A stretch of DNA of 60,985 bases, filler included, from Xylographa opegraphella (GCA_022813865.1; 5 parts of 5 records of this genome joined end to end with filler, not necessarily neighbours in it), one strand, 5' to 3'; positions 1 to 60,985 are shown, counted from the first letter of the whole stretch. Program-made: numbers and translations. The notes: a model not told the origin generated them from the letters alone.

Positions 1-78
1 AGTCCTGTACTAAGCTAGTCCTAATTGGCTATAGTACAAGCCGACAACACAGGCTGCTAACCCCATGGATTTTCAACA
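1..78 (-). mobile_element. LTR family A, partial copy truncated at the window start
   Basis: Reverse complement reads TGTTGAAAATCCATGGGGTTAGCAGCCTGTGTTGTCGG..., nearly identical to the LTR start at 11384 and similar to 10767. Confidence 0.85.
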
Positions 79-972
79 ATATATAATATATAGTATCGCT
101 TGTCGAATTTTATTTATATACGAATTAATCAAAATAATTTTTTCAAATAATATAAATTTCATTCGCGATAAAGAAATTATTAAAATAAAGTATTTATTAT
201 CGTATTAAATTATCGATAAAAATATATATATATTAATTTCGCGTAATCAATTGCCGCGAGTGTCGTAAACTTTCAAATTATAAAAAAAATATTTATTTTT
301 TCTAAAACACGTAGTAAAAATCGCAAAAATATATATTTCTTTCTTTATATTAAAGAGATTACGTAATAAATAATCGCAGAATTTTTTTTAAAACGCGTAA
401 TAAAAATCGCTTAATATATATATATATATTTACCTTTACCGTTAAAATACGTAATATATAATCGTAATATTTATCGAGTATTAAATTATTTTATATAATT
501 AATTATTTTAATCTTTGCGCGAACCCGGGTTTATAATCAATTAAAATAAATAAATAAAATAAATAATTTATTAAATAATTTATTAAAATGCGTAAAAAAT
601 TACTATTTTCTTAATGAAAAAAGTTTTTTTAATTTACGATTATATTAATTTAAAAGCAGATTAACGTTTATATCGTTTTCAAGGAATATAAAAAATATTT
701 TATCAAATAATATTATTTTCAACAATTATTTATATATAATTTTCAACGGGTTTAAATACAAAGAATTTCGCGTTTTAAAGCTTTTAAATCGGTATCGTTT
801 GGGAAATAATATTATTAAAATAAAAAATATGAAATATAACGAGAGAATTACAATTGTGCGTTAAAATTAATCGAGAAATTCGTTATTTTATTCAATTAAA
901 TTAAAAACAGCAAAATAACGATAATTTTTCAATATTACGCAAAGTTGAGCTTAAACGTATTTGCTCTTACTG
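79..972. mobile_element. RIP-degraded AT-rich repeat relic
   Basis: Very AT-rich, surviving C/G mostly in CpG, no ORFs, sharp boundary with GC-balanced DNA near 970. Confidence 0.7.
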
Positions 973-2035
973 TGGTAATATGAGGTAAGTTAGCGCGGCG
1001 CACTTGTGGGTCGACCCGCACTACCTTACCTATCTAAGCAAGGTGCCTTGTCCCAAAGTTCCCGCGCATGAAATGCTTGGGAGCCTGCAGTGCAACCCTA
1101 CCTACCTACCTACCGTACTTTACCTAACTCCGTATCTAACTCCGTACCTTACCTTCCCTTGCCTTACCCAGCGGGCCCTGGAGCGAACTCTGCGATTTTC
1201 CATAGTTGAGTAATGTTAGCGGCGACAACTACCAACATCCACTCCTTCCAAGGGGGATCCATTCATCTGGATTCCCGCCCGTGTTGCTGGCGTACGCGGC
1301 GTCTCCAATAGCTGAAACAGAGGTTTCAGGCCGAGCCGCCCGCTCAAGCAAGAAGTCGAAACGACCGAGACAATTCGACCGCCAACAAATGCCCCAACGC
1401 GTGTACACGCGTCAACTCATGGGGTGTCGTGCCATCCGCCCAGACACGGAAGTTTTCAGTTGCGAGATCCAGGACATCGGCTTGCTCCCGCCAAGCGGCC
1501 CGATCGAGCCGGTAGAATCACCATTCCAGCAGCGATAGCCCGTCAAGTGGCGAACTGCTGAAAATGCTGAGCTGCGCATGTACATCCCAGAAGACCTTTT
1601 GACAATCGCCGTATGTTCGCGGGTGTTGGCGGAAAGTTGTGCCTGCATTTTCCAGCAGCCTCCGAGGATTGAACCTCAGCAAAGTTTGATGACGGCTTTT
1701 GTGCCGTTCAGCTAGACGAATGGATTACTTTCCCACAGCGAACGGATCCATTGCCTTGGAGATCTAAGCTCGCTGGCAGAAAACTGGTGAAATGGTAGAG
1801 AACCGCGGACACTCGCTAGAGGACATGAGTGGCAGTACATAGACTCTCGTATTCGGCAGGACATATATCGTGGATCTTGCATGTCATTCTAGAGCTGGGC
1901 ATATGGAAAAGATGAGATGCTGACGAGTATAGGGATGTAGGACGAGCTGAAAAAACTAAGACGCATGATATATCTCACGAACAGAACACAATAGGAAGAC
2001 ATAAATGCCGAACAAGTGATCGTGATGGTAGTGGC

Positions 2036-2749
2036 TTATAGCTTCGATTTGGCCTCACGGAGAAAGTCCCTGATCTCAGGTACAGCTATGCTTAAACTGC
2101 TCTGACCCCCGGCATCAAACCCAATCTCCTGGCAATCATCGTCTGCCACCCCGTTCATATATTGTGTAACCACAAAAGATATGTCACGCTTCCCGATCAC
2201 GATCATCGGTGCATGCCATGTTCCAGCACCGTATGTAATAGCTTGAAAACCACGACCTAGGAAGGCTCTGATGTTTGCAGTATCGGGAGTGCCGACTTCT
2301 GACTTCGAAGAAGGTACCGTCGGCGCAACAACAACAAGGTAGGCTGTAGTGATATCATCGGGGTCCAGACCCATGGGAGTGAATGTCTGAGTGGTGTAAG
2401 GATGGCGTTCCATTATCGTTAGTTCGAAGAGACCCCGAGCTTGTTCTGGTTGTCCAGCAGGTGGGCGGAGCTGTCTCGGTGAACATACGAAGAGAGTCGT
2501 CACCGCTTTAGCTTCTTGGTGGCTAGATGAAGCCTTATAGAGGTTGATCATGGGAGAGATTCCAGAGTACTTTCTTGCCGTGCCTTGGTTCGCCGAAACA
2601 CCCGTTGACCAGGGAGTATTGTGGGCATGTCCGGATTTGGGAAGAGATAAGACTGGGTTCTCGATTACACTTCCAAAGACGCTGAACGATGATCGAGTGA
2701 GTGGCTCGACATCGATGTGAGCAGCCTTTACACCCTTCTTACCGGGCAT
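2036..2749 (-). CDS. DAL3: Ureidoglycolate lyase (DAL3/AllA family) with C-terminal PTS1 (SKL)
   Basis: Motifs PLTRSSFSVFGSVIENP, ANQGTA, ERHPYTTQTF and YGAGTWHAPM; first in-frame ATG at 2749; protein ends ...KSKL; no intron needed. Confidence 0.9.
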   Translation of the reverse strand: MPGKKGVKAAHIDVEPLTRSSFSVFGSVIENPVLSLPKSGHAHNTPWSTGVSANQGTARKYSGISPMINLYKASSSHQEAKAVTTLFVCSPRQLRPPAGQPEQARGLFELTIMERHPYTTQTFTPMGLDPDDITTAYLVVVAPTVPSSKSEVGTPDTANIRAFLGRGFQAITYGAGTWHAPMIVIGKRDISFVVTQYMNGVADDDCQEIGFDAGGQSSLSIAVPEIRDFLREAKSKL

Positions 2750-3271
2750 AGAGGCTTTGTAGTCCGAATTTTGCAAAGGATCTGCTCTACAGGTATCCAG
2801 GAGGAAGGGACGGATGTAGATACGTCCGGCGCTTCATCCCACCGAGCCGGCCACTAGCCTATTGACCTCGTCCTACAAGCCTACATCAATGGAATTTGCC
2901 AACTACGAATAATTTTACTTGACCTCCGACTTCTAAATCTGAATGACAGGTCTTTCTTTGGGACACGTTCACTTTCATGGAGGAATCAAGTAGACGAGTA
3001 GACACTGGTACCTCTTGTCCAGCTGGTGTAAACCAAAAGGTTCTCACGCTTTCGAAATTCTTGGTATCCGCCGGAAAACAGTCGCAAATATGAATGCATT
3101 AGTACAAGAGTGTATCACGATCGATATCTTCAGTTTGAGCGGGTTAACAACCATGGCAGGTCGCCTTCTCCGACGCATCGGCCTGAACAGAAAGGTCCAA
3201 TAACATGCCGCAGATGTGCATCTTGTTCGAGTAGGACCCCCAGCAGAGCTTGTGTCCTCTGTTTGTAGTCT

Positions 3272-4665
3272 TTACACACGAAGGCGCATCTTTTTGTCGA
3301 TGTGAAGCTCTGCCTCAAGATCCTCCAGTGCTTTCTCTTCCGGAGCCTCTGTTCTAGTAAGTGTGGGTGTGACCTGTACTTCACCTTCTTCTGCATCCCT
3401 CATTCGATCTGCGTTGTGAAGTTGCTCCGTTTCCCATTTTAGGGTCAATTGTTCCAAGAGCTTTGGCTGTAGGCGGAGAATGATAATCTTCTTGGGCCGC
3501 TGTTTCAAAATGAGCATGTAAATCCCTTTGTCTTTTGATGCTTTCACTGCAGATGCTGATGCCTTCACATCCCGGATTGCTCTGCCTAGGCTCTTGTGCT
3601 TCCGTTGCTTTTTGTCTTTCGTACCTCGAAAAGTATCCATGAGAGCGTTCTCCAGACGTTGTGTGACTCCCATCTCCAAGTCTTGCAAGTGATATCGGTA
3701 AATTTCATTTTCTCTTTCAACTCGCATGAGATAGTCTTTGTCGACAAGGACCCGTTTAGCATCCGACGGCAGTTCAAGCGCCACACCTGGTGGGATGCCT
3801 GTTGAACTATAGACCATGTCTGCGTGTCCTAACATTTGATATTGTAAGTACACGCTAGACAAAATCGCTTGGCTAACTCACCACTCGGATCAATCTGCAG
3901 TCCACGTGACATGTGAGGGTGATTGACAGTCCGAGTGCTAGCTGGCACGGCGAACGGCTTCAATTCACCAATCTCCACGCTCGGAGAAAAACTATTCAGC
4001 ATGTTGACTATGCCATTGCAGTCAGTACAAGCCGCACATCAATAGCTTTGTAACATACCCTCGGCTTCCGTTGGCTGCTCGCGAAGAGTTTCTTCAAATT
4101 TTTGCAGCATTCGCAATGAGACTACAACAACGCCAAGCTGTGTCAACATAGGATGTCCTTTAGATCTTATTTTCCTATGGTTGATGATATCCAACCCGTG
4201 CGACATATTGAGGTCTTTCTGACGATCGATTGGACCATTACGTTCGGCAATAAGCCTGAGCTCTTCGAACGCAGCCTTGTACGCTTCCAGGTACTTCGAC
4301 AGGGGACGACGACATGCGACTTGTTGCGCACTTGGGCCTTGGCCGTCCTGGATATTGGGACCTTGATTCTGCTGGACGGTCGCAGCTTGGAGCTCGCTTT
4401 CTAAATCTTTATGTTCCGGAATATCTGGATCATCGTTCACTTGACAGTTCGGAGCCTGGTCCTGCTGGGAAATTGGATCTTCCAGAAGCTGATCCTTTAG
4501 ACTCTCATTTTCATCGACATAGGGATTTTCGATCTCCTCGAAATCAGAGTCTTCGATCTGGATTGTAGTTGGACCACCAGCTCCCACATCCGATGTTGCC
4601 ACAGCAATCCCGCTGGGAGCCATGGAGCTAGATGCCAGACTTGATCGTAGCTCACTCGACGGCAT
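3272..4665 (-). CDS. Hypothetical protein (acidic, coiled-coil), probably three exons
   Basis: ORFs 4039-4869 and 3272-3862 are linked by plausible introns at about 4008-4068 (GTATG..CTGAC..TAG) and about 3808-3881 (GTGAGT..TAG). Start uncertain (ATG 4665 or 4869). Confidence 0.55.
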
Positions 4666-5840
4666 GATTACTTCGACCACACCATGGCACCTAGCAAAAC
4701 TGTGTGGGTTGTTAAGATGAGGGCGCGACCAGAGCAAAGCTCGAGAACGTTGAAGTAAGCCAATTTCGAGAGACACATGCAACGTCAGAGTATCAACACA
4801 CTGACCAACGGCATTACATGAACTGAGCGCGTCTGCATATGACCGCAGAGGAGACATAAGGGCGGTCATTTTGACCGTGTTAGTCTGAGCGCTGAATCAG
4901 CGCCGCGACACTAATGAAAAGGGGCTGTGAAGCAGGGTCGCCTCTTGGAAGCTAAAGGTCAAGGTGAGAGCTACTGCATGTCAAAGTCGAGGCTGAGGAA
5001 CGATGGTTGATGTAGGATAGGTAAAGGTCCTGCAACTGTCCGGCATGAGTATATGGAGACCGCCTCTATGGTCACTGGGAAAAGCAACTAGCTTTTATTC
5101 ATATGAGTTCTGCAAGATCGTTGGGCTCCTCACTATTTTAGAAAACCTGGTGCGAAGTATCAGGGGCGATGGCTCACATAAAACTGGCAATCTCAATATA
5201 AAGAACTACGTCTGGACCAATTCCATGTTGCCCGAACACGGGGAGTCATCTATTTGAACACGATCAGGTTTGCATGCGAGTGGCTAGAACCATGTCGGAA
5301 TACGTGACGAATCTCTACGAGGGAATGCAGCTCTCTACTTGAGCGTTGACGGAGTTGCCTCTATGACGAGAGTGAAAGAACCGTTCTGCATGCCCGCACT
5401 TGGCTGTTCATATTTGAACGAAACCGATCCGATTCTCTAGACTTTCTCCATCTCGTTCTGTGCTAAGTCATGATCTATATACACACAAGACTACGCAGCT
5501 CGCTACAACAGGTTAGCACATCGTTACATGCCTTGTTAGAAAGATGCTCAAATCTGGAAATGGATCACGCCTTCAATTCCAGTGTTTAATAGGTCACAAC
5601 CGAACCAGAAGATGCATGTGCTAATTTGAGAAAGACAGGAGCAAGTAGTAGTGGTTTCCAAGCTACTGGCTGCTGGGTGTCTCCATAGACTTAAGAACCC
5701 CCATCATTCCAGGAGTATTTCGTATAACCTTGAGCCAAACAAGTCCACCTATTGGAAGTCTAAATACCTATGTGATTTGTGTACATAGGCAGTGCTCTCG
5801 TCGGACTGTCTCATGATTGTATCCTGCATATGATATCGAG

Positions 5841-7471
5841 CTACTTTGGTTCAGCCTTATTCTGTCCTGCCAACCTTGCAGCTGCGGCTGCGAATGAGTC
5901 CTTTTTTGTACTCGAGATAACACGACTAGAGTTCTTTGCTGTTCCGCTATTCGAGCTACTGGCCCTTGGCGGCCCAGTCGCGACGCTGTATGACCCGTTA
6001 TTGATTGCTGTGAGAACACTTCGGTTCGAGTCCTCCCGTCGAGGCTGCGAACTTCCTTTATATGCGGAACCTACTGGAACGCCCGATCCCTCATCAAGAC
6101 CCGAATACTCTCGCTCTCGACCATTGTCTTTGGTATTGGAACCTATCCCAGCGCCAGTTTTTCCTGGTTGTCTTTCTAAGCTAACCACCGAAAGATTGTT
6201 AGAGCGTGAACCTGCAATATGAGACGCGTCTACATCATCTCCTGGAAGGAAGGAGAAACGTGAGCGTTGATCCTTGTGTTGGTTTTCGAAATGCACAGCA
6301 ACAATCTCGTCTGATTTGTATGTCGTGGGATGCTTCATTCTCGTATCTGTAGCTGGAAGAGTCACCGATGTGGTCTGCGCCGATGAAGGTTTGCCCTCCC
6401 CAAAGCACATTATCTGTAACGGGCCGCTCTCTGGAGTACTGTATGCAGATATTATCTCGGCGATCTCAGGGTAGACGGCATCGAGATCAGATCCCGTACG
6501 ATGAGCAAGCCAACTAGCCAGATGAATAGCTATTTGCGTATTCTTTTTGCTAGCAAGGCTCTGTTCTTCCTCTTGCTCATCAGGTAGCAGGTCACCTACC
6601 GTGCTGGAGTTGTCACTCTCTGAGGTGCGATGAGAATTCCGAGTCTGCGCTCCGTGAGGCGAGCTTGGAGTACGTCCAGTACTTAAGGGACCGCGTGGAT
6701 GGCCGGCACCAAGCACACTCGTAGAGGGATGATGGTCTGTATCGTTGTTGATTTTTAACAGTCTTTGGCTGAGGCGGGCCATACCTCGTGACGGTGATCT
6801 CTGCCACCCGCGAGTCACGACTAAACTATGTCAGCTAAGTTACAGTACAAGCGGTAAAACAGACAAATACCATGCTCCTTCAGTTTACTGACTGTCCCGT
6901 TTTCCTCGCTGCCTCTCATCTCCTTGGGCCAGCGAGGATCTTCGACGCTAAGAACTGGCTCTAATGACCTTCGTCCTCTGACTTTATGTGAGCTCGTATC
7001 TGGATGTTTCTCTAGGTTTCCTTGCTCGTGTGGTATTTGTTTGTCAAGAGCCAGTTGCAGAGCCTTTCTTTCCGCCAGAAGATTCTGGTAACCTTCGACA
7101 AGATGCAAGATAAAGCTGTTGTATGGGGCAGGCAAATCCTTCGATGGAAACTTTAACACCCTGCCTCTTAGGGTGTTACACATCGCTTCGAGATCTGGAT
7201 CATGTACGCTATCTCTATCCTTTGGTGGAGCCCAGTTGAAAGCCGGATCTTCAAGCTTTTCGGTCAATGCCGGTGTCCGATGGGTAGAGAGATATGAAGC
7301 GAAGCGGCTTTTAGGGTGAGGCCGCGATTCAGCTTCCGAGCGAGCCTGAAATGAAGTGGTAGATGTGACTGAAGCAGTCTCGATCTTTTCGGTCTCCGCT
7401 ACCAGATTGTTCAGATCTGTGCGAGAGCGTCGGTGCTGTACTAGACGACGCCATTGCTGTATTTCTGCCAT
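5841..7471 (-). CDS. Hypothetical Ser-rich protein, two exons
   Basis: ORFs 6821-7471 and 5841-6818 are joined by intron 6821-6870 (GTATTT..GCTGAC..TTTAG). A possible upstream acceptor near 7504 makes the start uncertain. Confidence 0.65.
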
Positions 7472-8236
7472 TCTCCAGCCAAGTACGATTGAAATGCTTC
7501 TAACTAAAAGACATGTACATTAGTCAACATAAACATAGGGCATTGATGTTCGGCGACGCGTCTTCATATTGTGTTCAGATCATTCAGGTTGAATCACAAT
7601 GAACGTGGAGGGCGTGGAGAGAGTCAAAATGAAAGCGCCAACTGAAGCCCTAGCTAAGCGAGCAATCGGCCCTCAAGGAACCCCGACATCCTCAGGCCCC
7701 ACTGCCGTCAAACGATCCCAAGTATGTTCCGTGGTCAATACTACGACAAGCAGGCTTCTCGGGCTACCAATCCCTTTGATGGCCACTGGGGAGCCTCTTC
7801 ACCACAAAATCATCCAAGGTAGTGCCCCATGCCTCATGAACGCCGACCCCAAGTTTTCACTCGCGATCTTCGTTCAAAAGGCCGACAACTTTCCCCAACC
7901 TGTTTTGGTTGGTTCCAAAGTGTTGGCAGATTTATTGTTAATAAAATTCTCGACAAACAACGGAATTGTTCTCGGTTATATCAGTATTCGCGAGCGGCTC
8001 TTGATCGACAGCGGTTATCAGGAGCATAACAGTGAGCTGGATAATAGAGTCGCACATGCCAAGAAAGTATGCCCTAACGTGGCCAGTGATTTCTCAATTG
8101 ACAACTCGAATGTATCTTAAACTGTCTCCAAGACGTTCCAGGATGCTGCACTTGCATGGGCAAACTTTGAGAAGCGTGAAGATTGGTAACAGAGAGAAGG
8201 GTCTAATGGTGAGAGGCGCAAGATCCTATCTCATCC

Positions 8237-9208
8237 TTACAGATAAAGGGGATCCACCTCTACCAGATCAGATGGATTGCCAGCACTGTGTGGAGGGATG
8301 AGATGTCCAATGTGCCATTGCTCGGTGTTCATATGCCTCACTAGATCACTGTCAATGTTGTGGCAACCGCGTAGCGAGAGCGACTGCACCTTGTGTCAGT
8401 ATACAAAATAAATTATCGCTTTCCACGTACGCACTGTCAAGCTTGACAGCCCTTTGAAATGCTTGAGAACACGTTCATCCACCCATTCCACCGTGTTTTC
8501 AGTAAAGTGCAGCAACCTGAGGGATTTCCCCAAATCACTGTGTTCAAGATTCTGCAAGAACTCCTCCGTCAACCCAAGGCACTTCTGCAGCCTCAGTCGG
8601 ATAATATGAGGGTGTTCTTCCAGAATACGGTGGAGCTGATAGTCTGTGATGCCACTTCGCTCTAGGTTGAGGCTTTCGAGTCAACCAAAGACCTTGGGTT
8701 CTGTCCGCCTTGCGTAGAGAGTATTCCATACCGTTGAGCCTGGTGCATCCTTCCAGAATGACCGATCGACATCCGCGTATCTTGTATGGGGATGATCAAG
8801 TCTGATGGATAGACTCTGAAGATTACGTGCTTTCGCAATCGACTCTGCTGCGGAGCGGAGGTCCCAAAGAGTGACCTCTAAATCCTGGAGCGTGTGCTGA
8901 TATTTACTAACTATATCGAAGATGACTTTGTTCTGGTTGCGGATGTCCAGTTTTCTCCTCCTCCCGTCCTTCTGGGGTAAGACGATCCGAACAGTGTTAG
9001 TCCTACTCTGATCATCGTGGGCATCCAGCAGAGTGATCATAGCATTGAATCGGCTTGGAAACACTCCCAATCGCCATTTTGCGAGAGAAATGGACTGGAC
9101 GGCATGGTGAAACCTGGACGTACCACCAAAGGACAACAGAGCGGATACGGGTAGATACTGGAGGATCTCACGGATTATTTCTGGAGGTAGTAAGGACATG
9201 GAAGACAT
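8237..9208 (-). pseudogene. F-box/LRR-like gene with a single in-frame TGA (8681-8683); pseudogene, readthrough gene or base error
   Basis: N-terminal F-box LLPPEIIREILQYLP. The frame continues past TGA as LESLNLERSGITDYQLHRILEEHPHIIRLRLQKCLGLT..., then intron 8384-8434 (GTGCGT..CTGAC..CAG), then SLSLRGCHNID...VEVDPLYL* (TAA 8237-8239). Confidence 0.8.
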
Positions 9209-10766
9209 ATTGGGGGATGTATCAGCAGCCTAAGACCTCAGAGCAGCGCGGCCTTTCAATTTGTCATTGCGCAAGCTCAAAGGACATCTAATAATAGCGA
9301 AAAAGCCGAGCTGTTGAGCTCTGGGGGATGGCACACACTTAGTGAATTAAATGATAAGAAAATTACAAGAAGACTCAGGCATGCCGTTACCTAGATTTAA
9401 CAGCTATGGACAGAGGACGGTCGGCGAGGGGAGCTGGGATAAATCACAGAGATGTGGGCACGCCTTGCTTAAACAGCCGGTGACCGATTCGGTCCGCATG
9501 AACATGCAAAAACTGCTTCTCAGATGGTATCCATGACAAAACCCAGTCGGGTCTGAAGCCAACCAACGACACATCCCTCCTACCACAGCCGCCAGGCAGA
9601 TGTAGATCAGCTTTTGACAGGACAGCAGCCCAGAGGGCAGATGATTCGGGCAACGGTAGTGCAACACTAGAAAAGCTTCACTGCTTGCCAACTGTAGGTC
9701 ACTGACCACAAAAGTCATGAATATTAGAGAGGGAAAAGTGAACGAGAATCCAGAGGCACCAGCGCTATTACGCGCGCAGTCTGCGAGCGAATTGCGCCCT
9801 AAGCAAAATCTGCAGGTTTAGCAGCCAAAATATTAATAATGGGCCTTGCGGAAGGCCCTCGCTAAGGGCCCCCCTAGAGAAGAGAGGACTCACGGCCAGG
9901 TGCGTTAGGCTGTCATGGGGCAGACTGAGGCTCTCCTAACAGGCTGCTGGACCTAGCCCCTTTGAGCCTAGTAGCCGTACATTCTGTAAATACTTAGTAT
10001 AGCTTCGCGACTCGAGGACTTGCTTCCTCGTATCTCGTTTTGTACACCAATTCTAGTCCTTGATCTTGATCCTGAACCTCGAGCCCTAACACTACGAGAC
10101 ACCTCTCTTATTACGCTCGCATGCAAATACGTTCCTACGCCCAGTTATAACAATCCCAGTCGTTTTCGCCCTGGCGGACTTTAAGGCCACTAACTTCCCG
10201 AATACCCTCGAGCAGTAAAGCGCGATTGCGGCTTCGCCTGATTATTTTAATCAGATTCGAGATTTTTGTCGAAACACTGCGATAGCGAAAGATCAGTATA
10301 TTACGCTAAATAAACAAATTGCTCGTTTTAAACACCGCGTAATTTCGTTAAAAAACGAAATAACCGCAATATAAGAATAATTATTATAATTTACACGAAA
10401 GATCGAGTCCTTGCGGAATTAAATAACGTTAATCAATTCTGTCGTGTTTATTTCGGCCAAAACTGTATTATCAAAAAACTTTTAAACTTTTTTATATTTT
10501 CAGGCAAACGCGAAAAATTTAAAAAATAATTTATTATTATAAAAATAAAATTTAAGGCTAATCAGAATCGTTATTTTACGAAATAAGTTTAGTTAATTTG
10601 CGTTATTAAACGTTTAAAAAAAGTATAAATATAAATATTTCCCTTTGTTAACGATAATAATATTATTAATTCGACGATTTTACAAACTTATTTACGTAGC
10701 TACAACTAACGTTTAAAAACTTTAACGTTTAAGAAACGGCCCAGATCAAGCTTAAAATTTACTTTT

Positions 10767-10954
10767 TGTTGAAAATCAGGGCGTTAGCAGTCTGTGTTGT
10801 TGGTCCTTTACTATAGCCGATTAGGCCTAGCTTAGTGCAGAACTAGAAGAGTCTTCTGGAGCCCCCTCTCCAGAAGAACTCTTCACCTTCTTAGTGATTA
10901 AGCAATGCACTGTTACCTGCTGCCATTACCTGTGCCTAGTGATTAGTTTCAATA
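10767..10954 (+). mobile_element. Solo LTR, family A (188 bp), 5-bp TSD CTTTT
   Basis: TGTTGAAA...TTTCAATA (CA to TA change); CTTTT at 10762-10766 and 10955-10959. Confidence 0.9.
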
Positions 10955-11383
10955 CTTTTAACTTTTTTTTCCTTTTTTAAAATATTACGCCGAGTTTAAT
11001 CGCTTTATTTCTATTGTAAAAATAAAAAATAAAGCAAAACGATGAATACTGTTGGAAAAAATAAGTAAAAAATTACGAAACTATTTTCGAATAAATATAA
11101 AAATCTTGTTCTGCAGCTACAAAAGGCGAATTTATTAAACAAAATATAAACTTCGATTAAAATTATTTTTTCGGTAATAAATATTACGAAGCTCTCTTGG
11201 GTTTACGAGATTAATACTACAATACTTTTTTATTGCGAATACAGTTTCTGCGGCCCCAGCGTTTACTTTAAGCATTTTTAGCGTTATTACTCTTTTGATC
11301 CCTTAAGTAAATAACCCTATAAACTTTAATCGACAGAAATTTCGTTTAACGACAAAAAAAAGTCTCGACGAATTCAAGAGAAC

Positions 11384-11573
11384 TGTTGAAAATCCAGGGG
11401 GTTAGCAGCCTGTGTTGTCGGCTTGTACTATAGCCAATTAGGACTAGCTTANNNNNNNNNNNNNNNNNNNNNNNNNNNNNNNNNNNNNNNNNNNNNNNNN
11501 NNNNNNNNNAGTGATTAAGCAATGCACTGCTATCTGCTGCCAAAACCCCTGTGCCTAGTGATTAAATTCAACA
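11384..11573 (+). mobile_element. Solo LTR, family A (internal N gap), 5-bp TSD AGAAC
   Basis: TGTTGAAA...TTCAACA; AGAAC at 11379-11383 and 11574-11578. Confidence 0.9.
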
Positions 11574-12913
11574 AGAACCTTTATTTCTATTATAAGGGCC
11601 AGGGACATCAGAGTCAAGAATGCCCTTAGAAAAATCAAGAATTACGTATTCGAGAATTAATACTCTCTCACGACTCTGTATTTAATTTTAAAACTCGATT
11701 AATCGCTTCCGTCTCGACCTCCTTTATTACCCCTGCTATATTTATTTCGAAAAACTCGGGATTTTTATTCAACGTCGCGAATAAAAATCTGTTAAAAATT
11801 TAATTATTTCGCTTTACGCCCTGACGGCCGCTTCGATAAAAAATTTAATCAAAGAAAAATGCCTTGCGATTTTCTGTACGTTGTAAAGTAAATCAAGGAT
11901 ATTTATATCGTAATTATTAATAAACTATGAAGCGTCAGAATTCGCGTTTATTAATATTATTTATACTCAGAATCATGCCTTGTTTTTATACCTTTTATTT
12001 TTTTTAAATCCTTGAAATCGTTTGATAGCAATATTTTAATAGTCGATTAAATAATTTATTATATCAAATTACGCCTGCGAATAGACGTTTATTTAAAAAA
12101 ACTTTATTTATTTATAACGAAATTGATTTACTACTCGATTATTCTTGAAATGCCATAATTACAAAAATATAATCTTTAAATTGACTGAAAAACCTTGTTA
12201 ATAATGTTTTTATTAATTTATTATTATAAATTTTATTTTGTTCGACCTGTCGTGTTTTCGAATTTTAACCCGGCTTTAATTAAAATAAAAACGCCTTTCG
12301 TATCATTCAAGCCTGTCGTATTGCTTTAAAATTTTAGGAAATTTAATAATACGCGTATAAAAACGGCCTTGTTTTACTTATTAACCAAAAACCCCGTAAA
12401 CGAAATCTTTACGATTTTGCTTTACAATTTAAATCGCAGTCTCGTGGTTGCTTTTAATAAAATATAAAAAAAGGAAATCGATTTTACTCTTTTACCACTT
12501 AAGCAATATTATAAGTTTTTGAATATATTCTCAAGAAAAAAAATCAACACCTTGTTTTTATATAAACCCTACGATTATAAAGTTGAACTCTTGCTTAAAA
12601 TTACGCCACTATTCGATTCTTTATATAAAATGAGTCGAAACGAACAGGAAGAACTAAATAAATATTTAAACGAAAATTTAAAAAAGGGTTTATTAAAGTC
12701 AGTTATTCATATGCTGTATCGCCTGTTTTATTTGTCAAGAAATCAAGGGGAGAACTTCAATTCTGCGTGAATTACAGGGGATTAAATATTATTACGATTA
12801 AAAGACGTTATCCCTTATCGTTAATTAGTAAAACGCTGGCGCGGTTAAATAAAGCTATAGTATTTAACAAATTGAATATTATCGCTGCGTTTAATAAACT
12901 GCGAATAGCAAAG

Positions 12914-12975
12914 TGTTAAGGTTCTGGCCAATACTGTGTGGAACAAGGATCGGAGGAACTATAGTCCGGATGCCT
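12914..12975 (+). mobile_element. LTR family C, 5' part, inserted in the Gypsy RT; contig ends inside it
   Basis: TGTTAAGGTTCTGGCCAATACTGTGTGGAAC matches the LTR start at 45086 and the reverse complement of the LTR ending at 55102. Confidence 0.85.
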
Positions 12976-13075
12976 NNNNNNNNNNNNNNNNNNNNNNNNN
13001 NNNNNNNNNNNNNNNNNNNTTAATTAATTAANNNNNNNNNNNNNNNNNNNNNNNNNNNNNNNNNNNNNNNNNNNN
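12976..13075. other. Artificial contig spacer N44-TTAATTAATTAA-N44
   Basis: The same 100-bp construct recurs at 25168-25267, 37286-37385 and 49148-49247; the 12-mer has stops in all six frames. Confidence 0.97.
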
Positions 13076-13189
13076 TATAGCGTAGTTCAGTACTAGCGTA
13101 GGAGGTATATGTCACGTTCTCGTGGCCTATACCGAACTTGACCGAATATACGATTACTGTTGCCCCCGCCCTGATCCAAATACACGTGC

Positions 13190-15480
13190 CTTTTTAATAA
13201 TTATAATATATATATATATATAATATAAAAAAATATTAATTTTTTTTAAAAAAAATACTTTATTAAATTATATAATTTAAAAAATATGAAATAATAAAAT
13301 AGTTAATACGATTTCGTATTGCGTTTTATAAATTCTTTAAATTAAATTAATAAAATTTGTATTAATCAAAAGTTTTTATTATTAATATATATTGATTTCG
13401 CTGCGACAAGAATAATTAACGAATTTAATCAAAATAATAAAAGATTTCATATTAAATTATACGGAAATAAATTATCATGAAAAATCAAATTTAATAATTT
13501 AAAGTTTAATAACTGAAAGCCTGACGATTTTACGACAAATTTTGATATTTTAAATCTAATAATAAAATAATATTATTACATTATTACAATTATATTAATT
13601 GTATTATATGTATAAAAATATTTAATTGTAAAGGCTCGAAGGTTATTATATAAAAGAGCTGGGTTGCCAAGCAATTGCCAAGTATTGTCAAGCGATACGT
13701 ATAAACCAGCGTTTTATATTGAATATATAATATATAAAGTAAAGATTTATTAGCAAAAAAATTACGTATAAAATAAATCTCAGTAAAAAAATCACGCAGG
13801 GATTACGAATCACGTGATTAAAGGCCACGTTTTGCAAATCGTATTATATTCAATACGTTCAACACGTTCAATAAATACTTTTACTTTTAACATTTTTAAT
13901 ACTTTTAGCAAATATTTTATATATTTAAAACACGTTTTAAATACGAAGTATTAAACACCCTTTGAAGATATAATTATAAATAAAATAAATTATAAAGTTT
14001 TAAATTAACGAGTATTATTCGTAAATATTCGTTAATTTTATAACTTTACGAATATTTAACGTAATTTCAAAATTTTAACGAGTTTAAATTTTTACGTAAA
14101 ACTGATTTTATTACGTATTTATATTATTTATATAAATCTAGTGGGAGATCTGCTTGAAAAATTTAAAAAAAAGTTCGAAATTTTTTTTTTACTTAATCAG
14201 CTTTCATTTATTTTTAATAATTTTTACATATTTTTTAAAAACGAATTAATTATTTGAAATATATTTTCTTTAATTTTTTGATTTAATAATTATTTTGCTA
14301 TTTCTGTTAAAAGTAAAAGTATTTACTGAACGTGTTAAATATATGAAATACGTAAAAAGCACTCGAAAAGTATATAAATATTGAAAATCTTGTGCAATTT
14401 TTATTAATTTGCTGTCACAGTTCTGAATCTCATTGATATAATTTAATTTAAAATCTGGGTTTATTTGTTAATAAATAAATAGGAAACTATAGTAATAGAT
14501 ATATTATTTTTAAAAATAATAATAATTTTTATACAAAATTTGTATTAAAATTTTTTATTTTATAAATGAAATTATAACATAAATTAAATACGTTTTTTAT
14601 AATATAAAAAAAACTGTTTTATATAAAATTTCTGTTGCTGCGTGCCCTTTAATACCCTTTTGAAGAAATACTCGATGGCAGCTTTTAATGCCCTTTTTCA
14701 TAGCATTTGATGATAGTTTTTAATACCCTTTTTAATAATATTTAACAATAGTCATTAATGCCCTTTTTGGTAGCATTTATTAATAGCTTTTAAAACTTTT
14801 TTAAATAATATTTAATAATAGCCTTTAATGCCCTTTTTAATAGCATTTAATAATACGAAAATTAATAAATTCGTTTACGCGATTATTTTATGAAAATGAA
14901 AAATTTAACATTTGTTAAATAAGTAAGACAATATCTTTTAATTGAATTTTTGTTTTTTTATTAATAACGTTAATTTAATATTTTTATTATTTATAAAAAC
15001 GGCTAATTTTGATCGTAATCTTTAAATTAATAAACTTTACGAAAATATTTCTCTCGAAATCAAGCGTATTTATAATTATATTTATAAATATGTTAATTTT
15101 TACTCGTAATACTTTATTTATATTAAATTTTTTAAATAATATTGAAAATAATAATTTTATTCCTTGCGCCCACGTTAATACGTTACGTAATAATAAATAA
15201 ATATCGATTTTAATCATTATTCATTGTAATTGTTAAAGCTTTGTAATTAATATTTAAATTTAAAATAAAAAACTTGAATATTATAATATTAATAAATAAA
15301 ATGTCGTAAAATATAAAAATATAATAATAAATTAATTTTCATAATATAATTAAAAGCGTAATCGAGTTTATAATTTATTAAATATTAAAATTAAAAAATA
15401 TTTAAAGCGAAACCCTGAATATATTTTATATTGGTTATTATAAAAAAATTCGAAAAAAAAATTCGAAAAAATAAAGAAAA
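13190..15480. mobile_element. RIP-degraded AT-rich repeat block, class unresolved
   Basis: Very AT-rich with CpG retention; ORF-track hits are I/K/N/F-rich noise. Confidence 0.7.
14645..14855. repeat. 35-bp minisatellite, about 6 degenerate copies
   Basis: Units start at about 14645, 14681, 14716, 14751, 14786 and 14821; consensus approx GCTTTTAATGCCCTTTTTNNTAGCATTTAATAATA. Confidence 0.85.
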
Positions 15481-15573
15481 CCGGCAGGCCCTTCATTTAT
15501 TTTCCAGATATTTTCATCCCCGGGTAGCCATATTCGCCCCGGGATCCCCTTCGGGGGCGTCTCTCGGGGACTC

Positions 15574-15756
15574 TGTGACGATTATGACATCAGTCACAAG
15601 TAATAGGGGTCGGGCTGGATCAGGACTAGCACCTTCAGTATATAGTCTTGCCCATGCAGCAGCCTCATCGCTTCTCCATCTTAATCTAGGTTGAAATCGT
15701 CCACCTAAAGCTTAAGTTCTAGGCGTGCTTGTGTGGTGAGTTGATGAGTCGTAACA
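15574..15756 (+). mobile_element. Solo LTR (183 bp), 5-bp TSD GACTC; 3' half related to LTR family B
   Basis: TGTGACG...CGTAACA; GACTC at 15569-15573 and 15757-15761; shares CTAGGTTGAAATCG..GTTCTAGG..GTAACA with 54131-54201. Confidence 0.9.
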
Positions 15757-15779
15757 GACTCGAGCTTGTAAACTCTCAC

Positions 15780-16139
15780 TTCAATAGTAATAAAATAGTA
15801 TTAATTTATTTCAATTATATCGAAAATCCATCGCAAATTTAATATAAAATAATTAATTGCAAATTTTTAAATATTAAATAATTAATTACAAATTAAATAT
15901 TAAATAATTAATTACAAATTAAATATTAAATAATTAATTACAATTAAAGTAAATAAATAAATAAATATATCATTATAATAATCTTTTATACAAATTCTGC
16001 GAAAATAATTAAAAAAATCGATATAAATGAAGAAAACGCGCACGCATTTTAAATCGTATTTTGGTGTAATTATTATACAAAATTGATTTATTAAAGTGAT
16101 AAAGTTTCTCAATTTACACTAGTTCTGACTCTTACTGTA
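15780..16139. mobile_element. RIP-degraded relic ending in a possible Tc1/mariner TIR (..GACTCTTACTG|TA)
   Basis: AT-rich block ends at CTCTTACTG followed by TA (16138-16139); partner TIR not found. Contains an approx 25-bp tandem triplication near 15870-15945. Confidence 0.4.
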
Positions 16140-16435
16140 AACTCCCTCTAGATACGGGGGTTATGTCACCATTATAATGGTAATGTATGAGCAAGTTCTT
16201 AAACATAGCTGACATACAAGCCTTTCAACCTCAAGCACTTCGCGACAGATAGAATAAGTTGATTGATCTGACGCACGTTACAAGAGACACCCGACAGCGG
16301 TAAAGGGCCAGAAGACTGCCTCTTCCTAAGCTCCATGCTTGTTTCATAGCCTTACCGCCAAAATTGCAGCTGACCCGACAATATTTACTCGGATATTTTC
16401 GCGGAAGAGGAAACTCGCCATGCACAACCCTCAGA

Positions 16436-18306
16436 TTACCTTTTCCCGAAAAAAGACATAATATTGCCCTGCCCGGACCTTCCACCCATCTTCTTCACTT
16501 TACCTGCGGCAGACGATGATCCACTCGAGAGCGGTGTCTTGACTTGTGGGACACGAGTAGGCTCGTCTTCTGAGAAGGACTCCCAGGTAGCTTCTTCCTT
16601 GGTAACTGTAAATTATAGATTTAGCACAAATAACTCGACGTGAAGATGGCGCGCAGAGCATTGATTTTGGCCTACCGAGATAACCCTCTTCATCTTTGAT
16701 AGTTTTCTTCTTCATCACCTTCCGTCTGCCACGACGGCGGCCGCCTGATGCTATCGCCAGAGGCTCTGTGACCGCCTCTGGTTGTTGAAGAGCATCGGTC
16801 GGTGACGAGTGGTCACCTACCTGCACAGACGCTTCTGAGGCATTTTGCATTGGCTCATCTTCGTAGATTAGCAAAAGTAGCCAAAGTTATATCAAGGACC
16901 GCTGAGCACCCTCATCGTCCATCATCTTGCGTAATGCCTCTGCGCGATCCAACTTTGAGTTTCTTTGAAATTGGTCATCCCTAAGAGCACTTTCTGATAG
17001 ATCCTTAATGTCTTCTTCCTGCTCATCTTCCAAGGCATCCACCATTAATTCTTATTTATTTTAGCACAAGTCTCAACTTTAAAATGGGAGGTCTTTTACC
17101 ATCTTGCGGAGTGTCTAAAGCTTCCTACACTTGCTATTAAATCCGGAGGCAGTCAAAGACAGCATCAGTCTTACCATCTTTGGAGTTGCAGGGGTCGAGG
17201 TTGCGTCCACAGAGCTCTCTGTTCCTTCTTGTATAGTCTTCCGCTTAGGGTTACTGAAAGACTTGAAAATGTCGGACTGTTCTCGTTTCAGAGCTTGCTT
17301 CTTAGAGGTCACTTTCTTATACGCATCTTGAGATCTCTCATGCTTAGTCTCAACTCTCATTTGTGATTGACTTGCATGAACAATCCCGTTCGATGCTATC
17401 GGGATCATATGGCTGACAGGTTTAACCCCTTTTTTACGATTGCTTGCCACTGTACTTGCAGCTGCGACACAGATTGGTTTCGGCCCAGTGCGCCTCTATA
17501 TTGTTGGTCCAGTTAGTTGGCCGAACAAAAAGTTGAATCTTGACTGTTATTCAACCTTTACTCTAGGATTCCCAATCGTGCCATATTGCGGTCCAATGAG
17601 AAGCGGGTCCTCAGATGCGTGTTTGGCGGCTATCTCCCGCTTGACATCAGAAAGGACTTGTAGATCCTACACATGTCAGCAACGCAGATGGCTTCCATTG
17701 GGGCGAAGGTGATCTGCATACCTGAATCGGACTGGGCTCAAGGCTGTAGACATGGACAGAACATATTGTATCGTACAGCACCTTGACAGCTAAAGCATGT
17801 GATAAGTACCATAAATAAAGACCTCGGATTAGATACATTGAGGCCATTCAACTTACTGCTGAGATGCTGCTCCTGAACGAGCGTCACAACCTTGACAACA
17901 GAGACATCCTCCTCTGCAACTTGCCGTGGCATTGGACTACTCATGAAGGGACTGCTGTGCATGTGCACATCGTTATTCTCCTCTGCTACGCTGCTATCGA
18001 CGATCGCTTTAGATGGCTGTACGCCACTGATGAGGTATGTCGCATGTACGGATCCAGGTTTCTCAGCATTTTGTGTCGCATGAAAGTCGTAGAGCATACT
18101 GTTGGTCAACATAAGAATCTGCAGATTTCAGCCAAATAAAGAACGAACCGCTTTGAGACATTGCTATGCACTTTACACGCCCTTGCAAGAGAACGATAGG
18201 TTACCTGCAAAGGTTAGTCAATTCCTTACTTTGGTTGCAGTCAACCTACTATAATCCCATCATTCAGCACATTCGCCGCAAGGTAATTGGTGTAATCTTG
18301 CGCCAT
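16436..18306 (-). CDS. POL32: DNA polymerase delta subunit 3 (Pol32/Cdc27), multi-exon
   Basis: Spliced N-terminus MAQDYTNYLA..VTYRSLAR..VHSNVSKRMLYDFH..HATYLISG; YSLEPS; GRRKVMKKKTIKDEEGYLVTKEE.WESFSEDE; C-terminal PIP box QGNIMSFF. About 9 introns traced, including a 25-nt exon at 17100-17124. Confidence 0.93.
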
Positions 18307-18439
18307 TGAATAAGTCTCGACCTCCACTGGCTGTTGTGTGTAAACGCGAATGCGGAAACCACTTTACGCGTCTAATTTTATCCTAGTACGAATTCGTGAG
18401 TTCACAACCACAAGAGAAAGCACAAAGCATCAATTTTCG
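18307..18439. promoter_or_regulatory. Bidirectional promoter with MCB-type boxes
   Basis: 133 bp between divergent ATGs; ACGCGT at 18366-18371 and ACGCGAA at 18344-18350. Confidence 0.7.
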
Positions 18440-19707
18440 ATGGACAATAGTTATGAAGTCACAGACTCCTCAGATTGGCTCAATACACCAGTTGCGCCAC
18501 TTCATTCGGTTGAAGCCGCTCTTCGCTGCCAGGTCTGCAAAGACTTCTACAACACGCCGATGCTTACAACTTGTTGCCATACCTTCTGCTCCTTGTGTAT
18601 ACGGCGCTGTTTGACAAGCGATGGCAAGTGCCCGACTTGTAGAAGCTCTGATCAAGAAATAAGACTTCGAAGGAATTGGGTGATCCAGGAGGTAGTAGAT
18701 GCATTTACAACTGCCCGGCCGAGAATATTACAATTGGGCCAGGAGCTTCTGACGGCTCAAACCCGTGATGAAAATGGTGGGCAGAAAAGGAAACGCGCGG
18801 ACAATGACCATGAAGGGCAGGATGAAGCAGATTTTCCACTAAGGACTACTCGGTCAAACAGTCTCTTATTTCCGAAGACTCCGTCGGGCGCGAAAGGTGC
18901 TCTGGAGGATGATACTACCGATATTCCTCTCGGCGCAACTTTCGAGCACGGTTCGTAGTTTATGTTATGTTATTTCTCGGCCATTAACAGTGGCACAGAG
19001 GATGGTCTTTCTGCATGTCCAATTTGCAGTAGAAGGATGAAAATCGAAGACGTCTTTCCACATCTTGATACACACCAGGAGAAACAGAGCAGGAAGACTA
19101 CTCCTTTGTTCGGTAGGTCAGTAAACAGGCTCACTCCACCTCAATTCTGTATTGATCCTAGCTAACACGATCCCAAAGAACAGGTAAGATCCGATCGCCC
19201 TCGAGGACATCACCCCCACCTGTAGAACGCCTTCCATCACTCAGCTATTCAATAATGAACGAAAACGCCCTGCGAAAGAAGATTGGCACACTAGGAATTC
19301 CCAGCTGGGGTTCTAAACAGCTGTTGATTCGGCGTCACACAGAGTGGGTTAACCTTTGGAACGCTAATAGCGATTCGTTGAAGCCGAGGACCAAACGTGA
19401 ACTGCTCCATGATCTTGATATCTGGGAAAGGACCCAGGGCGGTAGCGCTCCTATCACTTCAAACAGCCCAAGTAGTATGAACACAATAATGGCGAAGGAC
19501 TTCGACAGTGCAGCCTGGTCCGCGAATCATGGAGATGATTTCCGGCAGCTGATTGCCCAAGCTCGTCAGAAGCCGGCAGAAACCACTGTTGGACGCATCA
19601 ATGACGGCTTGGGCGCTGGACGCAACCCTACAGGGAGCATTCCTATTCCGACGACGACTTCAGATAAACTTGGAAGGTCTTCGGACACATTCGAAGACCA
19701 TCAATGA
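18440..19707 (+). CDS. RAD18: Postreplication-repair E3 ubiquitin ligase Rad18, three exons
   Basis: DSSDW; RING CQVCKDFY..CCHTFCSLCIRRCL..CPTC; UBZ-type CPIC..HLD; SAP-like LPSLSYSIMNENALRKK..LGIPSWG..RRHTEWVNLWNAN; introns start near 18951 and 19113. Confidence 0.95.
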
Positions 19708-19874
19708 GATATAATCTTAATCTTTCGCCTTTCAAGTCTTTCTCCGTCTTTCCCTGGGGCTGCTGAGTAATTTAGTATTGAACGATTTGGTGGCTTACCG
19801 AATGATAAAATTAACTTGGACATAGATATGCTTAGTGAGTATGACACGCGCAATTAATCAGCGAGACCCGCTCA

Positions 19875-21532
19875 TCAAGTTTGCAGAACTTCCTTTCTAG
19901 CCGGTTCCTGCGACCGCTTCTGGAATGTTGCCCTTGTTTCGTCGCTGTCAATAGACAATCTGCCAAGTGCGCGTGTGTTGCTGTTCAATAAATCGGAATG
20001 TGCTTTCTGGATGATACTCTCTCCTGATCTCACCGCTAGTTCCGAAGGAGCCATGCTGTTCAGGAGCTCAAGTTTCTTTTTTGTCTCGAAGATTGCTTTT
20101 TCGTCATCTTTCGCTTGATCTCTTTTTTCCAAAGCTTCGAGCTCTGCATCGATTGTAGCTTCGTCTACCATGCTTGATGCTTGCGCGGCATCATGGATTA
20201 TGGTCCCAACTTCGCTAACCTGTTCCACTTCGTTCCTGAGCACGCTTAGAACTTCCTCCACATTCTCCACTCCCCCAATCTCGGCATTGAGTCCTCTAAG
20301 AACGCTAGAGCTTGCCTTCATCACTTTCATGACTTCAATCTGATCTGCAGCACCTTCGATTTGGGTACAGATATCCTCAAGTTGTGCCAACGTTTTAGTC
20401 CTCCGTACCAAGACAGTTTCATAAAGCTTCTTTAAGCGTAAAACTGCCTCAGCCACAACTCGGTTCTTATTTGCCACAGCGGATCGCACTTTCCGATCGA
20501 ACTCTGTCACCTTCGATTCCAAAGTCTCGAGCTGTATATTGAGATCCACCATTAGTGACTTGAGGGAAGCTATGTTGGTATCCTCGTTTTTTATGACAGG
20601 GCTCCGATCGCCCTTTCCTCCGAGCTTGATAGCCTGTGAAACCTTTGTCAGAGTTTCCATATATGAAGCCAGGGCATTTCGACAATACATACTTGTGCAT
20701 TGTAGGCTAAGTAGCGTCTGTCTCGAGATAGGTATACAAGCAGTATCTTAAGATCGTCGTCGGTCAGCCCACCAGGTACTTCAAGCGTCTTTGCTACGTC
20801 CGCGGCAAACATGTCGTAAGGTAATATCCGGTCAATGCGACTGAGGCGTACTTCCATTGCTTTGATGACTTGAGTAGCAGCTTTCTAAGATATATGTAAG
20901 GTCCGGTGTATCCTTCAAGACGATCCAATTACTCACCTCGACATTCCCAACCAGTACATAACGGCTCATCGGTGAGCCTAGCTCGACAGATTGTACCCTT
21001 CGTAGCCCAAATTTTCTCAGAGCCCAGGAAACAAGGGACCATGGCGTAATTGACTCTTCTCGTTCATAGATGCTGGTAGGTGAGTTCAAGAAATCTTGTA
21101 GGGCAATCATTCTACCCTCCGCAACAGCAGTCGCCTTTGCAGTAAAAGTCAGAAGCTATGATAGTTTACCGCGTCTCAAACATGAGATAAATGCTCACAT
21201 ACGATAACAGGTGTTAACGCTAGTGGTGTCCCCCATTCTTTTGTTTCCAGTGCGTGTAGAAGACTTTCTCCAGTCCTCAATGATAAAATATCCTTTCCAC
21301 CAGGAATAAGACCAGCTTGTGCAGCATGGGCAAGTCCTGTTTCCCATGCGCTTAGATTGGTCTTGTATCCATCGGGGTTAATGGCTTGCTGTGATCGGAA
21401 ATCGGAGTATAGAGAAGCTAGTCGGAACCTGGGAGGCCGTTCAGCCTACTATAATTTTCACAACGTGTGACACTTGTATTACCTTCTAAAGTTTTCCTCA
21501 TGCTGGAGTAAAAAGCTGAGGAGCTCACTCAT
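19875..21532 (-). CDS. CHMP7/Cmp7-like ESCRT-II/III hybrid Snf7-family protein, multi-exon
   Basis: N-terminus MSELLSFLLQHEENFRR..RLASLYSDF..NPDGY..N..AW; PWSLVSWALR; C-terminal Snf7 coiled coil (ORF 19875-20690); several GT-AG introns. Confidence 0.85.
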
Positions 21533-21765
21533 AGTACGTGGTAATTCGTCTACTCCGGCTCGTGGCAGAATTCAGCCAGGGTGGCCATCGATTGTCTAGT
21601 GTCAAGACCTTGAATACCAGCAGCTTTTCTATTCCATTGAGTGCCAAGACACTAAAGTGTACCAATGTTATTTCCTGCTGCAAGCACAGTATACCTAGGT
21701 AAGGTACACAGTACTCATGCATTCTCTTAAGTGCACAAAGATTCGCCACCAAGTCATCTTTATTG

Positions 21766-24022
21766 ATGCTACCAGTGGGACTGAAATCCGGGGATGGGGT
21801 GGTATACACTGTCGCGCCACGGCCGTCGCCAATTGGCAACAGTCGCCTGTCGAAAAGCTCGACATTGAGCCACATCTCGGGGCAACAATTACCACCACGA
21901 AGTATCGAACGTTCATCCATTAGAGACGCCGAACTACCTTTGCATTCTGTGGCGCTGTCAGACATACATGACCCCAAGGATATTATTTTAAGGTCGTTTC
22001 AACCACGAGTTGCTGTCTTCGCCTCAACTGACACCGAAGAGCTCATTCGACTTAAGGGTCTATACGGAGGATTTTGCGGACTACTGAAGCCCTTTGGAGA
22101 GAGTCTGGCAGGCAACGTCATCATCAGAGACAGTGTTGGTGGAAGTAAAAGTTGGAACAACTTTGGTGTACACTTTATAGAATATGGGAGACGTGACGGT
22201 TCTTCATCATGGCCATCAAAAGCGGTATATGACGATAGCTCTGTACAAGGTCAGGGCCCCTTTGAGACCTTAGGTCAGTATTCAGAAATATCACCGGAAA
22301 GCAGTTTCGTCACCAATCCTTCTGTGCTTGATAATTTGCTGGAGCGTTGTCTTTCGATTACTCCAGGAGGTTCGCGCAATGGAACAGATGTGCCCCAGAA
22401 TCCAGACCAGAGGTCCACTCCTCCATACTATGGTCTATATCTAGAGAAGCTCCTATACCGAGATCCCATGGTTCCATACGAGACAATGTCGCATCCTGTC
22501 GCATGTGTAATTGCTATTAGCTCCCAATGCTTGGGTCCCATAGAGACTCTCAGGGAGTTGTACAGAAGCACCAGCCAAGGCGCTAAACGAGTCCCATTTT
22601 GGGCCGGGAATGAGTTCCTCAGGTATTATGTTTTGGTGCATGATGAGGATCATGACGATATAACAAAATCTACGGCACTATTTGACCAGATGAAGAGACA
22701 TTTTGGATTGCACTGCCATTTGTTACGTCTCAGAAGTGTCGAGTGTACAGAGAATGAAGAAGAGAGCACACGATTGCCCCGTTGTCGTTGGCTTTCATCA
22801 GAGGAAGACTTCAACGATATTCGACAAGGTACACACTCTTGCTATGTCGATGAACTTTACTGACTTGTCAAAAGTACAGGGAGGTGGTAGAGACGATTTC
22901 AAGCACTTTCTATTTGACACAGATATCGCTGTCATTAAGACATTCGTTCGAGAGATGGTCACCCAATCCATATTGCCCTTTATGGAAGGACGTGTTACCA
23001 TCTGGAATGATCAGGTCGCTTCGAGGCGGCGTGGCATAAGTGGTCGATTTATGTCGTTATCAAAGCGTTGGACAGGACTCGGATCTACCAAAGGAAATAA
23101 GGGATCCCCTTCAAATCCCTCGGCGCCGTCTAACAGCAACTATGATGCAACTCAAGGGTTTTATGCACCAGACTCGCCAGAGGCAACGATGCGTCGACTA
23201 GCTGATTACGCTTTCATGATTCGGGATTGGACACTGGCAAGCAACGTTTATGAAATATTACGATCTGACTTTGGAGACGAAAAAGCCTGGAACTATCATG
23301 CCGCAGCAAGTGAGATGAACGCACTCAGCATGCTGCTCACAGTGCAAAACACTACCACAAAACCAAGGGTAGAAGCAATCGACCAACTGCTTGATGATGC
23401 AAGCTATTCCTACAACACAAGATGTGCAGATTCTCGGGCTGCAGAGCGATGTCTAGTTCTGGCGATCGAGCTTTACCGAAGTCGAGGTGGCTCATTTATT
23501 GGAGAAGCTGCAAAATGGGCCAAGAGATTACTTGAGTTATCTATTTTGAGCCCTGTAGTGAACGGATTGTTAATCGAGAGGCTTGCTATGTGCTACGCCA
23601 GCCAAAAAGGATTAGGCCAGCTGCATTGGGGCTCTCGGTACCGCAAAGCTGCACTTTCAAATCTCCTTGCAACCCAAGTCTGGTCATTTCTGAAGAAGCC
23701 CGCGAATGCAGATATACGCCTCCACGATGCTCGCAAATCCTATATTATGCTGAGTGAGGAAAACAGAGTGCTCCCGTTCAAAGCGATGCAAGAACTATGG
23801 TGGCCGCTGCAGAAGGTTTCAGGGGAAGCTACAGTTGCGGGTACAACTGTGATTCCAATTGCAGCAGATGACGAATTTCAGGACGTCATTGAGGATTTCG
23901 ACATTCCCACCGGACTTGAGAGCTCGAAACGACTGCATGCTCAGAGTCCTGGATCCGAGGGGATCACACTGATGCAGCAACTGAACGACCCATTAGATCA
24001 AGCTAGTGATGGCTTCATGTGA
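21766..24022 (+). CDS. TRS85: TRAPP III-specific subunit Trs85 (TRAPPC8), two exons
   Basis: HPVACVIAISS, FLRYYVLVHDE, FDQMKRHFGLHCHLLRLRS, FVREMVTQSILPFME, MRRLADYAFM.RDW; intron 22829-22874 restores the frame. Confidence 0.93.
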
Positions 24023-25095
24023 GAGTATAATCTTACGATAAAGTTATGCGAACTCTCAATTTTCATAGTGCAGGCTAGGTCTTCGCAGCACGCAGTGCCA
24101 TGACAATTGAATTCTGTTTTGCCACACTACAGCGATGTTCGCGTTGCTCAGGGTGCTACATCTTCGGCCGAGGTCCTTGGCCTTACCTGGTATGACACAG
24201 TCTGCCCTCCACACAAATACAGCTATTATCATATATAGCAGATGTGCCCGAAACCTCCAATGCACTTTCACAGTGAGCGCCCTGCAGTACAAATCAGAAA
24301 CTATCTTAATGTTGCAGTTGATGTTCTGTCCAGCGACAATGGCATCGGTGCTTTATGAAACATGCAGCTAGATCAGTATAGGGCATCAATTCGGCTTGGA
24401 TGAAAGGTCATCCAATATGAAAATTGGAACCGAGACTTCAGACATTTGCCAATTGTGAAGTCTGATCCGCGGGTTATGCCCTGGTCTGAATGCTCTGGGA
24501 AAGGCTATCTGAAGCCATGATAGGCAGAGGGAGTATAGCCACAATGGAGAAAGCGAAGGGCGACTTGCAGGTTCACGTGTGGAGTCAAAGCAATGCTCAA
24601 AATTCGACGACCTCTTTAACCTAATTGCATTCATGTTGCTTAAATCTGGGAACAGTAATTAAATCAATACCCTGAACTTTGTCGAGTGATTTAATATAAA
24701 ATACATTCTTGAAATATATTGAAATAGCTTGAAGCGTTTCTTACCATCGCAAGTATAATTAAGGGCCTGTTCTGCAACTTCGAATAAATTTAATAAATTT
24801 CAACCTACCAAAAATTCAATAAACTGCGAATTTATTCAAATATTCGATAGATTCGAACGGTCTCGAATACATAATAAAGGCGTTCGATAATTATATCTAA
24901 AATTAACAAATAAAATTAGTAAAAATATGCGATTTATATTATTTATTAAATTAAATATTAAAATACTCCAGAATAATTATATATTAATGTCAAGGTTTTA
25001 AATTTTTATTTTTAATTAAACGTAATTTATATAAATATTTATTTATTTATTTATTAATTTTACGTCGATATAATCTTTTTGAAATCTATACAAGA

Positions 25096-25167
25096 TGTAA
25101 CGACGTGTTACATGGCACCTTAATAAGTGATAGACGGAACGGGACTAAAGCGCGTCCGGGACTCAGG
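25096..25167 (+). mobile_element. LTR family B, 5' part at contig end, after an AT-rich relic (about 24690-25095)
   Basis: TGTAACGACGTGTTACATGGCACCTTAATAAGTGATAGACGG is near-identical to 53954-54017. Confidence 0.85.
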
Positions 25168-25267
25168 NNNNNNNNNNNNNNNNNNNNNNNNNNNNNNNNN
25201 NNNNNNNNNNNTTAATTAATTAANNNNNNNNNNNNNNNNNNNNNNNNNNNNNNNNNNNNNNNNNNNN

Positions 25268-25820
25268 CTGAGATGGCTGAGATGGCTGAGATGGCTGAGA
25301 TGGCTGAGATGGCTGAGATGGCTGAGATGGCGAAGATGGCAGAGATGGCGAAGATGGCGAAGAAGTATGAACGATGGCGAAAATACGGAAGATGTGAAAG
25401 ATGTGGAAGATGCTAAAGTTGGAGAAGATGAAGAAGATGTGGACGACATGAAGGATGCGGACAATGCGGACAACGTGGAAGATGTGGAAGATTTCGAAAA
25501 TTGCGGACGATCTAGATGATGTCCAAGATGTGGAAAATATGGCAGGTATGGCAGATGGTGTGAATCGTTTAGATGTGAGAGATGGGGGAGATATAGAAAA
25601 TGGTGGGCTAGGTAGAGGTCAAGATAGTAAAGATGGTTGAGATGGTCAAGATAGTGAAGATGGTGGAAATGGTGAAGAAGTGAAAGGTATGGCCGATGTG
25701 GACGATGGTAAAATGGCGAAGATAGTGTAGGTGGCGGAGATGTCAAAGCTGTCGAAGATAGTGAACAAGTTGGAGAGATGAGGAAGATGGTGAAGCTGGC
25801 AAAGATGAGGAAGATGAGTG
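25268..25820. repeat. 9-bp tandem repeat (CTGAGATGG)x7 decaying into a purine-rich degenerate 9-mer tract
   Basis: Perfect units at 25268-25330, then CGAAGATGG/GATGTGGAA variants for about 500 bp. Confidence 0.85.
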
Positions 25821-27832
25821 AAATGGTATGTACAGCTGCGGATCGTCGCAGCAAATGAAGATGATTACATGTCTAAAGGCAGCATAGATGGCTCGTATGT
25901 GATCCTTAGATTGTCCTCCGCCCCCCGACTTCCAAATTCTGGGAACTTGCTTGGTTATATAGGCAAGTTGCCTGCGCTTTGACTGCAGATTAAAGTACAG
26001 CAATCGATGATGCTTTATGAGTTTCTCAAACTCTTATTCGAGAAAAGATCTTATAAGGTCCGGGAGCGAGAGCTTGCTTGACCGAAGGTTCGTGGACCGA
26101 GGTTAATACTCGAATTGGAGATAGCTGTCAGCGACCCGGCAATCGTCAAAAGGGCCAGTCCGCGGTGCACCGAAAGGTAGTTGGCTTTAAGCGTTCGAGT
26201 GTTCGCTCGAGCCCCTTGTTTGACTTCGGCCACGGTCTTCACACGACAGAACAGAGGAAGGAAGTTCAATACGAAGAGTGTCCCAGTCTTTGGGCCTTTG
26301 TAGTTGCCACCGACCTGAGATAGAGCCCAGGTGGAGGCTGACATGATCACGTTTCCTTGTACGAACCACTGAAACCCTTAGCTCGACGGACGGAGAGACC
26401 ACGTGGATCGCTTCACTACGCTGCAACACATGAAGCAAATCTCATACAGAAAAGTCAGAACCTGATTGAGTACTGAAAAGGGTAGAGCAGACCCGCAGTG
26501 ACGATAGCATCATAAGCAAGTGGAACGAAAAGTTAAACAATGAATCCACACGTGAGAACTTAACCTAGTCAACGTTAAGCATTACACAACAAAAATCAGG
26601 CCAAAGGTCAATGATGGAAAGGAGAGTTCAACGCGTATCTCTGATGAAGTGTCGGAGGACTAAGATTCATTTATTCATTTATCATATGGCAGTTCTCGCT
26701 TCTTTTCGGTAGGACTCTCGAAGCCGGGGTGTCCGGGCCTGCATACAGCCGGAGCCGACCTTTGGTGGGGGGTTTTCAGCCCCGGGGACGAAAGCGGCAA
26801 GACGGGTGCCAGGCTGTGCCTCCGGCCCTCCGTGCCCTTGGGCCTTCTGTGCGAGCTGCTGGGATGCTGCCAAGGTCTACGGTACGGAGCGAGGGAGCAT
26901 AAGGTAAGGTAGAAGTACCTAAGACAAAGGTAGGGCATCACTAAGCGGTGCTGACACCTGGAACAAGAATAATAGGTAGGCAGTTGTCCCTGTTGATGAG
27001 CCCACAATCAAAAACCAAGCTTTTGGCGGCATGCAACTCCAAGAGTCCATACTTCGTATCGTCCATCTCCACGCCGTCTCGCGTTTTCACGTCATGCTCG
27101 GATGCGAAGGAAGATACCACAGCTTGCCACCGCCGTTCCTCTCAGACACACAGTTGCCTCATCTGAGTCAATAATGCCACCTTGACTGACGGCACTAAAA
27201 CACTGGCCTATCGCTGGCGTTGCATTATCGCAGCCAATAAGCGCCGCTCCACCCGTGCTGCCAGGTGTGACCGTACCCTCCCACTGTTGCTCCACCCTCC
27301 TTGGGGAGTTTTCCAGATTTGTGCGGAAGGTGTGGAGTTTTCTGCGTTCATAGGTGCAGGGAGTGGTCTGCAATTGGCAGTCAGGACTTCGCCGTGGTCA
27401 GTCATCCCGCACTTCCTGACTCTTGACATATTCACACCGAGCAATACCTGATAAGAAGTGTCTGACTTGAAATCTATTTAGGCAATCTACACCTTCGATA
27501 CGGGGATACGGATTCCCAAACGACTGCTGAAGGCGTCTCCTCTTGCAGTTGGCTTCATGCAGCCGACCCCCTTGGAACGCTCTAGCCCTCACGTCAGCCA
27601 ATCCGAGCACCCCAAGCTGAACGGCAACTCGTACTCAGCCGTATTGTGATTTATCAAGTCGCCTCCGAACTCGATCTCCCGTCCTCGCGAACTCCGACAA
27701 CTATATTCACAGTCGTTGCGCACTCGGCTATCAAGGACAGGGACGAATTTCTCCAGAAGTCCATCACTGCTCACGTTCCTGTTGGAACCCTACACATCCG
27801 ACCCAGCCCATAAGGCCGAGAAGGTCCCCGAG

Positions 27833-29002
27833 ATGACGATGGTGGACTTTGATCCGTTCCAGTTAACGCATCGGAAGCCAATTGTCTTTCAGAACAATCA
27901 TGGGGGGATTCGACCGTTGACAAAGATCGTTCCCGATTCGTATATTCAAGGCATGGGGCAACAGCAACAACAACCGGCGCCACGAACGCATAATCACACA
28001 CGAACAGTCTCCTCTGCGATATTTCCCGTAAATCATGTTGCTTCGTCTTCGCCTTCCTCCAGCTACCAGCAAACTTTGAATACCAGTCGCAGGACACCCT
28101 CCAATGCGACCGCCTCATCAACAATGACCACCAGCACCGGCAATGGTATGATCCCGACGAGAACATCTTCAACAGTTTCCATAAACCTACGTCGAAGTAC
28201 ATCATCTCGATCAGGCCAATCTATGACACCTACGAGCTATGTTGCTTTAATGCGAAAGCAGAAAGCCACAGTGTGGTGTGATAGATCGCAACATGAAGAT
28301 CCCAGGATGGTTGCGCAGGCAAAAGCGGCCAAAATGCGGGCCACCATGGAAATCATTGGGGGAAATACGCAAGGGAGAAGTAGCATGAGCGGGAGTATGG
28401 GCAGTGGCAGCTTGGGAGTTCGCAGCAAGATTCGGCATCACGGGGCACCTAAAGCCGTCGGATACAGTTCTGCAAATCTCGTCGGCAGTGGTGTTCCGAT
28501 GCGGCTGAGTGCCAGTGAGGTTGGAGATGAGGACAATAGTGACGACGACGCCGATAGCCAAAGGAATCCATATCATCATCGAAGCGGCAGTGGGCGAAGC
28601 TCATTGGTGAGCAATCAGAGACTCGCGGCTTTCAATCAAAGACCACCGGGGCGGCTCAGCCAGGGCAGCACGCCTCCTAATGGTCAGGGGAATAGTCCTG
28701 CGGAAGGGCTGGCCAATCTTACAGAAGCAGCGGAAACGCCGGTTCCGGGGACGCAGCAAAGACAAGCAGCAGCAGATTATTTCCAGCAAGCTTCTGGAGA
28801 TGGAGGAAGCGCAAGTTCTTCCGAACGCGAAGCAAGCTTCGGGAACGTTGGAGACATGAAGGCACCCCAGGTCAGCAGCACAAGAAAGGAGAACGGGAAA
28901 AGCGCGGAGGAGTTGAGCAGGAGAGGCAGTGTAGACGAGCGGGCGGCAACGATGCGCGGGGCGGTCAGGCTTTTTGTTGCAAACCCGGACTTGAGCGACT
29001 GA
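27833..29002 (+). CDS. Conserved-looking fungal Ser-rich hypothetical protein
   Basis: Long intronless ORF with ordered blocks YVALMRKQKATVWCDRSQ.EDPR, GVPMRLSASEV, RRGSVDER and RLFVANPD; ATG at 27833 (alternatives 27839, 27953). Confidence 0.8.
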   Translation: MTMVDFDPFQLTHRKPIVFQNNHGGIRPLTKIVPDSYIQGMGQQQQQPAPRTHNHTRTVSSAIFPVNHVASSSPSSSYQQTLNTSRRTPSNATASSTMTTSTGNGMIPTRTSSTVSINLRRSTSSRSGQSMTPTSYVALMRKQKATVWCDRSQHEDPRMVAQAKAAKMRATMEIIGGNTQGRSSMSGSMGSGSLGVRSKIRHHGAPKAVGYSSANLVGSGVPMRLSASEVGDEDNSDDDADSQRNPYHHRSGSGRSSLVSNQRLAAFNQRPPGRLSQGSTPPNGQGNSPAEGLANLTEAAETPVPGTQQRQAAADYFQQASGDGGSASSSEREASFGNVGDMKAPQVSSTRKENGKSAEELSRRGSVDERAATMRGAVRLFVANPDLSD

Positions 29003-29470
29003 TGTTTATGCACTTGGTACGATTGGACACGGCGCATGCAGGAGTCGGTGTATCTAGGCGTATGGGGACTGCCTGTCACCTTTTTGTGACACACGGGTCC
29101 TCGGATAGACACCACTAACCTTTATACGAATTATACTATCAGCCAGTTCTAATTGCAGTTGGCTTTACAAGTACGCATGCTTTGCTCGAGGATTGTAGCA
29201 GTTTGAATATGGCGTACCCGATGGTCAAGGTGGGGGCCGCCCAGCTATGAATTCGAGGAATATTGAGTCTCGTCAAGACTGCCCTGTGCTAAGACGTTGT
29301 TAGTTTGTGTTCACCCGTGAACAATTCAGTACCTTTCCTAGTCAGGCTCGGTACTTTTGAATATCCGCGTAAATAGCTTCAGGAGCTCCGATGATCACGT
29401 CAGGCAGGCGCCGCAGCTCATTGAGCTTCGTAATTCTGTCCTCACATTCTCCTTCAACGTAATTTAAGCA

Positions 29471-31885
29471 ATGGCACGTCTCGATCAGGAAAAGCTAAAG
29501 CCAGTGAACGGTTACGCCAAGACCAATGGCAAGACAGGCAACCATACCACCGAGAAGGTTACAACGCCCGTGGTTGACGCCAAAACCGATCTCAACCGGT
29601 GGAGGCTGCTAGACGAAGATGGTCGACAAACCTGGCACTACCTCGAGTCCGACAATGAGATCCAGAAATGGCCGCAGAGCATCATAGATAGACACCACCT
29701 CGGACTTCCCTTGGTATGCTTGTCACCGCCACATCCTGCCAATTGAGGCATTGACTGAATCGCTCCACTACGCAGGACCTTCCCACCCTACCACGCCCGA
29801 CTACCCCCTTGGCCGCTGCCCGCAATGCGGTGGACTACTTTTCGAACTTCCAGCTACCGCCGGGGAACTGGGCTTGCGAATATGGAGGACCTATGTTCCT
29901 CTTACCTGGTCTCGTGATCACCTGGTATGTCACGGAGACACCGATACCCCAGTACATCGCCATCGAGATCAAGAGATATCTCCTTGCAAGGCAGCATCCG
30001 ATCGACGGGGGTTGGGGACTACATATCGAGGGCGAAAGCAGTGTCTTCGGAACCGCCATGAACTATGTCGTGATGCGGATTCTTGGGGCTAGCGAAGAAG
30101 ACCCGAGAATGATCAAAGCAAGAAATACGCTTCATCAGTTTGGTGGTGCTGTGAACGGACCCCATTGGGCGAAGTTCTGGCTGAGTGTACTTGGGGTGAT
30201 GGAATGGAGCGCTGTCAATCCTGTTCCACCAGAACTATGGTATTCTTGTTGACGGTCCCATACAAGATCCGCTGCAGGGCTGATATTTGCAGGCTTCTGC
30301 CAGACTGGGTACCCATTGCTCCCTGGCGATGGTGGATACACATGCGCCAGGTATTTTTGCCGGTGTCAAATATCTACTCTAGGAGATTTAGCTACCCATT
30401 GAACTCCCTGACTCGACAATTGCGGGAGGAGTTGTACACCCAATCATACGATTCCATCAATTTCGCCTCACACCGTAATTCTATCTCACCCCGCGACAAT
30501 TATCATCCTAAGAGTTTCGTGCTCAACGGTCTGAATTGGGTCATTTCTAATATCTGGAATCCATATCTCCGGCATAATGCGATAGCCAAGCGCGCAGAAG
30601 ACTGGACGTACGATCTCGTCCGACGCGAAGATGAGAACACAGATTACGCGAATCTGGGCCCTGTCAACGCGGTGATGAATCTTCTGGTTTGTTATCTTCA
30701 TGATGGGCCAGAAAGCTATTCCGTCCAGCGGCATCGGGAACGAATGCATGATTTCTTGTGGATGAAGAATGAGGGCATGTTGATGAATGGTACCAATGGA
30801 GTGCAGGTTTGGGATGCATCGTTCCTCATACAGGCTGTGGTCGAAGCTGGCTTGGCTGAAGAACCGAAATGGAGACCCATGCTGACGAAGACTCTGGACT
30901 TTCTTGACAATCAGCAGATTCGAGAGGATTGTAAGGAGCAAGATGTCTGTTATCGTCAGAGAAGAAAAGGCACATGGGCATTTAGCACCAAGACTCAGGG
31001 ATATACACTGAGTGACTGTACCAGTGAGGCCTTGAAGTCGGTAATCTTGCTGCAGGGCATACCCGGATACCCCGAACTTGTCTCGGAGCAGCGAATCCAC
31101 GACGCTATAGACACCTTACTCACCATGCAGAATTCCTCGGGAGGCTTCGCAAGCTACGAGCCGATCCGTGGATCCGAGTACTTGGAATGGCTGAATGCGG
31201 CGGAAGTCTTTGGCAGAATCATGGTCGAATACGATTATCCCGAATGTACCACATCCGTCGTCACCGCTCTATCCATGTTCTCCAAGCACGACCCGGCATA
31301 TCGGCAAGCGGATATCAGCAAAACGCTGAAGGGGGCACTTCACTACATCCGCAAAGCCCAGTACCCGGACGGCTCCTGGTACGGCAGCTGGGGCATCTGC
31401 TTCACGTATGCGGGCATGTTCGCACTGGAGTCGCTGGCCTCGGTCGGCGAAACGTACGCCAACAGTCCCCGGGTGGCCAAGGCGTGTGAGTTCTTCGTGA
31501 GCAAGCAGAGAGACGACGGCGGGTGGGGCGAAAGCTACAAAAGCTGCGAGACGGGCGTCTACGTGCAGCACGAGAAAAGCCAAGTCGTGCAGACGTGCTG
31601 GGCGCTTTTGGGACTGATGGAAGCGGACTTCCCGCACCGCGACGTGCTCGAGCGTGGCATCAGGCTGATCATGGGGCGACAGATGCCGGAGGGCGGGTGG
31701 GAGCAAGAGGCCATTGAGGGGGTGTTCAATAAAAGCTGGTATGGATTCCTTGAAGCGATTTATTGTATTTGGACATCATGCTAACCGTGAACAGCATGAT
31801 CTCATACCCGAACTATAAATACATCTTCCCGATTAAGACGCTCGGGATGTTTGCCAGAAGGTATGGCAATCCGAAAATGCGGTGA
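29471..31885 (+). CDS. ERG7: Lanosterol synthase (oxidosqualene cyclase), four exons
   Basis: RWRL..GRQTWHY, YGGPMFLLPG, DGGWGLHIE, MNGTNGVQVWD, catalytic SDCTSE, QW repeats, EGVFNKSCMISYPNYK; introns 29714-29775, 30240-30292 and 31739-31794. Confidence 0.97.
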
Positions 31886-32314
31886 GCATGGTGTGAGGTG
31901 GTGGAAAAGTTTTGATATTCCATATTCGCTACTCAGGAGGGGGACACCGGGTATCAAGCATTAGAACATAATATTAATAGTTTAATAGAACATGAATAGC
32001 ACATTCTGACTAGGTTTTGTGCAATAGCACGTTAGGCTTCACAGCTCATTAGTCAACGTCCCTGCCCTTTGCCGTAGATGCATGTTGATTGCCTGCTCTC
32101 CAGAAGAAGGGAAAATAAGCTTTTCGTGGGCGAACGCAGTGCAAGCGAATAGCACACAAAATTCAACAACCGCACCTCAACGAGCCCCGTCCGTCCCCTT
32201 TAATTTCACAGCATCATTCAACGTCACATGATCCAGAGTTTCCACACCGTGGGCCGGCAGTATCTGAGCCGGATGAAAAGAAAACAAAAAAGAAGACCAT
32301 TATTTTTTTTGCAA

Positions 32315-32403
32315 TGCGGCTTACCCGGATCGAACGGGTGACCTTTAGATGCCCCCAGTGAAGGTGCTTCAGTCTAACGCTCTCCCAACTGAGCTAAAGC
32401 CGC
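32315..32403 (-). tRNA. tRNA-Phe(GAA) with a 16-nt intron (32351-32366)
   Basis: GCGGCTTTAGCTCAGTTGGGAGAGCGTTAGACTGAAG[intron]ATCTAAAGGTCACCCGTTCGATCCGGGTAAGCCGCA; acceptor stem GCGGCTT/AAGCCGC; canonical intron position; downstream T-run. Confidence 0.96.
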
Positions 32404-35400
32404 TGGTTGTGAAACTTGGTTGTTCTATTGTGTATATATTCGTCATTTTGTTGTTGATCGTTGAAATATGGCCGGGAATGGAAATTTGTGCTTTGTCCTA
32501 TCGCGTTTTATCTGGGGTATGCTTGTCTTGCTGTAGTGGGGTTACGGTGGGGAGGGTTTACTTTACAGGCGGGCGAAAGATGGATTGGTGAATAAGGTAG
32601 GCCGGGTAGGTTGGGTTAGTGTGTGTGGATTCTTTGCATTACTCTATCACTTGCTTGAGTCGGGGACGCGAAGGTGGCGACGAGAAGTTGTGGGCCTCAA
32701 AGAGTACACTCAATTAATACCAGTCGCTTTTACATACATGTGAGATTTTTCTACCTGTTGCGAAGCCTCGAGATATGGCTTCCAATAATTTATTCACTGC
32801 TCCATCTCTGCACCATCTCCACCAGTCCAGATCGCGGAAACGCAATTCGCAGCTCGATTTGCAGATCAACATGAACATCCGGCAGTTGTGAGACTCTTTG
32901 ACCAGAGGTCGTGGAGTGACTGCGTCGAGGGATGAACTGCACGAAACCCTGACTGGAAACTACAAGCGCTCTACATGTCCGAAGTCTAAGAATTGGGGGA
33001 CGACCAGCATTGGCCGACTATGTTGTGAAGCTGCAAGGCTGTGGAGGTGGGCTGCATCACGCACTGCCGGACCAAGTGAGGTGAAACAGGCCCTTTCTAG
33101 GGTGCTGTAAACGTACGGGTCTGACTATTCACTGCAAAAGGCCAATGTGATGAGTTTGCGTTCCGTTATGATCGGTACTCCTGCGAGGGGAGCCCTTGAT
33201 GACTGTGCTGGGCAAAAGCTGGAATAGATCTGTCAAAGAGTTACGCTGTCGTTTTGGCTTCTCACATCTTGTCTCTGCTGCCCCTTTCTTACTTCATAAT
33301 CGACGGTACCTGCGCACGAGTTTAGTATGGGAAGACATCGTTCCACAGGCTGACCGGGCGCTTGGAAGCACCGCCATTGTTTCGGTCTCATCAGCCTGGA
33401 CTGGCTCACTTTCTTGGAATGCTTAATTGATCGATATGGCTTGCTCCTGAGGCTAGCAGTCGGTCCAGCTCGAAGGTCTCAATCGTAGTCGTCTGGACTA
33501 TTTGCGGTGCTGCTTGGGGGTAAGCTTGATTCGCTGCTCGAACCTTACCATTGATCTGGACTCCGGTGATGCGAAAGGACAATGGCCTAGAGTGATAAAA
33601 TCCTTGCAGAAAGAAGCTTACAACAATTCATCATCCGACCATGACGATGAACTTGTCTGTCGAAGGAAAAAGAGGGCTCTTGCCGCCAAAATAACGTGCA
33701 TGGCGAAAAGACAAGAGAACTGCTTTTGATAGAAAGAATAGAAAATAGCGCTAATGAGAGTAGAGACGCGAACAGTGGCGAGTTGTCATGGAAAGAACAG
33801 AACTGAAAGTACTTTTGGGCTTTAGAGATTAGCCCCGTCAGGTTGAATGGACTACCAATCGTCGTTTGTGGCTGGATCGAAGACCATGATCCGCCGCCGG
33901 ACTCATTGGTTTGCACAAGTCAACGGGGCAATGAGCCAGGTGCAGATGGAGCTGGACGTATCGACTAACAACCATGGCAGCTCTGACGAGGGCGGCTTAA
34001 GCCGATGGCGACGGAACCTGCAATGGCTCTCACATCCGGCTCGCTCGATGCTCCCTCGAAAGCGTCCTGCTCTCCTTCTGGATGAGAAATGGCAGTTCTC
34101 AATCTCAAGTTTGGGGTGTGTAGCATGATTGTACAGCATGATGCATTTCAATGGCCTGTGACCGGTGTTCACAAGCAAGTGTATTGGGCATCAAAAGGAG
34201 ATTTCCAAAATCATGATGATTCTCCCGTGAATTGGACCATTATTAGAGAGCGCTTCAATCATTTCAAATAGAGTTTTGGTCCTTAGGGTTCGTCCATTTT
34301 ACCTATCGCTTGATCAGTGTCCACAACCTCGAACACATCGGACCAGAAATTATTTACACGATGCTCGAGTGAACATCATCCCCTATCTCTACTCATGATG
34401 TACGGGAGGGCCTCTCGAGTAGTCAATAGCGGAAGCTCATCATCCCAAATGACTTACAGGCCACAACACTTCACCTTCGCCAGAACGATACCGAAACCAA
34501 AGGCGAGACTGAAGAAATAGAAGAAATGAAAAATCATAAAGCTTAGCGACAGACAGAATCTTGGCTATTAAGGTATTCTCCTCTTCTATCGATGAACTGG
34601 TCCTAGTACAAAACACACCATCTCAACACCATATTGAGATCTGATCACACAGAATTGCAAACCCCAAACGCAACGCAGCAAACTACGATCCTACATACGT
34701 GAGCCCACACAGCCGCTCACCATCGTCTCAATACCCCAAAGCCGTCTCTTCATCCAGCAATCGCTCGAAGGCCCATCACGCAAACATGCCCTACCTCGAC
34801 TCTGGCGCCGGCGAATGGTACATGAGGCAAGTAAGCTCGATCTGCACCCAGGTGCGCGCATCCGGCCTCGACCCGCAAATTTTCACGCTCAACGGCTTGC
34901 CTCCGGGGGATTCGCAGCTGGTCCCCGATATCCTCGCCGCCCTGGTACAGTAAATGCGATCCCACCGCATCGGGTCTGCCCCTGAGCATTCGACAGTCGT
35001 CGCTAATGCTCGGGTAGCGGATGTTCCTGGACTGCTGTCGGCCGTTCGAAGACGCAGCGTATGTCAAGGCCACGTTTGCAGATAACGTATTGACCTTGGG
35101 TCTTGTGGTGGTAGTCAAAACCGATGTGCGTGCCGCAAATGAAAGGCTTCTAGACCAGTGGTAGAATGACTGCTTACTGATGGACAAAGCATGATTATGA
35201 GGCCATCAAGGAAACGATCAAAAATGTCAGAAGTGATGGCCATAGCACTGTGGGTGTTGTCCTGTTGGACTCTCTAAGCCCAGCGGAGAGAGCAGCGACG
35301 GTGCGAATGATAGCATTGTAAAAAACGATGGTCAGGTTGAAAAAAGCGGCAGCTTCCAGTGGTATATTGTGACGGATGAGACTCCATAGCTCCTGCCGTA

Positions 35401-35590
35401 AAGGCCATGAGGAGCATAGGATACTGCTTCTCTTCCGATAGCACATGCCCCCTCTCTGCAGATGCATTAGTAACCCAACTCTAAAGACCACAAAAGAAAG
35501 GAAGTTTACATTTAACATACAAGTTACTCAGCACGCCCCAGGAAAGTAAAGGACCCATATCTCGAAATCCCATAATTACCTCTTCTCGCC

Positions 35591-36430
35591 CTATCCATCC
35601 ACATTCTTCCCCCTAACCACCCACAGCGGATCCGGTCTCCCCATCCCAAACCACCCACCACCGTCCCCTTTTCCGTCGCAAACTGTCACAACCTCCACCT
35701 CTCGCCACCCACTCCAATGCAAATAATCCCCAACCATCAGCAACTTCTCCTGCTCCCCAACACGCAACCACCTCCCGACCGCCTTCGTCGGGAAACACCG
35801 ATTCGAAACCACCAAATGCACCGTCCCGCCCTTCTTCATCCTTGCCCGCAAGCTCTCGAGCACCTCCCGCGGATGGATCAAATAGTCGATACTGACGACA
35901 CACGTCGCCGCATCCAGCGTTCCCACCTCCACAGGTATATCGGGCTGCTCGTTCAAATCCTGTAGTATCCGCTGCTTCAGAATCGGGTTCGCGGCCAGCT
36001 CTTTTTCATTGATGCCCATGCCCACCACCTCCAACGCTCCCTCCTCTCGACCGAGCTCACCCCGCGCGGTCTTCACAGCCCGTACCTCGAGTGTTTTCGG
36101 GAAGTGGCTTATCCAGCTGGAACAGAAATCCAGTATTCGCCCCTGGGACGGGAGGTTCTGCGCGTAGTACTCGCTGAGAACGCTGATGGCGTGGTCGTCG
36201 ATGTGCGTAACGTAACGGGGCGCGGAATAGAAGTCTGTGTCCGGGGATTCGTCTTGTCGCTGGAAGTCTCGCGCTGTGTAAGGGAAGGAGGGGTGCCGGG
36301 GGTGGTAGCGAAAGGAAGGGTAGGTGGTTGGGTTGGAGCTGGAGCTGGAAGGGGTCGCCATGGTGGAGAAGAGGGCTGGAAGGGAGAGCGAGAGGAGGGT
36401 TCGCGGTGGGAGGGTACGAGGGAGGTGCAT
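35591..36430 (-). CDS. Class I SAM-dependent methyltransferase (type 11-like), intronless
   Basis: DESPDTDFYSAPRYVTHID, ILDFCSSWISH, GMGINEKEL.ANP, VSIDYL.HPREV, SNRCFPTKAV.W, DPLWVV. Confidence 0.88.
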   Translation of the reverse strand: MHLPRTLPPRTLLSLSLPALFSTMATPSSSSSNPTTYPSFRYHPRHPSFPYTARDFQRQDESPDTDFYSAPRYVTHIDDHAISVLSEYYAQNLPSQGRILDFCSSWISHFPKTLEVRAVKTARGELGREEGALEVVGMGINEKELAANPILKQRILQDLNEQPDIPVEVGTLDAATCVVSIDYLIHPREVLESLRARMKKGGTVHLVVSNRCFPTKAVGRWLRVGEQEKLLMVGDYLHWSGWREVEVVTVCDGKGDGGGWFGMGRPDPLWVVRGKNVDG

Positions 36431-36756
36431 TGCTGAGAGAGAGTGGAACGAAGAAGGGCGCTTTGAGGTGGAAGAGGACGAAGGCGCTAGGGCGGACTCA
36501 TGATGTCGACGATTGGTAGGAGCGTATAGAGAAATTCACGATGAGGGTGCATGTGGGACTGCTTCTAAACCCAGGCAGCTTCAAGCTCACGCAAGCTGGA
36601 GGCTTTGCCATCACAGTGCTACCGTGTCTCATGAACAGCTTACCTTAGTATGAAGACACAGTTAAAACTGCCACAAGTTCCTCTAGGGTTGAGCTGCTGG
36701 AAGCTAGCTTAACGAGTCTGGACCCTACGGGATCAGGAACTGCTGTTTTAGGATTA

Positions 36757-37285
36757 AGAGTTTTCCCGGCTCCGTGCACGGCCCGATGTTTATGCACACC
36801 CCCCCAAACTTTCACCACCATCATTTTGTCGCAATATTTTAACAACTACTATTTTGTTTATTTTCACATTGATGTATCTTGTTCTATAGCTCAATGCGAT
36901 AATTTCTTGCTAACCATATCAAAAATCAAATTATTTTGTAGTTCTTAGTTGTCGCCCGAAATGAGATTTCCTGATTTCGAACCCTTCCTGTTCTGGCACC
37001 TCTATTGCCTCATTTTCAATCATTTGTTTTGATTTTAAAGGCTGTCGGCGTTTCTTTTTCTGTTTTTGATCCTTTTCCAGTTCTAAGCGCAGCTGCCGAT
37101 TCACTATTTGTTGTTCCTGAGCCTTCGCCTGGATGGCCTGTTTTTCCGCCTTCTCTCTTAGGCGCTGTAGGCGCTGTTCTTCACGGCCTGCTTTCCTTTA
37201 TGCCGTAAGCAATTGCTTTTTCTCTTTTGCAAGCTGTTTCTGATGCTTGTTCTCTTCCTTTTGAGCCTGAAGAAGATCTCGTTCT
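36757..37285 (-). mobile_element. pogo/Fot1-type DNA transposon end (TIR plus probable transposase C-terminus), cut by contig end
   Basis: TA followed by AGAGTTTTCCCGGCTCCGTGCACGGCCC..ATGCAC, similar to the TIR at 46096; K/R-rich coding-like sequence on the minus strand; weakly RIPped. Confidence 0.7.
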
Positions 37286-37385
37286 NNNNNNNNNNNNNNN
37301 NNNNNNNNNNNNNNNNNNNNNNNNNNNNNTTAATTAATTAANNNNNNNNNNNNNNNNNNNNNNNNNNNNNNNNNNNNNNNNNNNN

Positions 37386-38775
37386 TTTATTAAAGAAGTT
37401 CATCGATTAATAGTCCTTTCTTAAAATTAATAAACGTTTTAATTTTCGAAGTAACTATTTTTATTCGACTAAAATAAAATTTATCGATTTATAATATTAT
37501 TTTCGATTTAGCGTTTTACAGTATTGTTAAGAGATTAATAAAAATTTAAATCTTTTTTAATACTTTAAATAATATTTAATTTAAATTAAAATATAAAGTT
37601 CATTTAAAAGTAGTTTATCGCTATCGTTAATATTACAAGAATTTTAATTATAGTAAGTTTTATGTAAATATAAATATATTTATTATAAATATTTATCACT
37701 TAATATTATAAATACTGCTGAAAGTAAATAATTGTATAAACAATAAAAAATATGATTTACAAAATCGAAAGCTTTATTTATATATATATAAAACTTTCTA
37801 ATTGAGCAGAAAACTTTTATTATTTATATATAACAAAACCTTTAGTAAGCAATCAGGGTAATTACAGCTAAAATTTATATTTTATAATTATAATAAAAAT
37901 TTACAGCAGAAACATGCGATTTATAGTTATAATATACGATTTATAATTATATGAAATATTTAATAAAAAAAGACTGTCGCCTTAAAAAGTATAAGTACAA
38001 AGTATAATAAAGAAATATTTTAAAATAATATTAACTTCGTATTCTCTATTACTTTTTTATAAAAAATTATTAATTAAACTTTTCGCGTTATTAAGGTTTT
38101 TATCGTTGTATTAATTATTATATTTTAATTCGTTTTTTGTTTGGCGTAGAAAATATTTTATTAAATATTGACGATTTTTTTTACCTTTCGCCGTTTTAAA
38201 AATCAATCGATTTTATTTTTTAATTTACTTTTATTAATATAAATAACTATTAATTTGTTTTCGTTTTATTATATAAATTCTATTAACAAAATATTGCAGA
38301 TTTTAAATAAACGATTCAAATTATGGAATATATTTTTAATATTTTTTGGAAATTTTAATTTATACGTCAAACGTTCGATGCATTTAAAATTTTTAAACGA
38401 TTTAATAAATTGTCAATAAATCTCTCGTTATTTAATCTTTAATATATTATATTTTTTGTATAATTTTAAATTTACCATAAATTTTTTAAAAATCGATATA
38501 TATTCTAAATGGTAATATATTTTTATTTTTATTTTAATTTTTATAATTGCGTTTTTTGCGTCGATATAAATAAATTAATATTTATTAACGTTTATTAAAC
38601 GCGAATTATTAATAATATTAAATAAAGTATTTATATTATTATTACGAAATCTTTTCGTGGTAATTAGATAAGCAAATACAAACAATTTAATTAATATTAT
38701 ATTTTCGATTTTTATTGATTTTATATTTTTAAATTTTATAATCTTAAATTTTAAATTTTTAAATTTTAAAAAATT
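37386..38775. mobile_element. Heavily RIP-degraded repeat relic
   Basis: Very AT-rich with CpG retention; no readable ORF. Confidence 0.6.
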
Positions 38776-38777
38776 CG

Positions 38778-41700
38778 GTAATACTGGTACAATTCGCAAA
38801 ACGTGGTTTTTAACCACGTGGTTTCCTTGCTGAAGCCCATTTTGTGCGTGGCTTTCTGGCTGGAGCCCCCATTTTACAGAGTTTTTACCCCGCCTGCTTT
38901 TGCAAAACTAACGTAAAAGGGCCCTATATAATAAACCCCGTTTTTATAAATATTCAGAAATTTTTTATTTATACAAAAGCTTACATTACTCGTGATATAT
39001 TAATGATATTATTATTAATATTGATTTAAATTAAATATTAAAATTCCTAGAAATCATTAGCTATTATAATATCATTATAATTCCCCCCCCCCCCTCCCCC
39101 CCTTTCGTATTTAATCAGGTGTATTATTTCTCGTTAAGAAATCTCTATTTTAAATTTTTCGTTTTCGTTTTTCTGCCAAAATTCCTTTTTTTTACAATAA
39201 TTATCGCCACCGTGGCGATCTTTAAGTTTAACGAATTTATTCTTTTTATCTATTGATTTCAGACGTTCATTAACCTTAAATATTGATATAATCGATATTT
39301 ATTTAAATTTATACGAAAAGAAATTTACGAAATAATAATAATTTATAATAATTTTATTTTATCGAAATTCATTTTCGTTGACTTTAAAATTCGTAATTAA
39401 TTTACTAAAATATTCTTCGCTAATTTTAGATTAAAATAAATGATTAATAATGTTTTCGTTCGTGTTATTTAATATTTTCCAAAAGATTTTACGGTGTCGT
39501 TTTTGCTCCACGATTATAATCTTTATTTAACAAAAAATTCGAATCTACTATTCAATAAATTAAAGTTTTATTTAAATTAAAATAATGAATTTTTATTAAA
39601 GAATTTATATCTACGGCATTACTTATTACTTTTTTCAATTTTTTATAATTTAAATTTTTAAATTTTTGATTTTTGGGCAAGTTAAACTCTCGAATCTTAA
39701 ATATACGTGTTAAAAATATACGAAAATATATAATAATCTTTAAAAATATAAAATTTGGTAAATTTAACTAAAAAATCGAATTCGAATAAGTAGTTAAAAG
39801 CGGTTTTAGTATTGTTTCTGACTATAATTTTATTTTTTATAATACTTTCAAATTAAATCCTTATACGAATAGTTTTAGTATTATATTTTTTCAAAAATAA
39901 ACGATATTATTCGTAAAAATGATACAAATATTTTCGTAATAACCTTTCATTTTAATTTAGTAAAATAGTAAATTTTTTAAATTACTGTAGTACGACAGAG
40001 CGATATAGCTAAAGTTTATAATATTAAATATTTTAACCTTAACGTAAAAGGTGTTAATAATATTGTTTTAATTGGAAAATATATATTTTAAAAAAACATA
40101 TATGTTCTTATCTATAAATATAAAAATATAATAGTAATTAAAGGTAATAAAGTCGTTTTTAAAGCCTTTTTGATATATTTTAAAAAAAAGTATAAAAATA
40201 ATACGCGGTAAAAATTAATCTAGTAAGAAGAAACTTTTAAGAATAGCGAATTTTAAATTTATTTATTTAATAATGAATAAATTAATTTAAAAACCGAATA
40301 GCGATCGCGTTTACGATTTCATATTTTAAAATCTTTAAATATAAAGAAATGAAGAATAATATTATACTTCGTTTTTATGTTTAAACGATATTTAAATATA
40401 CTAAAGTCGTACGATTAATATTTAAATATACTAAAGTCGTACGATTAATATTTAAGTATAATTAATCAATCGCAGTATAAAATAATTCTAAGCCCGATTT
40501 TAAAATATAAATATCAAAAAACAATACTACTATTAAACAATTTCTTAACTTTTTCAACGAAAAAGAAAATGCATTCTAAAATATAGTAGTTAAAAAATTT
40601 TTGATAATTAATATAAATTTAATCTTCGTTTTAAATTTAAATTTTTTTTAATTTGATTAATTTTAAGGTAATACTAACTGAGATAAACGCGTTGAGAAAT
40701 ATTAAGAATAATGATAAAATGGTTAAAAAAATTACTTAAATAAATATTTAAGAGGCAATAATAATAATAACTAAAATTCATTATAAAGAAATTTTCATTA
40801 ATAACCTTTATTTTTTACTTAGAAAAAGCCAAAGCAAACGATTAAAATTTAAATTTAACAATATAAAATTAAAGACGAAAATAATTATTAAAAAATAACG
40901 GCTATAGTTATTGAAATCGTAATTAAGGTCGTAATACGTATTAAATCGTATCGATTGACGAAAATTATTATTTTAAATATAACGTAAATATAATTACGGA
41001 GTAAATTAATAATGTATATAATTATAACGCTAGCTATAAAAAGAGATATAATAATTTATCATAATAATTATTCGAAAACGAAGATTTGTTAATAAATTTC
41101 GTAGTCGACAATTTTGATTTATTATTTAATATAATCTTTAAGTACAAAAAAAATATAAAGCGATATTTTTTTAAATAATTATTTTGATTTATACGTTAAA
41201 GAAGGGGAAATTTTATTCGTTTATTATAATTCGAGAGATATATGTAATCGCGAAATTTATAAAATCGATAAAGTTTATTGAAATTTTGAATAATATCAAT
41301 AATATTTTAAAGTAATAAAATCTAATATTAATATTACTGTAAATACGGGCTTCAATTTCGGTTTTCGAAATTAATATATTATAATAAATATTAAATTTAA
41401 TAATGATACGACGCGATAGTTTAAAAAATATATTTAGATATAAAATATTTTTTAAATTTTAATAAATTGTAAATAATTATTTTTACAAATGCTAAAAATT
41501 TATATTAAATAAATAGCTTTTTAATTACAGCTCGCGAAATTAGAAATAATATATGTTTTATTTTAAATTATATAGTTCTGTTTATATATCTTTTTATCTA
41601 TATAAAAAATAACCCGTTAAAGCGTTTATTATAAAAAAATACGTCGCCGACGATTCACGTATTAAAATATTAATTAAAATAAATATTATAAACTTTGAGA

Positions 41701-43930
41701 ATATCGACGTTCAAAATTTTATAAAAACGACGTAAATTAAAACTTATAAAATTAAAGTTCCAATTAAATCGAAATTTTGTTACGCGTTAATTCGTTACGT
41801 AACATACCTAAAAATCGATATATATAATATAATAATCCCGCTATTTTATATAGTTAAAATATTAATATACTTCGCTGCGATTTCAAAGATAAATGATTTC
41901 CTATTCGAATTTTTATTTACAATCGAATGTATATCTTTTTATAATTATATAATCAATAGTTAAATAAATTATATTATAATTAAAAATAATTTGTTTTATA
42001 TTATTAAAGTCCCGAGAAATCTGCGTTTAAAAATATTTAGCGAAATAAATTTTGATAATTATTATTATATAATAGAAATTTTAGCTCGAGTATTAAAATT
42101 TATAAATAAAAATGTTAATAATTCAATTAATTTAAAGATTATTTATATTTATAACTGCTTTTTGATCGTAGCTTTAATTTGTTTTAATATAATTAACGTA
42201 ATAAAAATCTTTTTGATATCTTAAATTGATATTTCGTTTATATTATGTGTTTTAGTATTATTATTGTTTCAACCGGCGCTTTCAATTATTAAATGTCAAA
42301 CTAAATCTTTTAACGACGTTAACGTTTTCAAGCGCGACGGATATTATTTTTCGAGTTTTAAAAATTAATTAATAGTTTTTAATAATTTTAAATAAATTTA
42401 AAATCTATAAAAATATTTAAAAAAATTTAATAAGAATTCATAAAAATATTTAAAAAAATTTCAAGAATTTTATTTTAAATCAATTAGGAATTTAAAGTTT
42501 TTAAGAAATCTTTATCGTGCTCGTTTTATACTATTAACATTGATTATATATTAAGTTTATTTATCTTTATTAAAGATTTCAATTGTTATTTTATAACTAT
42601 TTACAGTTTCTTTTGTGTATTGTTATATTATCGAAAAATTATATAAACTGTAGTATAATAAGCAAAAATACTTTTAAATCAATTAAATTTCGTAGAATAA
42701 AGTATTTTTAAATTTATATTATTAAATAAAAATTCAAAATTCCTCAGCGAGTTATAAATCGGTTATTTTTTTAAAAAAAATATATTTATTATACTCGACT
42801 GTTTATTATTTATAAACGAATAAAAAAATAAGTGTACGAATTAAATCTTTAAAATTATACTACGATATTAATTTAATATATTTAACAACGTAAATTTATA
42901 GCTTTCAATACTATTTTGATTTTGATTAAATTTAAATAATTTATTATCTGTAATTATAAATAATACTTTTAATAAAGTTGTTTACGAATTTATATCGAAT
43001 TAGTTTATTAATTTATTGCGTAAAATTAAGAATTTAAAAAAAATTTAACAGCTACCGCAGTTCGTATCGAGGTAAAAAACGTTATAATTATAATTATAAT
43101 ATTTATTGAATATTATTATAATAAACGATATTAAATATTATTTGTATTAATCGAAGATTACGTTATACTACGATTTTATAAAAAAAAAATATTTTATCGA
43201 TCAAAAGTCGAAAGTTAAAATCACAATACGCCGAACTTTTTAAGGTTTTTAAACGATTTGATTAATTAATTAATTTTATATTTTATAATACTGGCGTATT
43301 GATTTCATATTTTTAATGGCAATGCTTGAATTAATTTTAAATTTAATAGTAAATTCATTTTGAAGATTAAAATTAAACAAGTTAAAAGTAGTATATATTA
43401 ATAACGATACAAATTTTAATAAATTTTACGAGTTAAATAAAATTATTAATAAAACTATTATATTAATAAAATTCACTCGATATTCAATGAAATAGAAACA
43501 ATACGGGTTAAAATTTCATATATAAAAAATCTTACGGCTGATAGAAAATACGCGCGATTTAATTTAAAATTATGAAATTTAATCAAAAACGATTATTATA
43601 TTATTAATAGCGAATAAATCTGAGCGCAAGCGAAAAATGTAAATTTGCTTTATTTATATATATATATGTTATAAGCAGCGAAAACGCTATTTTCTTTTCG
43701 TTTTAACGGGCAAATTGATATAATTCGCAAAACGTAATTTTTAGCTACGTGGCTTCCTTGCTAAAATTTACTTTATACGTGGTTTTTTTGCTGGGGCCTT
43801 TATTTTGTAAAGTTTTTACCCCGCTTATTTTTGTAGAATTAGCGTAAAAGGGCCTTATATAATGAGGCCCGTTTCTATAAACATTCATGATTTTTTTCAT
43901 TTACATAAAAAGCTCATATTGCTCGTGACA
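38778..43930 (+). mobile_element. RIP-degraded LTR retrotransposon, family E (LTRs about 38778-38997 and 43667-43930)
   Basis: Direct repeats of about 220-260 bp ending CTCGTGATA/CTCGTGACA; right copy starts TGTTAT; faint RNase H-like traces (VADDSR near 41643) on +. Could instead be two solo LTRs. Confidence 0.65.
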
Positions 43931-45420
43931 AATAGAAATATTACGCTTTTTCGCAAATGCGAGACAATATTTACCATTGTTTAGAAATAAAAGATCTGGA
44001 TTTGATGTCAATAAAATATTAATATTAGCAAAAGACCTAAAAGACACGTATGAAGCGTTATTAAAAAAATCGAGTAGAATAACAACAAGATTATTATTGC
44101 AAGACGAAAAAATACGAAAAATAAACCTCAGCTAAAGAAGAAGGATAAAATATACTTTTCACAAAAAATACAATAATTAACAAAAATCGAACCATGAAAC
44201 TCGATGATATTAAAATCGAACCATTTTAATTAAATAAGTTAAAAAACCAGTTAACTACTTTTTTAATTTACCAAAAAATACAAAAGTATACCTAGTATTT
44301 TATATATTTTTATTGGAATCAGCAGACGTAAATACCCTATTATAAACAATCTTTCGATATAATAAAAAAGAACAGATTTTAAATAAAAGAAATCCTGGAT
44401 AAACAAATGTAAAACTATTTAATCAAATAAAAGAAATACCTAAAATTGAATAATACTTAAGAACCACTTATTAGCCTTGGGAACCGCCAGAAACTTTTTC
44501 GACAGTATTGTCCAACAAAGTAAATATTTTAGAAAAAAAATTTTAAAATTCTAGGAAGAAAAAAAGAAAAAAGAAAAAACCTTAAAGAAATCGCTGGTAA
44601 AAATTATAACTTTACGTTCTTCGTCCTTTTTTAAAGTTTTAATGTTAATATTTCTCGTTGAAATATTGTACGACTCTCAGCCTTAAGGTTTAAAAGCCGA
44701 TTTTTCTTAGCTGCAAGTTTTGCAGCTTTGTAAACGCGGCGGCCTCAGCTTTTATTACTTTAAATTTAACCTTTAACTCGATAATTTTTTTTACGAAAAC
44801 GACGTTTCTTTTCTTTTAATGCTCTTTTATCGGCATCGATAATAATTAACAAACAACGTGCTTTTATTTTAATACATTATATATAAAAATCAGAATTCGC
44901 AGAGATTAAGCACAAAACACCTTCCTGAATACAGCGATCGCAAGAATGCATTACAATTTTTCTTTTTTCACGAATATCGATTGATTGAACTTTTCGACGG
45001 TAAAAATTAAATGACTTATGCTTAAGCATAATAAAGAGAAACTGCTAAAATTCTTTCGAAGTAAGAATCTGGCGGGGGAAGCTAGTAATAAGGTTCTGAT
45101 CAATACTGTATAAAACAGAGGTCGAAGGAATTATAATTCGATGCTTTTATTGCTTTTATGACCTCGGTCACGAAGGCATAAGGGGCATAAAAAGTATTAC
45201 CGAACAGGACTTCTATATAAAATAAAGGATTTCCTTTACTATAAAAGGCGTATTTAATTTATATTATAATTTTAAATTAGTAAACTTTAATATAATATTA
45301 TACGAAAACTATTACTTTTGGAGAACGATAAATTTGTTACTGTGTCTTTTTATTTATTCATTAACGAATTCAGCTCAAATCCCTAATCGAACTACATTAA
45401 TAAGAAGCAGAATCGTAATA
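43931..45420 (+). mobile_element. 3' part of Gypsy family C: integrase end, chromodomain, antisense ORF, PPT, 3' LTR 45086-45420
   Basis: Homologous in inverted orientation to 49310-50350; PPT GGCGGGGGAAGCTAG; LTR TAATAAGGTTCTG...GAATCGTAATA. Confidence 0.85.
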
Positions 45421-46095
45421 CCATGGTTTTCGATAGTATTAAATTTTATAGTTAAATTGCTACTATCGAAAGAATTTATAATAAAGATTAAATGCGACTT
45501 TATTTTATAATTATAAATAAATTTATTAAGGAAGTTTATTTTATTTAATATATAAAGAACTGGAATACAGAGGACTTAGTATATATTTTTTTAAAATATA
45601 TAATTTTTATATAATTACTGCCAAATAAATTTATATTTAACAGAAATAAACTAATTATATTAAAGTTTTAGCAGGTATTGACTAAGTAATTATTGAAAAT
45701 TAATTATAAATTATTAACTAAATATTATTCGTAAACGAATAGGCAAATAACAAAAAAATTTAAATGATTGAATAGTATTTTCGAATATACGTAAATTACC
45801 GATAAAACGATTAGATTATATTACTGCTAATAGGATAATCAATATATAATAATATTATTAATAAAATAATCAAATAAACGCTATTTTACGCTAATTATAA
45901 ATATTATATAAAACTATTTCGAGACCCGCGATCTGCAGAAGAAATTAATAATTTAATAAATATATTAATTAAAAAATTTCGACGATTATATATCGATTTG
46001 AAAAAGAATATAAAATTCCTAAGTTTTAAATCAGTATTTTACGAAAATAAATATAAATTCAAAGGCTTTATATTAAAAAAAAGGGATAAAGGCTA

Positions 46096-48009
46096 GAAAA
46101 GTTCCTCGGTCCGTGCACGGTCCCACTAATGCACGCCCTCATTTAAAATCCACCACCACATTAAATTTCGAATCACACCACAATCAATGTATATATGGAG
46201 CTCAAATTCATACAGTAAATAGATTGAATCAATATTAAAATATTTAATTATTTATATTGCTGCCGAAATTGTACTAATAGCTTTCGTGGCCTTCCCAGCC
46301 TTTCTACTTCAATATATACCCATTTCTCCTCGACAGCAATTTCTTTAACTAAAGCTACCTCTTTCTATATTAATATGGCGGGAGTCTTTTTTTACGCCCC
46401 TTGGTTCGTTTTTTAAAGCCGCTTTAAATCTGTTGTACAGCCTGCTTAATAAGTTTTGCCTTCTTTTTAATAGCCCTTTTTTCCGCCGAATCTTGCGTTT
46501 TCTGGATTCGAGTATTTTTCTTATCAAGCTTCCTCTGGGCTACCTCTGCAGGCTTGGCTTTCTTTTATATTAGTCTTTCTTGCTTTTCGATCGCTTTCTG
46601 TTCTGTTTGTATAGCTTTTTTATCGTCCTTAAAGATAATAAGCTCTCGAGCCTGCCGTATTTTAGCTGGGCTAAAGAATACGGCCTTTGAATCATCATTT
46701 CTTAGCGCATTAAATATTGGCTTACCCCGCTTTCTTCTTTTCTTTTTGATAAATACTGCCCTTTTTAAACCTTCGTTTTCTGCTTCTAGGATTGAGACTT
46801 TTGCTGTAAACTGTTCAAGAGTGTTTAAAATATTTCGGACTTCTATTCCAAGCATATTATCAACTACTGTCTTGAGAAGGTAATTTATTTTAATCCAATC
46901 GGTATCCGAGAGGGCTGTGGAGCTTACAGAGCCACTATAATAAGGTTTTGTCGGCTCTTTGGCTTGAAGCTGGCCTAGAATCTCCTCTGGATTAAAAGGA
47001 GACAGGCCAGTTTTTAACTACCTACTTGCTATGTTCTTTTGGCTAAACGCCCGTATATAAGCAGGCTAAAATAAGCTAAAGAAGTATTTTTTATTTAGCT
47101 TATATAGCCCTTGTATTTTATGGATCCATGTGCTTAATTCTTATAAGTAGTAATTTGCCAAGGAATTAAACAAGTTTATATTTAGTGGCTGTAGTCGATA
47201 AGTTGAATGTGGAGAATATACGGCCAAAAGGATTTTATGTTAATTATATTATTTTATAAACTTTATGTTTATATAGCTGCCGTATTTATTAATCAGTAAA
47301 AGCCTAAAATCTCTCCCAAGGCGTGCCTTGCTTTTGGTGTGCCGGTCAAATACCTTAGTTAATCAAAAGAATCCCAAGAAATTATTGGTTCAATTAGTAA
47401 AAAATAATGCAAAGTAGACTTCTTTAGTTTTAAAATTGTTTAACCAGGAGTCTTAAAGGTTGTTTGCTGCGCCTTGGTAAATAACGATTAATAGGAAATA
47501 GAATCCATTTATGCAGATCGTAGCCATAACTGTGATCCACTCCCTGTTTCCATCTTGATCAGTACCCCTTATTTTAATGTGTTTAGACACTACCCTTTTT
47601 GTTTTCTGAAGGACACCAATCAGAAAGCCTGTCTCATCCATATTATAGGTATTTTGGGGGAGTATGTCGTATTGGGCCATTTTTGAAGCAATCTGCTATA
47701 TATAAATATAAGAATAGTGTCAATCTGGACCACTAACCTTGTTAAAATAGAGTTTATATACATAAATATTATCTGCTTTCTTCCGGCTTAAATCAAAGCC
47801 TAGTTGGTACCCTAAGTCGAGCTTTTCTTTGTTTCGTTTTACATAGCGGGAAAGCTAGTTCTTTGCCGGCTGAATTCCACCGATATTTTTAGCAAAATTT
47901 CGAACTAATTGGACTTATATCGGTGGAGTTACAGCAGGTTGACTGTTGTCAAGTTCTTAAGTACTACGCGTGCATTCACTGGGGCCGTGCACGGACCGAG
48001 GAACTCTTT
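46096..48009 (-). mobile_element. pogo/Fot1-type (Tc1/mariner superfamily) DNA transposon, 1914 bp, TA TSD, disrupted transposase
   Basis: TIR core AGTTCCTCGGTCCGTGCACGG at both ends; TA at 46094-46095 and 48010-48011; DDE motifs YNMDETGFLIG and QDGNREWITV; C-terminal AVFFSPAKI; many stops. Confidence 0.93.
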
Positions 48010-49085
48010 TACCTATTTCGTAAAAATATCGAAATAATAAAATCAAGCAGAAAGTTAAACCAAGTTCAAATTAAATATTTTAAAATTATTCGTAACATTA
48101 AAAATATAAGCTTCGAGCTTAAATTGCTAAAAGGAATAAAAATATATTTAATAGTTTATATATTATTACTAAAAGCGGTACCGCCAGAAATTCCAGAGTT
48201 AATATAAATACCGGACAACTACTTAATAAAATAAGAGCAGAAGTGGGAAGTAAAGAAAAATCTAAATAACAGTCAGGACTTCGACGATAATATATATAAA
48301 TATATTATTAAATAAAAAAACATTTAAATAACAAAAATACATCAAAATCAATAATTAATTTTAACGATTATAAAAAACTTATTAAATAATATTATTAAAA
48401 AATACGAATTTTAGGGGAAAATAATAATAAAAATAAAGACTCGAAATTAAGGTTATTAAAATTAGATACGAGATTTTTCGAACGAGTAGTCGTTAATATT
48501 AATAAAAAATAACTTGCTACTGATTTTCCTTCGCTTTTATTCTTCCTATTTTTTTTATATTTTTGAAATTTAAAGCGATTATTTTCGCCTCGCAAGTTAC
48601 TAAATATGTTTTATTTTATCACGCGATAACGTTTTAATAAAATATTTTTTATTTATTTTCTTATCGCTTTTAATTTAGCGTCTAAACGATTTCGTTCTTT
48701 ATTAACTTTTGCAAAATCAAAATTAAAAAAAAATTTTATATCGCAGAAACAATCACGCTTGAGGCAGGCTAAATAAAAATTAAAATAATTAAAAATAATA
48801 CAATTAAATTGCGCTTTTTAACAGATTACGATTTCAAACGTTATATAAATATTAAAGTGTTTCACCTAGTTTATTAATATTTTATAATAATTATGTCGAA
48901 GTTTGAACGACATATAAAAAAAACTTTCTTTTAAAAATAAAAGTTTTGAAGGGGGAGCTAGTGTTACGAACCGCTAAATATTATAATAAAATAAAATTCT
49001 GGGGGGCAGCTCGAACAAGAAAATAGTTTAAATTCAATAGTTAATAATAAATAATCGTGGTATGAACGTAAAATATTAAAACGAC

Positions 49086-49147
<62 letters not shown>
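49086..49147. repeat. (TAT)n microsatellite at contig end
   Basis: About 20 perfect TAT units. Confidence 0.95.
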
Positions 49148-49247
49148 NNNNNNNNNNNNNNNNNNNNNNNNNNNNNNNNNNNNNNNNNNNNTTAATTAAT
49201 TAANNNNNNNNNNNNNNNNNNNNNNNNNNNNNNNNNNNNNNNNNNNN

Positions 49248-49309
49248 CATTGACGAATCCAACCCAGATCCTTAATCGAACTATACTAGTGAGAGGCAGG
49301 ATCGTAACA
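49248..49309 (+). mobile_element. LTR family C, 3' end at contig start
   Basis: ...CCCAGATCCTTAATCGAACTATACTAGTGAGAGGCAGGATCGTAACA; least RIPped copy of this LTR end. Confidence 0.85.
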
Positions 49310-52300
49310 GCACAGTATTCGCGATAAAGGAAAATTCACAACACATTCTTGTGATCGTTGTATTAAAAAGTGTTTTCTTTATATGATTTCCCCGGAGTCA
49401 AAATTCTGCGCGAATTATATAACAGTCAAAGCTTATTATTTTTTAATTATTATCGAAGCCGACCGTCAAGATTTAAAAAACGAAAAAATAAAGCAAAACG
49501 TCGAGTGGCCGAGTTAAAATAAATTTTAAAACAGGTTTAGTAAGCCCTTGATCGTGAAAAGCGTCGGCTCTTGAATTTTAAAAATAAAGAACGAGAAATA
49601 TTTCAGCGTGAGATAATTAATATCGAGGCTCTGGAAAACGATGAACGTCGAGAGGCGAAAAAGCCTTTACCAGCGATTCCTATGGGGTCCTTTCTCCTTC
49701 TCTTCTTTTTCCTGGGGCTTTGGAAGCTTTTTCTTTCGAGATACTTGCTCTGCTTGATAATATTATTAAAGAAGTTCCCGGCAGTTCCCAAGGGTAATAA
49801 GTGGTTCCTAAGTATTATTCGATTCTGGGTATTTCTTTTATTTAACCAAATAACTCTGACCTTGCTTGTTCAGGATTCTTTTTATTTTAAATTTTTATTT
49901 TAAATTTTTATTTTTTCTCCTTGTTGTATCGAAAGGTTATTTATAATGAAGTACTGACGTTCGCAGGTTTCAACAAGAATATATAAAATACTAAGTATAT
50001 TTTCGCATTTTTTGGCAAATCGAGAAGGTAATTATCTGATTTTTTAACTTATTGGATTAAAAATGATTCGACTTTGATATAATTTAGCTTTTTACTTCGA
50101 TTTTTACTAATTATCAAATTCTTTGTAAGAAAATATACTTTATCTCCCTTTTTTAGCTAAGGTTTATTCTTAATATTTTTATACCTTTTAGCAATAATCG
50201 TATTGTTGCTCTGTTTGATTTTTATGGCTAACGCTTTATGCGTTGTTCTTAAGTTTTTGGCTAATATTATTGCTTTGTTTGCATTAAATACCGGCCTCTT
50301 GTCTTTAAATAATTGTGAATAATATTCTGTATTTGCGAAAAAGGGCGATAGCTTTTTTATTGCAAATTGTTTGTCGTTTAGTGCCAGTTGTTTTAAAGGC
50401 AATAATAATACTCAATTATTTTGTTTTGAATTAATAAAGTGTCGCAGGTATACCTTCAAGCTCTGGTTTATTTTCTTAATTGATTTATTTATCTGCGAAT
50501 GATAAATTGTTAAAAAGTTTAATTTAATTTCTAGTTTAAATAATAAAATCTTCCAGAAGTTAAATATAAACAATTTGTTTCTATCGAATGTTATTTCTGC
50601 TGGGAAACCATGATTTTTTATAAATTTGTTTAATAAGAGAAATGCCAATTATTCTATTAAGAATATTTCCCTAAATGATACGATAATAGAGTATTTTGTA
50701 AATTTGTTCATAAATATCATTAATGAATCATATTTTAATCCTATAGCTAAATCCTCTAACTTTGGCAATTTTATAATAAAGTCGATCGAAATCTGTTCCC
50801 ATGGTTTATTTAAAATCTTTAAAAATTAAATATTTCCATACACTGCGTATTTTGTTGACTTATTCTTTTAACATAGTATGTACTTCTTGATATATTTCTT
50901 TACATGCTTTCTTATGTTTAGAAATTCGTAATTTCTCTTTATGAGTTCTATTGTTTTGATAACTCCTGGATGGCCATTGGTCGGTTTATCATAATAATGT
51001 TTAATCATTTTTTCTGCTGACGATCCTGTTAAATCTTTTATAATCGCCTTTATTTCAAAAGCCGCGATCTGCCTTGTAGAAATAAAAACTTCACTGTTAT
51101 CTTTTCGTAACAAGGCCCCATTTATTGATTCTTTATCCATAAGGTTTTTTCTTCTACTGAATATATCTGCTTTCCCATTGTCTTTGCCTGGTGGGTATAT
51201 AATTTTCAATTTATACTGTTTCAATAGTTTCGCCTATCGTATTTATTTTCTGTTAAGCATTTTTATTGTAGTAAAATTTAACAAATTTTTATAATTTATG
51301 TAAATAATAAGTTTCGAACAGCTCTCCGCATACATTTTATAATTTTAAATAAATGCTATTATAGCAAGTAGTTCTTTATCGTGAATATTATACTTTTATT
51401 CTGCTTGTAATATCTTTCTTGAGTAATATACGATAGGGTGCCATTTCCCATTTTATATTTTAATAAACATGTTTTTATAGTTAAGTCTGATGCGTTTGTT
51501 TCCATTCTTGCAGGTTTTCCTACCTGGAATATTATTAAAACTTATGATTTTGCACAATTTTTTTTAAAATATCAAAGACTCGTTGTTGATTCGAATTCTA
51601 TTTAAAGTTTATATTTTTATGTGTCAGGTTCGTTAGGGGTATCGCCTTTTTAAAGTAATTTTTAGTAAAAGTTCTGTTGAAGTTTGCAAATTCTAAAAAT
51701 TTTAAAACCTTTTTGGCTGTTGTTGGCTGCGGCCATTCGAGTATAATTTTCATTTTCGCTGGGTTTATTTTGATTCCACCTTTGCTAATTATAAATTTTT
51801 GAAAAACTATTTCGTTTTTGTTAAATTCACATTTTTTAATTTAAAAAATAGTTCTGCTTTTCCTAAGCATGTAAGTACTTCCTGTACATGTTTTACAAGT
51901 TTTTCTGCTGATTTCGAATAAATAAGTATGTTATCCAAATAGACTACCACCGTTAAGTTTAAATACGTCTTTAACACGTTATTGACCAGCGTTTGATAAA
52001 TAGTAAATGCATTGATTAACCGAAAAAGTATAATTTGATATTCATAATGCCTATATCTGCTTCGAAATGCAGTTTTCCATTCTTTACCTTCTTTTATCCT
52101 GATCAAATTGTATGCGCCTTTCAGGTCAAGCTTGATAAAAATCTTGGCTTTATTAAATCTGTCCCGCATCTCGCTAATTTTCGATAGCGAATATCGATTT
52201 TTAATGATAATATCGTTCAACTTTTGATAATTGATGCAAGGTTTCAAGCTTTCATTTTTCTTAAATACAAATATTACGAGATATTCTGCTAAGGATTTTG

Positions 52301-53938
52301 ATTTATGTATGAATTCTTTTTTCAGGCTTTTATTAATATACTTACAAAGCTTCTGAAATTCTTTTTTTAACATGTTGTATATAAATTCCAATATTGGCAC
52401 CTTTCCTGGTTCGAGATTAATTTTACAGTCCCAAGATTGATGCTTAAATAAAGCATTAAATCCTTCCTTTTTCTAAAAAAGCCATGTTCATGCTTTATAT
52501 TTTTCAGGGATGTCAAGAGGTGCGTCGCTTTTTTTTAAACTTTGATTTAATTCGCCCTGCTGATTTTTATTAATGCGTATGGAGTCGAACTCTCGAGCGA
52601 GATCGTTTTTATTCGAAAATAAAAAATTTATAATCTCGATTGATTTTCGATTTTTTTTATATTTATTATCGTTCTCTGTCGATGCATAAAATATATATTA
52701 ATAACGCGATTGATATATTTTTTGATAAGTACTCCTTTATCCTAGTTTAGAGATATATTGTGCTTGATTTATCAAGATAAGTTTAAAATAATATAGTACT
52801 TGGCCATGATAATTATATTAAAGACTATATTCTTATAATGTTAATAAATAGCGACAGGAAGCGATTTTATATATTATTCTGTTTCCTTTCTTGATAACCC
52901 GTAGACCATTATTATTTAAATTTATTTTAAAGTCGTTGATTCGAAGCCACAGCTATTCGCGAAAATACTGAATATATAATTCGAATTGGCTTTAATATTT
53001 AATAATGCGATTATTCGATAATCGTTTATTATAATCGAAATCTTTGTAAAATTTATACAGTCTTGTTCTTTCCAGTATGTTTTAAAGTATATTATATTAA
53101 TCTTTATATATTTCCCCTTAATATATAAAATTATTCTTTTCCCTGTTCGAGGTAGCCGTGAATTTCTTTGATTTCTATGTATATTACACATTTTCCATAG
53201 AAATATCATTGCCATAACGAATTTTTATAGTCGTTTTTTTTGAACGGGTTTCGTATATCATTAAATTACAACAGAATTCTTGCGTATATTCTGAAAAGTT
53301 TGAATATTTTCGTTTTTCTTTTAAATGCCAAGGGCATTTATTCTTAAAATATTTATCCCAAACCTGAGTTCCACAGCAGGCTTTGCCTGTGCGGCCATTA
53401 TATTTATAATTTCTTTAGTAAATAATATAATAAACGCTTGTGCAAGCGCTATAGTGTATTATATAATAACGTAAATATTCTAAATTTATTTAATAATTCT
53501 AATTCCCCTTTTCTGTATATTTCGACATTTTTGACTCGACAGTTTCTTTGTAAATTCAATTATCGGGATTATTTAACTCGATTTCTTATTCCTTAAGATT
53601 TTTTTTGATTTACAGACTGTTAATATTCTTTTATTATTTTCTGTAACACTTGGGGGTAGGTTTGGTCGTTCTCCTGATACAGTTACTTGAAAAATATTTA
53701 AAGTGTTACGATTCTGCTTCTCACTAGTATAATTCGATTAGGGATCTGGGTTGAATTCGTTAATAAATAAATAAAAAGATATAATAACAATTTAATAATT
53801 CTTTAAAAGTAATAATTTTCGTATAAAGTGTTTGTATTGAAATTTACTATTTTAAAATTATAACATGAGTTGAATACGCCTTTTACAATAAAGGAAATCC
53901 TTTGCTTTATATAAAAATCCTGTTTTAAAGTGCCTTCC
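49310..53938 (-). mobile_element. Near full-length Gypsy chromovirus-like element, family C, RIP-inactivated (5' LTR part 53704-53938)
   Basis: Protease-like [55 protein letters not shown] (YxDD to YLDN); RNase H; integrase zinc finger GHPG; rve; chromodomain-like YLVK*KKYP..NT*EP near 49800-49850. Confidence 0.93.
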
Positions 53939-53953
53939 TGTTACGATCCTGCC

Positions 53954-54201
53954 TGTAACGGCGTGTTACATGGCACCTTAACAAGTGATAGACGGAACGG
54001 GACTAAAGCGCGTCCGGNNNNNNNNNNNNNNNNNNNNNNNNNNNNNNNNNNNNNNNNNNNNNNNNNNNNNNNNNNNNNNNNNTTATTTTAACTTCTACGT
54101 GTATTACTAAACTTGCTTCCTTATATTATTCTAGGTTGAAATCGCTCATCTATAGCTGTGGTTCTAGGCCTGCTCTTCTGGTGAGATAGCGAGCCGTAAC
54201 A
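53954..54201 (+). mobile_element. LTR family B (spans an N gap), next to a 15-bp stub of another family C LTR (53939-53953)
   Basis: TGTAACGG...GCCGTAACA; the start matches 25096. Confidence 0.8.
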
Positions 54202-55102
54202 CTATTGCAGCACCAGTTTTTATTAACTTATTTTTTATCGAGTCTTTAAGTCCCTTACGGTATATTACAATCAAAGTATTATTATTTTATTTAATTTAAA
54301 TCGCAAACTGCTGGAATCGAGTTAAATATTCTGCGCAAGATTTTTTTTGTCTGAGATGCTATATAATTTATATTGCCGTGTTTTTTTTGTTTAATGGTTC
54401 AAAAACTCTTCGAATTTTGACCTTGAACGTTGCAAAGCTTTTTAACCACCTGGAGTCTTCGTTGTCAGGGTCTTCGAGATGTTTTTTAAAATAAAGGGTA
54501 ACCCATTTCTAAGCTTGTCCTCGCATGTACGTAATAGCGAAAAGTAATTTCTTTAACTCTGGGATACTGTTCCCTTGAAACCTAAAAAACAGGTTTATTT
54601 ACATGAGCGAGTCCTTTAAATAGTCTCTATTTTCTTTATATTTATTAGGTCTCTTTACCTTAACGCGATCATTTTCTCCTGTGGTATTTTTTTTATTGCC
54701 TTCTGCAACATTTAAGGGTAAATTTAGTCGTGCTCCTAATACGCTTATTTTAAAAATGTTCAAAGTATTACGATCCTGCTTCTTACTAATATAATTCGAT
54801 TAAGGATCTGGGTTGAATTCGTCAATAAATAAATAGGAAGGCACGGTAACAATTTAATTATTTTTTAAAAGTAATAGTTTTCGTACAAGGGGTTTATATT
54901 GAAGTTTATTATTCTACGATCATAATATAAGTTGAATACGCCTTTTACAGTAAAAAGATTCTTCGCTTTATATAAAAGTCCTGTTTTAAAATATTTTTTA
55001 TGCCTCCCATGCCTTCGTGGACGAGGCCATGAAGGCAACGGAGGCATCGGGTCATAGTTTCCCCGATCCCTGTTCCACACAGTATTGGTCAGAACCTTAT
55101 CA
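54202..55102 (-). mobile_element. Gypsy family C: 5' LTR (54766-55102) plus gag start
   Basis: LTR reverse complement TGATAAGGTTCTG...GGATCGTAATA with internal TATATAAA; followed by the same leader as at 53703 and gag-like KVKRPNKY..FAITYMRGQA. Confidence 0.88.
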
Positions 55103-56560
55103 TTTAGCGAGATTATTATAATTTTATATAATAAATTTATCGCTTTATTTAACAAAATTACTGCGATTTCGTTTAGCAAATTATTTACTTTATTTAATAA
55201 AATCGCAATTTTTAAAAATAAAAAAAACGCAACGTAAAAAACCCCGACAATTTTAAGTAAAATATATAAATTTGTAATTTTAATTTTTAAAAAAACAAAG
55301 AAAAAGCTATAATCGAAGAAAATTTCGAAATTTAAATTTATCGTTTTTTTATTTAATAAAAAAAGCCGTAGTTTCTTCAAGTTAGTCAAAGGAAATATTA
55401 ACTCGATTTTACAAAAATAAATAAAAAACGATCGAAAAAAACATCGAAGTTGAAAGAAGCGTAAATACGAATAATTTATCGCGAAAACGAAAAATGTTTT
55501 ATAATAAAAAATCGGTAATAACGCAGTCGTTTAATAATTTATTAAATAAAAAATAAAATTTATTATTTTTAAAGGCCAATTTTAAATTAAATTAATTCCT
55601 TAAAAAATATTGATTTTAGAAGAATTTACGATCGATATAACAAATTATAAATAAAAAATAGCGAAATTGAAAGTAAAAATAAAAGTCAGCTCGAATTTTT
55701 AGTAATTTTTAACGAATCCCTTTATTTTTAAAGTATTTTATAGTTTAATAACCGTTAACAATACAGAAAATCTTTATAATATTCATAATTTTATGGAACT
55801 TTTTAATAAAAAATTTAAATTTTAAAAATTTCCGCTTTTTTTATCAGCCGTATTAAATTTTTTAATTAAAACGTTTGTTTTAATAAATTCGATGCTTTTA
55901 TAAAATAAACGATAATAAACTCGTGTATTTACATACGATTAGCGTCGTTAATAAAAAAAATTGCGAATTATAATAAAAAAAAGTTAATTCGCTAAAAAAA
56001 AAATTAAATTAAAAAATTATTAAGAGATAAAAAACGAACGGGGTTCAAAGCAGTAAAAATATCATTATATTTAAAAAGGGGAAAGAACTGTAGTAAATTC
56101 GAAGCGCGTTTTTCAAATAGCTTCAAATTTAAAGCTTTTTTCTTTATATATTTTTATAAAGCGATAAAGCAGCAGAGTCAAAACGGCGGTTAATTTATTT
56201 TTATTTTTATTTTTTACTTTTTATCGAACGAATAATAACTTTATTTAGTAAAAACTTGATTTAACTGCGATTTCGATTTATTTTTTTATTTATTTTTTTA
56301 TTTATTTATTTTATTTATTTTTTTATTTATTTTTTTATTTATTTTTTTATTTATTTTTTTTATTTATTTTTTATTTATTTTTTTATTTATTTTTTTATTT
56401 ATTTTGTTATTTATTTTTTTATTTATTTTTTTAATTTATTTTTTTATTTATTTCTTTATTTATTTAACTAAACTGCTGCGAATTTCCTACGAGTTTTTTT
56501 ACATTAATGGCGCAGTATTTCCGCTTCGATCAGTACAATATTCTTTTTTTAAATTTAGCT
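55103..56560. mobile_element. RIP-degraded relic with a (TTTA/TTTT)n tract at 56278-56465
   Basis: Very AT-rich with CpG retention; simple-sequence tract. Confidence 0.65.
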
Positions 56561-56670
56561 CCAGGAGATCTTGGCTTTCCACACGCTGTATATTGAGCGA
56601 GAGGTCCCCTCACGCTGGATCACCTGGTTGTGCATCAAATCTAGAATATGCCTGAGTTTTGCCCTTGGTT

Positions 56671-57774
56671 ATGCTAAAACTCAAAGGAAGATACTCCATT
56701 GTGGCGCAGATTGGCCAGTCCCCACCGCTCGAGTTCCCAGGAAGCGTAGATGATTCTTGGCTCAACAACAAGGTGATCGTTATCACCGGCGGCGCCAGCG
56801 GGTTCGGCGAGGGTTGGGTTCGCCGCTGGGCAGCCGCTGGAGCATGCGTTGTATTCGGCGACATCAATGTCCCCAGAGGAACCAAGCTTACCGAGCACGT
56901 CAGAGCAGAAACGAAGAATGAGCACGTTCACTTTCGTTATTGCGATGTCACCAGTTGGCCATCCCAAGTGGAGCTCTTCAAGGAAGCCATTAGGCTCAGC
57001 CCGCACGGCGGTATCGACGCCGTAGTTGCAAATGCTGGTATCGCCGACTCCAAGCTCGAGCTGGAGAATCCGAAGAACCTTGACGCGGACGATCCTCCCC
57101 CCCCCAATCTTGACTGCCTGGACGTCGATTTGATCGGAGTGATCTACACCACACATCTCGCCATTTTCTACCTACAGCATAACCCTGGTTCAGCTCCCGC
57201 GAGTTATACCACCGATCCTACCCGGTTGCTCCGTGACCGCCACCTTCTTCTCATAGGTTCTGCGGCCAGTTTCAGTCCTATCCCGTCTCAGGCCCTATAT
57301 GGCGCATCCAAGCATGCAGTAATGGGTCTATATCGGTGCCTCCGCTCTTCTATCTTCGTACACGGGATCCGCATAAACCTACTATGCCCGTACTTTGTTG
57401 ACACGCCACTATTGACTGCGTCCGGGCGCGCTCTCCTTGCTGGAGCATCAGTCGGTACCGCTGAGGATGTGGTCGAAGCCGGATCAAGGTTCATGGCAGA
57501 CCCGAGGATTGTAGGGCGAGCTGTGAGCATTGGCCCGAAACTGAGAATTGAGGAGGATGAGAGTGGGGAATATGTGCTGACACAGAAGAGGGAAGTCGCG
57601 CCAAAGGCGATCTGGGAGATATATGCAATGGACTTTGAGGATACGGAGGTTTTCCAGCGGAGGATTGTGGGGATATTGAACCGAGCTTTGGAGTTTAGAG
57701 GCTGGATTGGGTGGGGAAGTGATATGATGGGTGCGATGAGCTACCGATTGAAAGGGCTGTGGCGGGGATCATGA
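56671..57774 (+). CDS. Short-chain dehydrogenase/reductase (classical SDR)
   Basis: VIVITGGASGFG, CDVTSW, VVANAGI, catalytic YGASK, INLLCPYFVDTP; first in-frame ATG at 56671, start uncertain. Confidence 0.92.
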   Translation: MLKLKGRYSIVAQIGQSPPLEFPGSVDDSWLNNKVIVITGGASGFGEGWVRRWAAAGACVVFGDINVPRGTKLTEHVRAETKNEHVHFRYCDVTSWPSQVELFKEAIRLSPHGGIDAVVANAGIADSKLELENPKNLDADDPPPPNLDCLDVDLIGVIYTTHLAIFYLQHNPGSAPASYTTDPTRLLRDRHLLLIGSAASFSPIPSQALYGASKHAVMGLYRCLRSSIFVHGIRINLLCPYFVDTPLLTASGRALLAGASVGTAEDVVEAGSRFMADPRIVGRAVSIGPKLRIEEDESGEYVLTQKREVAPKAIWEIYAMDFEDTEVFQRRIVGILNRALEFRGWIGWGSDMMGAMSYRLKGLWRGS

Positions 57775-58179
57775 AAATGATTCTATTGCTATTGCAACTG
57801 CAAAAGCTCTAAAGTGCTCAGCAGAATACGTGGAAGTAGCTACATAATATCGTACACGTCAGAGATCCACATGGATGAGCATCAAGGTAGAAAGCAGTGG
57901 ACAATATCCTGGGCAATCTTATATGAGAGGGCAAGTTGTTAGATAGCTGGGCATCGTTGAGACCAGTTCTTCCTTACCATCTCCCGCGTCCTCTTTTTTG
58001 TAGTCAAAGGACGTCGTACAATGATTATTTGGGACTTGTATCACGAACGGTAGCTAGTCTGAAATAGGCAAATAACCACAGAGCGGAACAATCTGCTCCA
58101 CGATTCGTTGGATCAAAGCTTACTCCGTATCGAGCCGTGAGGTGCAAATATTCAGTCACTCTCGAGGATTTAGCCATTT

Positions 58180-60925
58180 TTGAAACATTATTATTTTAAT
58201 TATTAGATTGTTTTACAGCCACGTATAATAATTACAATGTAAATAAAGAAATTCAATAATCGAATCGTGATTTATATATAATAAATATAATGAATTATTA
58301 ATTCGAAATATTCGTTGTGTAATTAATATACGTGAATATTATATTCAAAAAATCGCTTAAAATTCAATATATAATCGCGATATAAATATTAAAAACGATA
58401 AAAATGTATTATTTACTCTCGTTATCTTTTTCATTTTCAAGTTCAAAATGATTAAAATTTTTAAACGTTAAAAATGTAAAATTGAATTTATTAAAAATGA
58501 GTAAAATATTCGAGACGTAAACCTGAATATATCTATATTAATTTTAACAAAAATATTCTAAAGAAAATAAAAAAAAAAAAACCTCGCAAAGTTTTTATTT
58601 ATTTGTTAATATTTTTAAACAATTATATTCGTTTTGGAATTTTTTTTATTTTTTAAAAACTCGAGTTTATAAAATTTTATTTTTAATATTTTTATTATAT
58701 TAAAGTGCTAAAATTTATTACGTAAATAAATTTATTATCGAATAATAAATTGATTATTAAATGGCAAAATATTTGTTAATAAAAAATAATTACATATAAA
58801 ATAAAACAAATTCTTGAAATATAATTATATTATAATTATATCAGCAAAAAGAATTCTTGTTTAAAATTCAAAATTTTACAGGGCGATCAAAAAGTACATT
58901 TTTTTGCGTATTTAATATATTCGAAACCTTCAGTACATTTAGCAAAAAAAATTATTTTTAACTTTTTTAATAAATATTTTTTATATTTAAAATATATTTA
59001 TAATACGTTTTTAATACGTTTTTAAAATTTAGTTAGAAATAATAAATTATAAAATAAATTGAAATGAATCAGTGAAATCAAAATGATAAAATCAATATTT
59101 TATTGAATTATTTATCAAAATGCGTAAGAAAATTATTTTTTATAAATTTTTTTTATATACGGTTACGCTAGTTTAATGATTATATTAAATTAATAATGAT
59201 ATTAAATTACTAATTACGTTAATTTAATAACAGGCTAGCGTTAATATTGCTTTTGAATAATATAAAAAGTATTTTATTAAACGACGCTATTTTTAATATT
59301 TTTCTTCGATATTTATTAAATCGTTAGTTTTTATTACTTAAAAAATTTAATTAAATAATAAGCCTTTTCAAACTAAATTTAAATTGTGGCTTAATTAATT
59401 TATTTGTAATTATATTTTACGTGGGTACGAAATTATTTTAATTTTAATTTTTTTAATAAAATTTCCTAATGAAATAATAAACAACGTTAATATACTTCGA
59501 TTTTTTATAAATGTAAACGTTTTTAATCAGCTTTAATAATGCCTGATTATTATTTTTAGCTGCATCGACGAGTTTTTAAATATTAATTATTTTTATGTTA
59601 TTAATATTATTTGGTTCGATATTTAAATATTTACTGCAGTCAAAATTTTCAAATAACTATATAATTTGATATTTTTTTTCGCGCAGTTCGATAAAGTTAT
59701 ATACTAAATTTTGATATTTAAAATAAATATCGATTTTTATTTTTAATTTATTTAAGCGATTGACTTTTCGCTAAATATATATACGTATTAAAAAATAATA
59801 TTTTTATTTTATTTATTTATCGCGTAATTATAATAGAAGTAATTAATAAAATCAAAAAAATTATCATCATTGTAAAGTATTTCAGAATTAATCGTTAATC
59901 GAACGTAACGAAATAAAGTTTTTAGTACGCGATTATAGTACTTTATAAAATTATTATATTTTTATTTTTATTTTTTAAAGTAAAAAACGATATTAAAACG
60001 CGTATATTTAATCGCGTATATTAAATTTTTAATTACTTATTAATATTCGTATGAATTAATTCTTTTGTTTTTTAAGCCGGTTAATTAAAACAAATTATAA
60101 TCGTTTGTTATAATTTCTACTGCTTTATATTTCTTGATTTTTACATAGAATTTTACGAGATTCTTTTTTAAATAATAAATTTAATTTAAATCAATTAAGC
60201 GATTTTTTCTATGACGCGTATTTTAAATACTTAAGATTTTTTAATTTTCTGTTAAATTTTTACTCTTCAAAAGTTTCGCGAACTTTATTTTAAATTATTC
60301 AATTTTAATGTTACGAAAGACTGTAATTTTAATATCGTTTACGTGTCATAATAGTTAAATCTTTTATTAAAATAAACTAATAAATAAAAATTAACGTTAT
60401 ATCGCCTAAAATCGATTCGTTCGAGATTTTAACTAGAACGTTTATATTAATTACGAATTGTTTATTTCAAATCGTAAAGATTTTGCCATATTTTTAAATA
60501 ATATTCTGACTTGATTTTAATTCTCGATAAGAACGATATATAAATCTTTTTTAAAAAGAATTCAATAAAAACGTTATTAACGTTTATTTAATTATATTTT
60601 CAATTCTTTATAATAATCAACGCGAAAAAAACGAAATATATCGTATTTGATTATTAAAACAAAGGTATTTTCGTAATTTTACGCCGTATTTTTAAAATAA
60701 TATTTTTATTATAATACGAACATTAAATTTATTTAATAAATCGTTAACGTAAAATTTCGATTTCAATATTTATTTATTTACAACGATATTGACATTTTTT
60801 TATAAAAGTTTTTTTTAAGTTTCGTTAAATATAAATAAAACAATTTTCGCGTTTACGACTTTTTTTCAAAGCATTTTTTATTTCGAATTATTAATTGTTT
60901 TTTTATACGTTAATAAAATAAAAAC
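58180..60925. mobile_element. RIP-degraded AT-rich repeat block
   Basis: Very AT-rich with CpG retention; no ORFs. Confidence 0.7.
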
Positions 60926-60985
60926 TGTTAGAAATAGAGTCCCGGCCTGCCTGCAGGATAGCGAGAGCTCGGGCCGCCGTAGGCC
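60926..60985 (+). mobile_element. Probable LTR start at window end
   Basis: Abrupt GC-rich stretch beginning TGTTAG after an A-rich, possibly RIPped PPT; no second copy in the window. Confidence 0.45.

Follow-up and report, generated by a model that had tools for sequence, protein, structure and literature searches.

An antisense accessory gene with a zinc-cluster-like cysteine module in RIP-damaged Gypsy retrotransposons

Gypsy copies and the reading frames on their opposite strand

The stretch of DNA analysed here (60,985 nt, hereafter the window) was put together from pieces of some 12 kb each, with N44-TTAATTAATTAA-N44 linkers between them. It carries a left, a middle and a right Gypsy element, each with a reading frame on the strand opposite pol, which we refer to as copies 1, 2 and 3 of an accessory open reading frame (ORF). 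The features are as follows.

Left Gypsy fragment
44389..44514, plus strand: chromodomain-coding end of pol (homology to the right element)
44553..45029, minus strand: antisense accessory ORF, copy 1, RIP-damaged (family HMM, homologue alignment, translation)
44853..44942, minus strand: six-Cys module of copy 1, with five Cys, TAT (Tyr) at Cys4 and one TAA stop (translation, pattern scan)
45061..45071, plus strand: polypurine tract (PPT; GGCGGGGGAAG), followed by the LTR (read directly)
45076..45421, plus strand: 3′ LTR (matches the inverted LTR copies 53703-53924 and 54765-55100, and the LTR end 49248-49310)

Middle Gypsy
46100..47999, minus strand: DNA transposon with ~38-nt terminal inverted repeats (TIRs), inside the integrase (DDE_1, 20.8 bits, E 3e-4; TIRs read)
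48001..48400, plus strand: integrase end and chromodomain-like stretch (SH3_Tf2-1, 18.1 bits, E 0.003)
48647..48832, minus strand: antisense ORF remnant, copy 2, with stops; four Cys, one Tyr and one Ile at the six positions (pattern match)
48948..48957, plus strand: PPT (GAAGGGGGAG; read directly)
48962..49147, plus strand: start of the 3′ LTR (TGTTAC...), continuing into an (ATT)n tract and then the end of the piece
49148..49247, no strand: artificial linker N44-TTAATTAATTAA-N44 joining two assembly pieces (same linker at 12976, 25168 and 37286)

Right Gypsy
49248..49310, plus strand: 3′ end of an LTR in plus orientation, cutting copy 3 at its 5′ side (nested insertion; repeat matches)
49311..49801, plus strand: antisense accessory ORF, copy 3, in two frames (49311-49493, 49469-49672; family HMM, translations)
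49350..49439, plus strand: six-Cys module of copy 3, with three Cys and three TAT (translation, pattern scan)
49754..49879, minus strand: Chromo domain of pol (PF00385, 18.5 bits, E 0.0019; below the 25.1-bit cut-off)
49962..52262, minus strand: pol (Pfam matches)
49962-50147, minus strand: SH3_Tf2-1 of pol (20 bits, below cut-off)
50856-51020, minus strand: Integrase_H2C2 of pol (47.9 bits)
51213-51455, minus strand: RT_RNaseH of pol (54.3 bits)
51804-52262, minus strand: RVT_1 of pol (62.6 bits)
54245..54541, minus strand: gag (Retrotrans_gag, 36.8 bits)

The right element has the layout of a Ty3/Gypsy chromovirus, with gag, reverse transcriptase, RNase H, integrase, a C-terminal chromodomain and LTR copies (the SH3_Tf2-1 and Chromo matches being below cut-off). 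All of these coding domains lie on the minus strand, and copy 3 lies on the plus strand. This copy carries a frameshift, its tail reaches about 49801 and so overlaps the end of the chromodomain, and it has lost its first ~17 codons to another LTR, which ends at 49310, its match to the family HMM beginning at profile position 18. Because of the linker at 49148-49247, copy 3 need not neighbour copies 1 and 2 in the genome.

In the left fragment, copy 1 is placed between the PPT/LTR and a chromodomain-homologous stretch (about 44389-44514), which has no Pfam match of its own and is contained in an inverted repeat shared with the right element (44367-44540 with 49728-49901, 75%). The ATG of copy 1 (45029-45027) falls, in the alignment, on the MPK/MPR start of the homologues described below, and its tail probably continues to about 44467 in a different frame. 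Copy 2 resides in a Gypsy with a different LTR, where translation in the frame of 48001 gives a WEV..-type chromodomain start, and where the inserted DNA transposon is less RIPped (GC 0.37). Copies 1 and 2 agree in position, because the six-Cys site of each begins ~120 nt from the purine tract preceding the LTR. The location given in the original prediction, antisense to pol and between the chromodomain and the PPT, is found in at least two LTR families in the window, as well as in an unrelated metagenome Gypsy.

A RIP-damaged gene with intact relatives

The peptides first noticed at these sites read as quoted at 44942-44853 (minus), 49350-49439 (plus) and 48823-48743 (minus), and every codon that had been marked as a missing Cys is indeed TAT. 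Altogether, the modules of copies 1, 2 and 3 retain five, four and three Cys, respectively, the remaining positions being TAT except for one ATC in copy 2. A change from TGY to TAY is of the RIP type. When all six frames of the window were scanned for the offsets 0, 3, 10, 19, 22 and 29, requiring at least three Cys and at least five Cys-or-Tyr, exactly three sites were returned, namely copies 1, 2 and 3. The six-Cys pattern exceeds chance: when the 18,635-nt AT-rich region was simulated 300 times with a first-order Markov model, the same rule produced a mean of 0.033 matches against the three observed, and a stricter rule (at least four Cys and at least five Cys-or-Tyr) a mean of 0.007 against two.

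A search of 1.84 billion proteins with a profile of copies 1 and 3 retrieved seven at E<=0.001; the top match (E 9e-22) has its six Cys intact. Further profile searches gave 15 and 27 matches. The resulting set comprises 37 unnamed proteins of about 60-225 aa, which have no Pfam domain and derive from neither NCBI nor UniRef. The 37 rows, once aligned, have 157 Cys, 42 Tyr, 23 gaps and no other residue in the six Cys columns, with all six Cys present in 18 of the 32 rows that cover all six columns. Homologue P0006, for instance, has Cys at 30, 33, 40, 49, 52 and 59, with gaps of 2, 6, 8, 2 and 6 residues. Intact homologues that keep all six Cys within a single open frame exist. The intact relatives (about 140-225 residues) begin with a basic N-terminal helix (MPK/MPR...RRR), which is followed by the module Cx2Cx6Cx8Cx2Cx6C, then by about 80 residues of helix and lastly by a short tail of acidic-hydrophobic character, and the family comprises at least three diverged subfamilies in environmental sequence, with 13-46% identity to P0006.

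An HMM built from the 37 external homologues only, when run against the six-frame translation of the window, recovered copy 1 (44553-45020) at 65.0 bits (i-E 2e-21). The family HMM matched copy 3 at 38.5 bits (i-E 3e-13) and 19.9 bits (i-E 2e-7), and copy 2 at a marginal 4.6 bits, but in the correct register. By tblastn, copy 2 showed no significant similarity to copy 1 (E 6-9), and its first Cys position is the ATC, a codon that RIP alone cannot produce; on its sequence, copy 2 appears to be a marginal member of the family. For copy 1, a less-RIPped contig from the same organism's reads (run X1), decoded by hand, has TGC at Cys4 and CAA at the position of the stop. This contig (612 nt) spans 44788-44996, differs from the window mostly by T>C and A>G, includes a KFAMHPC-type lead-in resembling P0006, and has a word depth of 916, compared with 153-167 for contigs identical to the window.

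Element context beyond the window comes from one metagenome locus, L001, which is itself RIPped. Here, the accessory ORF lies on the plus strand (1344-1952), the minus strand encodes an integrase (SH3_Tf2-1, E 2e-6) and a chromodomain-like stretch, and a PPT-like tract with a TGTTA LTR start is found just upstream of the ORF. The LTRs of both the window and L001 are RIP-mutated, which would make searches for CGG-type sites in them uninformative.

The three sites are the RIP-mutated remains of a real gene, located opposite the main genes of dead Gypsy copies, and we regard it as highly probable that this gene is a conserved one, borne by the transposable element.

Likeness to zinc-cluster domains

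The Zn(II)2Cys6 cluster has the spacing CX2CX6CX5-12CX2CX6-8C, and the Cx2Cx6Cx8Cx2Cx6C of the accessory family falls inside this canonical range. Proteins with such a cluster typically recognise paired CGG triplets, and in most of them, though not in all, a dimerising coiled coil comes after it. At the level of sequence profiles, the scan of the window copies with Zn_clus (PF00172) that had been proposed as a check returned 0 families at E<=10. Among seven homologues scored singly, the best Zn_clus match reached 17.3 bits against a cut-off of 21 bits, and the alignment is out of register, with the homologue's first CxxCx6C placed on profile positions 16-34. Across all 37 members there were 18 weak matches (best E 0.0017), and a comparison of the family profile with PDB sequences gave GAL4 only at E 0.46. 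Since both the window copies and the seven homologues scored singly stay below the Zn_clus cut-off, the accessory protein is Zn2Cys6-like and not a Pfam-level member.

The AlphaFold2 (AF2) model of P0006, built with 37 sequences, is confident (pLDDT 84.7) and predicts short helices at 31-36 and 50-55, followed by one helix at 65-144 (pLDDT 97-98). Over the latter, hydrophobic residues recur with a period of 3.5 residues at 5.6 times the median power, a signal that is absent over 100-144 alone. When the model was compared with the PDB by Foldseek, all of the 18 matches listed (out of 24) were Zn2Cys6 proteins, among them Pho7 (probability 0.95), Leu3, GAL4, LAC9, PPR1, HAP1, AlcR, PUT3 and Cep3, although none of these 18 had E<=0.001, the values being 0.14 or worse. 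The predicted fold superposes on solved Zn2Cys6 domains at 1.3-2.4 Å over 33-36 residues, and does so in register (Leu3, 1.3 Å over 34 residues; LAC9, 1.9 Å over 33; GAL4, 2.2 Å over 35), with Z-scores of 2.1-3.2 for the superpositions at 1.3-2.2 Å over 33-35 residues. In a search of 48,161 chains with a domain-only model and without Foldseek, Zn2Cys6 entries ranked 1-5, 7 and 11, at Z 2.3-3.5 versus 2.4-2.5 for unrelated entries. All of the structural Z-scores (2-3.5) are low and hardly exceed those of unrelated entries. In the model, a short helix begins at each CxxC and the two pack in the manner of solved Zn2Cys6 domains; with Z-scores this low, we take the likeness as a consistent pointer and not as proof. 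A GAL4-type cluster followed by a helix, as originally proposed, is in keeping with the spacing, the predicted fold and the long helix; the part that did not hold is recognition by Zn_clus, whose cut-off was not reached.

Proposed role, alternatives and known systems

The explanation towards which we lean is a RIP-inactivated accessory gene of an ascomycete chromovirus lineage, encoding a zinc-cluster dimer that tunes the element. The gene is carried opposite gag-pol by ascomycete Ty3/Gypsy retrotransposons of a lineage with a chromodomain. It starts a few tens of bases from the PPT and 3′ LTR, on their inner side in the element, and its end overlaps that of the chromodomain. The six cysteines of its product would hold two zinc ions as in GAL4-type Zn2Cys6 proteins, the long helix would pair two chains, and the protein would come from an antisense transcript that begins at the 3′ LTR or within it. 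The dimer would bind DNA, most likely at sites in the element's own LTR, and would tune transcription of the element as a minimal activator made up of a DNA-binding part, a dimer helix and an acidic tail. We consider it more likely than not that the protein is a zinc-cluster DNA-binding dimer; that it regulates the element's own transcription is a more tentative suggestion. Elements of this kind would probably bring their own regulator.

Evenly poised is the possibility that the same gene has already been published as brtn of Boty-like retrotransposons, only the fold annotation being new. As described in the portions of PMC8365987, PMC7264820 and PMC4227169 consulted, brtn (Zhao et al. 2011, Virology 417:248) is an extra antisense gene that Boty-like Gypsy elements of Botrytis cinerea and Sclerotinia carry in the stretch from pol to the 3′ LTR. 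The antisense arrangement, which the original prediction allowed might already have been described, is therefore not new, BRTN being compared here by description only. In addition, a Monilinia transcript with a chromodomain matched truncated Pol and BRTN, according to the part of PMC5987419 consulted, which fits an ORF overlapping the chromodomain, as in the window. Against identity, none of the homologues found is from NCBI or named BRTN, and the name 'brtn-106', as it appears in the consulted part of PMC4227169, may indicate a shorter product.

It is rather improbable that the product is a real zinc-binding protein that acts not as a transcription factor but in the particle or in integration, for example as a nucleic-acid chaperone or an integrase-targeting adaptor. 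The unreached Zn_clus cut-off and the out-of-register alignment would agree with such a role, as would the proximity of the gene to the chromodomain, which is the module known to direct targeting in these elements, and the lack, among the 37 homologues, of the middle homology region of fungal Zn2Cys6 factors (or any other Pfam domain). However, the solved folds that the predicted Cys module resembles are DNA-binding Zn2Cys6 domains only, and the modelled order of cluster, long helix and acidic tail mirrors that of GAL4/PPR1/Leu3-type factors.

Zn2Cys6 factors form the largest class of fungal transcription factors, and the capture of host fragments by transposable elements is common, so that a captured host Zn2Cys6 fragment, travelling as a passenger in one Gypsy lineage with no role in the element, also has to be weighed. 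We consider this quite unlikely, given that full-length ORFs with an MPK/MPR start, six Cys and shared C-terminal motifs occur in three diverged subfamilies, that the ORF is present in at least two LTR families of the window and in L001, and that a length-unrestricted HMMER search yielded no longer, host-type relative (seven matches, all <=185 aa). Finally, the reading in which there is no gene, but a conserved pol tail on the other strand, an RNA/DNA signal or a chance Cys pattern, is largely refuted and hardly credible. The ORF does share its last ~50-100 nt with the coding sequence of the chromodomain, and RIP does inflate TAT/TGT-type codons, but the bulk of the ORF lies outside the chromodomain, and two to three sites were observed against an expectation of 0.007-0.03. 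Moreover, no residue other than Cys or RIP-type Tyr occurs in the Cys columns, many independent sequences have open frames of 140-225 codons that begin in the same way, and the confident P0006 model is Zn2Cys6-like.

Returning to the accessory gene as a proposed source of a zinc-cluster dimer, its likeness to brtn, as far as the consulted portions of the literature describe the latter, extends to a fungal chromodomain-bearing Gypsy host, a position between pol and the 3′ LTR, the antisense orientation, and the fact that genome annotation overlooked it (PMC8365987). In contrast, those portions ascribe no zinc cluster, coiled coil or function to brtn, and the family described here spans at least three environmental subfamilies. 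Antisense additional ORFs that are conserved within families also occur in plant Ty3/Gypsy elements (RIRE2, Grande, Retand and PvRetro13), again in the interval that separates pol from the 3′ LTR, according to the part of PMC7264820 consulted; they share position and orientation with the accessory ORF, but belong to plant, mostly non-chromovirus elements and bear no zinc-cluster annotation there, and a sequence relation is not expected.

With GAL4-type factors (PF00172; GAL4 1d66, LAC9 1cld, PPR1 1pyi, Leu3 2er8, HAP1 1hwt, Pho7 6o19, AlcR 1f4s), the accessory protein shares the spacing, the predicted fold and, as in the dimerising members, a predicted helix after the cluster. Unlike them, it is only ~140-225 aa long, is devoid of the middle homology region, is encoded antisense by a retrotransposon, and stays below the Pfam cut-off with an out-of-register alignment, its binding of zinc and DNA being predicted.

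Still more speculative, and in our view doubtful, is the idea that a widespread lineage of ascomycete chromoviruses might encode its own minimal Zn2Cys6-type transcription factor from a 3′ LTR antisense transcript and use it on its own LTRs, the family being either distinct from brtn, the one published fungal case, or much broader than it. If so, the accessory family would act as a mobile store of the DNA-binding fold that prevails in fungal gene regulation, and zinc-cluster copies borne by transposable elements could seed or rewire host regulatory networks. HBZ of HTLV-1, a transcription factor that dimerises, is encoded antisense in a retroelement, and its transcription is driven by the 3′ LTR. 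The logic proposed for the accessory gene would be the same, although HBZ is a bZIP protein of a vertebrate retrovirus and the parallel is one of analogy only.

Gypsy elements and antisense ORF remnants of the AT-rich block

The region from 37.4 to 56.2 kb is AT-rich (GC 0.25), with a TpA/ApT ratio of 1.03 and a (CpA+TpG)/(ApC+GpT) ratio of 0.86, compared with 0.66–0.75 and 1.26–1.27, respectively, in the genic parts of the window, and by the usual RIP-index thresholds we take it to be RIP-mutated repeat DNA of a filamentous ascomycete. Identical linkers of the form N44-TTAATTAATTAA-N44 recur about every 12 kb, so the window consists of several pieces strung together and adjacency across a linker is not genomic; because one of them lies at 49148–49247, copies 1 and 2 of the antisense ORF share a piece, while copy 3 is on the next. 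Plain N-runs without the linker occur at 11452–11509 and 54018–54082. The minus strand carries a Ty3/Gypsy chromovirus, the right element; the left fragment shows inverted homology to it (44224–44540 with 49728–50062), and the middle element belongs to another Gypsy, whose LTR differs.

Linkers, Gypsy features and antisense ORF remnants in the window
12976–13075, linker
25168–25267, linker
37286–37385, linker
49148–49247, linker
44553–45029, minus strand, copy 1 of the antisense ORF (left element)
45061–45071, purine tract at the end of the left fragment
45076–45421, LTR following that tract
48647–48832, minus strand, copy 2 (middle element)
48948–48957, purine tract of the middle element
from 48962, LTR of the middle element, beginning TGTTAC
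49311–49801, plus strand, copy 3 (right element)
49754–49879, minus strand, Chromo domain match, right element
49962–50147, minus strand, SH3_Tf2-1 domain match, right element
50856–51020, minus strand, Integrase_H2C2 domain match, right element
51213–51455, minus strand, RT_RNaseH domain match, right element
51804–52262, minus strand, RVT_1 domain match, right element
54245–54541, minus strand, Retrotrans_gag domain match, right element

A DDE_1 DNA transposon (46100–47999, minus strand, terminal inverted repeats of ~38 nt) interrupts the integrase in the middle element; with clearly less RIP mutation than the sequence around it (GC 0.37, (CA+TG)/(AC+GT) 1.12), the transposon seems to have arrived later. 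The right Gypsy has at its 5′ end two inverted LTR copies (53626–53924 and 54688–55100), 1,062 nt apart with the N-run at 54018–54082 between them, which could represent a solo LTR, a tandem LTR or an artefact of assembly. A direct repeat of 191 nt in the left AT-rich block (76% identity, 38776–38966 and 43707–43897, 4,931 nt apart) possibly marks the LTRs of yet another degraded element; a plus-strand scan of 37400–44700 found no Pfam domain. A T-rich tandem array of 16 copies of ~12-nt, TTTATTTATTTT-like units (56222–56493) lies a short distance upstream of an intact short-chain dehydrogenase-like ORF (56656–57774).

The original prediction had quoted three peptide strings with a shared cysteine spacing from the strand opposite pol, and translation finds all three exactly where it placed them, the missing cysteines being TAT codons in the sequence. 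A six-frame scan of all 60,985 nt for the pattern of Cys or Tyr residues at offsets 0, 3, 10, 19, 22 and 29 finds these three sites only, against an expected count of 0.007 to 0.033, depending on stringency, in 300 simulated sequences with the length and first-order composition of the AT-rich region. Homology between copies 1 and 3 is plain (E 2e-12 by tblastn), and transitions make up 115 of their 179 mismatches. For copy 2, tblastn similarity is not significant (E 6–9), and its assignment rests on the pattern, on the same ~120-nt gap to the purine tract and on an HMM match of 4.6 bits in the correct register. With copy 1 as the sole query, a word-index search gave 28 candidates, none of them scored.

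The LTR end at 49310 and the ORF behind it might be read in the sense direction, as LTR–PBS–gag; we reject this because the pol of the right element lies on the opposite strand and because the ORF homology begins only at profile position 18, exactly where the LTR stops. This start points to truncation of copy 3 by a nested insertion.

A family of small six-cysteine proteins

RIP at TpG converts cysteine codons to tyrosine codons (TGY to TAY), and because the decay is so specific, a live family can still be traced from RIP-ruined copies. Copies 1 and 3 were combined into a profile, with stops entered as X, which was searched with HMMER against 1.84 billion representative proteins and gave 7 matches at E≤0.001, headed by P0006, a 177-aa protein (E 9e-22) with an open frame and six cysteines spaced 2, 6, 8, 2 and 6; two further profile searches yielded 15 and 27 matches at the same threshold. 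All homologues are unnamed or ‘hypothetical protein’ entries from ENA, JGI or Logan environmental and run assemblies; none carries a precomputed Pfam domain, and none originates from NCBI or UniRef. Scans of IMG/VR found no relatives, and the nearest ESM Atlas clusters, a lead only, are unnamed Ascomycota ‘hypothetical proteins’ without Pfam domains.

The 37-row alignment of these external homologues has a common start, MPK or MPR, then a basic stretch, the cysteine module common to the family, an extended helical region in which the motif RLRKQRRLL...RE..NI.ELE.DE recurs, and a short acidic-hydrophobic tail whose last residues are ..P.GSS or ..PVSSGA. Its six cysteine columns hold 157 Cys, 42 Tyr, 23 gaps and nothing else, with all six cysteines present in 18 of the 32 complete rows. 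Given the chemistry of RIP, columns restricted to Cys and Tyr indicate that many database members are themselves RIPped and that the cysteines are otherwise invariant. When an HMM built from the 37 external homologues alone was run against the six-frame window, it matched copy 1 with 65.0 bits (44553–45020), copy 3 with 38.5 bits (49311–49493) and, in a second frame, 19.9 bits (49469–49672), and copy 2 with 4.6 bits; the ATG of copy 1 at 45029 lines up with the family start. These sequence comparisons support a real gene family, with copy 2 a marginal match to it.

A less damaged version of copy 1 is found among sequencing reads of the same organism. Of the words sampled from 44300–45500, 97% occur in one DNA run, X1, and no RNA run for this interval was found among the runs listed. 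Contigs of X1 were aligned to the interval at ≥80% likeness, and one of 612 nt spans 44788–44996 with 38 differences, nearly all of them T>C or A>G on the plus strand. On the minus strand, the differences listed turn the Tyr codon at the fourth cysteine position into TGC and the TAA stop into CAA, so that Ile-stop becomes Ala-Gln and the contig reads C-A-Q-C, in agreement with the C-A-x-C of the family; ahead of the first cysteine Ser becomes Pro, and the lead-in changes from ..KIVMHS.. to the ..KFAMHP.. type found in P0006. Within the stretch readable from the listed differences, 128 more being unlisted, six cysteines are restored in one open frame, so that the original prediction withstands its own check on this point. 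The word depth of this contig is 916, against 153–167 in window-identical contigs, depth not being copy number; the organism may still hold little-mutated copies of the element that are absent from the assembly or collapsed in it. The X1 version of 44788–44996 is also GC-richer, and GC-rich loose ends extend past both 44788 and 44996.

Similarity to zinc clusters and predicted fold

A conserved, retroelement-borne protein joining a zinc cluster to a helix, as originally predicted, is supported, whereas its membership of the Pfam family Zn_clus fails: the three RIPped window translations give zero Pfam matches at E≤10, and the seven homologues scored individually stay under the 21-bit cut-off. 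Weak Zn_clus matches occur in 18 of the 37 members (best E 0.0017), with 11.5–17.3 bits in the 3 that have any match among those shown individually, and the alignment places the first CxxCx6C of the protein on the second half of the profile. The family profile found nothing significant among PDB sequences (GAL4 E 0.46, LAC9 E 2.4). Given this weak sequence link, we call the module Zn2Cys6-like and keep it out of PF00172. Four of the 37 members also match DUF3716, a fungal Pfam family of unknown function, weakly (best E 0.028), and a distant link to it is possible.

The AlphaFold2 model of P0006, computed with the 37-row alignment (mean pLDDT 84.7), has a helix at 8–22, short helices at 31–36 and 50–55 inside the cysteine module, and a single helix at 65–144 (pLDDT 97–98) followed by a low-confidence tail. 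Foldseek gave no match to the PDB at E≤0.001, and the best 18 of its 24 matches are all Zn2Cys6 proteins, those listed being Pho7 (E 0.14, probability 0.95), Leu3, GAL4, LAC9, PPR1, HAP1, AlcR, PUT3 and Cep3. Realignment superposes the predicted model tightly and in register on solved domains of Leu3 (rmsd 1.3 Å, 34 residues), LAC9 (1.9 Å, 33 residues) and GAL4 (2.2 Å, 35 residues; model 27–63 on GAL4 8–42). A second model, of residues 1–82 alone (pLDDT 76.8), was compared with 48,161 representative chains without the Foldseek pre-filter: HAP1, PPR1, Pho7, LAC9 and GAL4 took ranks 1–5, Leu3 rank 7 and AlcR rank 11. Zn2Cys6 Z-scores were 2.3–3.5 versus 2.4–2.5 in unrelated rows, as small as a 35-residue module would lead one to expect. 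The strength of this predicted likeness lies in its consistency, no single score being decisive. The long helix shows a 3.5-residue hydrophobic period (power 24.7 versus a median of 4.4), which is not seen over 100–144 alone; a homodimer prediction for P0006, made without controls, scored 0.02, a value that speaks neither for nor against a dimer.

Position in the element and possible role

Ty3/Gypsy elements are usually described as encoding gag and pol. A metagenome search with the subfamily-B alignment found a single locus, L001 (3,549 nt, RIPped), with a member of another subfamily on the plus strand at 1344–1952. Its minus strand carries integrase SH3_Tf2-1 (E 2e-6), a weak Integrase_H2C2 and a chromodomain-like YLVKxKGY stretch ending near 1869, and a short way upstream of the ORF there is the complement of a purine tract (1212–1222) together with a TGTTA LTR start. 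In both L001 and the window the order is LTR, polypurine tract (PPT), ORF start, and then an ORF end that overlaps that of the chromodomain; for copy 3 the end probably falls near 49801, within Chromo 49754–49879. Two window LTR families and this external locus thus make three element lineages with the same layout. Positions 1–707 of L001 are an inverted copy (85–88%) of the integrase region at 2101–2833 on the same contig, so that two Gypsy copies face each other around an LTR-like stretch.

The start codon lies only ~30–140 nt from the PPT/LTR border, so any promoter of the gene would have to sit within the 3′ LTR or at its margin, directed outward-in. In the working that we propose, the six cysteines would hold two zinc ions, the long helix would pair two chains into a dimer, the basic N-terminus together with the cluster would bind DNA, and the acidic-hydrophobic tail (FFESFDPGILGLL in P0006) might serve as a small activation region; a protein with such parts would be a stripped-down GAL4-like factor. 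Its most economical target would be the LTR of the element itself, with feedback on the element's transcription, although we regard this action as tentative and somewhat improbable. In L001, TATAAAG occurs at 1177 on the strand of the ORF, ~170 nt upstream of its ATG and within LTR-like sequence, beside a 34-nt palindromic repeat present in four copies at 979–1128 (AAGTTCCTG..CACGTG..CAGGAAC). As a candidate antisense-gene promoter and candidate factor-binding sites, respectively, they fit the idea and prove nothing.

What the data establish is a conserved small ORF, bearing an invariant six-cysteine module and a long helix, that is tied to the antisense strand at the chromovirus 3′ end. Rivals to own-LTR feedback are a role in integration targeting or particle biology, a passenger fragment and, as the weakest reading, an artefact. 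Were own-LTR binding true, the protein would be a transposon-encoded regulator in fungi, would offer a handle on the expression timing or silencing escape of these Gypsy elements, and would link mobile elements to the fungus-specific Zn2Cys6 class of regulators.

The antisense-gene arrangement has a published fungal precedent in brtn. Boty-like retrotransposons of Botrytis cinerea are reported to carry ‘the additional antisense gene brtn’ (Zhao et al. 2011, as cited in PMC8365987), and a review (PMC7264820) treats brtn, of Botrytis and Sclerotinia and of unknown function, alongside antisense ORFs that plant elements have between pol and the 3′ LTR. According to Porquier et al. (PMC8365987), the current annotation of B05.10 lacks brtn, and other BcGypsy families carry extra predicted ORFs. 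In PMC5987419, one chromodomain-bearing transcript of Monilinia matched BRTN as well as truncated Pol, which would fit an ORF overlapping the chromodomain, as in the window elements. We put the chance that our family is homologous to BRTN at close to even. No report of a Zn2Cys6, binuclear or zinc-cluster protein in a Gypsy or LTR retrotransposon was found in a literature search lying mostly outside subscription journals, and the survey ‘LTR Retrotransposons in Fungi’ (PMC3248453) contains neither ‘antisense’ nor ‘zinc’. New here are the protein's identity and its family's breadth. The plant antisense genes and brtn, the one fungal case, are without known function; the extra gene described here gains a testable identity as a small protein predicted to combine a zinc cluster, a helix of dimer type and an acidic tail, conserved in several Gypsy subfamilies and absent from named protein records.
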